From Bacteroidia bacterium (GTDB lineage: Bacteria; Bacteroidota; Bacteroidia; AKYH767-A; OLB10), in assembly GCA_039931675.1 (NCBI GenBank), contig JBDTRM010000170.1, positions 2,374 to 66,373 of the forward strand: a DNA stretch of 64,000 bases, given 5' to 3'. Shown piece after piece: positions 1-64,000 of the stretch (positions are counted from its first letter, which is position 1; every line of letters begins with the position of its first letter). Position numbers and translations under genes: made by a program. The notes under the pieces are model-generated. The model was given only the letters and a program-made list of their open reading frames with translations, was not told the DNA's origin and made no database searches.

Positions 1-2
1 TT

Positions 3-1952
3 ATTAATGATGGAGCATCGTTACACCTTAATTTTACAGGAACAACTATGCGCCCGCAAGTAGTGTTTGAGCAAGGCACATACAATTCTCATCTTGATTC
101 TGTTTTGATGGTTGATTCCACACTGAGCGATGCAGTTACTATAGTAGCTTACAATAATTTCGCCCAGCCGCTTATCCCCACAGACACCTTATTAGTATGG
201 CCGCTTACCTATAGTTATACTTACGACAGTGCAGGTGTTGCAACAGACTCCACGTTATCAAACATTGACAGCACCATTTATTTAACTAACACAGCTTATT
301 ATGATCCACCATTCGAAAAAACAATCCGTTATGAGTTGGGAAGATTTATTACTCCTTACGGAAACGGTTTGAGTCTTGGCAATGGATTTACCTGGTGGTA
401 TGATGTGAGCGACTATCGAACTATATTGCATGATTCGCTTCGCATACTTGGAGGCAATTGGCAGGAATTGCTCGATCTGCAGTTTCTCTTTATTAAAGGC
501 ATTCCGCCACGCGACCCCATCAGTGTAAGCAATGTGTGGAATGGAGTTTATTATCTGCGCGCAAGCGATTCGGTTGAAACCAAAGGTCTTTACCCTAAAA
601 AAGTGGAGATGAATCCTGCTGCATCAACATATAAATTCCTCATGCGCCCCACAGGCCATGGCGAAGATAATAATAACTGTGCTGAGTTTTGTGTAAATAC
701 CCATAGCCTAAAGGTTAACGGAACCACCCAATTCAGTCACGAGGTATGGAAGGACAACTGCGGGTTAAATCCTTTGTATCCACAAGGTGGCACGTGGGTT
801 TATGAGCGAGCCAACTGGTGCCCCGGTGATGTGGTGCCTACTTACGATTTTGAACTAACGCCTTTAGTAAATCCGGGTGATAGTTCAATGCTTGATTATG
901 ATGTGCAGCCTTACATTTCAGCCGGTGGTTCGCCAGCCAATTATGTTATCGAATCACAGGTGGTAGCTTACGGACCCATTAATCATACTGTTGATGCAGC
1001 TATTGAATTGATCAAATCGCCAAACACCGAAGATATTTACCAGCGCATGAATCCTATTTGCGATAACCCGGTTGTAACCATTAAAAATAATGGCTCTGCA
1101 ACACTTACCAATGCCACTATCAATTTCGGTTTCGAGGGAGGAACTATGGTAACCTATTCATGGACAGGCAATCTTGCTTTCGATCATAGCGAAGATGTAA
1201 CCCTGCCCGGCTTAGTCTGGAACGGAACAAGCAATCGCTTTAAAGTTTTTATCAGCAATCCAAATGGAGCTTTAGATGAGTATCATCATAACGATACTAT
1301 GTATTCAGCGTTTTCAGTACCTGGTTCCTATCCCAATTATGTAGTGTTTGAATTGGCTACCAATAATCAATCTATTCAAAATTCATACACACTAAAAGAT
1401 GCATCGGGTAACAATATTATTTACCGCCATAACCTTATCAATAATTGGGTTTACCGCGATACAGTTAATCTTGCTAACGGGTGTTACACATTCACATTGA
1501 TAGACACTGTTGATGCCACTGGCGTTTATGGCGGAGACGGTTTGGCATGGTGGGCTAACACAGCCCAAGGTAGCGGCAGCATGCGCATTAAAGATGCCAG
1601 CACTGGTGCTTTGCTCAAAGTTTTTGCAAATGATTTTGGCCGCGAAATTTATCAGCAGTTTACTTGCGGGTATGTGTTGAATGTAAATGATCGTGATGAA
1701 TTGGCTGATGTTAACCTGTATCCTAATCCATCAGGAGGATTATTTAACCTGAGCATGAATTTCAGCAAGCTTAATAATGTTGTTGTAAATATTTACGATG
1801 CAACCGGAAAATTAATTTATACTAAAAGTGAGAAAAATGTTATGGAGAAAAATCTTCAGTTAGATTTGCAGAATGTTCCTGCCGGAATTTACCAGGCAAC
1901 AGTGCAGTTTAATAATGGCGTAATCAATAAGCGCTTTGTTATTGAAAAGTAA
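3..1952 (+). CDS. PNGase F-like (peptide-N-glycosidase F family) secreted protein with T9SS type-A C-terminal sorting domain; 5' end lies outside the window
   Basis: The reading frame is open from base 3, with no stop before the ATG at 48. The blocks 'YELGRFITPYG' and 'TGHGEDNNNCAEFC...ANWCPGDVVPT' match the conserved blocks I recall from Elizabethkingia PNGase F ('YEIGRFITPYW', 'GCAEWC', 'GWCPGMAVPT'). The last ~80 aa ('LYPNPSGGLFNL...AGIYQATVQF') form a Por/T9SS CTD. Confidence 0.75.
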   Translation: MNDGASLHLNFTGTTMRPQVVFEQGTYNSHLDSVLMVDSTLSDAVTIVAYNNFAQPLIPTDTLLVWPLTYSYTYDSAGVATDSTLSNIDSTIYLTNTAYYDPPFEKTIRYELGRFITPYGNGLSLGNGFTWWYDVSDYRTILHDSLRILGGNWQELLDLQFLFIKGIPPRDPISVSNVWNGVYYLRASDSVETKGLYPKKVEMNPAASTYKFLMRPTGHGEDNNNCAEFCVNTHSLKVNGTTQFSHEVWKDNCGLNPLYPQGGTWVYERANWCPGDVVPTYDFELTPLVNPGDSSMLDYDVQPYISAGGSPANYVIESQVVAYGPINHTVDAAIELIKSPNTEDIYQRMNPICDNPVVTIKNNGSATLTNATINFGFEGGTMVTYSWTGNLAFDHSEDVTLPGLVWNGTSNRFKVFISNPNGALDEYHHNDTMYSAFSVPGSYPNYVVFELATNNQSIQNSYTLKDASGNNIIYRHNLINNWVYRDTVNLANGCYTFTLIDTVDATGVYGGDGLAWWANTAQGSGSMRIKDASTGALLKVFANDFGREIYQQFTCGYVLNVNDRDELADVNLYPNPSGGLFNLSMNFSKLNNVVVNIYDATGKLIYTKSEKNVMEKNLQLDLQNVPAGIYQATVQFNNGVINKRFVIEK

Positions 1953-1985
1953 TTCATTGAAAACATTTATAAAACTTCAAACATC

Positions 1986-2630
1986 ATGATCAAAAAATCA
2001 ATTCTTACAACTGTCTTAGTCATAGCAGTAGTATTTACTACACAGGCGCAATATGTTATTGGTAATGTTTATCCCGGTTATATTGTTTCCAAAACCGGTG
2101 ATACTACACAATGCTTTATCAGGATGACTAACAAATATTCCAACCAGACACGTTGTTTGGTTTATGCAAATGAAACAGATAGAAAAGAGCAAAAGTCTTA
2201 CAAGCCTTCTGAGCTTAGATCATATAAAGTAGCCGACAGGTTATACGAAGCTATTCCTTACGGAGATATAATGCCAAAAACTTTAAACTTTGTTTTGGTT
2301 GAAATTGATGGACATTTGCGACAATACATATGGTACAGTTCAACAGGAGATGAAAACAAAGATTCATGGGCTGGTATGGGCAAAACGATTTCAATGAGTA
2401 CCGATGATGAAAAGAATCTCAAAGGTGAAATAGTATTGCGTAAACCTGATGAGAAAGTAATAAGCTCAACCAAGTTATTAATGTCATTCAGCAAAACAAT
2501 GAGCGAATACTTATCAGATTATCCTGAGCTATCAGCCAAAATACAAAACAAAGAAAAGGGCTACGATATGTTACACGTATTACAAATTGTGGATGAGTAT
2601 AATAAGTGGTATGCATCTAAAGCTAAGTAA
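1986..2630 (+). CDS. hypothetical secreted protein (N-terminal signal peptide)
   Basis: 214-aa ORF lying 33 nt after the previous gene. It has a hydrophobic N-terminus ending in 'TTQAQ'. I recognise no family. Confidence 0.5.
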   Translation: MIKKSILTTVLVIAVVFTTQAQYVIGNVYPGYIVSKTGDTTQCFIRMTNKYSNQTRCLVYANETDRKEQKSYKPSELRSYKVADRLYEAIPYGDIMPKTLNFVLVEIDGHLRQYIWYSSTGDENKDSWAGMGKTISMSTDDEKNLKGEIVLRKPDEKVISSTKLLMSFSKTMSEYLSDYPELSAKIQNKEKGYDMLHVLQIVDEYNKWYASKAK

Positions 2631-2668
2631 CAGCGGGCTTATCAGACCAAATCAGATGTGATTAAAAT

Positions 2669-2703
2669 TTTGTGTTGCACGATAAAATTAATTTTTACTT
2701 TTG
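2669..2703 (+). promoter_or_regulatory. Bacteroidota-type promoter for tRNA-Gln (-33 TTTG at 2669-2672, -7 TACTTTTG at 2696-2703)
   Basis: Exact match to the TAnnTTTG -7 consensus, ending 18 nt before the tRNA 5' end. The same TACTTTTG box recurs upstream of rplM and cyoE. Confidence 0.5.
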
Positions 2704-2720
2704 CCGACCCTAAAAATCAA

Positions 2721-2793
2721 TGTTCTATGGTGTAACTGGCAACACGTCTGATTTTGGTTCAGAAGAGTCTAGGTTCGAGCCCTAGTAGAACAA
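2721..2793 (+). tRNA. tRNA-Gln (anticodon UUG)
   Basis: Hand-folded cloverleaf. Acceptor stem TGTTCTA/TAGAACA; D stem GTGT/ACAC; anticodon stem TCTGA/TCAGA with loop TTTTGGT (anticodon TTG); T arm CTAGG-TTCGAGC-CCTAG. CCA is not encoded. Confidence 0.9.
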
Positions 2794-2797
2794 CTTA

Positions 2798-2827
2798 AAA
2801 TCTCCCCTTGCGGGAGATTTTTTTTTG
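2798..2827 (+). terminator. rho-independent terminator after tRNA-Gln
   Basis: Stem ATCTCCC/GGGAGAT with a 5-nt loop, followed by a run of 10 T. Confidence 0.8.
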
Positions 2828-2842
2828 GGGCAAGTAAGCGTC

Positions 2843-2862
2843 ATGCTGATGAATATCAGCAT
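2843..2862. repeat. short perfect hairpin (ATGCTGAT-GAAT-ATCAGCAT), REP-like intergenic element
   Basis: 8-bp perfect stem seen directly, embedded in 'gcgtcatgctgat...'. A related 'cgtcat(t/g)c' word begins the hairpin elements near 59.05-59.23 kb. Confidence 0.4.
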
Positions 2863-2920
2863 CTGCCAGGAGGCGATTATTCCTTCATAAAAAGGGGTTT
2901 AAAACAAATTAGCAATACTA

Positions 2921-2951
2921 TTTGCTCGTTTGAAAATAGTGTTTACTTTTG
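2921..2951 (+). promoter_or_regulatory. Bacteroidota-type promoter for the rplM-rpsI operon (-33 TTTG 2921-2924, -7 TACTTTTG 2944-2951)
   Basis: Exact TAnnTTTG box with 19-nt spacing to an upstream TTTG. It overlaps the TTG at 2949 that the ORF track uses as a start. Confidence 0.5.
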
Positions 2952-2981
2952 CGACCCTTTTTAAAATTAATACAAAATACA

Positions 2982-3431
2982 GTGGATACATTATCATATA
3001 AAACAATTTCGGCTAACAAAGCTACTGTTGATAAGCAATGGTTGGTGATAGATGCCGAGAACCAGGTGGTGGGTCGTTTGTCATCAGAGATAGCGAAACA
3101 CCTGCGTGGAAAGAACAAAGCGAGCTTCACTTCTCACGTTGACTGTGGCGATAACGTTATCGTTATTAACACTGCCAAGATAAAATTCACCGGCCGTAAA
3201 ATGGCCGAGAAAGAATATATCAGCTACACAGGGTATCCGGGAGGTCAGCGTTTTGCATCCCCCGAAACATTAATGAAAAAGGATGCTACTTTAGTAGTAA
3301 AGAAAGCTGTTCATGGTATGTTACCTAAAAATAAATTAGGCGATGCTATTAAGTCAAACCTGTTTTTATATGCAGGTGCTGAACATCCGCACGAAGCCCA
3401 GAAACCTAAAACAATTAAGCTTAAATATTAA
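2982..3431 (+). CDS. rplM: 50S ribosomal protein L13
   Basis: 'DTLSYKT...KQWLVIDAENQVVGRL...' is the typical L13 N-terminus. I prefer the GTG at 2982, because the ORF-track TTG start at 2949 lies inside the predicted -7 box. Confidence 0.9.
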   Translation: MDTLSYKTISANKATVDKQWLVIDAENQVVGRLSSEIAKHLRGKNKASFTSHVDCGDNVIVINTAKIKFTGRKMAEKEYISYTGYPGGQRFASPETLMKKDATLVVKKAVHGMLPKNKLGDAIKSNLFLYAGAEHPHEAQKPKTIKLKY

Positions 3432-3440
3432 TAATCAGAA

Positions 3441-3827
3441 ATGGAAATCACCCATACAATAGGACGCAGAAAAACTTCAGTAGCCCGCATTTACATGCAG
3501 CCGGGTTCAGGTGCAGTTAAGGTTAACGATAAAGACTATACAACTTACTTTCCTTCATTGCCTTTGCAATACGCAATTACGCAGGCTTTCAATGCAACCA
3601 ATACAAAAGATCAGTATGATGTAATTGCAAACGTTATCGGTGGCGGAGTCACCGGTCAGGCACAGGCTATTCGTTTAGCAATTTCACGTGCTTTGTGCAA
3701 AATCAATCCTGAGCATCGTGCTTTGTTGAAACCGCTTGGTGTTTTAACCCGCGATCCTCGTATGGTTGAACGTAAAAAACCGGGACAGAAAAAAGCACGT
3801 AAACGCTTCCAGTTCTCTAAACGTTAA
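3441..3827 (+). CDS. rpsI: 30S ribosomal protein S9
   Basis: 'GRRKTSVARIY...GGGVTGQAQAIRLAISRAL...RDPRMVERKK...' is the canonical S9 sequence. It lies immediately downstream of rplM. Confidence 0.95.
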   Translation: MEITHTIGRRKTSVARIYMQPGSGAVKVNDKDYTTYFPSLPLQYAITQAFNATNTKDQYDVIANVIGGGVTGQAQAIRLAISRALCKINPEHRALLKPLGVLTRDPRMVERKKPGQKKARKRFQFSKR

Positions 3828-3840
3828 TCTTTAACATTCA

Positions 3841-3858
3841 TCCCGATAGCGATCGGGA
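3841..3858. other. intergenic hairpin TCCCGAT-AGCG-ATCGGGA between rpsI and rpsB (no T-run)
   Basis: 7-bp perfect stem seen directly. The same CCCGAT/ATCGGG stem forms the tsf terminator (5592-5621), and a related one occurs at about 35768-35782. Confidence 0.4.
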
Positions 3859-3885
3859 CTAAAAACAAAATATATTAAATAATAA

Positions 3886-4713
3886 ATGGGAATTGTAACT
3901 CAAGAGGCTTTATTAGACGCAGGTGTTCACTTCGGTCACCTCAAAAGAAAATGGAATCCAAAAATGGCTCCTTATATTTTTATGGAGCGCAATGGTATCC
4001 ACATCATTGACCTTAATAAAACTGAAGCAAAGCTTGAGGAAGCTGCTGCTGCAGTACGCCAGATTGCTAAATCTGGAAAGAAAATACTTTTTGTAGCTAC
4101 TAAAAAGCAAGCTAAAGATATTGTTGCCAATGCGGCAAAATCAGTGAACATGCCTTTTATTACTGAGCGCTGGCCCGGTGGTATGCTTACTAACTTTGCC
4201 ACACAACGCAAGTCAGTTAAGAAGCTTACTGGTTTTGATAAAATGATGACTGATGGAACTTTTGATGTTATTTCTAAAAAAGAGAAATTGCAGATAAGCC
4301 GTCAGAAAGCCAAGATGGAAAAATTCTTAGGAAGCATTTCTGATCTTACGCGTTTACCTGCCGCTATATTTATAGTGGATATTTTGAAAGAACACATTGC
4401 GGTAAGCGAAGCACGTAAATTATCAATTCCTACTATAGCTATTTGTGATACCAATACTGATCCTAACCTGATTGATTTCCCGATACCGGCTAATGATGAT
4501 GCTACAAAATCAATAGCTTTAATTATGGAGTTAATGATAAAAGCAGTTGAAGAAGGATTAGCAGAACGCAAAAATGATAAAGAAGCCGATCGTTCTAAAG
4601 AAGTTGCAGAGGCTGATGAGTTGGGTGCTAAAGATGCAGTATTCGCAGGCACTGAAGAAGAAGGTGGAGGAGATGGAAGAAATAAAGGTCTTCGTTCGCG
4701 AAAAAAGAAGTAA
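3886..4713 (+). CDS. rpsB: 30S ribosomal protein S2
   Basis: 'LLDAGVHFGHLKRKWNPKMAPYIF...NGIHIIDL' is the S2 signature. It has an acidic/basic C-terminal tail. Confidence 0.95.
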   Translation: MGIVTQEALLDAGVHFGHLKRKWNPKMAPYIFMERNGIHIIDLNKTEAKLEEAAAAVRQIAKSGKKILFVATKKQAKDIVANAAKSVNMPFITERWPGGMLTNFATQRKSVKKLTGFDKMMTDGTFDVISKKEKLQISRQKAKMEKFLGSISDLTRLPAAIFIVDILKEHIAVSEARKLSIPTIAICDTNTDPNLIDFPIPANDDATKSIALIMELMIKAVEEGLAERKNDKEADRSKEVAEADELGAKDAVFAGTEEEGGGDGRNKGLRSRKKK

Positions 4714-4733
4714 ATTTAATTTAAAGAAAAGTA

Positions 4734-5576
4734 ATGTCAACTACAGTAACTATAAGTGCAGCAGATGTAAACAAGCTTCGTCAGCAAACGGGAGCGGGAA
4801 TGATGGATTGCAAAAAAGCTTTAGTAGAAGCTAATGGCGATTTTGAAGCAGCTATTGATAATCTGCGTAAAAAAGGAGCAAAGGTAGCTGCAAATCGTAG
4901 CGACCGCGAGGCAAAAGAAGGATACATCATTGCAAAAACAAATGCTGATGCTACTAAAGGATTTTTAATTTCATTAAATTGCGAAACTGATTTCGTTGCT
5001 AAGAATGCAGATTTCACAGGCTTTGCCGAAGGGGTATTAAATACAGCAATAGCAGCAGACGCTAAAACAGTTGAAGAAATAAAAACGCTTAGCTATGAAG
5101 GAGTAACTGTAGCTGATAAATTATTAGACATGGTGGGCAAGATAGGTGAGAAGCTTGAAATATCACGCTACGAAACGGTTGAAGCACCCAAAGTAATTAT
5201 TTATAATCACCCCGGCAATCGTTTAGCTGCAATAGTAGGATTAAACAATGCAGGTATAGCTAATCTTGATGAAATTGGAAAAAATGTTGCAATGCAGATT
5301 GCAGCCATGAGTCCTGTTGCATTAGATAAAGATGATGTGGATGCCAAAACATTGGAGCGTGAAATCGAAATTGGAAAAGAGCAAGCCCGTGCAGAAGGCA
5401 AGCCTGAAAATATGATTGAGAAAATTGCAGTTGGGAAGCTCAATAAATTTTACCAGGATTATACGTTATTAAATCAGGCATATATTAAGGAAGATAAAAA
5501 GACAGTACGTCAGTATTTAGCTGATGCTGATAAAAGCCTCACTGTAACCGCCTTTAAACGGGTACAACTTGGTTAA
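4734..5576 (+). CDS. tsf: translation elongation factor Ts
   Basis: 'VNKLRQQTGAGMMDCKKALVEANGDFEAAIDNLRKKG' is the EF-Ts UBA-like N-terminus. The rpsB-tsf gene order is conserved. Confidence 0.95.
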   Translation: MSTTVTISAADVNKLRQQTGAGMMDCKKALVEANGDFEAAIDNLRKKGAKVAANRSDREAKEGYIIAKTNADATKGFLISLNCETDFVAKNADFTGFAEGVLNTAIAADAKTVEEIKTLSYEGVTVADKLLDMVGKIGEKLEISRYETVEAPKVIIYNHPGNRLAAIVGLNNAGIANLDEIGKNVAMQIAAMSPVALDKDDVDAKTLEREIEIGKEQARAEGKPENMIEKIAVGKLNKFYQDYTLLNQAYIKEDKKTVRQYLADADKSLTVTAFKRVQLG

Positions 5577-5591
5577 GTAAATTATAGAGAA

Positions 5592-5621
5592 AATCCCGAT
5601 ATATTTATCGGGATTTTTTTT
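5592..5621 (+). terminator. rho-independent terminator after tsf
   Basis: Stem AATCCCGAT/ATCGGGATT followed by a T-run. Confidence 0.8.
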
Positions 5622-5667
5622 GGCACAAAAATAATAAACAGTAAATCCCAAACAGTAAACCGTTATT

Positions 5668-6375
5668 ATGAAATACAAACGCATCCTTCTAAAGCTATCG
5701 GGCGAATCCTTAATGGGAGATAAGCAATTTGGCATTGATAATAATCGTATTCAACAATACGCTTCCGAAATAAAAAGTGTAGTTGAGTTAGGTGTTCAGG
5801 TGGCAATCGTAATCGGTGGAGGTAATATTTTTCGCGGACTGCAGGCAGCTGAAGGTGGAATGGATCGTGTGCAAGGAGATTATATGGGAATGTTGGCTAC
5901 GGTAATTAATAGCATGGCTTTGCAGTCAGCCCTCGAAGTTGCGGGTATTAATACACGTTTGCAGTCAGCGATTAAAATGGAAGCTATTTGCGAGCCATTT
6001 ATTCGCAGAAGGGCAGTAAGACATTTAGAAAAAGGTCGTGTAGTAATTTTTGGGGCCGGCACGGGAAACCCTTACTTTACAACTGATACGGCTGCATCTT
6101 TAAGAGCAATTGAAATTGAAGCTGATGTAATTTTGAAAGGAACCCGTGTTGATGGAATTTATACTGCTGACCCCGAGAAGTTTAAAGATGCAGTGAAATT
6201 TGAGTCGCTTACTTTTAAAGAAGTTTATGCAAAAGATTTAAAAGTTATGGATATGACGGCCTTTACCCTTTGCGAAGAAAACAATCTCCCTATTATAGTT
6301 TTTGATATGAATAAAGCCGGTAATCTTGTAAAACTTATTGAGGGCAGTGAAGTTGGTACATTAGTAATGGTGTAA
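5668..6375 (+). CDS. pyrH: UMP kinase
   Basis: '[12 protein letters not shown]...[11 protein letters not shown]...' is the amino-acid kinase / PyrH signature. Confidence 0.95.
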
Positions 6376-6417
6376 ATAAAAAATAATATTTTTGACACCC
6401 GTTAATAAAAACCGAAA

Positions 6418-6969
6418 ATGGAAGAAGCAAAAAGAATACTCGACCACATGAACGATTCTATGGCTAAAGCCTTGAGTCACTTAGAAACTGAATTAACAAA
6501 GATAAGAGCAGGTAAGGCAAGCCCGCAAATGCTCGACAACATTCACGTTGATTATTATGGAACCAGTACTCCTTTAAACCAGGTTGCAAATGTTAATACA
6601 ACTGACGCCCGCACACTTGTTGTTCAGCCCTGGGAAAAATCAATGCTGCAAACCATCGAAAAAGCCATAATGATTTCCAATCTCGGTTTTAATCCTCAAA
6701 ACGATGGATTAATTATCCGGATAAATGTGCCTGCGTTAACTGAAGAACGTAGAAAAGATCTGGTAAAGAAAACCAAGGCTGAGGCCGAACATGCCAAAGT
6801 TGGTATCCGCGCAGCACGCAAAGATGCTATGGAAGCAATAAAAAAATCAAAGCTTACCGAAGATGAAAAGAAAGTGCATGAAGATGGTATTCAAAAAACA
6901 ACTGACGGATATATTATTAAAGTTGATAAACATATTGAGGTAAAAGAGAAGGAAATAATGACGGTATAA
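6418..6969 (+). CDS. frr: ribosome recycling factor
   Basis: '...KIRAGKASPQMLDNIHVDYYGTSTPLNQVANV...' is typical of RRF. The pyrH-frr gene order is conserved. Confidence 0.95.
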   Translation: MEEAKRILDHMNDSMAKALSHLETELTKIRAGKASPQMLDNIHVDYYGTSTPLNQVANVNTTDARTLVVQPWEKSMLQTIEKAIMISNLGFNPQNDGLIIRINVPALTEERRKDLVKKTKAEAEHAKVGIRAARKDAMEAIKKSKLTEDEKKVHEDGIQKTTDGYIIKVDKHIEVKEKEIMTV

Positions 6970-7199
6970 TCTGATTATTTGAATTTCAGAACTGATGGCC
7001 GGCAACCCAATTTTTCTAATTTTATATTTTTCTTAGATTCTCCTTTAATTCTGCTTTTCCGTAAGCCTATAACTCAAGGATTTATTATCAACTAATGGGA
7101 AAATTTACATTTGAATAACCTCTATTTTCTCTTTTAATTTTTAGGTCGAACCCCCTATGTTTGTGGGTGAACGTTTTTCTTTTGGGAAAAAAAAAGAGT

Positions 7200-7207
7200 T
7201 ATCTTTG
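7200..7207 (+). promoter_or_regulatory. candidate -7 box (TATCTTTG) for the giant adhesin gene; implies a ~220-nt leader
   Basis: This is the only exact TAnnTTTG match I found in the 465-bp AT-rich region upstream of 7435. The -33 element is weak. Confidence 0.3.
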
Positions 7208-7434
7208 TTTTCCTGTTGTTAATCAGATAAGCAAATTCAACTAATTATTTTATCTATTTATCAACTTCTTACCCCTACTTTTAGATTAATCCTTATATAA
7301 TGCGTGAATGAATAAAAAAAACGCAAAGAACTTATTCTTTATTAAACATATTTTCAATTTATTCTTGGTTGAAGGTCTGAGGTTATTAAAACAAATTTAA
7401 TTAAATTCTACCTGACTAATAAAAATTTATTACC

Positions 7435-10400
7435 ATGCGAAAACTCTACACATTTTTAATTGTTTTTACAATTTTGATCCCCCAAACTGCTATTAAAGCA
7501 GAGGTAGTTTCATCATTAAAAGCAGACTTCACAACCAACTCTGGTATTAACCAGAAGGAAACGGCTGTTTCTCAATCCTTAAAAATGGCGCCCCCAATTG
7601 GCATAACAGGTAGTTTATCCTTTTGCACCGGCAGCTCAACAGTTTTGGATGCCGGTCCGGGATACATTAGCTATTTATGGAATAACGGATCCAGTAATCA
7701 AACCCTTACAGTTTCAGTTGGCGGTACCTATACAGTTACTGTTACTGACACAAATTCAATTGTTACAGTGGATTCTGTTACCGTTACAGAAAATCCAAAC
7801 CCAACCCCCACCATCAGTGGTAATTTATCCTTCTGTACCGGATCATCGACCATACTTGATGCAGGCAGTGGCTATTCATCTTATTTATGGGATAACAGTT
7901 CTACGAATCAAACGCTGACTGTAAACACGGCAAGCCCCTATACAGTTACAGTTACTGACGGTAACGGATGCTCAGGATCAACTTCAGTAACTGTAATAGA
8001 AAACCTGTTGTCAACAACCAATCTTGCGGCTGATGGTCCTTTGGTTTTTTGTGATGGCGGAACTGTAAATATCAGCGCAGACGCGGGTTACAGTGCTTAC
8101 AACTGGTCAACGGGCCAATCTACCCAATCAGTTGATATTAATACCAGCGGAACCTATACTGTAACAGTTACCGATGCTAATAGTTGTACAACCTCCACTT
8201 CGGTAACGGTAACGGTAAACCCAAATCCCATAATAAATATTGTCAGCCAAACCAATGTTGATTGCAATGGTAATGCTACAGGTATTTTTGAAGTTTCAGC
8301 ATCGGGAGGAACCGGGCCTTATAAATATTCATTAGATGGAGGACCTTATCAATCATCAGGTATTTTTGGGGTGTTAGCAGTAGGGAATTACTTAGTTTCT
8401 GTCATTGACAGTGCAACAGATTGTTCATCATCAATAATTATTAATGTAACAGAACCCGATGCAATAACGGCCATTTCCAGCCAGGTTGATCTTTTATGCT
8501 ATGACAGACCAACTGGCTCTATTGACATCACAGTATTTGGTGGAACGCTTCCTTATACTTATGATTGGAGCAATGGCTCAACTGATGAAGACATTAGTCT
8601 ATTAGTTGCAGGTTTTTATACAGTAACTATTACCGATGCAAACGGTTGCATCTACAGTAATGTATATGAAATTATTCAGCCGACACAAATTACCATCGGT
8701 ACTCAACAAACAAATGTTTCATGCAGTTACGGTGCCGATGGTACTGCCTTTGTTGATGTTGATGGCGGTACACCTGGTTATACCTATTTATGGGATGACG
8801 GTCAGACAGATCAGTTTGCTTTTGGACTTGATGGCGGATTGCACACAGTTACAATTACTGATGCCAACGGTTGCGACACTTTAATGACATTTTTAATATC
8901 CGTACCTCCTCAACTTAATTCTTCATCAGTTGCAACTGATGTTTCATGCTATGGTGCTTGTGACGGAAGTATAACGTTGAATATCTATGGAGGCACACCT
9001 TATAGTGTTGGCGCTCTTTATGATGTTGTTTGGAATACAATACCTGTTCAAACAGGTCCGACAGCGACCGGGTTATGCGCTGGTACATATACAGCAATAA
9101 TTACGGATTCTGCCGGGTGTGTTAAATATCATGTTGAAACAATTGATGAACCGACTCAATTGGTTGTTTCCATTACCCCTGATCCTGCAAATTGTAACGG
9201 AGCAAGTAATGGCGAGGCAACTGCAAATGTTATCGGAGGCACACCATTATATTTTTATATTTGGAGCGATGGACAACTTACTCAAACAGCTACAGGATTA
9301 CCAGCCGGAACCTATACTGTAACTGTTACCGATTATAATGGATGTTCAGCAACAAAATCAGTTATTATAGGCCAACCAACATCTATAAATGTTTCAGGTG
9401 TTATTACAAATGTGAAATGCAATGGAGCGATAACCGGGAAAGTAATTTTAACTATTACTGGCGGCAGTGGTGGCTATACTTATTTTTGGAATACGCTTCC
9501 TGTAATAACTACCAAGAACCTTAATAACGTTGCAGCAGGAACTTATACTGTTATAGTAACCGATAATAGCGGATGCACTGTTTCGGCAACATTTACAATT
9601 ACGGAACCATTTCCGATAGCATGTAACGGAACAGTTAACGATGTAAGTTGTAACTCAACAAATAACGGTTCAATAATAATAAGTCCCACAGGCGGAACAA
9701 GTCCTTTCACCATAATATGGTCAAACGGTAACACTACAACTTCAAATACAGGCTTATTGATTGGCACTTACACGGTAACAATTACAGATATTAATAACTG
9801 TACGACTTCATGCACATTTACTGTTGTTCAGTCACCGGGTATGACAATAAACGGAAGCGTGCAAAATGTAACATGTTTTGGAGCTTCAAATGGACACATA
9901 ACAGCCCAACCAACAGGAGGAATTTCTCCTTATATTTATTTATGGAGCAATGGAGGAACAAATCAAACCATTACCGGCTTAAGTGGCGGAACCTATACCG
10001 TAACAGTTACTGATAGTGTTGGATGTACCAATACTGCTTCATTTACTGTTTTAGAACCTGCTGAACTATCATGTATTTGCAATGCCAACGTGCATAATGT
10101 GTCATGTTTCGGGGGCAGTGATGGTTCGATTACAGCGCAACCAATTGGTGGAACACCACCATACAGCTATGTTTGGTCTAACGGTGCATTTACTCAAACC
10201 ATAAGCGGTTTGATTGCCGGTACTTACACGGTTACAATTACTGATGCCAGCGGATGCCAGAAAATTGGTGTTGTTCAGGTAAATCAACCGACACAATTAT
10301 TTGCAACAATTTCTTGTGTAAACAATGCTACTTGTTTTGGAAATAATAATGGTTCAGCCTGTGTAACAGGTTTTGGCGGAACTCCACCCTACACTTATTC

Positions 10401-13400
10401 ATGGAATACAATCCCTATTCAAACAACTTTTTCAGCAACCGGCTTGACAGGTGGTACATATACTGCTACTGTTACCGATGCAAATAACTGCACAGCTACT
10501 GCAAGTGTTACAATTACACAACCCTCTACATCTGTGAGTTGTTCAATTACTAAAACAAATGTTGTATGTTTTGGTCAGTCTAACGGTTCAGCAACAGTTA
10601 ACCCAACAGGAGGCACACCACCTTATTCTTATTTATGGAATACCTCCCCGATAAAAACCACAAAAACAGTTTTAGGTTTATCAGCAGGAACATATACAGT
10701 AGTAGTTACTGATTCCAAAGGCTGTTCATCAAACTGTAGTATAACCATAACACAGCCGCCTCAACTGCTTGCCCTGGCCTCTGTTACTAACGTTACCTGT
10801 AACGGGGGAACTAACGGGGCAATTGATTTAACCGTTACCGGGGGAAATCCTCCATACTCATACAACTGGTCTAATGGAGCAACCACGCAGGATTTAACAG
10901 GATTATCAGCAGGCAGCTATCAAGTTACAATAACTGATAATAAAGGATGTATAGCAATTTTAAACTTTGTGATTATTCAACCATCTCATTTGAGTTGTTC
11001 AACAATAGCAACAAATGTAAGTTGTAATGGAGGAAGCAATGGTTCAGGTACGGTTACCGCAACAGGAGGACTTCCACCGTATTCATATATATGGTCAAAT
11101 GGAGGAATTAATGCTACGGAAACCGGGTTGCCGGCCGGAACCTATACAGTAACAGTTACCGATGCGAATGGATGCACTACTACTTGTTCTTTATCTGTAA
11201 CTCAACCTCCGGTTTTAAGTTGCAATGTTGTTTTAATTCAAAACGAAACTTGTAATGGACATAATGGCCAATTACAGGTTAATGCAACAGGAGGTACATC
11301 ACCCTATTCTTATTCATGGACAACATCACCTGTTCAAACTACAGCAGTTGCTACAGGTCTTTCACCCGGAACGTATTCAGTTTTAGTTACTGACAGCAAA
11401 GGTTGCAATACAATCTGTTCCGGCACTGTAGGCGGTACATTAACAGTAACATGCAATATCACCGGAACCAACGTAACGTGTAACGGAGGTAACAATGGAA
11501 CTGCAACAGTAAATCCTTCGGGAGGAACACCACCTTACACTTATTTGTGGAATACAGCAACCGCTGCAACCACCGCAAGTGTTTCAGGTTTAACAGCAGG
11601 AAATTATACTGCTACTGTTACAGATGCAAATGGATGCACCTCAAATTGTTCAATAATAATTACTCAACCTGCATTAATTACAATTTTAATCAGCGCCAAT
11701 AATGTTACCTGCAATGGCGGTAACAATGGAAATGCAACTGCTAATGCTTCCGGAGGTGTTCCTCCTTACGGCTACTTATGGTCAAACGGACAAACTACTC
11801 ATACGGCAACTGGATTAATAGCTGGAACCTATACAGTTACAGTTACTGATGCAAGCGGTTGTACTAAAACTGCCTCAACCACAATAACCCAGCCTTCAGC
11901 AATTAGCTGTTCTACAACATCAACCAATGTGTCGTGTTTTGGTGGAAATAACGGAACAGCAACTGTTACGACAAGCGGTGGAACAGGTGCATTGACTATA
12001 AATTGGAATACTATTCCGGCACAGACATCTTTAACGGCAACAGGATTAACAGCAGGAATTTATACTGTAACTATTACAGATATTAATGGATGTACTTCAA
12101 GTTGTACAGCCGAAATAACTCAACCGACTTCTTCAGTATCATGCACTACATCTCTAATTAATAATGCAACATGTTATGGGGGCAATAATGGATCGGCAAG
12201 CGTTTCTGCTTCAGGTGGTTCAGCTCCATATTCATATAACTGGAACACAATACCGGTTCAAACCACTTCGACAGCGACCGGACTTTCTGCAGGAACATAT
12301 ACTGTTACTGTTACTGACGCACTTGGCTGTACTTCAGCTTGCACAGTTGTTATCGGTCAGCCATCTCAACTTTCTTGCACTGTAAATCCTATTAATACTT
12401 CTTGCGGTTTGGATAATGGGCAGGTTACTGTGATTCCTAATGGAGGAACACCTTCATATTTATTCCTCTGGTCAAACGGTTCTACTGATCAGACCTTAAC
12501 TTCTCTCCCTGCGGGTACCTATACAGTAACAGTTACTGATGCTAATGGATGTACTTCTACGTGCGAAGGCTCGGTAAACAGTTCAAGTGAGGTTATATTT
12601 ACAACTATTCATACAAACCTTACCTGTAACGGGGTATGCAACGGAACAGCTAATGTGGATCAGATTCTCGGAGGAGTTCCTCCTTACAGTTACTTATGGT
12701 CTAACGGAAGTACCAACGCGTCTGCTACTTTACTTTGCGCGCAAACCTATACTGTAACAGTTAGTGATGTTACAGGATGTTCAGCCACAGCCACGGTTGT
12801 TATAACAGAACCAACGCCTATTGTATTAACTTTTACCAATGTTATTAATGTTGCATGTAATGGCGGCAATAATGGACAAGCTAAAGTGAATCCTACAGGT
12901 GGTACACCTGCTTACACCTACTTATGGAGTAACGGGCAAACAACCCAAACGGCAACCGGTTTAGTGGCAGGCACATATTCTGTTACTGTGACTGATTCAA
13001 AGGGTTGTACTGCTGTTGATTCGGTTCTTATCAACCAATCAGGAGGGTTAACTTATACCCAATCGCAAACTAATGTTTCTTGTAACGGTGGTAATAATGG
13101 AACTGCAACCGTGAACCCATCAGGTGGCACACCTCCATATTCTTATTTATGGAGTAATGGTCAAACCACTCAAACAGCCACCGGCTTATCAGCAGGACAT
13201 TATACAGTTGAAATCAGTGATGCTAATGGATGTAATATTATTGCCGACTTCGACATCACTCAACCTACTGCATTATCATGTGGAATCAGTCAATCTAACC
13301 CATCGTGTAACGGATCATCCGATGGTTTTGCTACTGTTGTTGCATCAGGTGGGACAACGCCTTATACTTTCTTATGGAGCAACGGACAAACAACTCAAAC

Positions 13401-16400
13401 CGCTACAGGTTTATCGGCAGGAACCTATACAGTAACTGTTACAGATGCTAACAGTTGCACTTCTTCCTGTTCAGTTACCTTAACAAACCCATCTGTTATT
13501 TCATGTTCGGTAAGTACAACACCGGTATCATGTTCAGGAGGTAATAATGGTACAGCAACAGTGACTCCAACAGGAGGCACACCTCCATACACTTATTTAT
13601 GGAGTAATGGGCAGACTACGCTAACTGCTACCGGTTTATCTTTAGGCACTTATAGTGTAACTGTAACAGATCAGTATGGCTGTTCGTCAAGTTGTTCAGG
13701 TTCAGTATCAGAAATACTTCCGATAACCATTTCGTTTATCAATGTTGTTAATTCAACATGTGGATTAAATAATGGATCAGCAGAAGCGGTTGCATCAGGC
13801 GGAACCCCTCCATATAACTATGTTTGGTCTAATGGCACTTTAGGTTCTACAATAATTAATGTTGGGGGTGGTACCTATACAGTAACTGTTACTGATGCTA
13901 ATGGATGCTCAGGAATTGATTCTTTAATTTTAACTGAAACCTCAGCTTTAAGTATCACACTTTCAGGAACTGACCCAAGTTGTTTTGGCGGTAGTGATGG
14001 AACTGTAACTGTTGTTGTAACAGGTGGAAGCGGAGTTTATACTTATCAATGGAATTCAGTTCCTGCACAGACAACATCAACTGCTACAGGATTAACTGCC
14101 GGCACCTATTGTGTGCTAGTAACTGACCAGGATGGCTGCACAGCTTATGATTCAGTTAAATTAGTAAATCCTCCGTTATTATTATGCAGCGTAACCCCAA
14201 CCGATGCTTCATGTAGTCTGAATAACGGTTCGGTAACTGTGACTCCTACAGGAGGAACATTGCCTTATTCTTATTTGTGGAGTGATGGATCAACTGATGC
14301 AACAATTACAGGTCTTGGTGCCGGAACCTATACGGTTACTGTTACAGATGGTCATAATTGTACCACATCGTGTTCAGCAACTGTAAATGCAACCAATTCA
14401 CCAAGCTGCCTTATTACCGGTAATAGTACTATTTGTTCCGGAGGTTCAACACAATGGTGTGCACCTGCAGGATTGGCATCGTACTTATGGAGTACAGGTG
14501 CAACAACACAATGTATTGCTGTAAGCGCAACAGGAACTTATACTGTAACAGTTACAAATGCCAGTGGATGCACGAGCAGTTGTAATAAGACTTTAACAAC
14601 AGGTACACTGCCAAGCTGTTTAATAACTGGCGCAGGTTCTATCTGCACTGGTAGTTCAACACAATGGTGTGCTCCTGCAGGTCTTGCATCTTACCTATGG
14701 AGTACCGGTGCAACTACGCAATGTATCACAGTTAGTGCTTCAGGTACTTATACTGTAACTACTACCAATACAAGTAGTTGTACAAAGAGCTGCAGCAAAA
14801 CACTTACATTAAAAGCGCTTCCAAATTGTACTATTACTGCGACAGGTTCATTGTGTGCAACAGGTTCTTCTCAATTGTGTGCCAATGCCGGAATGGCATC
14901 TTACTTATGGAGCACCGGAGTAACCACACAATGTATTACAGTAACTATAGGTGGAACCTATACCGTAACAGTTACTAATGCTAACGGATGTACTTCATCT
15001 TGTTCTAAGATTGTAACAGGAGGTTCGCCAATTACTGCTGTTGTAATAACCAAAACTAATGTTAGTTGTAACGGAGGTTCAAATGGAAATGCTTGTGTAA
15101 CAAGTATCACGGGTGGAACGTCTCCTTATGCTTATTTGTGGAGTAATGGTATAACAAATTCCTGCATTATTAACTTAAGTGTGGGGACTTATACGGTTAC
15201 TGTAACTGATGCAAATGGGTGCACAAAAACAAAAGTAACAACTATTACACAACCTGCTTTTCTTTCGTGTAGCATTGCGATCACTAAAAACCCAACATGT
15301 GGCATTTGTGATGGTAAAGCGAGAGTTACAGCAACCGGTGGAACTCCGGCTTACCATTATTCATGGAATACAGTTCCTGTTCAAACCACCAGGATTGCTA
15401 CAGGCTTATGCGCTGCCACATATATTGTTATTGTTACTGATGCAAAAGGCTGCACAACAGCTTGTAGTGTTACTTTAACCACAGCTACAGCACCAAGTTG
15501 TTTAATCACTGGTAATGGTTCTATCTGTTCAGGTAGTTCAACGCAATGGTGTTCTCCTGCAGGAGCCTCATTTTATCTATGGAGTACAGGTGCAACTACT
15601 CAATGTATAACAGTAAGTATTGCAGGCACTTATACAGTAACCACAACTAATTCAAGTGGCTGTAGCAGTAATTGTAATAAGATACTTATAGTAAATGCAC
15701 CACCAAGTTGTACAATAACAGGCAGCAGTTCGGTTTGCCTTGGTTCGACTCAATGGTGCGCACCCGCAGGATTGGCAGGATACTTATGGAGCACAGGAGC
15801 AACTACCCAATGTATTACCGTAAGTACATCAGGAACATATACCGTAACTGTCACCGATGCTAATGGTTGTACCAGTAGCTGTAGCAAAATTTTCACCGCT
15901 GGGGTTCCGCCAAGTTGTCTTATAACCGGAAACGGTTCAGTTTGTTCCGGCAGTTCTGCACAATGGTGCGCTCCGACAGGATTAGCTGCTTACTTGTGGA
16001 GCACAGGAGCAACAACACAATGCATCACAGTTAGCACAGCGGCAACCTATACAGTAACTGTTACAGATGTAAACGGGTGTACAAGTAGTTGCAACAAAAT
16101 ACTTGTAGTTAATCCTCTTCCGGGTTGTTTAATTACCGGCAACGGTTCTGTATGTTCAGGCAGTGCAACGCAATGGTGTGCACCGGCAGGATTAGCTACT
16201 TACTCGTGGAGCACAGGGGCAACAACTCAATGCGTTATAGTAAGCACAGCAGGAACTTATACGGTAACTGTAACAGATGCAAACGGATGTAGCAGCAGTT
16301 GCAGTAAAACACTTACAGTTAATCCTTTGCCTACTTGTTTAATTACAGGTAATGGTTCAATCTGTTCGGGCAGCTTAACACAATGGTGCGCTCCTGCAGG

Positions 16401-19400
16401 ATTGGCTTCTTACTTATGGAGCAGCGGAGCAACTACGCAATGTATCACAGTAAGCACAGCAGGAACTTATACAGTAACTGTAACTGATGCCAACGGATGT
16501 ACAAGCAGTTGTAATAAGATTCTTATAGTTAATCCTCTGCCGGGCTGTTTAATCACAGGTAATGGCTCTGTATGTTCAGGAACCTCAACACAATGGTGTG
16601 CACCTGCGGGATTGACATCATACTTATGGAGTACAGGTGCAACCACTCAATGTATCACAGTAAGTGTAAACGGAACCTATACCGTAACTGTTACTGATGC
16701 AAACGGATGCAGCAGCAACTGTTCTAAATCTTTAGTTACAGGAGCTCCGCCAAGTTGTTTAATTACAGGCAACAGTTCTGTTTGTTCAGGCAGTGGAACG
16801 CAATGGTGCGCTCCTGCAGGATTAACATCATATTCATGGAGCACCGGGGCAACAACACAATGTGTAATAGTTAGTGTTGCCTCTACATATACAGTAACTG
16901 TAACAGATGCAAACGGATGTTCAAGCAGTTGTAGCAAAATACTTACAGTTAATCCTTTGCCTACTTGTTTAATTACGGGTAATGGTTCAATCTGTTCGGG
17001 CAGCTCAACACAATGGTGCGCTCCTGCCGGATTAGCCTCTTACTTATGGAACAGCGGAGCAACTACACAATGTATCACAGTAAGCGCAGCAGGAACTTAT
17101 ATAGTAACTGTAACTGATGCCAACGGATGTACAAGCAGTTGTAATAAGATTCTTATAGTTAATCCTCTGCCGGGCTGTTTAATCACAGGTAATGGCTCTG
17201 TATGTTCAGGAACCTCAACACAATGGTGTGCACCTGCGGGATTGACATCATACTTATGGAGTACAGGTGCAACCACTCAATGTATCACAGTAAGTGTAAA
17301 CGGAACCTATACCGTAACTGTTACTGATGCAAACGGATGCAGCAGCAACTGTTCTAAATCTTTAGTTACAGGAGCTCCGCCAAGTTGTTTAATTACAGGC
17401 AACAGTTCTGTTTGTTCAGGCAGTGGAACGCAATGGTGCGCTCCTGCAGGATTAACATCATATTCATGGAGCACCGGGGCAACAACACAATGTGTAATAG
17501 TTAGTGTTGCTTCTACATATACTGTAACTGTAACTGATGCAAACGGATGCAGCAGCAGTTGCATCAAAACGCTTACAGTTAATCCTTTGCCTACTTGTTT
17601 AATTACGGGTAATAGTTCAATCTGTTCGGGCAGCTCAACACAATGGTGCGCTCCTGCCGGGTTAGCCTCTTACTTATGGAACAGTGGAGCAACTACACAA
17701 TGTATCACAGTAAGCACAGCAGGAACTTATACAGTAACTGTAACTGATGCAAACGGATGTACAAGCAGTTGTAATAAAATTCTTACAGTTAATCCATTAC
17801 CAGGTTGTTTAATTTCAGGGAATGGTTCAATTTGTTCAGGCAGTTCAGCACAATGGTGCGCCCCTATAGGATTGAGTTCATACTTATGGAGCACAGGTGC
17901 AACTACACAGTGTATCATAGTAAGCTCAGCAGGAACATATACAGTTACTGTTACTGATGCTAACGGTTGCAGCAGTTCATGCAATAAAGTTCTTACAGTT
18001 AATCCATTGCCAAGCTGTTTAATCACAGGTAATAGTTCTATTTGTTCGGGTAGTTCCACACAATGGTGTGCTCCTGCCGGATTAGCTTCTTACTTATGGA
18101 GTACAGGTGCAACAACGCAATGTATTACCGTAATCACAGCAGGTACTTATACTGTTACTGTTACAGATGCAAACGGATGTTCGAGCAGTTGCAATAAAGT
18201 TCTTACAGTAAATCCATTGCCAAGCTGTTTAATCACAGGTAATAGTTCAATCTGTTCAGGTAGTTCAACACAATGGTGCGCTCCTGCGGGATTAGCATCA
18301 TATTCATGGAGCACAGGAGCAACAACACAATGTATCACAGTAAGCACAGCAGGAACTTATACAGTAACTGTAACAAATGCAAACGGATGCTCGAGCAGTT
18401 GCATCAAGACTCTCACAGTTAATCCATTGCCAAGTTGTTTAATTACAGGTAATGGTTCAATCTGTTCAGGCAGTTCAACACAATGGTGCGCTCCTGCAGG
18501 ATTGACTTCATACTCATGGAGTACAGGAGCAACCACACAATGTATCACAGTAAGCACAGCAGGAACATATACTGTTACTGTTACTGATGCTAACGGATGT
18601 TCAAGCAGTTGTAATAAAACACTTACTATTAATACACCTCCAAGCTGTTTGATAACTGGCAGCGGTTCTATATGTTCAGGCTCAACACAATGGTGTGCTC
18701 CGGCAGGATTAGCTTCTTACTTATGGAGCACAGGAGCAACAACTCAGTGCATCAGCGTAAGCGCAGCAGGAACCTATACAGTAACTGTGACTGACGCCAA
18801 TGGTTGCACCAGCAGTTGTACTAAAGCCTTAACAACCGGTACACCGCCAAGTTGCCTGATAACCGGCAACAGCAGTGTTTGTTCCGGTGGGTCAACACAA
18901 TGGTGTGCTCCTGCAGGTCTTGCATCTTATTTATGGAGCACCGGTGCAACAACACAATGTATCACCGTAAGCACAGCAGGAACCTATACAGTAACAGTTA
19001 CTAACTCAGGAGGTTGTAGCAGCAGTTGCACCAAAGCTCTTACGGTTAATGCTTTACCGGCTTGCTCTATTTCAGGAAAGAGTGTTATTTGTTCGGGCGA
19101 ATCAACCCAGGAATGTGCTCCGGCAGGATTGTCGTCTTACCTTTGGAGTACTGGTTCTACAACACAATGTATTACAATAAGTGCGGCAGGTACATATACA
19201 GTTACTGTTACCAATGCAAGCGGATGTACAAGCAGTTGCACCAAGGTTGTTACCTCAAGCGCAGCACCTGCTTGTAGTTTCACCTGGACAGGCACAACTT
19301 GCCCTTGCGCTTTGTTTTGTGCCACTCCGGGTATGAGCGGCTATCTATGGAATACAGGTGCTACTACTCAATGTATCGAGATTTGTACAACTACTGATAT

Positions 19401-19983
19401 AACAGTAACTGTAACTAACAGTGGCGGTTGTACAAGTTCTTGTTCTCTAAAGATAATTGCTCAACCATTGCCAACTTGTTTAATCACAGGAAACAGTACG
19501 GTTTGTAGTGGCTGTTCAACACCATGGTGTGCGCCTTCAGGCATGTCTGCCTATTTATGGAATACAGGTGCAACAACTCAATGTATTAATGTGAGTACTC
19601 CGGGAAGTTATACAGTAACCATAACAAATAGCAATGGTTGTAGCAGCAGTTGTAGTAAAGCTTTGAGTATAGCCCGAATGGCTAACTTTTATGGTACAGG
19701 ACAGAATAATGGTGCAGGTATTGAATCAACTGCTTATCCTAATCCTTTCAATTCAATAACAACAATTGAGTTTATGCGCTCAGACAAGGCTGCTCATGCA
19801 ACAATAGAAATCTATACTCTTTCGGGAACTAAGGTGACTACAGTATTTGATGGCGATATTGAAGCCCAAGTAAAATACCAGGCCAGTTTTAATGCGAAAG
19901 ACCTCGCTGATGGTATTTACATGTACAGGCTCATAACCGGTGATTATGTTATTAATGAAAAATTGATTCTTATCAGACAATAG
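7435..19983 (+). CDS. giant (4182 aa) T9SS-secreted repeat adhesin: signal peptide, Ig-like units, about 29 SprB-type repeats, about 23 Cys-rich 70-aa units, type-A T9SS CTD
   Basis: Uninterrupted 12.5-kb ORF. The signal peptide is 'MRKLYTFLIVFTILIPQTAIKA'. 'C(N/F)G..(N/D)G...........GG..PY.Y.W......(T/Q).....GL.AG.Y.V.(V/I)TD..GC' repeats are the SprB-repeat pattern. The C-terminus 'YPNPFNSITTIEF...GIYMYRL' is a Por/T9SS sorting domain. Confidence 0.9.
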   Translation: MRKLYTFLIVFTILIPQTAIKAEVVSSLKADFTTNSGINQKETAVSQSLKMAPPIGITGSLSFCTGSSTVLDAGPGYISYLWNNGSSNQTLTVSVGGTYTVTVTDTNSIVTVDSVTVTENPNPTPTISGNLSFCTGSSTILDAGSGYSSYLWDNSSTNQTLTVNTASPYTVTVTDGNGCSGSTSVTVIENLLSTTNLAADGPLVFCDGGTVNISADAGYSAYNWSTGQSTQSVDINTSGTYTVTVTDANSCTTSTSVTVTVNPNPIINIVSQTNVDCNGNATGIFEVSASGGTGPYKYSLDGGPYQSSGIFGVLAVGNYLVSVIDSATDCSSSIIINVTEPDAITAISSQVDLLCYDRPTGSIDITVFGGTLPYTYDWSNGSTDEDISLLVAGFYTVTITDANGCIYSNVYEIIQPTQITIGTQQTNVSCSYGADGTAFVDVDGGTPGYTYLWDDGQTDQFAFGLDGGLHTVTITDANGCDTLMTFLISVPPQLNSSSVATDVSCYGACDGSITLNIYGGTPYSVGALYDVVWNTIPVQTGPTATGLCAGTYTAIITDSAGCVKYHVETIDEPTQLVVSITPDPANCNGASNGEATANVIGGTPLYFYIWSDGQLTQTATGLPAGTYTVTVTDYNGCSATKSVIIGQPTSINVSGVITNVKCNGAITGKVILTITGGSGGYTYFWNTLPVITTKNLNNVAAGTYTVIVTDNSGCTVSATFTITEPFPIACNGTVNDVSCNSTNNGSIIISPTGGTSPFTIIWSNGNTTTSNTGLLIGTYTVTITDINNCTTSCTFTVVQSPGMTINGSVQNVTCFGASNGHITAQPTGGISPYIYLWSNGGTNQTITGLSGGTYTVTVTDSVGCTNTASFTVLEPAELSCICNANVHNVSCFGGSDGSITAQPIGGTPPYSYVWSNGAFTQTISGLIAGTYTVTITDASGCQKIGVVQVNQPTQLFATISCVNNATCFGNNNGSACVTGFGGTPPYTYSWNTIPIQTTFSATGLTGGTYTATVTDANNCTATASVTITQPSTSVSCSITKTNVVCFGQSNGSATVNPTGGTPPYSYLWNTSPIKTTKTVLGLSAGTYTVVVTDSKGCSSNCSITITQPPQLLALASVTNVTCNGGTNGAIDLTVTGGNPPYSYNWSNGATTQDLTGLSAGSYQVTITDNKGCIAILNFVIIQPSHLSCSTIATNVSCNGGSNGSGTVTATGGLPPYSYIWSNGGINATETGLPAGTYTVTVTDANGCTTTCSLSVTQPPVLSCNVVLIQNETCNGHNGQLQVNATGGTSPYSYSWTTSPVQTTAVATGLSPGTYSVLVTDSKGCNTICSGTVGGTLTVTCNITGTNVTCNGGNNGTATVNPSGGTPPYTYLWNTATAATTASVSGLTAGNYTATVTDANGCTSNCSIIITQPALITILISANNVTCNGGNNGNATANASGGVPPYGYLWSNGQTTHTATGLIAGTYTVTVTDASGCTKTASTTITQPSAISCSTTSTNVSCFGGNNGTATVTTSGGTGALTINWNTIPAQTSLTATGLTAGIYTVTITDINGCTSSCTAEITQPTSSVSCTTSLINNATCYGGNNGSASVSASGGSAPYSYNWNTIPVQTTSTATGLSAGTYTVTVTDALGCTSACTVVIGQPSQLSCTVNPINTSCGLDNGQVTVIPNGGTPSYLFLWSNGSTDQTLTSLPAGTYTVTVTDANGCTSTCEGSVNSSSEVIFTTIHTNLTCNGVCNGTANVDQILGGVPPYSYLWSNGSTNASATLLCAQTYTVTVSDVTGCSATATVVITEPTPIVLTFTNVINVACNGGNNGQAKVNPTGGTPAYTYLWSNGQTTQTATGLVAGTYSVTVTDSKGCTAVDSVLINQSGGLTYTQSQTNVSCNGGNNGTATVNPSGGTPPYSYLWSNGQTTQTATGLSAGHYTVEISDANGCNIIADFDITQPTALSCGISQSNPSCNGSSDGFATVVASGGTTPYTFLWSNGQTTQTATGLSAGTYTVTVTDANSCTSSCSVTLTNPSVISCSVSTTPVSCSGGNNGTATVTPTGGTPPYTYLWSNGQTTLTATGLSLGTYSVTVTDQYGCSSSCSGSVSEILPITISFINVVNSTCGLNNGSAEAVASGGTPPYNYVWSNGTLGSTIINVGGGTYTVTVTDANGCSGIDSLILTETSALSITLSGTDPSCFGGSDGTVTVVVTGGSGVYTYQWNSVPAQTTSTATGLTAGTYCVLVTDQDGCTAYDSVKLVNPPLLLCSVTPTDASCSLNNGSVTVTPTGGTLPYSYLWSDGSTDATITGLGAGTYTVTVTDGHNCTTSCSATVNATNSPSCLITGNSTICSGGSTQWCAPAGLASYLWSTGATTQCIAVSATGTYTVTVTNASGCTSSCNKTLTTGTLPSCLITGAGSICTGSSTQWCAPAGLASYLWSTGATTQCITVSASGTYTVTTTNTSSCTKSCSKTLTLKALPNCTITATGSLCATGSSQLCANAGMASYLWSTGVTTQCITVTIGGTYTVTVTNANGCTSSCSKIVTGGSPITAVVITKTNVSCNGGSNGNACVTSITGGTSPYAYLWSNGITNSCIINLSVGTYTVTVTDANGCTKTKVTTITQPAFLSCSIAITKNPTCGICDGKARVTATGGTPAYHYSWNTVPVQTTRIATGLCAATYIVIVTDAKGCTTACSVTLTTATAPSCLITGNGSICSGSSTQWCSPAGASFYLWSTGATTQCITVSIAGTYTVTTTNSSGCSSNCNKILIVNAPPSCTITGSSSVCLGSTQWCAPAGLAGYLWSTGATTQCITVSTSGTYTVTVTDANGCTSSCSKIFTAGVPPSCLITGNGSVCSGSSAQWCAPTGLAAYLWSTGATTQCITVSTAATYTVTVTDVNGCTSSCNKILVVNPLPGCLITGNGSVCSGSATQWCAPAGLATYSWSTGATTQCVIVSTAGTYTVTVTDANGCSSSCSKTLTVNPLPTCLITGNGSICSGSLTQWCAPAGLASYLWSSGATTQCITVSTAGTYTVTVTDANGCTSSCNKILIVNPLPGCLITGNGSVCSGTSTQWCAPAGLTSYLWSTGATTQCITVSVNGTYTVTVTDANGCSSNCSKSLVTGAPPSCLITGNSSVCSGSGTQWCAPAGLTSYSWSTGATTQCVIVSVASTYTVTVTDANGCSSSCSKILTVNPLPTCLITGNGSICSGSSTQWCAPAGLASYLWNSGATTQCITVSAAGTYIVTVTDANGCTSSCNKILIVNPLPGCLITGNGSVCSGTSTQWCAPAGLTSYLWSTGATTQCITVSVNGTYTVTVTDANGCSSNCSKSLVTGAPPSCLITGNSSVCSGSGTQWCAPAGLTSYSWSTGATTQCVIVSVASTYTVTVTDANGCSSSCIKTLTVNPLPTCLITGNSSICSGSSTQWCAPAGLASYLWNSGATTQCITVSTAGTYTVTVTDANGCTSSCNKILTVNPLPGCLISGNGSICSGSSAQWCAPIGLSSYLWSTGATTQCIIVSSAGTYTVTVTDANGCSSSCNKVLTVNPLPSCLITGNSSICSGSSTQWCAPAGLASYLWSTGATTQCITVITAGTYTVTVTDANGCSSSCNKVLTVNPLPSCLITGNSSICSGSSTQWCAPAGLASYSWSTGATTQCITVSTAGTYTVTVTNANGCSSSCIKTLTVNPLPSCLITGNGSICSGSSTQWCAPAGLTSYSWSTGATTQCITVSTAGTYTVTVTDANGCSSSCNKTLTINTPPSCLITGSGSICSGSTQWCAPAGLASYLWSTGATTQCISVSAAGTYTVTVTDANGCTSSCTKALTTGTPPSCLITGNSSVCSGGSTQWCAPAGLASYLWSTGATTQCITVSTAGTYTVTVTNSGGCSSSCTKALTVNALPACSISGKSVICSGESTQECAPAGLSSYLWSTGSTTQCITISAAGTYTVTVTNASGCTSSCTKVVTSSAAPACSFTWTGTTCPCALFCATPGMSGYLWNTGATTQCIEICTTTDITVTVTNSGGCTSSCSLKIIAQPLPTCLITGNSTVCSGCSTPWCAPSGMSAYLWNTGATTQCINVSTPGSYTVTITNSNGCSSSCSKALSIARMANFYGTGQNNGAGIESTAYPNPFNSITTIEFMRSDKAAHATIEIYTLSGTKVTTVFDGDIEAQVKYQASFNAKDLADGIYMYRLITGDYVINEKLILIRQ
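8230..14385 (+). repeat. coding tandem array of SprB-type repeats (27 by my count; two more at about 15040-15480)
   Basis: Counted from recurrences of 'GG(T/S)xPYxYxW' in the translation. The units are ~75-80 aa each and diverged at the DNA level. Confidence 0.8.
14395..19670 (+). repeat. coding tandem array of ~210-bp (70-aa) Cys-rich units 'PSCLITGN(G/S)S(I/V)CSGSSTQWCAPAGLASYLWSTGATTQCITVS.AGTYTVTVTDANGC(S/T)SSC.K.L'
   Basis: About 23 units, counted from the 'WCAPAGL..Y.WS.G' motif. The array is interrupted at about 15040-15480 by two SprB repeats. Confidence 0.85.
16315..17800 (+). repeat. higher-order 630-bp (three-unit) tandem duplication, about 2.3 copies, inside the adhesin gene
   Basis: Direct comparison shows 16501-16880 is base-for-base identical to 17131-17510. 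The flanks differ by only a few substitutions per 60 nt. Confidence 0.9.
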
Positions 19984-20004
19984 CGATAAACAGCGTTTAT
20001 TATA

Positions 20005-20042
20005 AGAATGCCTCCGTTATTTCGGAGGCATTCTCTTTATTT
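20005..20042 (+). terminator. rho-independent terminator after the adhesin gene
   Basis: 12-bp stem AGAATGCCTCCG/CGGAGGCATTCT followed by a T-rich tail. Confidence 0.75.
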
Positions 20043-20201
20043 GCAGGTATATTTTTCACGGCAAAAGCTTATTTCACACTTTGAAATATGCAGTATTGTC
20101 AAATACTTATTTCCTGAATAAAAAAAAATATTACTTTTACTCTTATTGCGAATTAAACCTTTAGCCAATCAATTACAACATTGATAAAATTCGTACGTAA
20201 A

Positions 20202-21785
20202 ATGAAACAGAAACTCTTATTTTTTGTAACATTTATAAGCATTTGTGTTGCATATAAATCTTCAGCCCAGTTATGGACAACAGATAATGTAAACGTTACA
20301 CTAACAGCAGGTGCACAACTAACTGTGAAAGGCGATGTTCAAAATCAAAATGGTGCTACCATTACGAATAACGGGACAATTGACCTCTCAGGTAACTGGA
20401 CTCATAATGCTGCCAACAATTGTTTTGGAACCTCTGCAGGACTTGTTATTATGAATGGTGCTAACCAAAACATTGGTGGCACAGGTTCTACAGCATTCAA
20501 TAATCTCACTTTAATAGGTAGCGGCATTAAAACTTTGCTACAGGACATTAGTGTTGGAGGTGCTTATGTTGCACCTGCCGGAGTGTTATCATTAGGAGAT
20601 AGAAATTTGGACCTTAATTCACACACTTTAACGTTGAGCAATGCAGCACCGGCAGCAGTTACACGTACCACCGGTTTTGCTATAAGCGAAACTCAACCTA
20701 TACCAGGCTACGGCTATATTCGCTGGAATATTGGTACAACTGCGGCCGGAAATAATTATACTTTCCCTTTTGGTAACCTGGCAACAGCTACTTACCTGCC
20801 GCTTAGTTTTAACCTTACTACAGCAGGTGCCGGAAATGGATATGTTAGAATTGCAACATATCCTACTAACACTGCCCCTAATCCTAACAATCGTCCATTG
20901 CCAACAGGTCTCACCGCATTGATTAATAATTCAGGATTTGATAATTCGAATAAGGTTGTTGACCGGTATTTTATTTTTGATGTACAAGGTTACACCACCA
21001 CCCCTGTTTCAACAATGGTTTTTCCATATCGCGATACTGAGTGGAGCAGCGGTTCTAATCTTATAACTGAAGCCAATCTTAAAATGCAACGTTTAAATAA
21101 CGGTGTTCAATGGACACAACCGCCTTTCGGTGTAGTGAATACAGTAAGCAATACGGTAACTGTTACTGCTCAGAATAATTACAGTCCAATATGGACTATC
21201 GTTGATTTATCATCACCGCTTCCTGTTTCATTGTTAAACTTTAATGCGCAGCCAAATGAGCATAAACAAACCGATGTTTATTGGCAAACAGCTTCGGAAA
21301 TTAATTGCGCTGATTTTGAAGTTCAAAAATCCAAAGATTCAAAATCATTTGAAACTTTTGATGTAGTTGAATCGCATCATTTTTCAAATGCAACCAATAA
21401 TTATCAAACTATTGATAAACGTCCTTATGAAGGGATAACCTATTATCGTTTAAAGCAAAATGATTTGAATGGTGATTATGTTTATTCGAAAACCGTTTCA
21501 GTAAGATTAAGTAATGAAGGGAATTTTACCATCAATGTTTATCCGAATCCTATGACTGATGAAGCAACTATTCAAATTATTTCATCAACGGCTTTAAGTG
21601 ATAATTGCATAGTTAGTATTACAAATGTTTTAGGACAAATTGTTATGGAAAATAAATTGAGTTCACTTGCAATATCGGGTAATAGTTATTCGATGAAACG
21701 TGGAAATATTGCACCTGGAATTTATTATTTGAATTTAGTGGATAATAAGAATCAATTGGCCACTTTTAAGCTTGTTATTCAATAA
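20202..21785 (+). CDS. T9SS-secreted hypothetical protein (type-A CTD)
   Basis: The ATG at 20202 gives the signal peptide 'MKQKLLFFVTFISICVAYKSSAQ', whereas the ORF-track start at 20181 is a TTG. The C-terminus 'VYPNPMTDEATIQI...GIYYLNLV' is a T9SS CTD. Confidence 0.7.
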   Translation: MKQKLLFFVTFISICVAYKSSAQLWTTDNVNVTLTAGAQLTVKGDVQNQNGATITNNGTIDLSGNWTHNAANNCFGTSAGLVIMNGANQNIGGTGSTAFNNLTLIGSGIKTLLQDISVGGAYVAPAGVLSLGDRNLDLNSHTLTLSNAAPAAVTRTTGFAISETQPIPGYGYIRWNIGTTAAGNNYTFPFGNLATATYLPLSFNLTTAGAGNGYVRIATYPTNTAPNPNNRPLPTGLTALINNSGFDNSNKVVDRYFIFDVQGYTTTPVSTMVFPYRDTEWSSGSNLITEANLKMQRLNNGVQWTQPPFGVVNTVSNTVTVTAQNNYSPIWTIVDLSSPLPVSLLNFNAQPNEHKQTDVYWQTASEINCADFEVQKSKDSKSFETFDVVESHHFSNATNNYQTIDKRPYEGITYYRLKQNDLNGDYVYSKTVSVRLSNEGNFTINVYPNPMTDEATIQIISSTALSDNCIVSITNVLGQIVMENKLSSLAISGNSYSMKRGNIAPGIYYLNLVDNKNQLATFKLVIQ

Positions 21786-21872
21786 AAAATTTGTTTTTTC
21801 ATACCGAGCCTCGGGTTTTGGTTTCGTTATAGCTTGAATTGTTTACCCCCTTTTAATAAATTTTTAATTAAT

Positions 21873-24422
21873 ATGAAGAGAAATAGCTACATACTGATTT
21901 GTTTACTGATGATGTTTGCAAATTCTGTTTTTGCACAAAGTGTCGGTATTAATAACCCGGTTCCAAACGCAACATCAGCATTAGATATTACCAGTACAAC
22001 CAAAGGGCTTTTGATTCCACGCATGACTACTGCACAGCGCATTGCCATATCAACTCCCGCAACCGGCTTATTGGTTTATGACACCACATTAAATCTGTTT
22101 TATTATTTTGATGGAACAGCCTGGCGTCCTTTTATGATTGGCAACCTGGATTGGTTGTTAAAAGGAAATGCAGGCACAGTGCCCGCTACAAATTTTATAG
22201 GAACAACTGATGCGCAGCCAATAGTTTTCAGAACTAATAACGTTGAGGCTATGCGTATTTATTCAGGCGGAGGCTTAGGCATTGGCACAACAGTTTCTAC
22301 TTCATCGGCATTGGTAGAAATGTTGAGCACATCAAAAGGTTTTTTATTGCCACGCATGACAACTGTACAACGCAATGCAATTGTAACACCTGCTACAGGG
22401 CTTATCGTTTATGATACTTCATTAAACCTGTTCTATTATTTTGACGGAGTCATTTGGCGTCCGTTGGTAAATACATCAGGATGGGATTTGCCGGGCAATA
22501 CCGGAACCAATCCACTAACACAATTTGTAGGAACTATTGATGCGCAGCCCCTTGTTTTCAGAACCAACAATACTGAGGTAATGCGGCTTACAACCATTGG
22601 TAATGTGGGCATTGGTACTACAGCTCCTGCTGCATCAGCTGCACTGGAATTAACGAGTACATCGCGTGGTATTTTAATTCCGCGCATGACATCAGCTCAA
22701 CGTATTGCTATTGCAACCCCGGCAACAGGCCTGTTGGTTTATGATAACAGCTTTAAGTTGTTTTATTATTTTGATGGAATTCAATGGGTGCCGTTGCAAA
22801 GTAATCTCGGATGGTTGCTTACAGGTAATCTTGGCACATCTCCGGCAGTAAATTATCTTGGTACAACTGATGCCCAACATTTTGTAATCAAAACCAATAG
22901 TATTGAAGCCATTCGGGTTTTATCAACCAATCAAAATGTTGGTATAGGTCAGGCATTACCCGCTTCAAAATTTGCTGTTAATGGTAATGTATCAATAGGT
23001 GCGGTTTATTCTGCAATGGCTGCACCGGTAAATGGAGCAATTATTCAGGGACATACTTCAGTCGGAAGTTCAGGACCTTTGGCTATTGACGTACTTTCAT
23101 CTTATGCAACAGGTTCAGAAGTGGCTGTGGCCGGATATGCAACAGGAACAAACTTTGCCGGATATTTTCAAAACACAGGCACAGGTACTGTTGGTCGGTT
23201 TTATAAATCTTTAGGTGCAGGCGGTAGCGTAATCCAAGCTTATATGAATAGTACCGCCAACAATGCAAATGTGGTTGATATTGCAAGTAACGGCACCGGT
23301 AATTCACTTAACATTTCTGATTCCAACACAATAGCCAAGAGTATCAACATTAATAAAATCAGTGCCACCACTACTGCAAGTGCAATTGAAATAGCCAATG
23401 CCGGTAAAGGGATAGGCGTTTATGTAAAAAATACCAATGCCACTAATGCAAATCCCGGAATAAAAGTGGAGCAAACAAAAGGTGATGGTGCATACATTCA
23501 AATGCAGGCAGGCAATACCGGCAATGGACTTTATGTTTACCAGAACGGAACAGGTTTAGGGCAAAGACTTGACATGGCTGCAACAAATCCAAGCATAGGA
23601 TTTCAGATTAATCATGCAGGTACTGAACGCGCTATAGATATCAATCTTACCAATGCCGCAAATGCTGCTGACGGGATAAAAATAATTCACAGCGGAACCG
23701 GCAAGGGTATTAATGTAAGCGTTGCTTCAGCAGCAAGTTACGCTATATGGGCAACTAATGCTGGTACTGTGCCTGCTGTTAATCCTTCGTATGTAGTTGG
23801 TGCTTATACTTCCAACTTTGCACCTGGTGTCGCCATAATAGCGGCAGGTGGCGGACATGGCATTATTGGCAATAGCGTATTAGACGCATTGTCAACTACA
23901 GATCATGATGGTGGTATTTTTATTGTAAGGCAAAACAATCTTACGAGCACTAATGTGGCTGCGGCTTCGGTGGGTGCTGTTATCAATGGCACTACTTATA
24001 AAGTGATAGGTTTGGGTGCTGTGAGTACGTTGGTTAAAGATTTGAATAACGACATGCGCATTATGGCTTGTCCTGAATCACCGGAGGTTTTGTTCCAGGA
24101 TTTTGGACGCGGTAAATTGGTGAACGGTTTGGCTCACATTACGCTCGATCCTATTTTCTCAAAGAATATAAAAGTGGATGTTACTCATCCGCTCAATGCT
24201 TTTATCCAGTTAAGAGGTAATTGCAATGGCGTATATGTAACCAACGAAACACAAACAGGCTTTGATGTAATTGAATTAAACGGTGGAACCACTAATATAG
24301 AGTTTACCTATTTTGTATCTGCCACGCGGGCTAATGAAACTCTTGGCAACCAGGTAAGCGAATATGAAAACATGAGGTTTAAGAGAATTGATAATCCTAT
24401 GTTTAATCAGAAAGAGAGATAA
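21873..24422 (+). CDS. secreted protein with four tandem ~95-aa '[22 protein letters not shown]...FYYFDG..W.P' modules; no T9SS CTD
   Basis: The ATG at 21873 gives the signal peptide 'MKRNSYILICLLMMFANSVFAQ'. The four repeats are seen directly in the translation. The same module occurs once at the N-terminus of the two tail-fibre-like proteins at 31304-35743. Confidence 0.65.
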   Translation: MKRNSYILICLLMMFANSVFAQSVGINNPVPNATSALDITSTTKGLLIPRMTTAQRIAISTPATGLLVYDTTLNLFYYFDGTAWRPFMIGNLDWLLKGNAGTVPATNFIGTTDAQPIVFRTNNVEAMRIYSGGGLGIGTTVSTSSALVEMLSTSKGFLLPRMTTVQRNAIVTPATGLIVYDTSLNLFYYFDGVIWRPLVNTSGWDLPGNTGTNPLTQFVGTIDAQPLVFRTNNTEVMRLTTIGNVGIGTTAPAASAALELTSTSRGILIPRMTSAQRIAIATPATGLLVYDNSFKLFYYFDGIQWVPLQSNLGWLLTGNLGTSPAVNYLGTTDAQHFVIKTNSIEAIRVLSTNQNVGIGQALPASKFAVNGNVSIGAVYSAMAAPVNGAIIQGHTSVGSSGPLAIDVLSSYATGSEVAVAGYATGTNFAGYFQNTGTGTVGRFYKSLGAGGSVIQAYMNSTANNANVVDIASNGTGNSLNISDSNTIAKSININKISATTTASAIEIANAGKGIGVYVKNTNATNANPGIKVEQTKGDGAYIQMQAGNTGNGLYVYQNGTGLGQRLDMAATNPSIGFQINHAGTERAIDINLTNAANAADGIKIIHSGTGKGINVSVASAASYAIWATNAGTVPAVNPSYVVGAYTSNFAPGVAIIAAGGGHGIIGNSVLDALSTTDHDGGIFIVRQNNLTSTNVAAASVGAVINGTTYKVIGLGAVSTLVKDLNNDMRIMACPESPEVLFQDFGRGKLVNGLAHITLDPIFSKNIKVDVTHPLNAFIQLRGNCNGVYVTNETQTGFDVIELNGGTTNIEFTYFVSATRANETLGNQVSEYENMRFKRIDNPMFNQKER

Positions 24423-24447
24423 TATTTGTAACAAAGCAAATGATCAA

Positions 24448-24486
24448 GCCTTCAGATACTTTAAAAATCTGAAGGCATTTTTTTTA
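24448..24486 (+). terminator. rho-independent terminator
   Basis: Stem GCCTTCAGAT/ATCTGAAGGC followed by a T-run. Confidence 0.8.
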
Positions 24487-24572
24487 TGAGTTTATTTCCC
24501 AAGAGTTACTCCCCGAAACCCCACGAACCAAAACTATAAAACCATATCGCTTGTTTGCAAAACTGTAAAAGT

Positions 24573-24580
24573 TACTTTTG
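24573..24580 (+). promoter_or_regulatory. -7 box TACTTTTG upstream of cyoE
   Basis: Exact TAnnTTTG match, 20 nt before the ATG. TTG and TTTG words lie 15-19 nt upstream. Confidence 0.5.
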
Positions 24581-24600
24581 CACTCCGTTTTTAAAAGGTA

Positions 24601-25485
24601 ATGCAAAATACGATAGCAATAAACAGGGTGTTCGCTTTCAGAATAAAAGATTATGCGCAATTAACTAAAATGAGGCTGGCCTCTTTAGTGGTTTTCAGCG
24701 CTGCAATGACTTTTTTACTCGGCACTCATTATCCAATAGATTGGTTCAAATTTGCATGGCTTATTGCTGGCGGCTTTTTAATTACCGGCAGCAGCAATGC
24801 ATTCAACCAAATTATAGAACGCGAATTAGATCGTTTAATGGATCGCACTAACATGCGCCCATTGCCCGATTATCGCATGACACTTACTGAGGCTTATACA
24901 ATCGCTCTTACGACAGGATTGAGCGGACTTATCATACTTTATTATTTTGTTAATCCGCTTTGCGGCATATTGGGAACGATAGCATTATTCAGCTATGTGT
25001 TTGCATACACGCCTTTGAAAAGAGTGACACCGTTTGCAGTTTTTGTGGGGGCAATACCAGGCGCAATACCAACAGCATTAGGATATATAGCTGCCACAGG
25101 CGAATTGAGCCATGCAGCATTTGTGTTGTTTGCATTGCAGTTCTTCTGGCAGTTTCCGCACTTTTGGGCAATAGCATGGGTGGCAGATGACGATTATAAA
25201 AAAGCAGGATTCGAATTACTCCCCACCAAAAAGCGTGATAAAGGCTCGGCTATGCAGGCGGTAATTTATGCAATGGCATTGATTCCTGTTGGTATAATGC
25301 CATATATATTTCACATTTCGGGGATCTATTCAATGGTAGTTTTATTAATAGCAGCATTATGGTTTTTGTGGAAAGCATATCTGCTTTACAGAGATTGTAC
25401 AATTGATGCAGCACGAAAACTCATGTTCGCTTCGTTTGTTTATTTACCGGTGGTGTTGATTGCGTTGGTGTTAGATAAAGTTTAA
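24601..25485 (+). CDS. cyoE: protoheme IX farnesyltransferase (heme O synthase)
   Basis: Polytopic UbiA-family protein with 'NQIIERELDRLMDRTNMRPLP' and a second Asp-rich region 'WVADDDYKKAGF'. Confidence 0.85.
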   Translation: MQNTIAINRVFAFRIKDYAQLTKMRLASLVVFSAAMTFLLGTHYPIDWFKFAWLIAGGFLITGSSNAFNQIIERELDRLMDRTNMRPLPDYRMTLTEAYTIALTTGLSGLIILYYFVNPLCGILGTIALFSYVFAYTPLKRVTPFAVFVGAIPGAIPTALGYIAATGELSHAAFVLFALQFFWQFPHFWAIAWVADDDYKKAGFELLPTKKRDKGSAMQAVIYAMALIPVGIMPYIFHISGIYSMVVLLIAALWFLWKAYLLYRDCTIDAARKLMFASFVYLPVVLIALVLDKV

Positions 25486-25637
25486 TCAAAGATGCAAGAA
25501 ACAAGACGCAAAAGGCAATTGCAAAAGTGAGAGAGGGGTTGCACATGCGTAAGCCTGTAACAGCGAACTTCAGTTCGCTCTAAAAATTAATTTTCAAAAA
25601 GCTAACGGCCAAAGGCCAAAAGCTAAAAACAAAAAAA

Positions 25638-26204
25638 ATGATACAGGAACAAACATATACAGGTATTAAAAGCTATAGAATTTTACTTTGGTTTGCAATG
25701 GTAAGCATGCTGATGATTTTCGGAGCTTATACCAGTGCATACATTGTACGCATGAGCGATGGCAACTGGACCATCTTTCAATTGCCTAAAATGTTTTTAT
25801 ATTCAACCATTACAATTTTATTGAGCAGCATACCTATGCAATTTTCAGTGTATGCAGCTAAGAGGAACAGAACCGATTTAGTAAAAACATCACTGCTGTT
25901 TACATTTGGGTTGGGATTAATTTTTGTTTTGCTCCAATTTTTAGGATGGATTGATATGATACACCGTAATTTATTTTTTGTTGCCAACGATCCATCAACA
26001 TCATTTGTTTACGTGATTTCAGGAGTTCATTTGGCTCACCTTGCCGGTGGAATTATTTATCTCGTTTATGTTAACTACAATGCCCTTTTCGAAAAATATA
26101 ATTCAGGCAATTACTTTGCTTTAACGCAATGTGCAACATTTTGGCACTTTTTGGGAGGGCTGTGGCTTTACCTGTATTTGTTTTTATTGTATGCAGGAAA
26201 ATAA
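25638..26204 (+). CDS. cytochrome c oxidase subunit III family protein
   Basis: 188-aa membrane protein with multiple TM helices. The C-terminus 'FWHFLGGLWLYLYLFLL' resembles the subunit III motif 'FWHFVDVVW'. Confidence 0.7.
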   Translation: MIQEQTYTGIKSYRILLWFAMVSMLMIFGAYTSAYIVRMSDGNWTIFQLPKMFLYSTITILLSSIPMQFSVYAAKRNRTDLVKTSLLFTFGLGLIFVLLQFLGWIDMIHRNLFFVANDPSTSFVYVISGVHLAHLAGGIIYLVYVNYNALFEKYNSGNYFALTQCATFWHFLGGLWLYLYLFLLYAGK

Positions 26205-26233
26205 TTTTCAACCAAAAGTTGAATTACAAAAAG

Positions 26234-26268
26234 TCCTCAGCCAAATGAAATATGGTTGAGGATTTTTA
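26234..26268 (+). terminator. rho-independent terminator
   Basis: Stem TCCTCAGCC/GGTTGAGGA (one G-T pair) followed by TTTTT. Confidence 0.65.
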
Positions 26269-26373
26269 ATTTATATAATTATCAGTTCTCTTGTAACTTT
26301 TTGTTCACCCAGTGCGTATTATTCAAAAAAGCACAGAGCTTTTACAAATAGAAATACATAACACTAAACAAAT

Positions 26374-27738
26374 ATGAAAAATCTTATTTCAACATTCTTC
26401 ACACTTATTATCCTTACCAATATATCCCTGGCCCAGAATGAGGTTAGCGGTAGTTTTAACGAAATAAAAATTTCAGGCTCGGCAAAAATTTTTATAAGCC
26501 AGGGAGCACAAAGCACTGTGACCATATCAGGCAGTCAGAATTTAGGCGGCATAAATATTTCGAACAATAAGTTACACATAAGCAGTGTATTTCACGATCC
26601 GATTTATGTGCACATACCTGAACTCAATAAAGTTGACATCAGTGGTAATGGCGAAATAATTATGGATTCATTATTTAATATTGATAATCTCAAATTGGAT
26701 GTTTCAGGTAATTGCAAAACTGATTTGAATATTAAAGGAGGAACAATTCAGTTAGATGTAAGCGGAAATTTTACAGGTGATATTAAAGGCACAGCAGATG
26801 CGCTGAAGGTAAATGCATCAGGCCGTGCTAATGTTTATGCTGAAAATTTAGTTGTGAAAAATTGTGACGTAAACGTAAGCGGATTATCTAAAGTACAGGT
26901 TGATGTTAAGGACTCGCTTAACACGCGCATAAGCGGCAAAGGAACTGTAGTTTACAAAACACCACCGGCATATATTAATACCGATAACAGCGGCCTTGCA
27001 CGCATGGGCGATTGCAATTCATCAGCACATGACACTACCAGAATACTTTTTGGAAAAACTACCGTACTCATCATTGGCAATGACGGCAATTATGGATGGC
27101 AATCTAAGGATGGCCCTCGCAAGGCTCAGTTTCATTGGGCCGGAGTTGAAATGGGATTCAATAATTATCTTAACAGCGATAATAAATTTGATGTGCCTCC
27201 GGGTTATGGTTATCTTGATTTAAATACAGGCAAATCAGTTTTTGTTAACCTAAATATTTTCGAATATAAATTTAAACTCTATCACGAATACATTATGTTA
27301 GGAACCGGTTTTGGTTTCTCATTCCGTAATTATTACTTTGTTAATAAAGATTCCATTCTTGTTGCCGATGCTGAAGTTGTGAGTGCAGCGCCTGCCCAAA
27401 GAAGTTATACCAAGAATAAACTTGCTGTTGATTATATCTCCATCCCTTTGCTGTTAGAATTTAATACCAGCCGTTACAATAAAAACTCCTTTCACTTTGG
27501 AGGTGGCATCGTGTTTAATTACAAAATTGGTTCTCGTGTTAAACTGAAATACGATGACGGTAAAGAAAAAATACATAATAGTTTCAACTTGCGCCCTGTT
27601 GAGTTTGATGCACGTGCGCACATTGGTTATGGCGAATTAAATTTGTTTGCCACATACAGTTTGCAAACTTTATTTAAAGACAATCGCGGGCCTGAGTTAA
27701 CACCGATAACATTTGGAATAACCCTGGGAGGATGGTAG
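26374..27738 (+). CDS. GIN/DUF2807-like beta-helix domain fused to a C-terminal outer-membrane beta-barrel
   Basis: Signal peptide. The N-terminal half has repetitive 'ISG.gk....' strands typical of DUF2807. The C-terminal half has alternating hydrophobic strands and ends in '...ITFGITLGGW' (aromatic terminus). Confidence 0.55.
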   Translation: MKNLISTFFTLIILTNISLAQNEVSGSFNEIKISGSAKIFISQGAQSTVTISGSQNLGGINISNNKLHISSVFHDPIYVHIPELNKVDISGNGEIIMDSLFNIDNLKLDVSGNCKTDLNIKGGTIQLDVSGNFTGDIKGTADALKVNASGRANVYAENLVVKNCDVNVSGLSKVQVDVKDSLNTRISGKGTVVYKTPPAYINTDNSGLARMGDCNSSAHDTTRILFGKTTVLIIGNDGNYGWQSKDGPRKAQFHWAGVEMGFNNYLNSDNKFDVPPGYGYLDLNTGKSVFVNLNIFEYKFKLYHEYIMLGTGFGFSFRNYYFVNKDSILVADAEVVSAAPAQRSYTKNKLAVDYISIPLLLEFNTSRYNKNSFHFGGGIVFNYKIGSRVKLKYDDGKEKIHNSFNLRPVEFDARAHIGYGELNLFATYSLQTLFKDNRGPELTPITFGITLGGW

Positions 27739-27811
27739 AAATTGGTTTGAGATTTTTAAATCGTAATTCCATATTCAATTGTTCTTAGCTCTTAATCAAT
27801 ATTGAAAAGTT

Positions 27812-27848
27812 AAAAAAGAGGCTGCTCAATCTGAGACAGCCTCTTTAC
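27812..27848. terminator. bidirectional terminator between convergent genes
   Basis: Stem AGAGGCTG/CAGCCTCT flanked by an A-run (5') and T's (3'). Confidence 0.6.
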
Positions 27849-27873
27849 ATTTAATAAAAACCAAATTGAGAGT

Positions 27874-29568
27874 TTACATTTTCACAAAACGTGAATTGAA
27901 TTTTTCACCATTCGAAAAAAAATTAATCAAATACACACCCGGCTTTAATTGCGATACATCAATTTCATTTTGAAGGGTGGAGGGTTTTAAAACAAGTTGT
28001 CCCATAGCATCAAATACTTCGCATCTATCAATTGGTGCATTCAAACTTAGTTTTAGTTTATCCGATGTTGGATTGGGAGCAACCGCAAGAGTTTGTTTGC
28101 TTTCGTCCGTTTCATTTTCGTGAGACGAATTCTGTCCAATTCTATAAGTCTTGCAACCTTGAATTTTTGCAGTGAAATTTGCATTGCTGTTGGTGTTGAA
28201 ACCTTGTGTTAAAGTTATGTTGTTGGCTGCTGTATAACCTATATTAAGATTGCTAACAGATGATCTACTTGACGTGATGTAATCAGATGCCTGGTAGGTA
28301 TTATCATTAAATTCAATTCCGGTGAGGTTCCAATTTGGATTACAATCAGAGAGCGTACCCGGCCAAATACCAACTATCACCGCCTGACCGCTGTTGAAAT
28401 TATTCCCGTTCGGGTTAAGGTTTCCAACATCGAAATAGCCATTCGCTGAACCTCCCCAACCCCAATTCATGTGAAAAAAATTGAATGCGTCATAACCATC
28501 ACAAACCCAGGAATGACCACCATTAGGACCATCACCGCGATAATGAACAGGTCTTGCTGCATTGATTTCACTTTCAAGTAAATTTTGCCAGTCTGTAGTA
28601 GTATAAAAGAACTTATAGGCACTCCCAAGCGTGTTGCGATAACCGAAATAATCAACATAAGCACTTTCTGCACTTGGCGAACCACCAACGGTAGAAGAAG
28701 CGCTACCACCTTCGGTAGCGTCACCATAGTCCATTTCTACTGCCACACCGCAATGGTACATCAGTATATCTATTGCATTATTGGTGGAACCGGTTACTGC
28801 ATCAGGCATCTGTGACCAATTGTAAGTGGTAGCACCAAAATTTGCAGATTGATTCCCATAAATATATCCACTGTTAGAATTCGTGCAGCTATAAGAATGA
28901 GAACCGGTACCATGTATAGGAGAATTCCAGTATTTCATTATCTGCGCCATTGCTGTTGCCACACATCCTGTTAATGTACGTTGTGCGTGAAGATTATTGT
29001 AAGGACATAGCGAATTATAATGGTCCACTCCACCAATATTCATTGACTGGTCCCATGCGGTAGTAAGTAGAGGAAAAACTGAACCCGACATTGGTTTCAT
29101 TATGTTAGCTCCGCTTTTATATGCAGTCCATAAATCTGAAACTCTTATATCGGCTTTCACATTCTCCTTTAATGCACTGAGAATTTGTTTGCGTATATCA
29201 ATCATCCAATCGCTTACTCCATAATAATTTGTATTTTGCATATCAAAATCCGATTCGGTAGAGTAAGCGATAACAGGTTCGAGATTATCATCGCCTGTTA
29301 CAATAACAAAAGCTTTAACTGAGAGGAAATTGAAAATATAAAAATCAACAGTTCCATCAGGTTCAACTTGTTTGTAATGCAAAGTTGCTTTCACTACAGT
29401 TCTGCCAGTTTCTGATTTTAAGAAATTAACGGCAACAGTATTGGCTTGCTGCTCGGTTATTTGAGCAGCATACATAATGTTAGCCATTAAAATCGGGATT
29501 AACAGCATTATATACTTTCGTTTTATCATTCGCATTTGAACAGATAAACAACTAAATAGCTTTTTCAT
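27874..29568 (-). CDS. C10 family (streptopain/SpeB-like) cysteine peptidase with Spi-type propeptide and T9SS CTD
   Basis: The propeptide-like N-terminus is 'ITEQQANTVAVNFL'. The catalytic Cys context is 'LTGCVATAMAQIMKYWN', the His context is 'GGHSWVCDGY', and 'HMNWGWGG' follows. The C-terminus 'VAPNPTSDKLKLSL...GVYLINFF' is a CTD. The true start may be the internal Met giving 'MIKRKYIMLLIPIL'. Confidence 0.85.
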   Translation of the reverse strand: MKKLFSCLSVQMRMIKRKYIMLLIPILMANIMYAAQITEQQANTVAVNFLKSETGRTVVKATLHYKQVEPDGTVDFYIFNFLSVKAFVIVTGDDNLEPVIAYSTESDFDMQNTNYYGVSDWMIDIRKQILSALKENVKADIRVSDLWTAYKSGANIMKPMSGSVFPLLTTAWDQSMNIGGVDHYNSLCPYNNLHAQRTLTGCVATAMAQIMKYWNSPIHGTGSHSYSCTNSNSGYIYGNQSANFGATTYNWSQMPDAVTGSTNNAIDILMYHCGVAVEMDYGDATEGGSASSTVGGSPSAESAYVDYFGYRNTLGSAYKFFYTTTDWQNLLESEINAARPVHYRGDGPNGGHSWVCDGYDAFNFFHMNWGWGGSANGYFDVGNLNPNGNNFNSGQAVIVGIWPGTLSDCNPNWNLTGIEFNDNTYQASDYITSSRSSVSNLNIGYTAANNITLTQGFNTNSNANFTAKIQGCKTYRIGQNSSHENETDESKQTLAVAPNPTSDKLKLSLNAPIDRCEVFDAMGQLVLKPSTLQNEIDVSQLKPGVYLINFFSNGEKFNSRFVKM

Positions 29569-29601
29569 ATTCTTTTTTTTTATTTTATTGTTGAATGAAT
29601 A

Positions 29602-31071
29602 TTACTTGCCAAGTGAAGAAAGTTTTGATTTGATTACATCATTTTCTTCTTTTAGTTGTATGATGTATAAAGTGAGCTCTTCAATTTTCTGCATCATTTT
29701 GTTTTGCATTTCGCCAACTGCAATACCATTATTTTCTACTTCGCATGCTGATGGAATTCCCGGTAAATGACCGTTTGCTTCAATTGATTTTTTCAAATCG
29801 CTGATTGACGTTAATTGATAATCTTTCTTGAAAACAAAATCAGGCCAGCTTCCCTGAGCTGCAACTCTCAATTCAGTACATATAACTTTTCCATTAACTG
29901 AAAGTTTGTATCCATTGGCAACCTGGCCTCCACCAATAGCAACACGCTGGTTGTTTATATCAGCAATAATAACGTTAGAAGTACTCAAACCACCTCTTAT
30001 GTAAGTGTCTTCGTTAACACCTTGACAAAAGTGCGATGCAAATCCTGTGCTGGTTCCCCAAAAACTTGCTGCAGCGCTTGTGCCTGCTTTTAGAGTTACA
30101 TCTAAAGTGCTTATGGCAGATGAATTATTAATGCCGACAGCGCCTGTAGCATGTATAATAAATGGTACAGTTTGGGTTACAAATTGATCCGCGGCAGTAG
30201 CATTACTGCTGGTAAAAAAGGATAGATAGCCTGCCGCAGGGTCAAATGACATTTGAAAACCATAACCCGGCTGCATTGATTTCCATCCTGTAGATGCGTA
30301 ATAGGAATTAAACCCGATGCTTGGCCAGTTTTGAACCAATGAAATTCCTGTAGAGCCCTGTCCGAAAATTGCATTGGTTTTTCCAACGTTGCCGCTAACC
30401 ACCAATTTTGCACGGCTTGGGTCATTAGTTCCAATACCAACGTTTCCTACACTTTCCAAAATACCAGTAGTTTTGGTGCAAAGGATTAAATTTCCCGGAG
30501 TCAACCCGAAAAAAGTCAGTGGAGCAAATGGCTTAATATTCATATCATTCCCGGTTTGAAACATATCACAGGAGTTTGTATTGCCAAAGGTCATAGAACC
30601 TGAGTGAATTGTTATTTTATTAGTGGTGCCTCCTATTGTCATAGCATCACTGCCCATAATTTGATTATTAATTACATAATCTGGCGAGCCGGTTGCATTT
30701 ACGGTAAGTCCTGTTTTCCACTGTGGCACACCGGTTTGTGTATAGCGTGTAATAGCTTCGAATCCATTGGCTGCGCGGTCAATAGTAAGTTGAGCACCAT
30801 CACCTGTTGATTTTACAAGCACATCAGTAAGCCCGCTTTTTTGAACTTGTAAGGTGGAGGTTGGATTGGTAATACCAATACCAACCTGCCCGCTCTTCTT
30901 AACGGTAATGCGCGTTGCATTGTTAGTAATGATGTTAAGGTTTTGATTGGTGGTGTTGCCCAATACGCTCGTTGCTGTCGGTGCATTGCCGCCCAGGTTC
31001 CATGATTGCGCTGTCGCAAAATTGTGGGATAAGAATAGAATCGTTACGATTCCGAGGAGATTTTTTTTCAT
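29602..31071 (-). CDS. secreted fibre-like protein with conserved C-terminal 'WPDFVF...HLPGIPSA...IEELTLYII' module and coiled coil
   Basis: The signal peptide is 'MKKNLLGIVTILFLSHNFATAQ'. The N-terminus 'LGNTTNQNLNIITNNATRITV...GQVGIGITNPTSTLQV' resembles the fibre-like proteins nearby. I have seen the C-terminal block recurrently in Bacteroidota hypothetical proteins (from memory, not verified). Confidence 0.55.
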   Translation of the reverse strand: MKKNLLGIVTILFLSHNFATAQSWNLGGNAPTATSVLGNTTNQNLNIITNNATRITVKKSGQVGIGITNPTSTLQVQKSGLTDVLVKSTGDGAQLTIDRAANGFEAITRYTQTGVPQWKTGLTVNATGSPDYVINNQIMGSDAMTIGGTTNKITIHSGSMTFGNTNSCDMFQTGNDMNIKPFAPLTFFGLTPGNLILCTKTTGILESVGNVGIGTNDPSRAKLVVSGNVGKTNAIFGQGSTGISLVQNWPSIGFNSYYASTGWKSMQPGYGFQMSFDPAAGYLSFFTSSNATAADQFVTQTVPFIIHATGAVGINNSSAISTLDVTLKAGTSAAASFWGTSTGFASHFCQGVNEDTYIRGGLSTSNVIIADINNQRVAIGGGQVANGYKLSVNGKVICTELRVAAQGSWPDFVFKKDYQLTSISDLKKSIEANGHLPGIPSACEVENNGIAVGEMQNKMMQKIEELTLYIIQLKEENDVIKSKLSSLGK

Positions 31072-31113
31072 AAGAATTAATTTTTAGTTTTTTGAATTAT
31101 TTAAATTATGATC

Positions 31114-31173
31114 CAAAAGTCGCGGGTGCGGAAAGCAAAAAAAACCACATAAAAAGGGGGGAGATTTGTTTTG
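31114..31173 (-). promoter_or_regulatory. conserved upstream element, copy A (core 'AAAAAACCACATAAAAAGGGGGGA' on the + strand) with a -7-like GACTTTTG
   Basis: 43/60 identity with 35798-35857, and the 25-nt core has a single mismatch. It sits at the same distance upstream of the start codon of the fibre gene. Confidence 0.45.
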
Positions 31174-31252
31174 AGTTTGCTGTTTGTTGTTTGGGGTCGG
31201 TCGTGTTACTTTAAGATTGAAGGCGTATAGTTTTGGGTGGCGTATAAAGGGC

Positions 31253-31288
31253 AATAGAGGCTGCCATAAATTTGACAGCCTCTATTGC
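31253..31288 (-). terminator. hairpin terminator downstream of the 31304-33508 gene
   Basis: 12-bp stem CAATAGAGGCTG/CAGCCTCTATTG with a weak T-tract. Confidence 0.55.
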
Positions 31289-31303
31289 ATTTGGAAAGAG
31301 ATT

Positions 31304-33508
31304 TTATTCCACAAGCAACTTTTGTGATTGCACCAATTCATTTTGATTGAACAGTTGCAACAAATAAGTTCCGGAATTTAATGATGAGGTTTTCAAATCA
31401 AAAATTGAATTGCCATTAACATTGTAAGTGTTTATTTGTTTTCCAGTTGCATCAATAACCTTTAGGATATATGTTTGACTTTTATCTGATGATGTGATTG
31501 AAATCTTTGCAATATCTTTTGCAGGGTTAGGAGAAATAATTAATTGGGTTGATGAAGTATTTTGTGAACTTGTTTTTTGATTAATGGTAAGTGCGTTCAA
31601 TTGTTTTTGCATTTCAATTAATGCAGATTTCAATTCTTCATTTTGTTGCGAAAGTTCCTGTACCGATTTTACTAATGGGACAACAAATTTTTCATACGAA
31701 AGGCTATAATTGTCAACTTCACTTTCTGGATGATGGATGCCATTAAAATTATATCCGGTTTTTAATGCAGCAGCTTGTACTTCCTGTGCTATGAAACCCG
31801 TTTGTCTTATTGCGCTTGCTTTTTCAAGCCCATCTTTCATCATTTCAATTTGTTCTGTACGCATACTATCAGAAAAATTCTGTCGCAAAAACTCTTCAAA
31901 CTTTTTGTTATCGAAATTATAAACCACCGGACGCAATGCATTTATAAACTCAAGCCCTTTTACTTCTTCTTTTACATTAAATTTAAATCGTCCATCAGAA
32001 GTTGTCCATGAACCTGCATTTGATTCTACAACTGTAATAGAACTATTGCCTATTCTTACTTTATCCGTTGCATTAACAACTGCATAATAGCCAAGTGCCA
32101 TTGCATTTCCTAATGACCCAGTAGCAACGTCAGCATTTCTTCCCAAACCTATATTACCGTACCCACCTACGTTGTAATAAAGTGCTTGATTCCCATTTGC
32201 AGTGTTACCAGAGCCAGTATTTGAAAAAAGTGCCTGGTATCCATTTGCAGTATTATTATAGCCGCTGATATTTGAATAGAGCGCATTGTAACCAAAAGCG
32301 GAGTTGGGGCCTCCGGTGGTATTTGAGTATAAAGCATACATTCCGGCTGCTGTGTTATAAGACCCATCTGTATTATTTTCCAAAGCATTGGCACCAAAAG
32401 CAGAATTGTTGTTGCCATAACCAAAAGAAAAATTACCAGAACCATTCGATAATGCATGATAACCACATGCTGTATTATAGTCTTGACCTATAACTGAGAA
32501 TAATGCACTTGTACCTATTCCGGTATTACCAACACCAGTGGAATTTGAAGACAATGCACCTGTACCAAAAGCGGAGTTCTCTTCACCTGTTGTATTTGAG
32601 TATAATGCACTGTTACCAGAGGCTGTATTATTAAAACCTGTTGTATTTGTTTGCAGAGCATATACACCAGATGCAGAATTTCCATAGCCTGTTGTATTGG
32701 CGTAAAGTGCATAGCTGCCTGTTGCAGTGTTTTCATTTCCGGTTGTGTTTGAAAATAATGTGAGATTTCCGATTGCAGTATTACCTCCCCCTGTTGTATT
32801 GTTATACAATACTTCAAAACCGTTTGCAACATTAGTTCCTCCCGATGTATTATTTATCAATGCTGCATAACCTGTTGCAGTATTATTATTGCCAATGGTA
32901 TTATAAACCAAACTGTTTTCGCCAACAGCCACGTTTGAATTTCCTGTGGTATTGAATTTTAAAACATTGCTGCCTATTGCTGTATTGTAGCCACCCGTTC
33001 CGGTACTGCCTGCACTTTCGCCAATGATGGTATTTACACCTGATTTATAACTCATCATTTTTTTTCCGTTTAAAAACAAGCCGCCTTTGAGATAAATATT
33101 TTTCCACGCAAGTGCAGAGGTTCCTAAATCAAATGTGTTACTCGCATTTGGTTTTAGCGATTGATTAATTGAAGTTGTTGCAAGATTAGATAAGGCAGTG
33201 TTTGCACCCGATGCTGTGCCCGATACGGCAGTCCACGCTGTTCCGTTGTAATAATAAAAACCTTGCGTGCTGTTGGTTTGATAAATCATCAAGCCAGTGG
33301 CCGGTGTTGCAATAGCATCTCGTTGCGTTAGTGTCATGCGTGGAATAAGCAAACCTTTTGCAGTGCTTTTTATTTCAAGCAGGGCAGATGTGTTTGGTGT
33401 TGCCGTTCCAATACCTGCGCTGCCTGTGGCTGGAAATGTGTTTTGTGCAAATACATTTGAATGTGAAATAAACAGAATAATGATAATTCTTAATAGATTT
33501 TTTTTCAT
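31304..33508 (-). CDS. tail-fibre-like T9SS protein: 'KGLLIPRMT' module, NTAxG..AL..NTTG repeat region, peptidase-S74 (endosialidase-chaperone) domain, coiled coil, T9SS CTD
   Basis: '[29 protein letters not shown]...TGFIAQEV...[19 protein letters not shown]' matches the S74 intramolecular chaperone pattern (SD.R.K...L..LRPV.Y......G.IAQEV). The C-terminus '[14 protein letters not shown]...GTYLLQLF' is a CTD. Confidence 0.8.
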
Positions 33509-33568
33509 TGTTAGAAGTTTTTAGTGCGATAGCTATCGGAATGAATTGTTTTTAAAAGTATAAATTTT

Positions 33569-35743
33569 TTACTCCACAACCAACTTTTGGGATTGCACCA
33601 ATTCATTTTGATTGAACAGTTGCAATAAATAAGTTCCTGAATTTAATGTTGAAGTGTTCAACTCAAAAACAGAATTGCTATTAACATTGTACGTTTTGAT
33701 TTCCTTTCCAATAGCATCTATAACTTTTAGCATATAGGTTTGAATTTTATCAGATGATGTAATTGAAATTTTTGCAACATCTTTTGCAGGGTTTGGAGAA
33801 ATGCTTAGTTGAGTTGATGAACTGTTTTGCAAACCTGTTTTTTGATTGCCGACAATTGAGTTCTGTTGTTTCATTTCAATGAATGCAGCTTTTAATTCCA
33901 TTATTTCCTTTTTCAATATTTCGTTCTCTTGCGAAAGCTCCTGGATTGATTTTACAACAGGCACCACAAATTCAGCATAACGCAAGCCCATTATTTTGCC
34001 GCTCTTATCCACACCGCTGAAATCATAATTTATTTTTTTTGCCGATGCTTCAACTTCTTGCGCAATAAATCCTGTAAAGGCAATTTTTTCAATGTCATAT
34101 TTTTCAGGATAAGAACTGCTGTCATTAATTCCTGTCAATTCATTTTCCTTATCCAAATCGAAATGATAAGTAACAGGGCGCAAATCATTTATAAATTTTA
34201 AGCCGGGCACATTTTCTTTAATTTCTTTTTTAATTCTTCCATCAGAAAAATTTGTCCAGCCAACTTGTCCGCCTATACTGCTCACTGAATTGTCGCCCAG
34301 TCGTATTTTGTTTGAGGCATCTACAATTGCTTCGCTGCCAATAGCGGTAATATTATTAAAAGTGCCGACAAAGGTTGTAGGGTTTGCTTGCCAGCCAACC
34401 GCTGTATTTTTTTGGCCTGTAGTATTCCAGTTTAGTGCACGTTGACCTATTCCAACATTACGATAGCCAGTCGTATTATATTCAAATGCACCATAACCCA
34501 CAGCTACATTATCACCACCGGTTGTGTTGGAAGACATGGCTCCATAGCCCATAGCACAATTTCCACCCCCAGTTGAATTGAATTGAAGCGCACCAGAACC
34601 AAATGCAGAGTTCCCACTAGCATTAGGGCCATTAGAATTTAATAATGCATGATGACCGCATGCAGTGTTATCTCTTCCGATTTCATTGCTGTAAAGTGCT
34701 TTAAATCCAAAGGCAGAATTGCTGTAACCGCCAGTATTAAATAAAAGTGAGCCATATCCAAAAGCAGCATTGGCATACCCTGAGTCATTTTGATAAAGCG
34801 CGTATGCACCGGTTGCTGTATTTTGAGTTCCGGAAATGTTTACTGACAATGCTGCAAATCCGATTGCCGTATTTTCATCAGCGTTATTAATTCTTAATGC
34901 CGAATTGCCAATAGCAATATTGTACCGACCTGTTGTATTATACTGCATAGCACTTTTTCCAATAGCAGTATTATATGAACCTGATATATTTGAAAATAAC
35001 GCAAGTGAACCGATGCCAATGTTACTATTGCCTGTGGTATTATCATACAATGCTTCAAAACCATTAGCTACATTATCGTTTCCAATATCATTATTTATCA
35101 ATGCTGCATAACCGGTTGCAGTATTATTATTGCCTGTTGAATTATAATACATACTTAGTTCACCTACACTTACATTTGAATTACCTGTTGTATTGAAATG
35201 CAACACATTTGTTCCAATGGCTGTATTATATCCTCCTGAACCGCTGCTACCAGCGTTCTCGCCAATGATTGTATTTACACCGGCTTTGTAGCTCATCATT
35301 TTTGTTCCATTAAGATAAAGTCCGCCTTTCAAATACATATCCTTCCACGCAAGAGCAGCATTTCCCAAATCAATTGTGCCATCAACATTTGGTTTTAGTG
35401 TTTGATTAACTGCCGTAGTAGCCGCAAGATTTGATAAGGAAGTGTTAGCTCCTTTTGAAACATTGCCCCATGCTGTTCCACTATAATAATAGAAACCCGG
35501 TGTGCTGTTGGTTTGATAAATCATTAAACCTGTTGCAGGAGTTGCAATGGCATCTCGTTGTGTTTTTGTCATTCGTGGGATAAGCAAACCTTTTGTGGTG
35601 CTTTTTATTTCAAGAAGTGCAGATGTGTTAGGCGATGCTGTGCCAATACCTGCACTACCTGTTGCAGGGAAAGTGTTTTGTGCAAATACATTGGTATGTG
35701 CAGCAATCAAAATCATTATGATGCTTAATAGATTTTTTTTCAT
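33569..35743 (-). CDS. tail-fibre-like T9SS protein, paralogue of 31304-33508
   Basis: Same architecture, with '[30 protein letters not shown]...TGFIAQEV'. The N-terminal ~90 aa and the CTD are nearly identical to the paralogue, while the central repeat region has diverged. Confidence 0.8.
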
Positions 35744-35797
35744 CGTTGTAAGTTTTTAGTTTTTGTTCCGATTATCGGGATATCTGAATTTATAAAA

Positions 35798-35857
35798 CAA
35801 AAGTCGTTATGAGGCAAATCGAAAAAACCCACATAAAAAGGGGGGATTATTTTTGTT
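35798..35857 (-). promoter_or_regulatory. conserved upstream element, copy B
   Basis: See 31114-31173. It lies in the divergent promoter region between 35743 and 35913. Confidence 0.45.
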
Positions 35858-35912
35858 GGTTAAAATACAATTTTTACATTTACTTATCATAAATCTTTAA
35901 AATTAATCCATT

Positions 35913-36767
35913 ATGAAAAATAAACTACTTACAATATTATTGATAATAAGCTTTAGCAACTTAAGTAAAGCACAAATACTAAATGGCGGTTTCGAAAACT
36001 GGAATGCCGGATTACCGGTTGACTGGTGGGGTGTCGTCATCCCTCCTTATAATTTATTAACACAAACTAACGATGCACACTCCGGTAGTTTTGCTGTTAA
36101 ACTACAAGTTGAAGATTTAAGCGGGACAGCAATTGCATCCCCACTTGCAACAGGTGATGGAGCCACTACCACTCATTCCTTAACGTATGTACCCGGAAGC
36201 GTTTCTTTTTGGTATAAACTAAATCCTGTTGGAGGTGATTATCTTTCACTTACTGCACTTGTTTATTCCGGGGGTACGGGCACGGGAGTTGCTATTCAAC
36301 AGATACCCGCAGCTACAAATTATACCCTTTATACTGCACCAATTATGTATGGTGGTACTGTTCCACCAACTGCTGATTCAATTGCCATAATTTTTACAAT
36401 TGCCAATGCAACTGGTTCTCCCACAATTGGCACCGAAGCTAAGATTGATGATATATCAACAAGCATCAGTTCCGGATTACAATCACAAAATTTGTTGAAA
36501 AACAAATGGACTATCAACCCTAATCCTGCAGATCAAACAGCAACTGTAAATTTCGAAAGTGTAGTTAATGGTAATGTAATATTCAGCATTACTAATGCAA
36601 CCGGAAAAATGGTTTATCAAAACAAGAATGTAAAAATTATGGCAGGCAATAATTTGTTCCCATTGAATACAGAAAAATTTAAACCAGGCATGTATTTCTG
36701 CACAATAGAATCAGAAGGGAAAACAGCATCAAAATCATTTTTTATAAATCATGTTGAAACTAAATGA
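35913..36767 (+). CDS. T9SS-secreted hypothetical protein (type-A CTD)
   Basis: The signal peptide is 'MKNKLLTILLIISFSNLSKAQ'. The C-terminus 'INPNPADQTATVNF...GMYFCTIE' is a CTD. Confidence 0.7.
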   Translation: MKNKLLTILLIISFSNLSKAQILNGGFENWNAGLPVDWWGVVIPPYNLLTQTNDAHSGSFAVKLQVEDLSGTAIASPLATGDGATTTHSLTYVPGSVSFWYKLNPVGGDYLSLTALVYSGGTGTGVAIQQIPAATNYTLYTAPIMYGGTVPPTADSIAIIFTIANATGSPTIGTEAKIDDISTSISSGLQSQNLLKNKWTINPNPADQTATVNFESVVNGNVIFSITNATGKMVYQNKNVKIMAGNNLFPLNTEKFKPGMYFCTIESEGKTASKSFFINHVETK

Positions 36768-37204
36768 AATGTAAATTTTAATTTGGTTTCTAAAGCTTCA
36801 GAATTTAATTAACAATTACTTGTACTTTAATTTTAGAATTTTAAAATGTAGTGTTACAACAAAAAATTATTTAAACTCATCAATCGAATAACCCACATGC
36901 ATTACTTTTGATAAAATCAAATGGAGAAAGTCCCTGGTGCAAACAAAGACAGAATCACAATTTTGCTTTTGTTGCTTTTCATTGGGTGCTGAGTATCTAA
37001 CTGCTATGCCGATTATCATTTATGGTGTTATGGAACTTTTTAAGGTATTTGAGTTCATCTGTTTAATCTTGATTCAGTCCCCTTTGTTTGATTTTATTAT
37101 TAAAAGTTATCCGATTTGTATGGTTAGAGTTCAATCTAAAAGCGGTGAACTAACAGGGGAACAGGGATTTACATTTATTGCCGTGCTTGTCCTTAAAAAC
37201 ATTT

Positions 37205-40200
37205 TCATTCAACTTTTAACTCTTTTACAAAAGCCTCATCCTGCAACAATTTATCAATAGCACCTTCCAGTTCATTTATTAGCTTATCGGTGTTTTCAAA
37301 TAAAACTGGGAAGTGCTCTATTTCTTTTAATAGTTCTAAAAAATCAAATCGGCTATTTGCATCAGTTTTTCCCTGGGCTTTTGGCAGGTCTATATCTTTC
37401 TGGAATATGTTTATTCTTGGCATCTGCTTATTCTCAAATAAGGATTTGGCAAGCTTAAATTCTTCTGAAGAGTATTTGCCAACCTTAGAATAAAATAGCA
37501 TCATGAATAAATTACATTGCTGAATTTCGAGATTATAGTTATCCTGCGAGCGAAGTGATTTACCAACATGCTTCCCATCTTCCCATATTAATAGCTCAAT
37601 TAAAAAGCCCTTTTTTCTTAATTCTTTGTTTTTTCTGCCGAGTGCCTGCTCTATTTTTTCTCGTTCATTTATAAGTTCATTTGAAGAAGCCAGAAACAAA
37701 TTAAGTATCCGAAATTCAGCAGAGCCTTCCCTTACCACTTTTTCTTTTAGCAGAAGGGTTTGTCCTTCCTTATACTTCTCAAAGACAAAAGTGTTTTCAA
37801 GGAGTTCTATCACATTCAATGTTTCTAAAGAATTATCACATTCCACTTCATACCTCTCTTTTTCTAAACGGAATTGGAGATTAATTAAGTCGAAATAATG
37901 CTGCTTGTTTTTTCCGGTTCGGCAACCTTCACATATACAAGGTACTTTTTCCTTGTACTTAATTCCCTTGTAGTCCGCATGCAACGCCCTGAAGGTTTTC
38001 AATATTACAGTCATCATTCCCTTGCGGTTAGTTCCCTGCGTTCGAATATAAAAAGCATCCCGGCCCTGTAATTTGGTTTTAGAAACTTCAGCAAGAGCTT
38101 CGTCTTCCCAATTAAGAATAACCCCGTATCGCCAAACAAGAGTTCTGCCCTTAGCAATATCTGCGTAACGGGTAACTATGAATTGGGTTAATAATGCTTT
38201 GGGTAAAAATTCGTACTCAATATACAATTCCAGTGAGTCTTCCTCTGGCCATGAAAAATCCTCTGGTCTGCCAGGTGGTAAAAGTGGCGGTGTTACAAAC
38301 TCGTCTTTGCCGGGTAATTGGTAAGCCAGCTTAAACTGTTTCATCAATTCTAATAGCTGTGGGCGCATATCTTCATATTCAGGACTATCCCAAATTCGCT
38401 TTAGATCTGACTGGTTAAAAAAACCGCATTTATGTTCCGCTACTTCTTTATCATCTAAAACCCTATATACTGCATCTGTTGCCCATTTATTATTAAGAAT
38501 GATATACTGCTTTAATAGTTCACTCTTTTGGTAATGGAGGCAATCGCCCACTTTATGCAAAACAGAACTCAGGATTAAGGCACTTTCCCTTTCGGGGAGA
38601 TTATTTTCTTTACATATTTTAAGGTATTCATGCAACGTTATATACTGATCATTTCTCCGTTCATTTAAAATTCTACGGATCGCTGCCCAATTCGAAGGAA
38701 AGGTATATTTTGTATGGGGAAGGGTTTGGGCAAGTAAATGAATGTATTTTTCTGCAGCTTGGAAGTCTTGTTTTGTTCCTAAATTAACGGTGAACACTTC
38801 CTTTAATAATTCAGGAAATTGTTTTTTCCAATAATTGCTGTCAAAGCTGCCCATACCGATTCCTGTCTTAAATTCATTCAGCACCAATACGAGAGGACTG
38901 CCTTCCCCAAAAAGTGCCGCAGTTTGAAACCAATCATCATAGTCAGTAGTCATATTTCCACTTTCTGCTACCATAACGTACAAGCTGCTTTCAGTGTAAA
39001 ACAGTTGATGTAGTGTTTTGTACTTGTCCTGGCCGGCAAAGTCCCAGATATTTATTTTGAAATCCTTACCATTGGCTAAAGGGAAACTATACGCTCCAAT
39101 TATAATATCAACCCCTTGTGTACGGTCAGCTTGTGTTGGTAATTCTTCGCCTAATAGACGATTAGCAAGAGATGTTTTGCCTGATCGGCCATCACCTAAT
39201 AGGATCAGTTTAGCTTCATTTAATAATTCCGTACCGCTTTTTCTGCTTTGATCAAAATATTCCTGTATTGCTTTATTGCCCTTTTTAATGATATCGGGAG
39301 GAGGATTTGTAAAGGGATTATTATCAACGTTAATACGCCTTCCTGTAGCATCCTCCCATAACGTACTTATATTAAAATCAATTTTCCACTTAATTGGAAG
39401 ATCTAACCGTAATAAATATTCTGATATTTCAGTTAGTTGGTTATCGTTTAAATGGAGAGAAGTTAGTTGAATGAGCTGTTCTAAACCTTTCATTTCGGTG
39501 ATTTGGTTATGGCTTAAATCAAGAATAGTAAGTTGTTTGAGCTGTTCTAAGCCTTGTATTCCGGATAGTTGGTTTTGGTCTAAAGAGAGAGAAGTTAGTT
39601 GAATAAGCTTTCCTAAGCCTTTTATTTCTGTAAGTTGGTTATCGTTTAAAACAAGATCTGTTAGTTGAGTGAGCTGTTCTAAGCCTTGTATTTCGGTGAT
39701 TTGGTTATGGCTTAAATCAAGAGTAGTAAGTTTTGTGAGCTGTTCTAAGCCTTTAATTTCGGTGATTTTGTTATGGTCTAAAAGGAGCCCAGTTAGTTGA
39801 ATGAGCTTTTCTAAGCCTTTTATTTCTGTGAGTTGGTTACTACCCAAATCAAACAGAGTAAGGTGAATTAGTAATTCTAAGCCTTTTATTTCTTTGAATT
39901 GGTTATTGCCCAATCGAAGCATTGTTAGTTGAGTGAGTTGCTCTAAGCCATTTATTTCCGTGAGTTGGTTATCGCTTAAATCAAGATTAGTAAGTTTTGT
40001 AAGCGGTTCTAAGCCTTGTATTTCGCTGATTTGGTTACCGCTTAAATTAAGTGTAGTTAATTGAGTAAGTTCTTCTAAGCCTTTAATTACTGAAAGTTTA
40101 CCACCCAAATTTGGCTCAGTAGGTGGAGTGAGCGATTCCAAACTTTTTACTCTTCTATGGATATTGTCCTCCGACAAATCAAGCTCAGATAATTGAGAGA

Positions 40201-40576
40201 GTTTTTCAAGGCCTTTTATTTCTTTGAATTCGTTATTGCCTAATCGAAGCTTTCTTAATCGAGTGAGTTGTTCTAAGCCTTTAATTTCGGTGAGTTGGTT
40301 ATCCCTTAAACCAAGAATGGTTAGTTGAGTGAGATTATCTAAGCCTTTTATTTCTTTAAGTTGGTTATTGCTTAAATCAAGATTAGTTAGTTGAGTGAGC
40401 TTTTCTAAGCCTTTTATTTCTGTGAGTTGGTTACGGCTTAAATTAAGTTCAGTTAATTGTGTGAGCTTAGAAAACTCCAAAGGGATTTCAGTTAATTCCA
40501 ATTCAGATAAATCAAGTGTAGAAGCATTACTTTTTTTGGCTTCTCGTATTCTGTCTAAGGCAATTTTTAATGACAT
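37205..40576 (-). CDS. ROCO protein: LRR array, Roc (Ras-like) GTPase, COR, and a C-terminal DUF4062/TIR-like module
   Basis: About 16 tandem 22-aa LRRs ('LTQLT.L.L..NQLTEIKGLEQL'). The P-loop GDGRSGKT lies at nt 39173-39196 (aa 461-468) and DFAGQ at nt 39029-39043 (aa 512-516). A COR-sized region follows, containing 'PCICEGCRTG'. The C-terminus reads 'ILNLFLASSNELINERE...LLIWED...CNLFMMLFYSKVGKYSSEEFKLA'. Confidence 0.8.
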   Translation of the reverse strand: MSLKIALDRIREAKKSNASTLDLSELELTEIPLEFSKLTQLTELNLSRNQLTEIKGLEKLTQLTNLDLSNNQLKEIKGLDNLTQLTILGLRDNQLTEIKGLEQLTRLRKLRLGNNEFKEIKGLEKLSQLSELDLSEDNIHRRVKSLESLTPPTEPNLGGKLSVIKGLEELTQLTTLNLSGNQISEIQGLEPLTKLTNLDLSDNQLTEINGLEQLTQLTMLRLGNNQFKEIKGLELLIHLTLFDLGSNQLTEIKGLEKLIQLTGLLLDHNKITEIKGLEQLTKLTTLDLSHNQITEIQGLEQLTQLTDLVLNDNQLTEIKGLGKLIQLTSLSLDQNQLSGIQGLEQLKQLTILDLSHNQITEMKGLEQLIQLTSLHLNDNQLTEISEYLLRLDLPIKWKIDFNISTLWEDATGRRINVDNNPFTNPPPDIIKKGNKAIQEYFDQSRKSGTELLNEAKLILLGDGRSGKTSLANRLLGEELPTQADRTQGVDIIIGAYSFPLANGKDFKINIWDFAGQDKYKTLHQLFYTESSLYVMVAESGNMTTDYDDWFQTAALFGEGSPLVLVLNEFKTGIGMGSFDSNYWKKQFPELLKEVFTVNLGTKQDFQAAEKYIHLLAQTLPHTKYTFPSNWAAIRRILNERRNDQYITLHEYLKICKENNLPERESALILSSVLHKVGDCLHYQKSELLKQYIILNNKWATDAVYRVLDDKEVAEHKCGFFNQSDLKRIWDSPEYEDMRPQLLELMKQFKLAYQLPGKDEFVTPPLLPPGRPEDFSWPEEDSLELYIEYEFLPKALLTQFIVTRYADIAKGRTLVWRYGVILNWEDEALAEVSKTKLQGRDAFYIRTQGTNRKGMMTVILKTFRALHADYKGIKYKEKVPCICEGCRTGKNKQHYFDLINLQFRLEKERYEVECDNSLETLNVIELLENTFVFEKYKEGQTLLLKEKVVREGSAEFRILNLFLASSNELINEREKIEQALGRKNKELRKKGFLIELLIWEDGKHVGKSLRSQDNYNLEIQQCNLFMMLFYSKVGKYSSEEFKLAKSLFENKQMPRINIFQKDIDLPKAQGKTDANSRFDFLELLKEIEHFPVLFENTDKLINELEGAIDKLLQDEAFVKELKVE
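39422..40519 (-). repeat. 66-bp DNA-level tandem repeats encoding the LRR array
   Basis: The words 'ttctaagcct(t)t(t/a)atttc(t/g)gtgagttggtt' recur with 66-nt spacing. One unit is degenerate ('DLSEDNIHRRVKSLESLTPPTEPNLGGKLSV'). Confidence 0.8.
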
Positions 40577-40900
40577 AATTGGAATTTATTTTCGATAAAT
40601 TTTAAGTGAGTTCAGGCGTTCTCTATCTCACCCGCAGGAGTTTTCGATAACAATTAAATATCCACAACAAACCTAATAAAACTTTCGCTTATCAGACATA
40701 CAATTTATGGATAACAGAACTTTGCACCCTCCCGTTCCTAACCCTCCACATACCCCCCAATTGTAACCCTTCCGCAAAACCAATCTCAACACAATAAAAT
40801 AAAATCGCGTAGCACAAAAAAGAATAACCTGTTGAAGGAATCTATTCAAGATACTGTAATTCGAAGTCCAGTAAACAGTAAATGTTTCGGGTAATATCCC

Positions 40901-41845
40901 CTACTTGTAAATTTTTTTCCCTGCCCTGTATTTAGCAAGATTGATAAGCAAAACGCTTGCAAGTATAATTACCAAACCAATTATTTGAAGAGCAGAAATT
41001 TTTTCGGATGCAAAGAACACTCCAAGCAAAACGGCTACCACAGGATTAACATAAGCATAAGTGCTCACCTGCGCGGAAGGGCGCACCTGGAGCAACCACA
41101 CATAAGCCGTATATGCGGCAATGGAGCCAAAAAGAATTAAATAGAAAAGTGAAAGCCATGCTTCAACTGAAATATTTTGCCATTGTAAATGTTGAGGTTC
41201 TCCGAGCAAAAAAGAAACCGGTACGAATGGAATACCGGCAGCAAACATTTGCCATCCTACATTTACCGTGTTGGAGCCTGAAGTAGCTTTATATTTTGAA
41301 TAGATAGAGCCGGCTGTCCAGCTAAAGTTTCCTCCAAGCACCAGGAGCATTGCGCCCAGCTCAACATGATTACCGGTAACAGAAAATAAACTGCTTATCT
41401 TTTCACTGAATAGAAATACAATTCCGATAAGGCCGATAACTAACCCCATAACCGTAGATTTATTTGTAAAGTTCTCTTTCCATTTTTGCTTATCCATCAA
41501 CACAAACCAAATCGGAGCAGAAGAAATCAATATAGCCACCAGCGCACTCGGTAAATATTGTTCAACCCATATCACCACTCCTGTGCCAAGCGATAAGGTG
41601 AAGAATCCGCTTATAACTGATTGTTTAATATTCTTCAGGTTAAAGAGTTTGTCACCTCTGAAAAAACTCCACGCTAACATTAAAGTGCCTGCAATCAGAA
41701 ACCGTAATGCTCCCATTATCATGGGAGGAAAACCTTGCAATCCTATAAGAATAAAAAAATAGGTGGAGCCCCACACTATGTAAACTGTAGCAAATGAAAG
41801 TATAACCAGGAAGGGGGATGCGATCTTGTTTTTTGAATCTGTCAT
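40901..41845 (-). CDS. EamA/DMT-family transporter
   Basis: 314 aa with about 10 TM segments in two similar halves, the typical EamA architecture. Confidence 0.75.
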   Translation of the reverse strand: MTDSKNKIASPFLVILSFATVYIVWGSTYFFILIGLQGFPPMIMGALRFLIAGTLMLAWSFFRGDKLFNLKNIKQSVISGFFTLSLGTGVVIWVEQYLPSALVAILISSAPIWFVLMDKQKWKENFTNKSTVMGLVIGLIGIVFLFSEKISSLFSVTGNHVELGAMLLVLGGNFSWTAGSIYSKYKATSGSNTVNVGWQMFAAGIPFVPVSFLLGEPQHLQWQNISVEAWLSLFYLILFGSIAAYTAYVWLLQVRPSAQVSTYAYVNPVVAVLLGVFFASEKISALQIIGLVIILASVLLINLAKYRAGKKIYK

Positions 41846-41878
41846 AAATATGGTTTCGCCTCAATAAGGCATCAAGCC

Positions 41879-42178
41879 TTATTCCTGCATTCTGCTTTTT
41901 AAGTCCATTCTTTCATGAAGGATTCTCAAAATTTCGATTTCTCTGAAGTTAGCCTGGCGATAAAATACAATGTGTTTTCCTACGCGAATTCCTAATAATT
42001 CTGTGGAAATTTCTTCGTAATGTTTTCCGATATCTGGATTTTTTGCTATTTCTTTAAAGGCTGCAATGAGAAGCTCATAATATTTGTCAGCTTGATTTTC
42101 TGACCAGGCTTCGTAAGTGTAATTCCAAATTTCAGAAAGGTCATCTGAAGCTTTATTAGTTAAAAAATATTTAGCCAT
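41879..42178 (-). CDS. parE: type II toxin, RelE/ParE family (ParE)
   Basis: 99 aa. 'L...A..DL.EIW.Y......E.QADKY...L...F..I...P..G........LLGIRVGKHIVFYR....EIEILRILHERMD' fits the ParE pattern. It overlaps the upstream antitoxin gene by 8 nt. Confidence 0.8.
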   Translation of the reverse strand: MAKYFLTNKASDDLSEIWNYTYEAWSENQADKYYELLIAAFKEIAKNPDIGKHYEEISTELLGIRVGKHIVFYRQANFREIEILRILHERMDLKSRMQE

Positions 42179-42431
42179 TCTTTCTTCTACCGGCTTTTAA
42201 TAACTGTAAGTGCTTTTTAGGATTGAAGTTTTTTACAATTCCACTTTCAATGCCTTCCTGAATTGCATTTTTCAGAGCTACAACTTTGTTTTCTTCCTCC
42301 TCTAATAGCCGTAACCCTGCCCGTATTACTTCACTTGCATTTTTATATCGTCCTTTAGATATCCTCTTCTCCACAAAATCTTCAAAGTAGTTTCCTAATG
42401 ATACAGAAGTGTTTCGCCTCATAATTTTCAA
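42171..42431 (-). CDS. parD: type II antitoxin, ParD family (ribbon-helix-helix)
   Basis: 'RNTSVSLGNYFEDFVEKRISKGRYKNASEVIRAGLRLLEEEE' is the ParD/COG3609-type signature. The start may be the Met at 42422. Confidence 0.8.
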   Translation of the reverse strand: MKIMRRNTSVSLGNYFEDFVEKRISKGRYKNASEVIRAGLRLLEEEENKVVALKNAIQEGIESGIVKNFNPKKHLQLLKAGRRKNG

Positions 42432-42447
42432 ATTTAAATTTTAGCAA

Positions 42448-42468
42448 AGTTACCAAAATATGGTAACT
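42448..42468. promoter_or_regulatory. palindromic candidate operator AGTTACCA-AAATA-TGGTAACT upstream of parD
   Basis: Perfect 8-bp inverted repeat 17-37 nt upstream of the parD start. Type II TA operons are typically autoregulated through such sites. Confidence 0.5.
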
Positions 42469-42564
42469 GCTTGTCGCGGTTTTCTTATTTTTTATATCTG
42501 ACAATCGTTTGACATTTCAATTCAATCCTTATCAATATCGACCGATTTTTTAAAATTAAACTTG

Positions 42565-43257
42565 TTATTCTTTGCTTCCATTGAAAGCCTTTAATCCATT
42601 TTCCTTTTTTTCATTTTGAAGCAAAATATCAACAAGCGCCAACAATATAAATATGAATCCGATGATAAAAGAATCAACTTTAATGTAACGAAAATAAAAA
42701 ACTGCAATGCAACCACACATGGCAATCTGCCAAACTAAAAGCAGCAATTCTACCCTTGTATGTTTTTTATAATTAGACAATTGAATGATAGATTTGACAG
42801 TTATTATCATCAGGCAACTGAAGATAATAATATTGCCACCTGGCCAATACATGTACCTAAGCAAACATCCCAATAGGATGAAGGGAATAAACCAAATCCA
42901 CCTGCTGTTTCGAAAATCTGACCTGTTCAAATAAATATAGTAACCTAATGTTGTAATAAAAATTACTCCGCCTGTTACTTTGAGTATATTATTCAGAAAA
43001 AGGAAATCCATAATTTTTACAGGATAACTAAGCAGTAATATTAATCCGCCAATTACCACATAATTCCATTGCTTGCTTTTTGCCAGCTTCTTTGTAAAAA
43101 CAGAAGCTATGATGCCCGATGCTGCTCCGCTGAACAATGCCGCAATCATTAATTTATCTGAAAAATTGTTTTGAGGCATCACCACTGAAATTATAAAACC
43201 GCTAAGGGAAAGTATAAATGCAACCGTAAGAATACTTAACGAGGTGTTTAATTTCAT
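42565..43257 (-). CDS. hypothetical polytopic membrane protein (about 6 TM)
   Basis: 230-aa hydrophobic ORF immediately downstream of the kinase array. I recognise no family. Confidence 0.5.
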   Translation of the reverse strand: MKLNTSLSILTVAFILSLSGFIISVVMPQNNFSDKLMIAALFSGAASGIIASVFTKKLAKSKQWNYVVIGGLILLLSYPVKIMDFLFLNNILKVTGGVIFITTLGYYIYLNRSDFRNSRWIWFIPFILLGCLLRYMYWPGGNIIIFSCLMIITVKSIIQLSNYKKHTRVELLLLVWQIAMCGCIAVFYFRYIKVDSFIIGFIFILLALVDILLQNEKKENGLKAFNGSKE

Positions 43258-43298
43258 GGTGCGTTACTATAAATATTATCGCGATTCTTCGTTTCGCA

Positions 43299-45197
43299 TT
43301 AGCAATACCTCGGCATAGTTAATTCAATTATAGTTCCCTTCTCAATAACAGAATCTATTTTAATCGTGCCTTTAATTTCTTCAGCACGATGTTGCATGTT
43401 ATTCAATCCTCCGCGGTGTTTTATTCCATCATCATCAAAACCTTTCCCATTGTCATCAATTTTCATGTGAATGTTTTTCTCATAAAAAGTCAGTGAAAGT
43501 TTTGCAACAGTGCATTGAGAATATTTAGAAAGATTATTCACTGCTTCTTTAAATATCAGGTACATGTTATTCTTCACTTCCATGTTGAGCCTGCATTCCA
43601 TTTTCTCTACTGGGAAGTTAAATACGTAATCAATATTTTTTGCTTCCAATATTGTCGTTGCATATTCTCTCATGCGGCTCATCACTTCTTCAATGGTATC
43701 GTTACCCGGATTAATGTTCCATATAATATCACTCATATTATCTAACAGGCGCTGGCTACGTTCATTTATTTTTTCTAAAGATAATTTTGCTTTTTCATCA
43801 CCCGTATGATGCAAATTGGTTTGAGCGGTGCGGCTTAAAATATTTATGCTGCTAAGTGTGCTACCTATATCATCATGCAAATCGCGGCTAAGCCGGTTGC
43901 GCATTTTTTCCATTTCTATTTTACTTTTCAGCTGGTTTCTGTTGATGAGTAAAACAATTAGTAATACCAATAAGATAGAACCAACAATAAACGTATTGCG
44001 AATGAGCTTTTGTTGTTGAAGTTGCTGTTGGGTTACAATATCTTTTTGATTCTGTTCTAATTCCCGGATTTTATTTTTTTGAACTACATTATTAAAACTT
44101 CTTTTTGCTTCAAGCTCAAGCAATTTATTTTTCTCATCATTTTCAATCAGGCTATCCTTCAAATCTATATGAAGCCGGTAATATTTGATTGCCTCAAGGG
44201 GTTTGTTTAGTTTTTCAAAAGTGGTAGCAAAATCTAAATATGAACCTGAAACTCTGCCAAAGCTTTTTATACGCTGCGAAATTTTCAAATGCTCTTTCAA
44301 ACATTCTAAAGCATTATTGTATTGTTTTAAATCAACATACACTTTTGCTATATTCCGGTAGCAATCCGCTACACCACCTGAATCGTGGAGTGCACGGGAA
44401 TAAAATTGAGCCTTGTAGTAACATTTAATACTCTCAATAAATTTTTTTTGAGTATTGTAAACACCAGCTTTATTAAAAACCGTGTTCGCAAGTTGATTTG
44501 TATCCCCACTTATTTTTAGTAACTCCTCAGCCTTTTCATTATAGAGGATTGACGAATCATACTTTGAAGTAAAGTAATAAATGATGGCAATTTCAGAGTA
44601 TGATTTTGCAGCGTCTTTCAAATTGCTTTCGATTGCTCAAGCTTTAACGACTGTCTGAAATTATCCATAGCCAAAGAATAATTTTGAAGTACAATTTGAT
44701 TCCAGCCGATACTATACGCTGCTTTTGCGATTTCATCAACATCATTTTTGAGTAAGGCGATGTTCATCCATTTTTGCCCATACTCAAGTGATTTTTGATT
44801 TGCGCCATTTAATAGAAAAACATTAGAAAGCTTACCAAAATTATGCATGATGGTAGAAGAGTCCTTTTCTTTTTCACTTATGGTCAATGCAGAATAATAA
44901 TTGCTGAAAGCCTCAGAGTAATTTTCCTGTTCCAAAAAAATATCACCAATATCTCTATAGCAATTTGCTATGGCTGATTCATTCAAAAGTTTCTCAAAAA
45001 TGTTCTTTGCTTCAACAATTAATTTATATGCGGCTTCCCAATCTTTTGATTTTATTTTACAAATTCCTTCATTTCGCAGGGCAACAGCTTTGAATCAATC
45101 TTACTTTGCTTTTGCGAAAAGCTTTTAAAAGAACAACTAAATGCCAACAGGAAGGAGAGCAGAAAAGAAAAAGGTTTAACAAGCGTTTTGTTTTTCA
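43299..45197 (-). pseudogene. TPR-sensor histidine kinase (HisKA_3 + HATPase), third paralogue, disrupted by two frameshifts
   Basis: A signal-peptide fragment 'MKNKTLVKPFSFLLSFLLAFSCS...' (45051-45197) ends in TAA. The TPR part continues in another frame (44618-44986 and upstream). The kinase part (43299-44621) starts only at a TTG overlapping that frame's TGA (sequence TTGA). The combined length is about that of the intact paralogues. Confidence 0.7.
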
Positions 45198-45229
45198 TCA
45201 GATTTAAATTCCACTTTGAAAAAGAAAGA

Positions 45230-47287
45230 TTAGCAATACCTTGGCATAGTTAATTCTATTTCTGTTCCTCTTTCAATAACAGAATTTATTTTAATAGTGC
45301 CTTTAATTTCTTCAGCACGATGCTGCATGTTATTCAATCCTCCGCGATGTTTTGTTTCATCATCATTAAAACCTTTTCCATTGTCTTCAATTTTTATGTG
45401 AATGTTTTTCTCATCAAAAGTCAGTGACAGTTTTGCAATAGTGCAGCCTGAATATTTAGAAAGGTTATTTACCGCTTCTTTAAAAATCAAATACATGTTA
45501 TTCTTCACTTCCATATTAAGCCTGCAATCCATTATTTCTTTAGGGAAGTTAAATACGTAATCAATATTTTTTGCTTCCAATATTGTTGTTGCATATTCTC
45601 TCATGCGGCTCATCACTTCTTCTATCGTATCGTTAGCGGGATTTATATTCCAGATAATATCACTCATGTTGTCTAACAGGCGCTGGCTACGTTCATTGAT
45701 TTTCTCTAATGAGGATTTTGTTTTTTCATCACCCGTATGATGCAAATTAGTTTGTGCGGTGCGACTTAAAATATTTATGCTGCTTAGTGTGCTCCCAATA
45801 TCATCGTGCAAATCACGGCTCAGCCTGTTGCGCATTTTTTCCATAGCTATTTTATGCTTCAGTTGGTTTCTGTTGATGAGTAAAACAATCACTAACAACA
45901 ATAATATAGAACCAACAATAAAAGTATTGCGAATGAGTTTTTGTTTTTGAAGTTGCTGTTGGGCTATAGCATCTTTTTTATTTTGCATCAGCATCTCCCT
46001 CGTTTTTTGCTCGTCATACTCGGCTTGAAATTTTTCTTTGATGACTGCTTTTCTAACATCTTCATTTTTCATTTTATCCCGATGTAAAATATATTCTTGA
46101 TAATGAAGAAAAGCATCTTTGTAGTTACCGGTTAGCGAATCAATATGAACAAGCATAAGTTTAGCATCAGAAATCCAATCTATAGCATCAATTTCTTTAT
46201 TAACAGCAAGAAATTTGTTCGTAAATAGTTTTGCCTTGCCGTAATCTTTTGCCATAAAGTAATCCTTTGCCAATCTGTAAAATTGAAAACCCATTGTAGC
46301 ATCTCCTCTGGTCTTTGCTACTTCCAATGCCTTGTAATGGTATTTAAGTGCATTTTCAATATCGCCTTGTTTTCTATAAGTATCACCAATGTTTCCAAGT
46401 ATTCCCTGAACCACATTCGTGTTATGCGTTTTTTCGAACATGGTTAAAGCTATTTTAAAATTTTCTAAAGCTTTTTTATAATTGTTATTATCTAAATATT
46501 CCAAACCATAGTAATTGTATATTATATAGGTCTCTTCTTCGTTTTTAATTCGTGTAAACAACGTCATAGCTTCTTGCATGCATGCCAATGCATTTTTAAA
46601 ATCGTGCATTGACCTATACATTACGCTCATGTAATTAATTATTCGAGCAATACGAAGTGTATCTTTTAATTCCTTGTAAATGGATAAACCTCTTTGACAA
46701 TTAACTATTGCCTGTGAAAACTCGCTCTGTTTATAATAAAAAGTAGCAATATTAAGATAACAATCAGCTATAATCTTTTTGTCTTTACTTAGTTGAGCCA
46801 ATTTTAATCCCTTTTGAAAATACTCGATGGCTATTGGAATATTGCCTTGGTCACTATAGTAACGGCTGATTTTTAAAATTGCATTAACGACACCTTCATC
46901 ATCCTTCGCTTCTCTATACATGTATAATACCTTTTGATAACAAAAAAACTCTTTGACTGAATCATGTATATCTTCATAATAATACCCTAAAAATTTATAC
47001 GCCTTAGCTTTATAGTCTATAATATCCTTCCTCTGTTTATCATTATTTGTTTGTGAAAGAAGTCTATCGGCTAATTGTAACGCAGGTTCCGCATATTTTA
47101 AATTATCCTCCGGTTCATTTATTTCACAAAGTGAGAGATAAGTTTTCAACCTGATAGTATCTTCTTTTGTATTCGCTAAAACCTTAAGCAGCGAATCCAC
47201 ACTGGAAAGATTACCGGAAAGTGCAATCTTATGGAGTAAACAAAACAAAATGAAAACGAAGAAGCCTTTTAGATTTATAATTTTCAT
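45230..47287 (-). CDS. TPR-sensor histidine kinase (HisKA_3 / NarX-LiaS-DesK type)
   Basis: Signal peptide, about 400 aa of TPR-like repeats, and one TM ('FIVGSILLLLVIVLLI'). The H-box is 'LSRDLHDDIGSTLSSI', the N-box 'IFKEAVNNLSKY' and the G-box 'DNGKGF...GGLNNM'. Confidence 0.85.
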   Translation of the reverse strand: MKIINLKGFFVFILFCLLHKIALSGNLSSVDSLLKVLANTKEDTIRLKTYLSLCEINEPEDNLKYAEPALQLADRLLSQTNNDKQRKDIIDYKAKAYKFLGYYYEDIHDSVKEFFCYQKVLYMYREAKDDEGVVNAILKISRYYSDQGNIPIAIEYFQKGLKLAQLSKDKKIIADCYLNIATFYYKQSEFSQAIVNCQRGLSIYKELKDTLRIARIINYMSVMYRSMHDFKNALACMQEAMTLFTRIKNEEETYIIYNYYGLEYLDNNNYKKALENFKIALTMFEKTHNTNVVQGILGNIGDTYRKQGDIENALKYHYKALEVAKTRGDATMGFQFYRLAKDYFMAKDYGKAKLFTNKFLAVNKEIDAIDWISDAKLMLVHIDSLTGNYKDAFLHYQEYILHRDKMKNEDVRKAVIKEKFQAEYDEQKTREMLMQNKKDAIAQQQLQKQKLIRNTFIVGSILLLLVIVLLINRNQLKHKIAMEKMRNRLSRDLHDDIGSTLSSINILSRTAQTNLHHTGDEKTKSSLEKINERSQRLLDNMSDIIWNINPANDTIEEVMSRMREYATTILEAKNIDYVFNFPKEIMDCRLNMEVKNNMYLIFKEAVNNLSKYSGCTIAKLSLTFDEKNIHIKIEDNGKGFNDDETKHRGGLNNMQHRAEEIKGTIKINSVIERGTEIELTMPRYC

Positions 47288-47359
47288 TTGAAATATGCCT
47301 GGTTTGTTTTAACGGGTCTTTTATGCTGTTACGTTGATACTAATTCTCACGCTGTTAAT

Positions 47360-49225
47360 TTAGCAATATCTTGGCATACTCAACTCAACGAATGTTCCCC
47401 TATCAATCATAGAATTTATATTAATCACCCCTCTAATTTCTTCTGCGCGATGTTGCATGTTGCGCAATCCGTTGCCACTTGTCGCCTCACCCCCAGCCCC
47501 TCTCCCGTGGAGAAGGGGGTATGCAAAACCTTTTCCATTGTCCTCAATTTTCATGTGAATATTTTTCTCGTCAAAAGTGAGTGACAGGTTTGCAAGAGTG
47601 CAGCCTGAATATTTAGAAAGATTATTTACTGCTTCCTTAAAAATGAGATACATATTATTCTTTACTTCCATGTTAAGCCTGCAATCCATTTTCTCTTTCG
47701 GGAAGTTAAATACGTAATCAATATTTTTTGCTTCCAATATTGTTGTTGCATATTCCCTCATACGGCTCATTACTTCTTCAATGGTATCGTTACCGGGATT
47801 AATGTTCCATATAATATCACTCATGTTGTCTAACAGGCGCTGGCTACGTTCATTTATTTTTTCTAAGGATGATTTTGTTTTTTCATCACCCGTATGATGT
47901 AAATTGGTTTGTGCGGTGCGGCTTAAAATATTTATACTGCTAAGTGTGCTGCCGATGTCATCATGTAAATCGCGGCTCAACCGGTTGCGCATTTTTTCCA
48001 TAGCTATTTTACTTTTCAGTTGGTTTCTGTTGATGAGTAAAACAATCAGTAACAGCAATAATATAGAACCAACGATAAATGTATTGCGAATGAGTTTTTG
48101 TTTTTGAAGTTGCTGGTCTGCAATCACGTTTCTCTTTTCCTGTTCAGTTTTTGCAGCGTTCATTTTATTTTCAAATTCAAAGCTCAATGATTTCTTATGA
48201 ACTTCAATATTTAAAAGCGAATCTCTGCAAGCAATATAGTTTTGATAATAATTCAATGCCTGCAATCGCATTTCTTCGTGGTCAAGCATTCGCAAATTAG
48301 AGGTGTCAGGTAACTTTACTGTTGACTCTTTATATAAGTTGCTTAATTCATAGTAGGCATTCTTACGACACTCCACGGCTCCCACACTGCCCGCTATCTT
48401 CAGGGCGTCATTCAGGTAACGACTGCTTTCTAAATAATTTTTTTTGTAGAAGTAAATTTTCCCGATATCTATTATTGTTTCAGCGTAGCTCCATTGATTT
48501 CCCAGTGAATCGAAAACCAATGCTGATTTATTAAGGTAAAATAAAGCAGAATCGTAGTTTTCAAGTTCAAGATAAAGAGCACCAATATTACTTAACCATA
48601 CAGCTGAACCATTCGTGTTTCCAATTTTTCGGGTGAGTTGATATGCTTTAAAATAATTTTTAAGAGCGTTGGGATATTCCTTTAAATCCTGAAGAGCAGT
48701 GCCAATTATTCCTGTATTACGAGCGATGTTCCATTCATCATTTGTTTCTTCAGCAATGCTTAGCGCTTTGTTGTTGTATTCAATTGCTTTACGGAGTTCT
48801 CCTTCAGAGTAATAATTCTGCCCGATGTTGCTTAATGCAAAAAGCATTATTTGTTTATCCCCGGCTGCTTGACCTATTTTCAATGCCATGAAATTAATTT
48901 CCAATGCCTTGGAATAGTTGCCCTGAATGTAGTAACACCACGCCAATGCAATATAGGAGTTGCCGGTTCCCTTTGACCATTGAATTTTGCTTGCCAAAGC
49001 AACAGCCTGTTGTGCAATAAGAGTTGCAGTATCGGTATTGATGGTGCTTAATTCGCGCGAAAGTAATACCAGGTGTTTAACTTTATTGGTGTCCTCCTTA
49101 TCCTGAAGCAAAAAAATTTTAAGCGAATCAATTTTGTAATGAGGGCCTAAAGACGAAAGCTGGGCAAATGAAATATTCGAGGTAAGAAGAACGAAAAAAG
49201 TTACACTCAATATTTTTACTTTCAT
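47360..49225 (-). CDS. TPR-sensor histidine kinase paralogue with an insertion in the ATP-lid region
   Basis: Same core as 45230-47287 but an unrelated TPR N-terminus. 'DNGKGFAYPLLHGRGAGGEATSGNGLRNM' replaces 'DNGKGFNDDETKHRGGLNNM'. Confidence 0.85.
   Translation of the reverse strand: MKVKILSVTFFVLLTSNISFAQLSSLGPHYKIDSLKIFLLQDKEDTNKVKHLVLLSRELSTINTDTATLIAQQAVALASKIQWSKGTGNSYIALAWCYYIQGNYSKALEINFMALKIGQAAGDKQIMLFALSNIGQNYYSEGELRKAIEYNNKALSIAEETNDEWNIARNTGIIGTALQDLKEYPNALKNYFKAYQLTRKIGNTNGSAVWLSNIGALYLELENYDSALFYLNKSALVFDSLGNQWSYAETIIDIGKIYFYKKNYLESSRYLNDALKIAGSVGAVECRKNAYYELSNLYKESTVKLPDTSNLRMLDHEEMRLQALNYYQNYIACRDSLLNIEVHKKSLSFEFENKMNAAKTEQEKRNVIADQQLQKQKLIRNTFIVGSILLLLLIVLLINRNQLKSKIAMEKMRNRLSRDLHDDIGSTLSSINILSRTAQTNLHHTGDEKTKSSLEKINERSQRLLDNMSDIIWNINPGNDTIEEVMSRMREYATTILEAKNIDYVFNFPKEKMDCRLNMEVKNNMYLIFKEAVNNLSKYSGCTLANLSLTFDEKNIHMKIEDNGKGFAYPLLHGRGAGGEATSGNGLRNMQHRAEEIRGVININSMIDRGTFVELSMPRYC
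47469..47524. repeat. GC-rich hairpin element (CCCCTCTCC-CGTG-GAGAAGGGG plus flanks) inserted in frame in the kinase gene
   Basis: Alignment with the paralogue shows 54 nt replacing 27 nt between the shared flanks 'caatcc' and 'aaaacctttt'. Its strongly GC-rich composition contrasts with the AT-rich surroundings. Confidence 0.6.
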
Positions 49226-49234
49226 ATACAGCTT

Positions 49235-49867
49235 TCAAACAATTTTATTTTGTATGGCTTTTGCCACTGCCTCGCTTTTTGAATTCACATGTAATTTGGT
49301 ATAAATATTCTTAATATGATATCGCAATGTTTCAATACCAATGTTCATTTCTCCTGCAGCCATTTTATAACTATAGCCACGCACCAGCAATGCCAGTACA
49401 TCATGTTCGCGGGCAGTGAGTGTTTGCAAATCATCTGACTTTTGAAATGGCTTTGAAAAGAGTTTTAAAACTTGCTTTGCAACTGAAGGTGTCATTGGTG
49501 CACCACCATCTTGTGCTTCGCGTATAGCATCTAAAATTTTTTCAGGTGGTGTTCTTTTTAAAATATAACCCGATGCACCATTACATATTGCCTGGAACAC
49601 ACGGTCGTTATCATCAAAAACGGTAAGCATAATTATAGTCACATCAATTCCTTCATTACGGATAGCACGCAAGCCCTGTAAGCCGTTTTCTATTGGCATG
49701 TCAATATCCATCAATACAACATCAGGATTATGATAGCTCACATTCTTCACCACATTTTTGCAATTGTTGTAAACGCCAGTCATTTCCATATCATCAGTGC
49801 TGTTAATTAAATCGCTGAGGCTGTCAACAAAATCAGGGTTGTCTTCAAAAACTAATACACGTATCAT
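49235..49867 (-). CDS. response regulator, NarL/FixJ (LuxR-type HTH) family
   Basis: REC domain ('IRVLVFEDN...DVVLMDIDMP', '...ASGYILK') followed by the C-terminal 'LTAREHDVLALLVRGYSYKMAAGEMNIGIETLRYHIKNIYTKL'. Confidence 0.9.
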   Translation of the reverse strand: MIRVLVFEDNPDFVDSLSDLINSTDDMEMTGVYNNCKNVVKNVSYHNPDVVLMDIDMPIENGLQGLRAIRNEGIDVTIIMLTVFDDNDRVFQAICNGASGYILKRTPPEKILDAIREAQDGGAPMTPSVAKQVLKLFSKPFQKSDDLQTLTAREHDVLALLVRGYSYKMAAGEMNIGIETLRYHIKNIYTKLHVNSKSEAVAKAIQNKIV

Positions 49868-50028
49868 GTGGGAGTATTTTTAAATTAAATAATGATGGAG
49901 CAAAATAACAATTCAGAAAACAAAGTTCATCCCCCATATTCAGGGGAGAAAAATAAGAAGTGTATTGGGATTTCAATTTTATATTTTTAACCGTTCTTTC
50001 CTTTTCTACATTCGTGAAAAATATTTTT

Positions 50029-50565
50029 ATGGAGAAAATCATTATCAATAGCCAATATCATCTTTCACAGATTACGCATAATGACATTCCGAAGTTGGTG
50101 GAGTACTGCAACGATATTGAAATTTATAATAACACATTGCTTATACCTTATCCTTATCTTGAAAAAGACGCAGTAGTTTTTCTAAATTGGATTGAAGCAA
50201 AGCAAACAGAGTTTGGAGCACCTGTAGTTTTTGCAATCAGAAATGTAATGGATGAATTGGTTGGCATAACAGGCTTAGTTTGCAAATACAACAAAGATTC
50301 TCACAAAGAAGAAATCGGTTACTGGATGGGCAAACCTTTTCGCGGAAACGGAATTACAACAGCAGCGGTTAAAAAGTTTACAGATTATTTGTTCAGCAAT
50401 AGAAAATACATCCGCATTGAAGCGCAAACTTACATGCACAACACAGCATCACAAAAAGTTTTAGAAAAAGCTGGATTTGAATTTGAGGGGATTTTGAAAA
50501 AGAATTTTGTGAAGAAGGGCGTTTATATTGACAACAGGTTGTTTGCAAAAATCAAGGATGAATAA
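50029..50565 (+). CDS. GNAT family N-acetyltransferase (RimJ/RimL-like)
   Basis: 'IGYWMGKPFRGNGITTAAVKKFTDYLF...IRIEAQTYMHNTASQKVLEKAGFEFEG'. The ATG at 50029 is preferred over the alternative-codon start at 49960. Confidence 0.8.
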   Translation: MEKIIINSQYHLSQITHNDIPKLVEYCNDIEIYNNTLLIPYPYLEKDAVVFLNWIEAKQTEFGAPVVFAIRNVMDELVGITGLVCKYNKDSHKEEIGYWMGKPFRGNGITTAAVKKFTDYLFSNRKYIRIEAQTYMHNTASQKVLEKAGFEFEGILKKNFVKKGVYIDNRLFAKIKDE

Positions 50566-50572
50566 AAATGTT

Positions 50573-50651
50573 ATCAACGAATTACGAATCTAAACGAATA
50601 TACGAATATGTGCGTCATTCGTAAATTCACCATTATTCGTAATTCGTTGAT
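50573..50651. repeat. perfect 17-bp inverted repeat ATCAACGAATTACGAAT / ATTCGTAATTCGTTGAT with a 45-nt ACGAAT-rich loop
   Basis: Arms at 50573-50589 and 50635-50651 were verified by reverse-complementing. ACGAAT/ATTCGT hexamers occur eight times across arms and loop. Confidence 0.7.
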
Positions 50652-50694
50652 TTCCGCTATAATTGCAAACTTTAAATTTTTTTGAAATCCGATA

Positions 50695-52236
50695 ATGAAT
50701 CAGAAATTAGAAACACTGAAAAAAAATATTGCCGAAGGTCAATTGGGTGGAGGCCAGAAACGGATTGACTCGCAACATGCAAAAGGCAAACTTACAGCAC
50801 GCGAGCGTTTGCACTTTTTATTTGATGATGGCAAGTTTGAAGAAATAGGAATGTTTGTTACGCACCGTTCAGTGGAGTTTGGTTTGGAGAATGAAAAATA
50901 TTTAGGCGATGGCGTCATCACCGCTTTCGGAAATATCAATGGTCGTCTCACTTATGTTTTCGCGCAAGACTTCACAGTTTTCGGAGGTTCATTAAGCGAA
51001 GCACATGCCACAAAGATTTGCCGCATTATGGATTTGGCAATGCAAAATGGTGCGCCTGTTGTTGGTTTGAATGACAGTGGCGGTGCACGTATCCAGGAGG
51101 GCGTAGTAAGCCTTGGTGGCTATGCCGATATTTTTTATCGCAATACATTGGCATCAGGTGTCATTCCGCAAATCAGCGCCATCATGGGACCATGTGCAGG
51201 CGGTGCAGTTTATTCTCCTGCTATCACTGATTTTATTCTGATGGTTGAAAATACTTCATACATGTTTGTTACAGGTCCAAACGTTGTAAAAACCGTAACA
51301 CATGAGGAAGTAACATCGGAAGAACTTGGAGGCGCATCGGCACACAGCACAAAGAGTGGCGTAACACATTTTAGTTGCGCTAATGAAATAGAATGTATCA
51401 ATGCTGTGAAAAGATTGTTGAGTCACATGCCTCAAAATTGCGAAGACAACGCGCCTGCAATTGCTTACACTCCTTCGAATGAATCGCGACCAAAATTGAA
51501 CGAAATTATTCCATCAAATCCTAATCAACCTTATGATATGCATGAAGTAATAAAAGGCATTATGGATGATGGTGATTTTTTTGAAGTGCATAAAAATTAT
51601 GCAGAAAATATTGTAGTTGGCTTTGCGCGATTAGCAGGTAAAAGTATTGGTATAGTTGCTAATCAGCCTGCTGTGCTTGCGGGAGTATTAGACATTCATT
51701 CATCAAAAAAAGCAGCTCGATTTGTTCGATTCTGTGATTGCTTTAATATTCCGCTGCTCGTGTTTGAAGATGTACCCGGATTTTTACCTGGTACTGATCA
51801 GGAGTGGAATGGAATAATTACCAACGGTGCAAAACTGCTGTTTGCATTTAGCGAAGCCACAGTGCCTCGTGTTACAGTTATCACACGCAAAGCTTATGGC
51901 GGTGCTTATGATGTGATGAACAGTAAGCATATAGGTGCAGATATGAATTATGCATGGCCAACAGCCGAAATTGCTGTTATGGGAGCAGCAGGTGCTGCAG
52001 AAATTATTTTCAAAAATGAAATTGCAAAAGATACAAACCCGAAAGCAAAACTGAAAGAAAAGGAACAGGAATATATCGAACACTTTGCAAATCCATACCG
52101 CGCAGCCGAGCGTGGTTACATTGACGAAGTAATAAAACCGGAAGACACTCGAATAAAACTAATCACTGCATTTAAAATGCTGGAGAATAAAGTGGCTAAA
52201 CTTCCTAAAAAGAAACATGCTAATATTCCTTTGTAA
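50695..52236 (+). CDS. acyl-CoA carboxylase carboxyltransferase (beta) subunit, propionyl-CoA carboxylase / methylmalonyl-CoA carboxyltransferase type
   Basis: '[15 protein letters not shown]...F...R...FG......[22 protein letters not shown]' and '...[14 protein letters not shown]' are hallmark blocks of this family. Confidence 0.9.
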
Positions 52237-52309
52237 GTGAAAAGGAAAGTAAAGGTGAAAGAGTTTGACAATTGAAAAAGGTTACTTTAATAACAGTTTG
52301 ATTATTGAT

Positions 52310-52342
52310 AATTCCGAGTGGTAAAACATTCGGAATTTTTTT
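52310..52342 (+). terminator. rho-independent terminator
   Basis: Stem AATTCCGA/TCGGAATT followed by a T-run. Confidence 0.75.
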
Positions 52343-52391
52343 GACTTCTTTAATATCGGATAGATAAAATATTTGCAATAACCGATTTTAA

Positions 52392-53381
52392 ATGTACATT
52401 TGTCGGATTATGATGAAAATTGACATATCCGATATTAACAAAATGCAAGCAACCTTTGACAGGCTGTTTGAAAAAAAGGCAAAATTGCAGGCTGGCAGGC
52501 CCTTGCCGCAAAGCGCCTTAAAAAAAATCAGAGAAGACCTTACTATTGAATGGACTTACAATTCAAACAGTATTGAAGGTAATACACTTACTCTTCGTGA
52601 AACAAAAATGATTTTACTGGATGGCATTACTGTAAAAGGGAAATCGCTGCGCGAACATTTTGAAGCGCACAATCATGAAAAGGCTATTAACTATTTGTAT
52701 CAATTGGTTAATAAAGATTACACCTTGAGAAGCATTGATATTTTATCACTTCACAGTTTGGTACTGCGCAGTATTGAAGAAGAATATGCAGGCAGGCTTC
52801 GCAATGCTGGTGTAAGAATAGTTGGTGCAAATTTTACACCTCCTAATGCAAGCAAAGTTTCAGATTTGTTAGATGAGTTGATTGATTTTGTAAATATAAA
52901 TCCTTTGGGGTTGAATGAAATTGTTTTGGCTACTGTGTTTCATCATAAATTAGTTTGGATACATCCTTTTTTTGATGGCAATGGAAGAACAGTTAGGTTG
53001 GCTATGAATTTATTATTGATGCGTTCAGGATTTCCTCCTGCTATTATTTTAAAGCATGATAGGAAAAAATATTATGAAGGGTTACGTCAAGCCGATATGG
53101 GTAACTATCAAAAACTTGCTTTATTAATGACGCAGGCTTTAGAGCGAACATTGAATATCTATTTAAATTCATTGCCCGGCAATAGCTATGATTATGTAGA
53201 GATTTCAAACTTGCTTGAAGAAGAGCAATTGCCTTACGGGCAAGAGTACATTAGCTTATTGGCACGCAGTGGTAAAATTGATGCTCATAAAGAAGGTAGA
53301 AACTGGCTTACGACAAAAGCGGCTGTTACTAATTATATGGATAAAAGGAAAAGAAAACGTGGGCGAGATTTAATTCAATGA
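52392..53381 (+). CDS. Fic family protein (class II, with N-terminal intramolecular inhibitory helix)
   Basis: The Fic motif is 'HPFFDGNGRTVR' (HxFx[D/E]GNGRxxR). An upstream 'SNSIEGN' fits the [S/T]xxxE[G/N] inhibitory motif. The start may be one of the Mets at 52410-52415. Confidence 0.85.
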   Translation: MYICRIMMKIDISDINKMQATFDRLFEKKAKLQAGRPLPQSALKKIREDLTIEWTYNSNSIEGNTLTLRETKMILLDGITVKGKSLREHFEAHNHEKAINYLYQLVNKDYTLRSIDILSLHSLVLRSIEEEYAGRLRNAGVRIVGANFTPPNASKVSDLLDELIDFVNINPLGLNEIVLATVFHHKLVWIHPFFDGNGRTVRLAMNLLLMRSGFPPAIILKHDRKKYYEGLRQADMGNYQKLALLMTQALERTLNIYLNSLPGNSYDYVEISNLLEEEQLPYGQEYISLLARSGKIDAHKEGRNWLTTKAAVTNYMDKRKRKRGRDLIQ

Positions 53382-53423
53382 TTGTTTTTAAAATTCGTGT
53401 ATAAAATAAATGGATGGATACTG

Positions 53424-53504
53424 GAACGCATAACATTTAATCCACAGGTTTGCAATGGCAGGCCAACTATATGCAACGTAAGTTTTACGGTTATTCACTT
53501 TTAG
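53424..53504 (+). pseudogene. possible relic of a DUF433-family (antitoxin-like) gene
   Basis: The frame reads 'ERITFNPQVCNGRPTICN...', resembling the DUF433 core 'I..dP.v..GkP.I.GTRI'. There is no in-frame ATG, and it stops after 26 codons. Confidence 0.3.
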
Positions 53505-53800
53505 AATAGCAGAAATAATTGAGCTTCAATTAACAACTCTATCCCCACATTTGCACAAAAAAAATAAGCTAAAATGGTTGGGTTTCTGAGACAGACTCAA
53601 AAAAATTTTAAGGTTTTTTCCACATAGAAATTTATGCCTTTCCCGGTATGGTAAAAGAGAGCATGATTCTGCCCATGCTTTGATTTTGAAAAGGGAACGC
53701 TTTTGGATAATAAAGAAAACAGTAATAATTGCAATTGAACTTGGAGTAAGCCGCAAGAATTAAAGGGCAATTGATATTTTTTTTATTTACAATTGAAAAT

Positions 53801-53808
53801 TAGCTTTG
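53801..53808 (+). promoter_or_regulatory. -7 box TAGCTTTG upstream of 53831
   Basis: Exact TAnnTTTG match 22 nt before the ATG. Confidence 0.45.
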
Positions 53809-53830
53809 CATCAACTAAAAACTATATGAT

Positions 53831-54730
53831 ATGAAAAAGATACAGCTACTTGTTCTCGCTTCCCTGCTATTTTTAAATCTTAATGTATTTGCCCAAAAGG
53901 AAATTACGGTAACACCAGTAAACAAACAAATGAGTCGCGGTATGCAGGCCGGCTACATGGTAAATATTCCGGAGGCGAAATTAAAAGAGGTAAATCCTGC
54001 ACTTAAAAAACAGTTAGAGGAAAATACAAAAGCCAATGCCAAAGAAATTAATGGTGAAATGGTAACTTACGAAGCGGTTAATAAAAATTTTTCACTCAAA
54101 CCTTTTATCATTTATTCTAAACTGCTCGAAACTACTGATGGTGTGGAACTTACAGCCTTTGTTACAGAAGATAGTTTAACCTTCCTGGATGAAAATGGTG
54201 AAGCAGATAAAGTAGCGGCCCTGAAAAAATCATTGCACGATTTTGCTGCTGCTGAATACAAGAAAGTTGTAACCAAACAATTGAATGTGGAGAATGGTAA
54301 ATTAAGTGATTTGAAAAAAACACTTGACGGGCAGGTAAAGGACGAAAATGATAATACAAAAGAGATAAGCAAAAAGCAACGCGAAATAGAAAGCAGCAAA
54401 TCAAAAATAGAGGCGAATAAAGTTCAGCAGGCATCCAAAGCCGAGCAGGTAGGCAATCAGCAAAAAATGGTTGACGGCATAAGCGACAAGAAATCGCCCG
54501 AATATAACCTTGCAGGAAAGAATTTAAAAAAATATGTAGGTGAAGGGAAAGATTTAGAAAAGGATGCAGAAAAATTAGCCCGCAGCATTGACGATAACAA
54601 CGCTGAAATAAAAGAACTGGAACTCAAAAATGAAAACGTGAAAAAACAGCAGGCCGATACCAAACAAAAAATTGAAGCCCAGGAAACTGCTGTGAAAAAT
54701 GTTACGGATATATTGAACGGGATTAAATAA
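53831..54730 (+). CDS. secreted Lys/Glu-rich coiled-coil protein, hypothetical
   Basis: The signal peptide is 'MKKIQLLVLASLLFLNLNVFAQ'. The C-terminal half is low-complexity K/E/N-rich heptad-like sequence. Confidence 0.55.
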   Translation: MKKIQLLVLASLLFLNLNVFAQKEITVTPVNKQMSRGMQAGYMVNIPEAKLKEVNPALKKQLEENTKANAKEINGEMVTYEAVNKNFSLKPFIIYSKLLETTDGVELTAFVTEDSLTFLDENGEADKVAALKKSLHDFAAAEYKKVVTKQLNVENGKLSDLKKTLDGQVKDENDNTKEISKKQREIESSKSKIEANKVQQASKAEQVGNQQKMVDGISDKKSPEYNLAGKNLKKYVGEGKDLEKDAEKLARSIDDNNAEIKELELKNENVKKQQADTKQKIEAQETAVKNVTDILNGIK

Positions 54731-54760
54731 ATAGTTTCAGTTTAAGTTTTTCCAGTTAAA

Positions 54761-55486
54761 TTATCCCAAAACTTCCTCCAACACTTTATGGGAATTTATT
54801 TTTGCTCCATGCAATGCATGCAATTCGTAGTAATGTAAAATGTTGTTCAGCAATTCTCTTCTTGCTTCTCCACTCATTTCTATTTGATGATGATTTTCAA
54901 AATCGCTGTTTGTGATTTGATGCAGTAGTATTGCCTGTTGCGAATTAATAAATTCAGGGTAGGGCGGAAGAGCAGTTAAGTAAACTCCTTCACGCATATC
55001 GAAAACAAAAAACGCATCATTGCAATCACCATTTGGGAAAAAACCGAGATGCTTTGTTAACTGCATTAAAAAGTAATGATGAAATTGTTTGCAGGATGTT
55101 TCTGAATGGTCAAGCAATTGTATATGATTTACTAAAAAAGCAAAAAGGTTTTTATTGGCTTCTTCCTCGCGAATGCTTTTATACAACACTTCGGCAATGA
55201 AAAAGGCAAGTGAACTCTTGGCCACATCATAAGGAATATTAATAAGTAGAGGTGAAGCGATTATATCAGACACTCTTTGTAAGTCGCGGTTTTCTTTTTG
55301 ATGAGCTATTAATTCAACTAATGAAAGCGGCTGCAATAAGTTGGCTTTGAATTTTGATTTAGATTTGCGTACACCATTTAGCATGTATGATTGCATACCA
55401 TAAGTTTCGGTATAAACTTTAGCTATAACCGAAGTCTCGGAAAAATTAACTGTGTGCAGCACTATGCCTTTGGTACGGGAAATCAT
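54761..55486 (-). CDS. recO: DNA repair protein RecO
   Basis: 241 aa. The N-terminal OB-fold-like 'TKGIVLHTVNFSETSVIAKVYTETYGMQSYMLNGVRKSKSKF' is typical of Bacteroidota RecO. Confidence 0.8.
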   Translation of the reverse strand: MISRTKGIVLHTVNFSETSVIAKVYTETYGMQSYMLNGVRKSKSKFKANLLQPLSLVELIAHQKENRDLQRVSDIIASPLLINIPYDVAKSSLAFFIAEVLYKSIREEEANKNLFAFLVNHIQLLDHSETSCKQFHHYFLMQLTKHLGFFPNGDCNDAFFVFDMREGVYLTALPPYPEFINSQQAILLHQITNSDFENHHQIEMSGEARRELLNNILHYYELHALHGAKINSHKVLEEVLG

Positions 55487-55596
55487 TTTTTTTGTTTGAA
55501 ACTTTTGGCTTTTAACCGTTAGCCTTTAGCTGCTGCAATAATAAGTTTATATGCCTTATCTCCATATTCCTCTATTTCCCGGAAATAGGGTAATTG

Positions 55597-58566
55597 TTAG
55601 AATTTTTTTTCTTGCGCAATTTCCTTCTCCACCAAATCTTCTCTTGTCAAATTATCCAACCGATACATCTCCATCAAATCAATACTGTAAAAGTCAAACT
55701 CTTCGGCAACTTTGCCGATGATGCGATAACAACCTCTACCACGAATTGGAAACTGCGCAGCAATTTTAGGGAAGTGCGTGGTATCGAAAAATTTTCCTTT
55801 CTCATCTAACCATGTTCCGAAAAACATTGCTTCACCATGTTTTGTACTTGCTGATTTTGTGGTAACAAGATAGCCGGTAATTTCTATCACATCACCTTTG
55901 TGTTTCTTTAAATCGTCTGCAAAAAAATTAATCGGAGTTTTTTCTTTGATGAGTTGAAACGGATTGCAAAGCGGGAAACCTAATATTTCCAATTCATCCA
56001 ACGCATCGTCCAATTGATGATGATATAAAGTTGGGAGCACAAAATTTCTTCTTTCGGTTTCAAACAATTCATTTCGTGCAACCGTTTTTTTCTCTGCTCC
56101 AATTATAGTATGAATATCCCACAGCAATTGTTTTTTTGTTCTTCCTGTAAAACGAAATGAACCTATGCGAATGAGGATACGCAACTGCTCCACAGCAATT
56201 GAAACACGTTTCATAAAATTTTCGAGAGAAGTAAAATTTCCATTGCGATTACGTTCATTCAAAATTTCTCCAACAACATTTCCTTCCAATTCACCAACAA
56301 GATGAAACCCGAGAAAAATATTGTCATCGTAAATTGTTGTGAGCTGATTGCTTCTGTTAATATCGGGAGCATTAATTTTTCCTCCACACATTCGTGCCTC
56401 ATGAACATAGAATTGCACACCGAAAAACCCTCCACCATTATTAATAACCGCTGTCATAAATTCAAGCGGGTAATATGTTTTTAAAAACATGCACTGGTAA
56501 CTTTCCACTGCATAGGAAGCTGAGTGACCTTTACTGAATGCATATCCTGCAAAGCTTTCAATTTGCCGCCAAACTTCTTTTGTAATTTCATCGGGATAAC
56601 CTTCGGCTTTACAATTGGACAAAAATTTATCTTCTACTTTTTTAAACTCTTCTCTGCCACGATATTTGCCACTCATACCTCTGCGAAGCATATCGGCTTC
56701 TGTAAGCGTAAGTTTTGCAAAGTGGTGCGCCACTTTAATTACATCTTCCTGGTAAACCATTACTCCAAAAGTTTCTTCCATTAATTCTTTCATCAACGGA
56801 TGAATATATTGCCTTCGCGATTCATCGTGAAAACGTAAAATGTATTCGCGCATCATACCTGATGATGCAACACCCGGGCGAATGATAGAACTTGCTGCAA
56901 CCAAATCAAGATATGTTTTCGCTTTCAACTTTGTCAGCAACATTCTCATGCCAGGCGACTCTACATAAAAGCATCCCATAAGATTTGCTTCAGTCAGATT
57001 TTTACGAATGCCCTCATCTTCTTTAAAACGTTTTATATTGTGAATGTCAATTTCAACATTTTTATTTTGCTTAATGATTTCAACTGCATCTTTTATTTTT
57101 CCCAATCCACGCTGTGCAAGAATATCAAACTTATAAAGCCCCAGGTCTTCGGCTTCTAACATGCTGAATTGCGTAAGTGGAAAATCTTTTGGTGGCATAT
57201 TGGTTGCCGTATAATAGTAAATTGGTTTTTCTGAAATTAAAATCCCTCCCGCATGTATGCTCAGGTGACTTGGGAAATCATTAATACGATTTGCATACCT
57301 GAAAATGAGTTTCGAAATATGGTCAGAAGTTTTAGGCGATTTTCGGTTTTCGACCAGCAAGTCAATCTCTGCGGCAGGCAAACCAAAAACTTTTCCCAAT
57401 TCGCGAATCACTGCGCGTGATTGAAACGTGCTATAAGTTGCCAGCAAGGCAGTGTGTGCTGTTCCATAAGTCTTAAAAATGTGTTTGATTATTTCATTGC
57501 GTTCGTTCGAATTAAAATCAATGTCAAAATCAGGCGGGCTTGTTCGTGATGCATTGATAAACCGTTCGAAATACAAATCCAGGTCAATAGGGTCCACATC
57601 AGTTATTCGCAACAAATAAGCTACCAGGCTGTTTGCACCACTCCCACGACCTACATAAAAAAACCCTCTCTGCTGCGCATAGTTTACAATATCATGATTG
57701 ATTAAAAAGTAAGAAGAAAAATTTAATTCCGAGATAAGTTTTATTTCTTTTTCAAATCGCTCAATGATGGTATCGTCAGCATAGGGATAACGATACTTCA
57801 TTCCGTCATTACATAAACTCAGCAGCTTGTGGTAATCCTGCTTAGCAGTTCCTGTAAAGTATTTTTTGTTTTTGTTGACACCGAATTCAAAATCAATTTC
57901 ACATTCATCCAATATTTTTTTAGTGTTGCGAATGAGTTGCGGATATTCGTTGTAAATATTTTCCAATTCATTTTCAGTAAGCATTATTTCATCAGGTTGT
58001 GCTTGTTCACTTTTATTCAACTTACTCAACAGCGTATTATTATCAATTGCACGTAAGAGACGGTGTATATTGAAATCAATGTCATTTCTGAGAGTAACAG
58101 GAGAAAGCACAACAAGTTTTTCAGGATAATTTTTCCATTCTGAAAAACGGAGTTTATTAAAGTCAGAACTTTTAACTCCCATGAACTCATTGTTTTTCAG
58201 CAGGCGATATTTCTGATTAAATGGATAAATCAAAAAGGCATTTTCAAATTCAGGAATTCCATCTGGAATAATTGCTTCACCGGTTAAAAGACATAGTGTT
58301 AGAAATTTGTTCAGTTCATAAAAGCCTTCATTATTTTTAGCTATGCCGATAAATTTTTGTTCAGCACCGTTTCTGAAATCAATTCCAACAACAGGTTTTA
58401 TGTTTGCTTTTTTCGAAAGGCGAACAAAATCCAAAACTCCTGATGTATTATTTATGTCAGTCAATGCAAAGCATGAGATGTCTTTCTTCAAAGCTTCATG
58501 CAGCAGTTCCCCGGGACTCATGGTTCCGTATTTTAAACTATAATATGAATGACAATTTAAATGCAT
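55597..58566 (-). CDS. dnaE2: DNA polymerase III alpha-subunit family, short (989 aa) DnaE2-like error-prone type
   Basis: The PHP N-terminus is 'MHLNCHSYYSLKYGTMSP'. Polymerase core blocks include 'PDFDIDF', 'VHAGGILIS' and 'FAGYAFSKGHSASYA'. It is much shorter than replicative Bacteroidota DnaE as I recall it. The subtype call is inference. Confidence 0.7.
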   Translation of the reverse strand: MHLNCHSYYSLKYGTMSPGELLHEALKKDISCFALTDINNTSGVLDFVRLSKKANIKPVVGIDFRNGAEQKFIGIAKNNEGFYELNKFLTLCLLTGEAIIPDGIPEFENAFLIYPFNQKYRLLKNNEFMGVKSSDFNKLRFSEWKNYPEKLVVLSPVTLRNDIDFNIHRLLRAIDNNTLLSKLNKSEQAQPDEIMLTENELENIYNEYPQLIRNTKKILDECEIDFEFGVNKNKKYFTGTAKQDYHKLLSLCNDGMKYRYPYADDTIIERFEKEIKLISELNFSSYFLINHDIVNYAQQRGFFYVGRGSGANSLVAYLLRITDVDPIDLDLYFERFINASRTSPPDFDIDFNSNERNEIIKHIFKTYGTAHTALLATYSTFQSRAVIRELGKVFGLPAAEIDLLVENRKSPKTSDHISKLIFRYANRINDFPSHLSIHAGGILISEKPIYYYTATNMPPKDFPLTQFSMLEAEDLGLYKFDILAQRGLGKIKDAVEIIKQNKNVEIDIHNIKRFKEDEGIRKNLTEANLMGCFYVESPGMRMLLTKLKAKTYLDLVAASSIIRPGVASSGMMREYILRFHDESRRQYIHPLMKELMEETFGVMVYQEDVIKVAHHFAKLTLTEADMLRRGMSGKYRGREEFKKVEDKFLSNCKAEGYPDEITKEVWRQIESFAGYAFSKGHSASYAVESYQCMFLKTYYPLEFMTAVINNGGGFFGVQFYVHEARMCGGKINAPDINRSNQLTTIYDDNIFLGFHLVGELEGNVVGEILNERNRNGNFTSLENFMKRVSIAVEQLRILIRIGSFRFTGRTKKQLLWDIHTIIGAEKKTVARNELFETERRNFVLPTLYHHQLDDALDELEILGFPLCNPFQLIKEKTPINFFADDLKKHKGDVIEITGYLVTTKSASTKHGEAMFFGTWLDEKGKFFDTTHFPKIAAQFPIRGRGCYRIIGKVAEEFDFYSIDLMEMYRLDNLTREDLVEKEIAQEKKF

Positions 58567-58639
58567 GTGATGTTTTTTCCCGTTTTATAAAATTACTCAA
58601 CATAGTAAATTTCAAGACAAAGATTAGAAACTTTGTGTT

Positions 58640-58975
58640 ATGGAAAGGACAGCCATTCATGTTATTTTACCTCATACGGAGTACGATTCATTGATAGAGA
58701 TGATAATGAAGTTGGAAAAACGAGTTGCAGAATTAAAATCTCAGATGAATAAAAACAAGCAAGGCGTACAACCCTGACACAAGGGAAGCACCTTAAAAAT
58801 GGTTGACCATCCTGATGAATTCATTGCACATAAAGTACAAGGCGAATGTGATTGCGAGCAAATCTGGAAGAGCAAAAACTAATAAACATACTTCGCAGAC
58901 AGGAATTTGAGTTGCCACCAAAACTCACCGAAGTAACAGAGCATTGTATAGAGGTAAGGCAATAGCAGTGAGAAG
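58640..58975 (+). mobile_element. degenerate relic of an IS66-family transposase N-terminus (multiple stops, DDE domain absent)
   Basis: 'LEKRVAELKSQMNKN', then 'HKGSTLKMVDHPDEFIAHKVQGECDCEQ', then 'RRQEFELPPKLTEVTEH' follow the IS66 TnpC pattern (coiled coil, GH.G.tL...PD....C.CG, RQ..d.P...V.EH). They are interrupted by stops and frame changes. Confidence 0.5.
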
Positions 58976-59119
58976 AAAAAAAAAATTCAAAATAAAAAAA
59001 AAGATTCAGAATTCTCCAAAATTCAAAGACATGTTTTCAAACGGACGTCATGCTCCCCTCCACGTGTCATTCAGGAGGAAACTTTTTTATCTTTAGTAGG
59101 ATTTTCTTGTGTATCCAAT

Positions 59120-59227
59120 CGTCATTGCGAGGAACGAAGCAATCTGTTGAAGATTAGCACATTTTATATTTGAGCAGTTGTTCACTTGAAGAGATTGCTT
59201 CGGAAGCTACGCAACCTCGCAATGACG
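59120..59227. repeat. REP/MITE-like long imperfect hairpin (arms CGTCATTGCGAGG..GAAGCAATCT / AGATTGCTTC..CCTCGCAATGACG)
   Basis: Both arm pairs were verified as exact reverse complements: 59120-59132 with 59215-59227, and 59136-59145 with 59192-59201. Confidence 0.7.
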
Positions 59228-59265
59228 AACACCCACCTTCACTTTCCCCTTCCCCTTCACTCCCT

Positions 59266-61098
59266 CTAATTCAACTTATCCCCTCTCAATGCCCTGAATC
59301 TTTTTCGTGCATCAACTGCATACAAGCTGCCAGGATATTTTTGCAAAAGCGTTTCGTATAACTCCATGGCTTTGTCTTTTTGGTTCAAACGATTTTCCTG
59401 CAAATCGGCTAAGCGGAATAAGGCATCATCAGCTAAAATATCTTCGGGATAATTTGCAACCACATCAGCATAATAAATTACTGCTGAATCTAATTTGCCA
59501 ATGCGCGTATAAATTTCCGCTTTCTTAAACCACACTTCATCAGTCAATGAATGACAAGGAAATCCTTTCAATACACTATCTAAAGTTGCAAGCGCTTCGC
59601 TGTGCTGATTTTGAAATTCAAGCAAATCAGCTTTTGAATAAATCAATAACGGAGCAGTATTCGAATCTGTATCAAAGCCTGAATTATCCTGTATCAGCAA
59701 AGCAAGACTCATAGCATCATTTGAAATTAATTGTGTGGTTGCAGCTTTCAATACATTAAGTTGTGCAGATGCCCATTCAAATTCTCCTTCATAATAATAA
59801 GAACGTGCTGTGCGGAATTTAGCCTCACGACCAATTTCATCATGTTTAAAATCTTTATCCACTTGTCCGTAATACAAAAGCGCATCCCACACTTCGTTTT
59901 TCAAAACCAAAATATCTCCCAACTCCAATTTACATTCAGCCTGGAATAATGGCGTTATGCGTGGCATTGCAATTACTTCTTCAAGCATGGTACTTGCACC
60001 GTCAACATCATTCATATAAAATGCTTTCAGGTGAGCGTATTCTTTCAACAGCGGTGCTGTGCTTATATTTTTTCCTAACTCAGTAATTGCATTTTGATAA
60101 TCGCTGTCTAATTTTTTCAAATCAACTTCGGTATAATTGCTTTGCGTGGTGATGCGTTTATTCAAAGCGTTAATCATTTCAATACGCGCTGTGGTATAAT
60201 TCGGATTGTCTTTTCCCTTATCCATTATATATTGAAAACAATCTTCGGCAGTTTTATAATCCTGGTTGCTCGCGCAGGTGCGACCGAGCGATAACAACCT
60301 GTCGCCTTGTTCACCCAAACGTTTATCCAATGCTTTGGCTTGAATAGATGCACTCTCAAAATCTTTTTGTTGAAGGAATAACCAATAGAGCAATTCATTG
60401 TATTCAATGCGACCTGTGTTTTTCTGAATTCTACGCAACAGCGATGTGCGAAAAATATCACCAAGCGAACCTGTGTAATCGAGTGAAATTTTATTTTGAA
60501 GAATAGATTGCAAACTTGGAATGTACTGCGGTGCTATTTCAACAATATCCAAATACTCATCAGCCATGCGCTGCAAATCAGATTTTTGTGCATACGCTTC
60601 AGCCAATTCAAAACTAAAAGGATAAGTGCCCCGCATCATTTCGCGACCTTGCATGTAAGTTGCTATTGCCAAATCAACATTACCGTGGTCAATAAACTCA
60701 TTTGCTAAATTGTTGTATTGATTCACATCAGGGCGGAGAGATTTTATTGCTTTCTGATATTGTTCATTGGCTTTTGGCTGGTCGCCTTTCAACTCATATA
60801 AGTAACCGAGGTCAACCATGATTGGTGCAACATCAGGTGTTTTCTTCATGTGCTTCTTAATCATCTTTTCCGCCCTGTCATAATCTTTCATTGCGAGGAT
60901 ACACTTGAGATAATCAGGGTAAGTGCCCATCGGGTCGAAGTCGTAATTCTTTTCAAAATAGACGATTGCCTTATCAAACTCGCCCGAATTAAAATACTGC
61001 TGCGCTAATTGATAATTATTATTGCCCGGCTGTGCTTGCGCGAGAAATGTAATTTGAAAAAGGAGAATAGAGACGAATATTATTTTTATGATTTTCAT
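59266..61098 (-). CDS. TPR-repeat protein with signal peptide
   Basis: 610 aa with a hydrophobic N-terminus. Multiple 34-aa TPR-like units (for example 'YQLAQQYFNSGEFDKAIVYFEKNY'). Confidence 0.7.
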   Translation of the reverse strand: MKIIKIIFVSILLFQITFLAQAQPGNNNYQLAQQYFNSGEFDKAIVYFEKNYDFDPMGTYPDYLKCILAMKDYDRAEKMIKKHMKKTPDVAPIMVDLGYLYELKGDQPKANEQYQKAIKSLRPDVNQYNNLANEFIDHGNVDLAIATYMQGREMMRGTYPFSFELAEAYAQKSDLQRMADEYLDIVEIAPQYIPSLQSILQNKISLDYTGSLGDIFRTSLLRRIQKNTGRIEYNELLYWLFLQQKDFESASIQAKALDKRLGEQGDRLLSLGRTCASNQDYKTAEDCFQYIMDKGKDNPNYTTARIEMINALNKRITTQSNYTEVDLKKLDSDYQNAITELGKNISTAPLLKEYAHLKAFYMNDVDGASTMLEEVIAMPRITPLFQAECKLELGDILVLKNEVWDALLYYGQVDKDFKHDEIGREAKFRTARSYYYEGEFEWASAQLNVLKAATTQLISNDAMSLALLIQDNSGFDTDSNTAPLLIYSKADLLEFQNQHSEALATLDSVLKGFPCHSLTDEVWFKKAEIYTRIGKLDSAVIYYADVVANYPEDILADDALFRLADLQENRLNQKDKAMELYETLLQKYPGSLYAVDARKRFRALRGDKLN

Positions 61099-61189
61099 TT
61101 GGAGAGAACGTTATGAGTTAGAAATTTATTTGATGAAAGGAATATCTAACTATTTATATTTATATGCTTAGAAAAAGTAAATGTTTCAT

Positions 61190-61423
61190 TTATAAAGAAA
61201 CTAATTCTCGTTTAAAAAATTTGGCTTTTGAATTCCGCAATAATTTTCGTGTTTCATTTTTGTAATAATCCAAAACCATTTGTAGCGCTTCAACAAGGTT
61301 GCTCTTTGTTTCCTTAACAGTTGCTCCTTGAGAAATTGCGCCAGGAACTTCTTCAATATAACCTGTATAAGAACCATCGCTTGCTTTAACAATTATGGCA
61401 GTGTAATTTGATTTTATTTTCAT
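61190..61423 (-). CDS. hicB: HicB-like antitoxin (UPF0150), no adjacent HicA
   Basis: 'YTAIIVKASDGSYTGYIEEVPGAISQGATVKETKSNLVEALQMVLDY' matches the HicB-like pattern (...y.a.vP.lPG..tqG.T.eE...nl.eAl...l). Confidence 0.7.
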   Translation of the reverse strand: MKIKSNYTAIIVKASDGSYTGYIEEVPGAISQGATVKETKSNLVEALQMVLDYYKNETRKLLRNSKAKFFKRELVSL

Positions 61424-61490
61424 TGTTTATGTTTTTACAAATCTAATCAATGCTTTTTGTTGTTGATGTTAATTTTTGCTGAATAAAATG

Positions 61491-61799
61491 CTATGAACGC
61501 AAAAGTCTTAAATCCAAATCATCGGGGTTTCTTCTGCTATCCCAAACAGCAAGTATTTCTATGGTCATATCTGTAACAAAATAAATTATCAAATAAACAT
61601 TTGCAACAAGAAAACGATTTTCACTGTTGCCAAATTTTCTTCCTGATAAAGGGAAACGCAGGATAGTTTCAATTGTTTTATTAAACTTTCTATCAAGCTT
61701 CGATGAATAGCGATTGTTACCAATTCTTGCATTCCAATATTCAAAAATCAAGAAGCAGTCCATAATTGCAGAGTTTGACCAAACTATTTCTTTAACCAT
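61491..61799 (-). CDS. type II toxin, RelE/ParE family
   Basis: 102 aa, 'IVWSNSAIMDCFLIFEYW...RFPLSGRKF.....RFLVANVYLIIYFVTDMTIEILAVWDSRRNP'. It overlaps the upstream antitoxin by 16 nt. Confidence 0.75.
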   Translation of the reverse strand: MVKEIVWSNSAIMDCFLIFEYWNARIGNNRYSSKLDRKFNKTIETILRFPLSGRKFGNSENRFLVANVYLIIYFVTDMTIEILAVWDSRRNPDDLDLRLLRS

Positions 61800-62020
61800 T
61801 CCGTCATCATTTTTTTGACCTCATCGTTGGTGTGGAACTCACCATTTTTTATCTGCTCTCTGGACCTTTTCAGATGTTCAATTTGTTTATCTGTTAGGTG
61901 CGGAGCAGGTTTTGCCAAATATTTTTCATTAATAAGTGATTGGATAGTTTCTAAAAAATCCAAATCATCAATATTTTCAATCCCTTCGTGAATGATTGAT
62001 TTTATTTCTTCTGTGCTCAT
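61784..62020 (-). CDS. addiction-module antitoxin (putative, Unstab_antitox-like)
   Basis: 78 aa, 'MSTEEIKSIIHEGIENIDDLDFLE...LTDKQIEHLKRSREQIKNGEFHTNDEV'. It is coupled to the ParE-like toxin. Confidence 0.65.
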   Translation of the reverse strand: MSTEEIKSIIHEGIENIDDLDFLETIQSLINEKYLAKPAPHLTDKQIEHLKRSREQIKNGEFHTNDEVKKMMTEWLKK

Positions 62021-62067
62021 TGCGCTTGATTTTAATATAAAAAAAATACTCTTTAATTAAAATGGAA

Positions 62068-62341
62068 TCACCATGTCCATTCCTCATCACCTTCTTTCGA
62101 TAAATCAGGGCTTAACCATTCTGCCATTTCTTTTTCAAACTCCTCGTTAGTTAAAAACTCTCCACGTTCAATTTCTTTTTGTTGCCTCATCAATTTCTTC
62201 AGATTGCTTCGTAGTAAGTTTTATTGGCGCGAGGTCATTACTCTTCTCTTCAAATAAAAATTGAAGGTCTTGGAGAAATTCACGGTCATCGGTATTTTCA
62301 ATTTCTTTGATTAGTACGGATTTTATTTCTGCTGTGCTCAT
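62068..62341 (-). pseudogene. frameshifted third copy of the antitoxin gene, without a toxin partner
   Basis: 'MSTAEIKSVLIKEIENTDDREFLQDL...LTTKQSEEIDEATKRN*' continues in another frame as 'RQQKEIERGEFLTNEEFEKEMAEWLS...'. The frame break lies near 62185-62195. Confidence 0.6.
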
Positions 62342-62433
62342 ATTACCTGATTTTTATATATAACAAAGTTACGAAAAATCATTTCTGATCAGTTTATCAT
62401 CCCGAACCCGTATAAAATCTCTTTTTGTTTCTT

Positions 62434-62736
62434 CTACCCTAATCTTGACGCAAGTTCATCTGGATTTCTACGGCTATCCCAAATGTTAATGATTTCAATG
62501 TTATTTCCAACAATCCTGTAAAATATCATGTAAGCGCCACTAACAACATAACGAATGTCTTTGCCTTCAAATCTTTTTCCTTTTAACGGAAACCTTCCTA
62601 TTAAACTTGCCGAAGCCCTCAATTGGCGATAAAGTTTTGAAGAATAATTTTTACTCCTATTTCTAAAATTAAAATATTCAAGAATTTCGAATAAATCAAT
62701 GGTTGCGTCTTTTGACCAAATTACTTTTTTAGCCAT
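62434..62736 (-). CDS. type II toxin, RelE/ParE family (paralogue of 61491-61799)
   Basis: 100 aa, 'VIWSKDATIDLFEILEYF...RFPLKGKRF...RYVVSGAYMIFYRIVGNNIEIINIWDSRRNP'. It overlaps its antitoxin by 16 nt. Confidence 0.75.
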   Translation of the reverse strand: MAKKVIWSKDATIDLFEILEYFNFRNRSKNYSSKLYRQLRASASLIGRFPLKGKRFEGKDIRYVVSGAYMIFYRIVGNNIEIINIWDSRRNPDELASRLG

Positions 62737-62957
62737 TCACTTACCATTTTTTCAACTTCTTCATTGGTAAAAAATTCACCTCTTTCAATTCCCTGAATTG
62801 ATTTTTCAATTCGCCTTTCTTGTTCTGGAGTTAGTTTTAAAGGTGCGCTTTCAGTGTCTTCCTCGGTGATAAGATTATTTAAAAATTCCAAAAATTCTTT
62901 ATCATCAATATTGTCAATATTCTCTTTGAGCAATACTTTTATTTCTTGTGTACTCAT
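62721..62957 (-). CDS. addiction-module antitoxin (paralogue of 61784-62020)
   Basis: 78 aa, 'MSTQEIKVLLKENIDNIDDKEFLE...LTPEQERRIEKSIQGIERGEFFTNEEV'. Confidence 0.65.
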   Translation of the reverse strand: MSTQEIKVLLKENIDNIDDKEFLEFLNNLITEEDTESAPLKLTPEQERRIEKSIQGIERGEFFTNEEVEKMVSEWLKK

Positions 62958-62995
62958 AAAATTTAATTTTTATTCATAACCAAAGTTACTAAAAA

Positions 62996-64000
62996 TCAAC
63001 TGATCATCTCAAACCCAGTATAAGGCACTAAAACCTTTGGAATGAGGATACCTTCGGGTGTCTGATTGTTTTCGAGCAAGGCTGCAACTATGCGCGGCAA
63101 AGCCAATGCGCTGCCATTAAGTGTGTGGACATATTTCATTGCACCTTCTTCTTTCATTCGGCAGTTTAAACGAATTGCCTGGAAAGATTGAAAATTGGAA
63201 ACTGAACTTACTTCTAACCAACGCTTTTGTGCTGCTGAATAAACTTCCATATCGTAAGTCATTGATGAAGCAAAACTCATATCACCTCCGCATAATAATA
63301 AAGTACGGAATGGCAATTCTAACTCCTGCAATAAACCTGCAACATAGTGTCGCATTTCTTCCAGCGTTTCCCACGATTTATCGGGATGCTGCAATTGCAC
63401 AATTTCAACTTTATCAAACTGATGTAAACGGTTTAAACCGCGCACATCTTTACCATACGAGCCTGCTTCTCTGCGAAAGCACGGTGTGTATGCAGTCATC
63501 TTTATCGGCAACTCTTCGGGTTTCACAATTACTTCCCGATAAATATTGGTAACTGGAACTTCAGCGGTTGGGATGAGATAATATTTATCTTCTGTAACAT
63601 AATACATCTGCCCTTCTTTATCAGGCAATTGTCCTGTTCCAAAGCCAGAATCTTCATTAATTAAAATGGGCGGCTGCATTTCTATGTAACCTGCTGCTGT
63701 TGCTCTGTCTAAAAAGAAATTAATCAATGCACGTTGCAATCGCGCACATTTATTTTTATAAACAGGAAATCCTGCGCCTGTAATTTTTACTCCTAACTCA
63801 AAATCTATTAAATCATATTTGCTTGCCAAATCCCAATGGGGAAGAGCAGTTGCGGGCAATTCTGGCAAATCAGTATGATTTTTATAAACCACTAAATTAT
63901 CTTCAGGAGTTTTGCCGAGGGGAACTTTTTCAGAAGGAATATTTGGAATTTTTACAATCAATTCACGAATATCGGTTTCAATCTGAGCCAGTTTTTCATC
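62996..64000 (-). CDS. serS: serine--tRNA ligase; N-terminus lies beyond the window end
   Basis: Class II aaRS blocks 'TPCFRREAGSYGKDVRGLNRLHQFDKVE' and 'LNGSALALPRIVAALLENNQ'. The frame stays open to base 64000 ('...DEKLAQIETDIRELIVKIPN'). Confidence 0.9.
   Translation of the reverse strand, partial: DEKLAQIETDIRELIVKIPNIPSEKVPLGKTPEDNLVVYKNHTDLPELPATALPHWDLASKYDLIDFELGVKITGAGFPVYKNKCARLQRALINFFLDRATAAGYIEMQPPILINEDSGFGTGQLPDKEGQMYYVTEDKYYLIPTAEVPVTNIYREVIVKPEELPIKMTAYTPCFRREAGSYGKDVRGLNRLHQFDKVEIVQLQHPDKSWETLEEMRHYVAGLLQELELPFRTLLLCGGDMSFASSMTYDMEVYSAAQKRWLEVSSVSNFQSFQAIRLNCRMKEEGAMKYVHTLNGSALALPRIVAALLENNQTPEGILIPKVLVPYTGFEMIS

Follow-up and report, generated by a model that had tools for sequence, protein, structure and literature searches.

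The gene at 37205..40576 of the window (the whole stretch of 64,000 nucleotides that was analysed) encodes a ROCO protein that continues beyond its COR domain, and the question arises what this additional C-terminal domain does and whether the protein acts as a bacterial immune sensor. The open reading frame is intact, comprises 1123 aa and a stop codon, and lies on the minus strand, as do all protein features given below; its domain order is LRR-Roc-COR-A-COR-B-linker-TIR-like (DUF4062/DrHyd-type) domain. The initial annotation had given the same ORF without its strand, and its motif positions are exact (GDGRSGKT at aa 461-468 and DFAGQ at aa 512-516); PCICEGCRTG is at aa 879-888. We regard it as fairly probable that the protein is a single-gene, GTPase-gated, NAD+-depleting immune sensor.

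The gene is flanked by 324 bp of non-coding DNA upstream (40577..40900), which presumably contain the promoter, and by 437 bp downstream (36768..37204), in agreement with the flanks of about 320-440 bp reported before. Sigma-70 consensus sites in the upstream region showed no excess over shuffled sequence, in a scan that did not extend to Bacteroidota-type promoters. In the downstream 437 bp no Rfam family was found and terminator-like sites were not above chance; a 107-aa ORF at this region (36937-37260, plus strand) has no family match. Inspection of the protein sequence revealed neither a signal peptide nor a T9SS sorting domain, suggesting that the protein is probably cytoplasmic.

The N-terminal part is a leucine-rich repeat region (aa 18-391; 39404..40525) of 17 units with 22 residues each (Pfam LRR_4, E 4e-56). 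All units keep a strict 22-residue register, 15 of them being regular and two degenerate (aa 128-171); the tandem 22-residue repeats had been recognized correctly, whereas their number had been put at about 16. Beneath the LRRs lies a tandem DNA repeat (39425..40467) with a 66-bp period, 15.8 copies and 71% matches, and with a super-period of 330 bp, equal to five LRRs. Among orthologues the LRRs are the most variable domain, with a varying number of repeats and 30-68% identity compared with 74-89% for Roc. This region is the presumed ligand sensor.

The repeats are followed by a Roc (Ras-of-complex) GTPase domain (aa 453-625; 38702..39220; Pfam Roc at aa 456-568, E 1.4e-23), by COR-A (aa 627-766; 38279..38698; PF16095, E 4e-43) and by COR-B (aa 780-927; 37796..38239; PF25497, E 9e-31), all of which, like LRR_4, are far above the Pfam gathering cut-offs. 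The proposed ROCO identity is confirmed by these matches and by the alignment of LRR-Roc-COR-A-COR-B over its full length with CtRoco from Chlorobaculum tepidum (PDB 6hlu, 8r4b and 3dpu; E 9e-103 for 6hlu), the biochemical model of LRRK2. Both proteins share the P-loop, the switch I threonine and DxxGQ. In the window protein these are the G1/P-loop GDGRSGKT (39173..39196), whose GxxxxGKT pattern is kept across relatives, T486 in DRTQGVDI (39119..39121), with the T.G[IV] pattern likewise kept, and the G3/switch II motif DFAGQ (39029..39043), so that G1, G2 and G3 are intact. At the G4 position (aa 567-570; 38867..38878), however, the alignment to 6hlu places NEFK where CtRoco reads the canonical NKID, and the guanine-specificity Asp is missing. 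Among 67 related Roc domains NEFK was found in 16, NEKx[D/E] in 20 and the canonical [NT]KxD in 14. As NEFK stands in for NKxD in the clade of this protein, guanine-specific binding is uncertain.

CtRoco undergoes GTP-driven opening and monomerisation, and COR-B is the dimerisation domain in both CtRoco and LRRK2 (PMC11052575). The nucleotide-dependent release of the LRRs and the COR-B dimer/monomer cycle are presumably common to the window protein. It had been stated that proteins of the CtRoco type stop after COR, which is not quite the case, since CtRoco has about 150 more C-terminal residues of unknown function (PMC11052575); no similarity between these residues and the window tail was detectable.

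COR-B is connected to the tail by a linker of about 27 residues (aa 928-954; 37715..37795), which is predicted to be flexible (pLDDT <50 in the first AlphaFold2 model) and, at 14-67% identity, is less conserved among orthologues than any other segment. The tail domain (aa 955-1123, 169 aa; 37208..37714) begins with FRILNLF and has the element order βA-αA-βB-(BB-like loop)-αB-βC-αC-βD-αD-βE-αE. If a remnant of the COR-B match where the fragment starts is disregarded, its sole Pfam match is DUF4062 (PF13271), with E 0.006 and 17.3 bits under the cut-off of 24.7; the window tail alone does not match TIR_2. DUF4062 is matched by 11 of 16 close homologues, and distant relatives of the domain match DUF4062 and TIR_2 (10/10 each) and NPHP3 (9/10). 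In RefSeq the corresponding piece is called 'DUF4062 domain-containing protein'. AlphaFold2 models of the tail (pLDDT 83 and 91, the latter with pTM 0.86) consist of five β-α units forming a five-stranded fold, which excludes the purely helical COR extension that had been considered as an alternative. The top PDB match in both Foldseek searches was the TIR domain of plant RRS1 (E 4.5e-5 and 5.4e-4), but this comparison of folds is not decisive, with TM-scores to TIR domains of just 0.51-0.65 and Ras-like Rossmannoid folds close behind; profile searches of the tail against PDB sequences gave no match. The assignment of the tail to the TIR superfamily, DUF4062/DrHyd type, as suggested in the initial annotation, is supported by the Pfam matches of the tail and its relatives, the modelled fold and the TIR domain as top PDB match.

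The signature motifs that had been pointed out in the tail also hold, as they are invariant in relatives. F961, S964, S965, E967, R972, W998, E999, Q1011, K1031, G1033 and E1039 do not vary in either alignment. Strand βB ends with W998-E999-D1000 (37577..37585), which corresponds to the DUF4062 'Q/W/E' motif, and E1038-E1039-F1040 (37457..37465), in which E1038 is nearly invariant, is located at the N-terminus of helix αC according to the model. E1039 is presumed to be the catalytic glutamate, presumably equivalent to the DUF4062 'E-Y' region (motifs as defined in bioRxiv 10.64898/2026.06.25.731849) and to the Glu of the TIR motif WCxxEL; the residue following it is Phe, while Evangelion proteins are described with Tyr. 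The NADase activity of DUF4062 proteins depends on Glu and protects against phages by abortive infection (bioRxiv 10.64898/2026.05.01.722283, 10.64898/2026.06.25.731849), and we infer NAD+ as substrate of the tail and abortive infection as the outcome.

Within the same architecture the tail could instead be a nucleotide N-glycosidase, similar to Rcl or nucleoside 2'-deoxyribosyltransferases, that destroys not NAD+ but dNMPs, nucleosides or a different nucleotide pool. Kaur et al. place the tail family under DrHyd and not TIR (PMC8195603), the DrHyd superfamily has a broader nucleotide range than TIR domains (PMC9503650), and the nucleoside 2'-deoxyribosyltransferase 8qc0 is among the fold matches (E 2e-3, TM 0.48). 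The top structural match is however a TIR domain and not a deoxyribosyltransferase, and KpSwz, TEP1 and Eva01, the only DUF4062-group members with assay data to date, consume NAD(P)+; we therefore consider a glycosidase of this kind unlikely.

A scan of species-representative genomes yielded 373 relatives, the best 80 of which span many phyla and include 57 loci with the whole architecture in one ORF. Several genomes carry 2-3 copies, and Roc-COR relatives are present on 11 plasmids, one of them a conjugative plasmid of Acaryochloris with LRR, COR and 'DUF4062' ORFs. Orthologues with 60-75% identity have no flanking genes in common with the window, and no neighbour family recurs around the 80 loci, the commonest being found in 4 of 144 neighbours; Metallophos, TIR_2, trypsin and patatin are the commonest families. 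A conserved housekeeping neighbourhood, which would have spoken against a defence role, is not seen, as the homologues share no fixed neighbours. This lack of a recurrent neighbour family supports a self-contained single-gene system.

The same observations bear on the suggestion that the tail generates a signal, e.g. a cyclic or variant ADP-ribose messenger as made by ThsB in Thoeris, for a separate effector encoded elsewhere. TIR and DrHyd domains are able to make cADPR-type signals (PMC9503650), and some neighbours of homologues bear SAVED-TIR, CARF, patatin or calcineurin-like phosphoesterase domains. The absence of an adjoining partner gene that recurs in the 80 loci, the monocistronic nature of the window gene with its unrelated neighbours and the release of plain ADP-ribose by characterised DUF4062 enzymes nevertheless make such a messenger rather improbable.

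The surroundings of the gene would also fit a non-immune regulatory ROCO GTPase, which might, for example, link a signal from inside the cell or from the envelope to gliding, multicellular behaviour or NAD metabolism as part of normal physiology. The window does not form a dense defence island, its defence content being parDE (41879-42431) and, 12 kb off, a Fic protein; parDE is nearby, as had been noted, but not directly adjoining, since the gene for an EamA transporter intervenes. T9SS cargo proteins, this transporter and a histidine kinase are the neighbours, and the GC content of the gene is the same as that of its surroundings. In addition, no biological role has yet been assigned to CtRoco, and in eukaryotes ROCO proteins take part in cytoskeletal and vesicle regulation. 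On the other hand, synteny is absent even among orthologues at 70-75% identity, the distribution is patchy across phyla with several copies in some genomes and some on plasmids, and the sensor repeats are hypervariable. The tail domain family has 4879 cluster representatives, and relatives carry this domain N-terminally on NB-ARC, NACHT, AAA_16 and TPR proteins, where NLR-like STAND proteins have their effector. We thus give a non-immune function little credence. No PADLOC model matches the window protein itself. Scattered PADLOC matches near homologues comprise RT-protease, SAVED-TIR, viperin, LmuA, PbeA and Avs1b.

A non-catalytic tail that recruits other TIR-like proteins as a homotypic adaptor or oligomerisation module, comparable to animal Toll TIR or inactive RRS1 TIR domains, appears very improbable: its closest structural match, the RRS1 TIR, is a heterodimer partner and the domain occurs on many other bacterial proteins that could serve as partners, but the window contains no second copy of the domain and the presumed catalytic Glu with its surrounding motif is invariant across hundreds of divergent relatives, as is typical of an active enzyme.

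The findings support the NLR-like reading proposed initially, in which we infer a role in defence. The favoured NAD+-depleting immune sensor would be a cytoplasmic single-polypeptide sensor of innate-immune type, belonging to the 'AP-GTPase/ROCO-centred counter-invader' class and working like an NLR with a Ras-like Roc-COR GTPase in place of the STAND ATPase. At rest, the variable LRR solenoid would be folded back on Roc-COR, as in CtRoco, and hold it in an inactive nucleotide state. Binding of a ligand derived from an invader (most likely a phage protein) would release the LRRs, and both the nucleotide state and the dimer/monomer state mediated by COR-B would change. The TIR-like domains on their flexible linkers would then be free to assemble actively and, via Glu1039, could hydrolyse NAD(P)+ to ADP-ribose and nicotinamide, so that NAD+ would be depleted and the infection aborted. 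A link between the GTPase cycle and the tail is speculative, because TIR NADases usually need higher-order oligomers while the known ROCO cycle leads from dimer to monomer.

The architecture is a good but not a new example, contrary to what the initial annotation implied, as ROCO proteins with a TIR-like tail were catalogued computationally in 2021, when Kaur et al. (eLife, PMC8195603) described "LRR+AP-GTPase+COR+DrHyd/TIR" proteins as predicted counter-invader systems or immune receptors. Their example, WP_050710728.1 from Dysgonomonas sp. HGC4 (1196 aa), matches our locus L019 by organism and protein length, and the C-terminus of L019 belongs to the same tail family as the window tail (E 1.3e-23). 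This class, itself a computational prediction, and the window protein agree in their domain order, in having variable LRRs and a stand-alone gene, and in their bias towards Bacteroidota and Cyanobacteria. Overall identity to the Dysgonomonas member is however merely about 32%, and the window protein, unlike it, falls into a clade centred on Chitinophagaceae in which G4 is the non-canonical NEFK.

Swarozyc (KpSwz) and Evangelion (Eva01-04), compared by description, resemble the window gene in being single-gene systems of an effector and a variable sensing part. Their TIR-like effector has the five-stranded β-α core and an analogous motif set, namely an N-terminal aromatic strand, a W-E motif and an acidic/S-Y-T stretch that includes the catalytic Glu. 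In these proteins, however, DUF4062 is N-terminal and precedes a short auxiliary region of helices, whereas the window domain comes after an LRR-GTPase module of 930 aa and remains under the PF13271 threshold. STAND NLR-like proteins (bNACHT/Avs-like; human TEP1, NWD1, NWD2 and NPHP3) share the logic of repeat sensor, NTPase switch and TIR-like effector, and in many bacteria the very same tail family is found on NB-ARC, NACHT, AAA_16 and TPR modules. Their switch is an AAA+-type ATPase instead of a Ras-like GTPase with COR, and their order is the reverse of the window protein with its N-terminal sensor and C-terminal effector. A further Roc-COR protein with a C-terminal effector, the Roc-COR-CHAT protease from Runella, acts in a cell-death/defence pathway by activating a bacterial gasdermin (bioRxiv 10.1101/2021.06.07.447441); it needs this separate substrate gene, whereas the TIR-like effector of the window has no partner gene.

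Finally, the region after the GTPase had rightly been taken for COR, but the Cys cluster PCICEGCRTG (37913..37942) does not mark its end and lies within COR-B, where this part still matches profile positions 102-144. The cluster is present in the consensus of relatives, which keeps C881, C883, C886 and C913 in the form PCxCxxC...EC, and the CxCxxC...EC pattern formed by the cluster and C913 is a possible metal-binding knuckle.

The protein encoded at window positions 37205-40576 proved to be a single intact ORF of 1123 aa, as the initial annotation had proposed, and lies on the minus strand; the motifs GDGRSGKT (aa 461-468) and DFAGQ (aa 512-516) are present at the residue numbers given there, and PCICEGCRTG is found at aa 879-888. 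The approximately 16 tandem leucine-rich repeats (LRRs) of 22 residues were recovered as 17 units that keep the 22-residue register strictly from aa 18 to 391, with two degenerate ones at aa 128-171, and correspond to a 66-bp repeat of 15.8 copies in the DNA; Pfam assigns LRR_4 (E 4e-56) and LRR_8 (E 2e-30), both well over the cut-offs. A higher-order period of 330 bp overlies the 66-bp unit at 39594-40434 (2.5 copies, 75% matches), which points to the duplication of a five-repeat block. The repeats are followed by Roc (aa 456-568; E 1e-23, 83.9 bits against a cut-off of 27), COR-A (aa 627-766; E 4e-43, 147.1 bits against 35.3) and COR-B (aa 780-927; E 9e-31, 107 bits against 27), contiguous in Pfam across aa 456-927. 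The Cys cluster that had been taken as the end of a COR-sized region exists but sits within COR-B, and is kept among relatives as PCxCxxC...EC. Between COR-B and the C-terminal domain, here called the tail, lies a flexible linker of some 27 residues; the tail starts with FRILNLFLASS at aa 955. The architecture and the domain identities of the protein are near-certain.

The NCBIfam scan of the protein returned nothing beyond models for internalin-type LRRs and small GTPases, which scored far under their cut-offs, and the clusters of full-length relatives bear uninformative names such as 'internalin A' or 'GTPase SAR1 family protein'. A secreted, internalin-like LRR protein for virulence or adhesion was rejected because neither a signal peptide nor a T9SS sorting domain is present and the GTPase is of a cytoplasmic type.

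The LRR-Roc-COR part closely matches the Roco protein of Chlorobaculum tepidum (CtRoco; phmmer E 9.4e-103 for 6hlu_A and 4.3e-102 for 8r4b_A), and the Roc-COR region of LRRK2 is found at about E 1e-24 by the same program; the window protein is a ROCO protein with a Roc-COR tandem. For CtRoco, the binding and hydrolysis of GTP with nucleotide-dependent cycling between dimer and monomer is established: in the closed nucleotide-free dimer the LRRs are folded back onto COR, and on GTP the protein opens and monomerises via the COR-B interface (PMC11052575). That bacterial ROCO proteins stop after COR, as had been assumed, is only approximately true, since CtRoco itself has about 150 uncharacterised residues past COR (PMC11052575).

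In the Roc domain the P-loop (G1, aa 461-468), the switch I threonine T486 and the G3 motif DFAGQ (aa 512-516) are intact. The G4 motif reads NEFK (aa 567-570; window 38867-38878, minus strand) and is aligned to NKID of CtRoco. Among 67 related Roc domains, NEFK occurs in 16, which represent the clade of the window protein, NEKx[D/E] in 20 and the canonical [NT]KxD in 14. NEFK is kept throughout the Chitinophagaceae-type clade, and many other tail-bearing ROCO proteins read NEKxD. Judged by this motif, the domain would not be a textbook GTPase, and its preference among nucleotides may be another than in textbook small GTPases.

The earlier proposal that the tail is a DUF4062/TIR-like module is supported by its fold, its profile matches and its conserved motifs in combination. 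When scanned alone (aa 955-1123) it matches only DUF4062 in Pfam (E 0.006), with 17.3 bits against the PF13271 gathering cut-off of 24.7, and gives no Pfam match to TIR (PF01582) or TIR_2 (PF13676). Taken singly this match would be weak, but the relatives agree with it: 16 close homologues match DUF4062 in 11 cases (best E-value 3.9e-5), the NPHP3 domain in six and TIR_2 in one; in ten distant copies of the domain, DUF4062 and TIR_2 were found in all and NPHP3 in nine, the TIR_2 matches being mostly sub-threshold. One distant relative scores 29.2 bits for TIR_2, above the cut-off of 28, and two relatives are named 'DUF4062 domain-containing protein' by NCBI RefSeq. An exhaustive profile search detected the domain in 4879 cluster representatives at E <= 1e-3, 684 of them at E <= 1e-30.

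The fold was assessed with two AlphaFold2 models of the tail, built from 16 sequences (pLDDT 83) and from 32 sequences (pLDDT 91, pTM 0.86). Both show the order β-α-β-α-β-α-β-α-β-α, with a five-stranded parallel β-sheet, flanking helices and, where TIR domains have their BB loop, a disordered loop between βB and αB. The PDB was searched with both models by Foldseek, the fold check asked for in the initial annotation, and each time the top match was the TIR domain of RRS1 (E 5.4e-4 and 4.5e-5; TM 0.58-0.65 normalised by target length); Ras-like Rossmannoid folds follow close behind with TM values of 0.4-0.5, and the fold evidence is accordingly moderate. A second GTPase fold was rejected, as neither a P-loop nor any other G motif occurs in the tail and all profiles that match it are of the TIR clan. 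Sequence and profile searches of the PDB sequences for a solved relative gave nothing meaningful. The tail is a DUF4062-like member of the TIR-DrHyd superfamily, yet stays under the thresholds of PF13271 and PF13676.

Thirteen residues of the tail are invariant in both alignments of relatives, namely F961, S964, S965, E967, R972, W998, E999, Q1011, K1031, G1033, E1039, P1053 and F1079, and conservation is complete or almost complete across the stretches F961-LASS, W998-E999-D1000 and KYSSE1038-E1039-F. In the second AlphaFold2 model E1039 is located at the start of αC, which is the site of the catalytic glutamate in TIR NADases. The motifs described for DUF4062 proteins comprise an N-terminal aromatic strand, a Q/W/E motif and an acidic-S/Y/T stretch that contains the catalytic Glu (bioRxiv 10.64898/2026.06.25.731849). 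The motifs of the tail appear to match those of the DUF4062 NADases, the equivalence residue by residue being inference because no solved relative was found by sequence, and the tail is a putative Glu-dependent NAD(P)+ hydrolase. Such activity is known from the antiphage proteins Swarozyc (KpSwz) and Evangelion (Eva01) and from human TEP1, all of which hydrolyse NAD(P)+ by a catalytic Glu (bioRxiv 10.64898/2026.05.01.722283; 10.64898/2026.06.25.731849). According to the same 2026 preprints, DUF4062 proteins are auto-inhibited until a phage component rearranges them, the portal protein in the case of KpSwz, and cause abortive infection; their text makes no mention of Roc, COR, LRR or GTPase.

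The parallel drawn in the initial annotation to NLR proteins stands with regard to the logic of sensor, switch and effector, which the window protein shares with STAND proteins such as Avs, bNACHT and NB-ARC, but not with regard to membership, as it has no NACHT, NB-ARC or AAA_16 match in Pfam and its NTPase is a Ras-like Roc. By its sequence it appears to fit the AP-GTPase-centred class of counter-invader proteins of Kaur et al. 2021, in which variable N-terminal LRRs are followed by the AP-GTPase (Roc), COR and a C-terminal conflict effector, the same order as in the window protein. Multiple paralogues are described there, for example in Haliscomenobacter, and in each of the entries shown the architecture string is given twice (PMC8195603). 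The listed protein of Dysgonomonas sp. HGC4 (WP_050710728.1, 1196 aa, '+DrHyd') agrees in organism and in its exact length with the 1196-aa ORF from one of our related loci (L019), whose C-terminus matches the window tail at E 1.3e-23; an Alkalinema entry likewise corresponds to another related locus (L038). Because the L019 protein bears the tail, this exact architecture with the same tail family has already been catalogued as a predicted immune receptor. The idea of a ROCO-DrHyd immune receptor is therefore not new, the computational prediction dating from 2021. In our literature search we found no report of experiments on bacterial ROCO-TIR or ROCO-DrHyd proteins. A Roc-COR-CHAT protease functions in a bacterial gasdermin system (bioRxiv 10.1101/2021.06.07.447441).

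Among the best 150 relatives of the tail domain, about 14 representatives are LRR-Roc-COR-tail proteins with all four parts detected, a few more are without detectable LRR or COR, and many are COR-tail fragments. In the remainder the domain is mostly N-terminal, and the 42 longer proteins of this type that were scanned include many with NB-ARC, NACHT, AAA_16 or TPR; this is where NLR-like STAND proteins have their effector. A scan of one genome per species yielded 373 confirmed relatives, of which the best 80 loci were kept. These come from Bacteroidota, Cyanobacteria, Planctomycetota, Melioribacteraceae, Cloacimonadota, Calditrichia, SAR324, Myxococcota and Deinococcota, carry the complete architecture as one ORF in 57 of the 80 cases, and include genomes with two to three copies. 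Up to three tail-bearing copies were seen in one related MAG; the 64-kb window has one. The tail-family profile, run against all ORFs of the window and the 80 loci, matched the ROCO gene alone in the window, and revealed neither extra tail copies nor a tie to canonical TIR_2 proteins nearby; in the related loci, those weak matches that were inspected all had E >= 3.

The closest orthologues among the best 80 loci are from Chitinophagaceae, Segetibacter and Ferruginibacter MAGs, with 73-75% identity. Taken with the T9SS sorting domains of neighbouring genes, they indicate Bacteroidota as the origin of the window, with Chitinophagaceae as the probable family; the exact sequence of the window protein did not turn up in public assemblies. 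Among orthologues, identity amounts to 74-89% in Roc, 67-84% in COR, 58-81% in the tail and 30-68% in the LRR region, which varies in length and repeat number. The Roc is under selection, as it is the best-conserved domain. Relatives of Roc-COR are also borne on 11 plasmids, and a tblastn search of 50,697 phage genomes gave no match to the tail. On the conjugative plasmid pMB06 of Acaryochloris sp. 'Moss Beach' (locus L081, 7232-10023), LRR, COR and DUF4062 are encoded by three consecutive ORFs that adjoin IS630 and other transposase genes, which represents either a copy in decay or an architecture that is split by nature.

Taken as a whole, the original reading of the ROCO protein is supported, and a mode of action can be outlined from it. 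A ligand would bind the LRRs, the release of which would shift the nucleotide and oligomer state; the tethered TIR-like domains could then assemble and deplete NAD+, so that the infected cell would no longer support the invader. The parts of this model that are observed are a hypervariable LRR solenoid, a Roc-COR switch, a linker, a conserved TIR-like domain containing an invariant Glu and the lack of an obligatory partner. We lean towards this chain of events as an overall model, the immune role and the substrate being less than near-certain. Among the alternatives, a DrHyd-type nucleotide glycosidase fares best: a nucleoside 2'-deoxyribosyltransferase is also among the Foldseek matches of the tail, behind the TIR domain of RRS1. 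The tail might instead generate a signal; in Thoeris, however, the TIR gene lies beside a dedicated effector (such as ThsA with SIR2/SLOG or Macro domains), and the window gene has no such neighbour. A regulator outside immunity would suit a locus that, though accessory-looking, is not a dense defence island; on the other side stand the lack of synteny, the hypervariable LRRs and the tail's N-terminal use in STAND-type relatives. A non-catalytic adaptor would share the fold, and fits poorly with the invariant E1039. Returning to the NADase model, we propose tentatively, and aware that it may well fail, that the Chitinophagaceae-type ROCO-DrHyd clade would constitute a working immune receptor whose TIR-like NADase is gated by a Roc-COR GTPase instead of a STAND ATPase, with NEFK marking a relaxed or altered nucleotide specificity.

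To our knowledge, bacterial LRR-Roc-COR proteins have no demonstrated biological function, although CtRoco serves as the chief structural model of the Parkinson's-disease protein LRRK2. If the model is true, a function would be assigned for the first time to any simple prokaryotic LRR-Roc-COR protein, and the easily measured catalytic output would show directly how a downstream enzyme is controlled through the cycle of Roc-COR, which is the module mutated in LRRK2 Parkinson's disease. With a TIR-like NADase as its output, a ROCO protein would allow the control of an effector by LRR release, nucleotide state and COR-B dimerisation to be followed through a simple enzymatic read-out. In addition, a GTPase-gated branch would join the NLR-like antiphage receptors alongside the STAND-based Avs and bNACHT, and the DUF4062 NADase effectors (Swarozyc, Evangelion, human TEP1) would gain a new sensor chassis. 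The value of the locus lies in its being a clean, intact, single-gene candidate for bacterial ROCO function and for effector control by Roc-COR.

No recurrent partner gene was found near homologues (80 related loci, neighbours of 36 loci scanned), and the synteny search found no flanking genes common to the window and the orthologous loci. In an all-against-all clustering of flanking ORFs the commonest neighbour family occurs at 10 of the 80 loci, and the commonest Pfam families in 144 immediate neighbours are Metallophos (4), TIR_2 (3), trypsin (2) and patatin (2). PADLOC matches (RT-protease, SAVED-TIR, viperin, LmuA, PbeA, Avs1b, a phospholipase effector and others) are confined to a scattered minority of homologue neighbours. 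The ROCO protein itself gave no match in the PADLOC scan, which carries little weight because neither ROCO nor DUF4062 proteins are modelled in the 2023 library.

Within the window the gene is monocistronic, as had been claimed, with unrelated neighbours (T9SS cargo genes, EamA, parDE and a TPR histidine kinase) and a GC content equal to the local one. Scans of its flanks for promoter and terminator consensus sequences and against Rfam gave nothing above chance. The AT-rich upstream intergenic region contains a C-rich tract, CACCCTCCCGTTCCTAACCCTCCACATACCCCCC (40700-40780, plus strand), with no Rfam match. A 107-aa ORF with a GTG start (36937-37260, plus strand) is convergent with the ROCO gene and covers the final 56 nt of that gene; it matches no family and is probably no real gene. 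Just one RNA family was detected across the window, in the form of a single tRNA-Gln (anticodon TTG; 2721-2794, plus strand), and because it is far away there is no sign of a tRNA-targeted island insertion at the ROCO locus.

The parDE module is nearby, as had been noted, but not directly adjacent, since an EamA transporter gene (40901-41845) intervenes; it encodes a ParE toxin (99 aa) and a ParD antitoxin (86 aa) in overlapping frames at 41879-42431 (minus strand), 1.3 kb upstream of the ROCO gene. Further upstream, a histidine kinase with TPR and HisKA_3/HATPase_c (43299-44986, minus strand) consists of ORFs of 122 aa and 440 aa with a 4-nt overlap and TPR in both, which is either a split (frameshifted) gene or a coupled gene pair. 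A Fic protein of 329 aa (52392-53381, plus strand), 12 kb away, carries the motif HPFFDGNGR, resembles FICD-type AMP transferases (E 8e-41) and is probably behind the PADLOC matches SoFic and PDC-S04 in the window.

Directly downstream lie three genes with T9SS C-terminal sorting domains (31304-33508 and 33569-35743, minus strand; 35913-36767, plus strand). The two cargo proteins of about 730 aa are paralogues with Peptidase_S74 (endosialidase chaperone), which is typical of tailspike-like fibres. Finally, an ORF of 4182 aa (7435-19983, plus strand) matches over residues ~2796-3828 the grappling hook protein GhpA of the predatory bacterium Aureispira sp. CCB-QB1 (PDB 9flp, E 8e-58), and over a shorter stretch a phage tail protein, suggesting a large surface protein of the T9SS type that forms a filament or hook.
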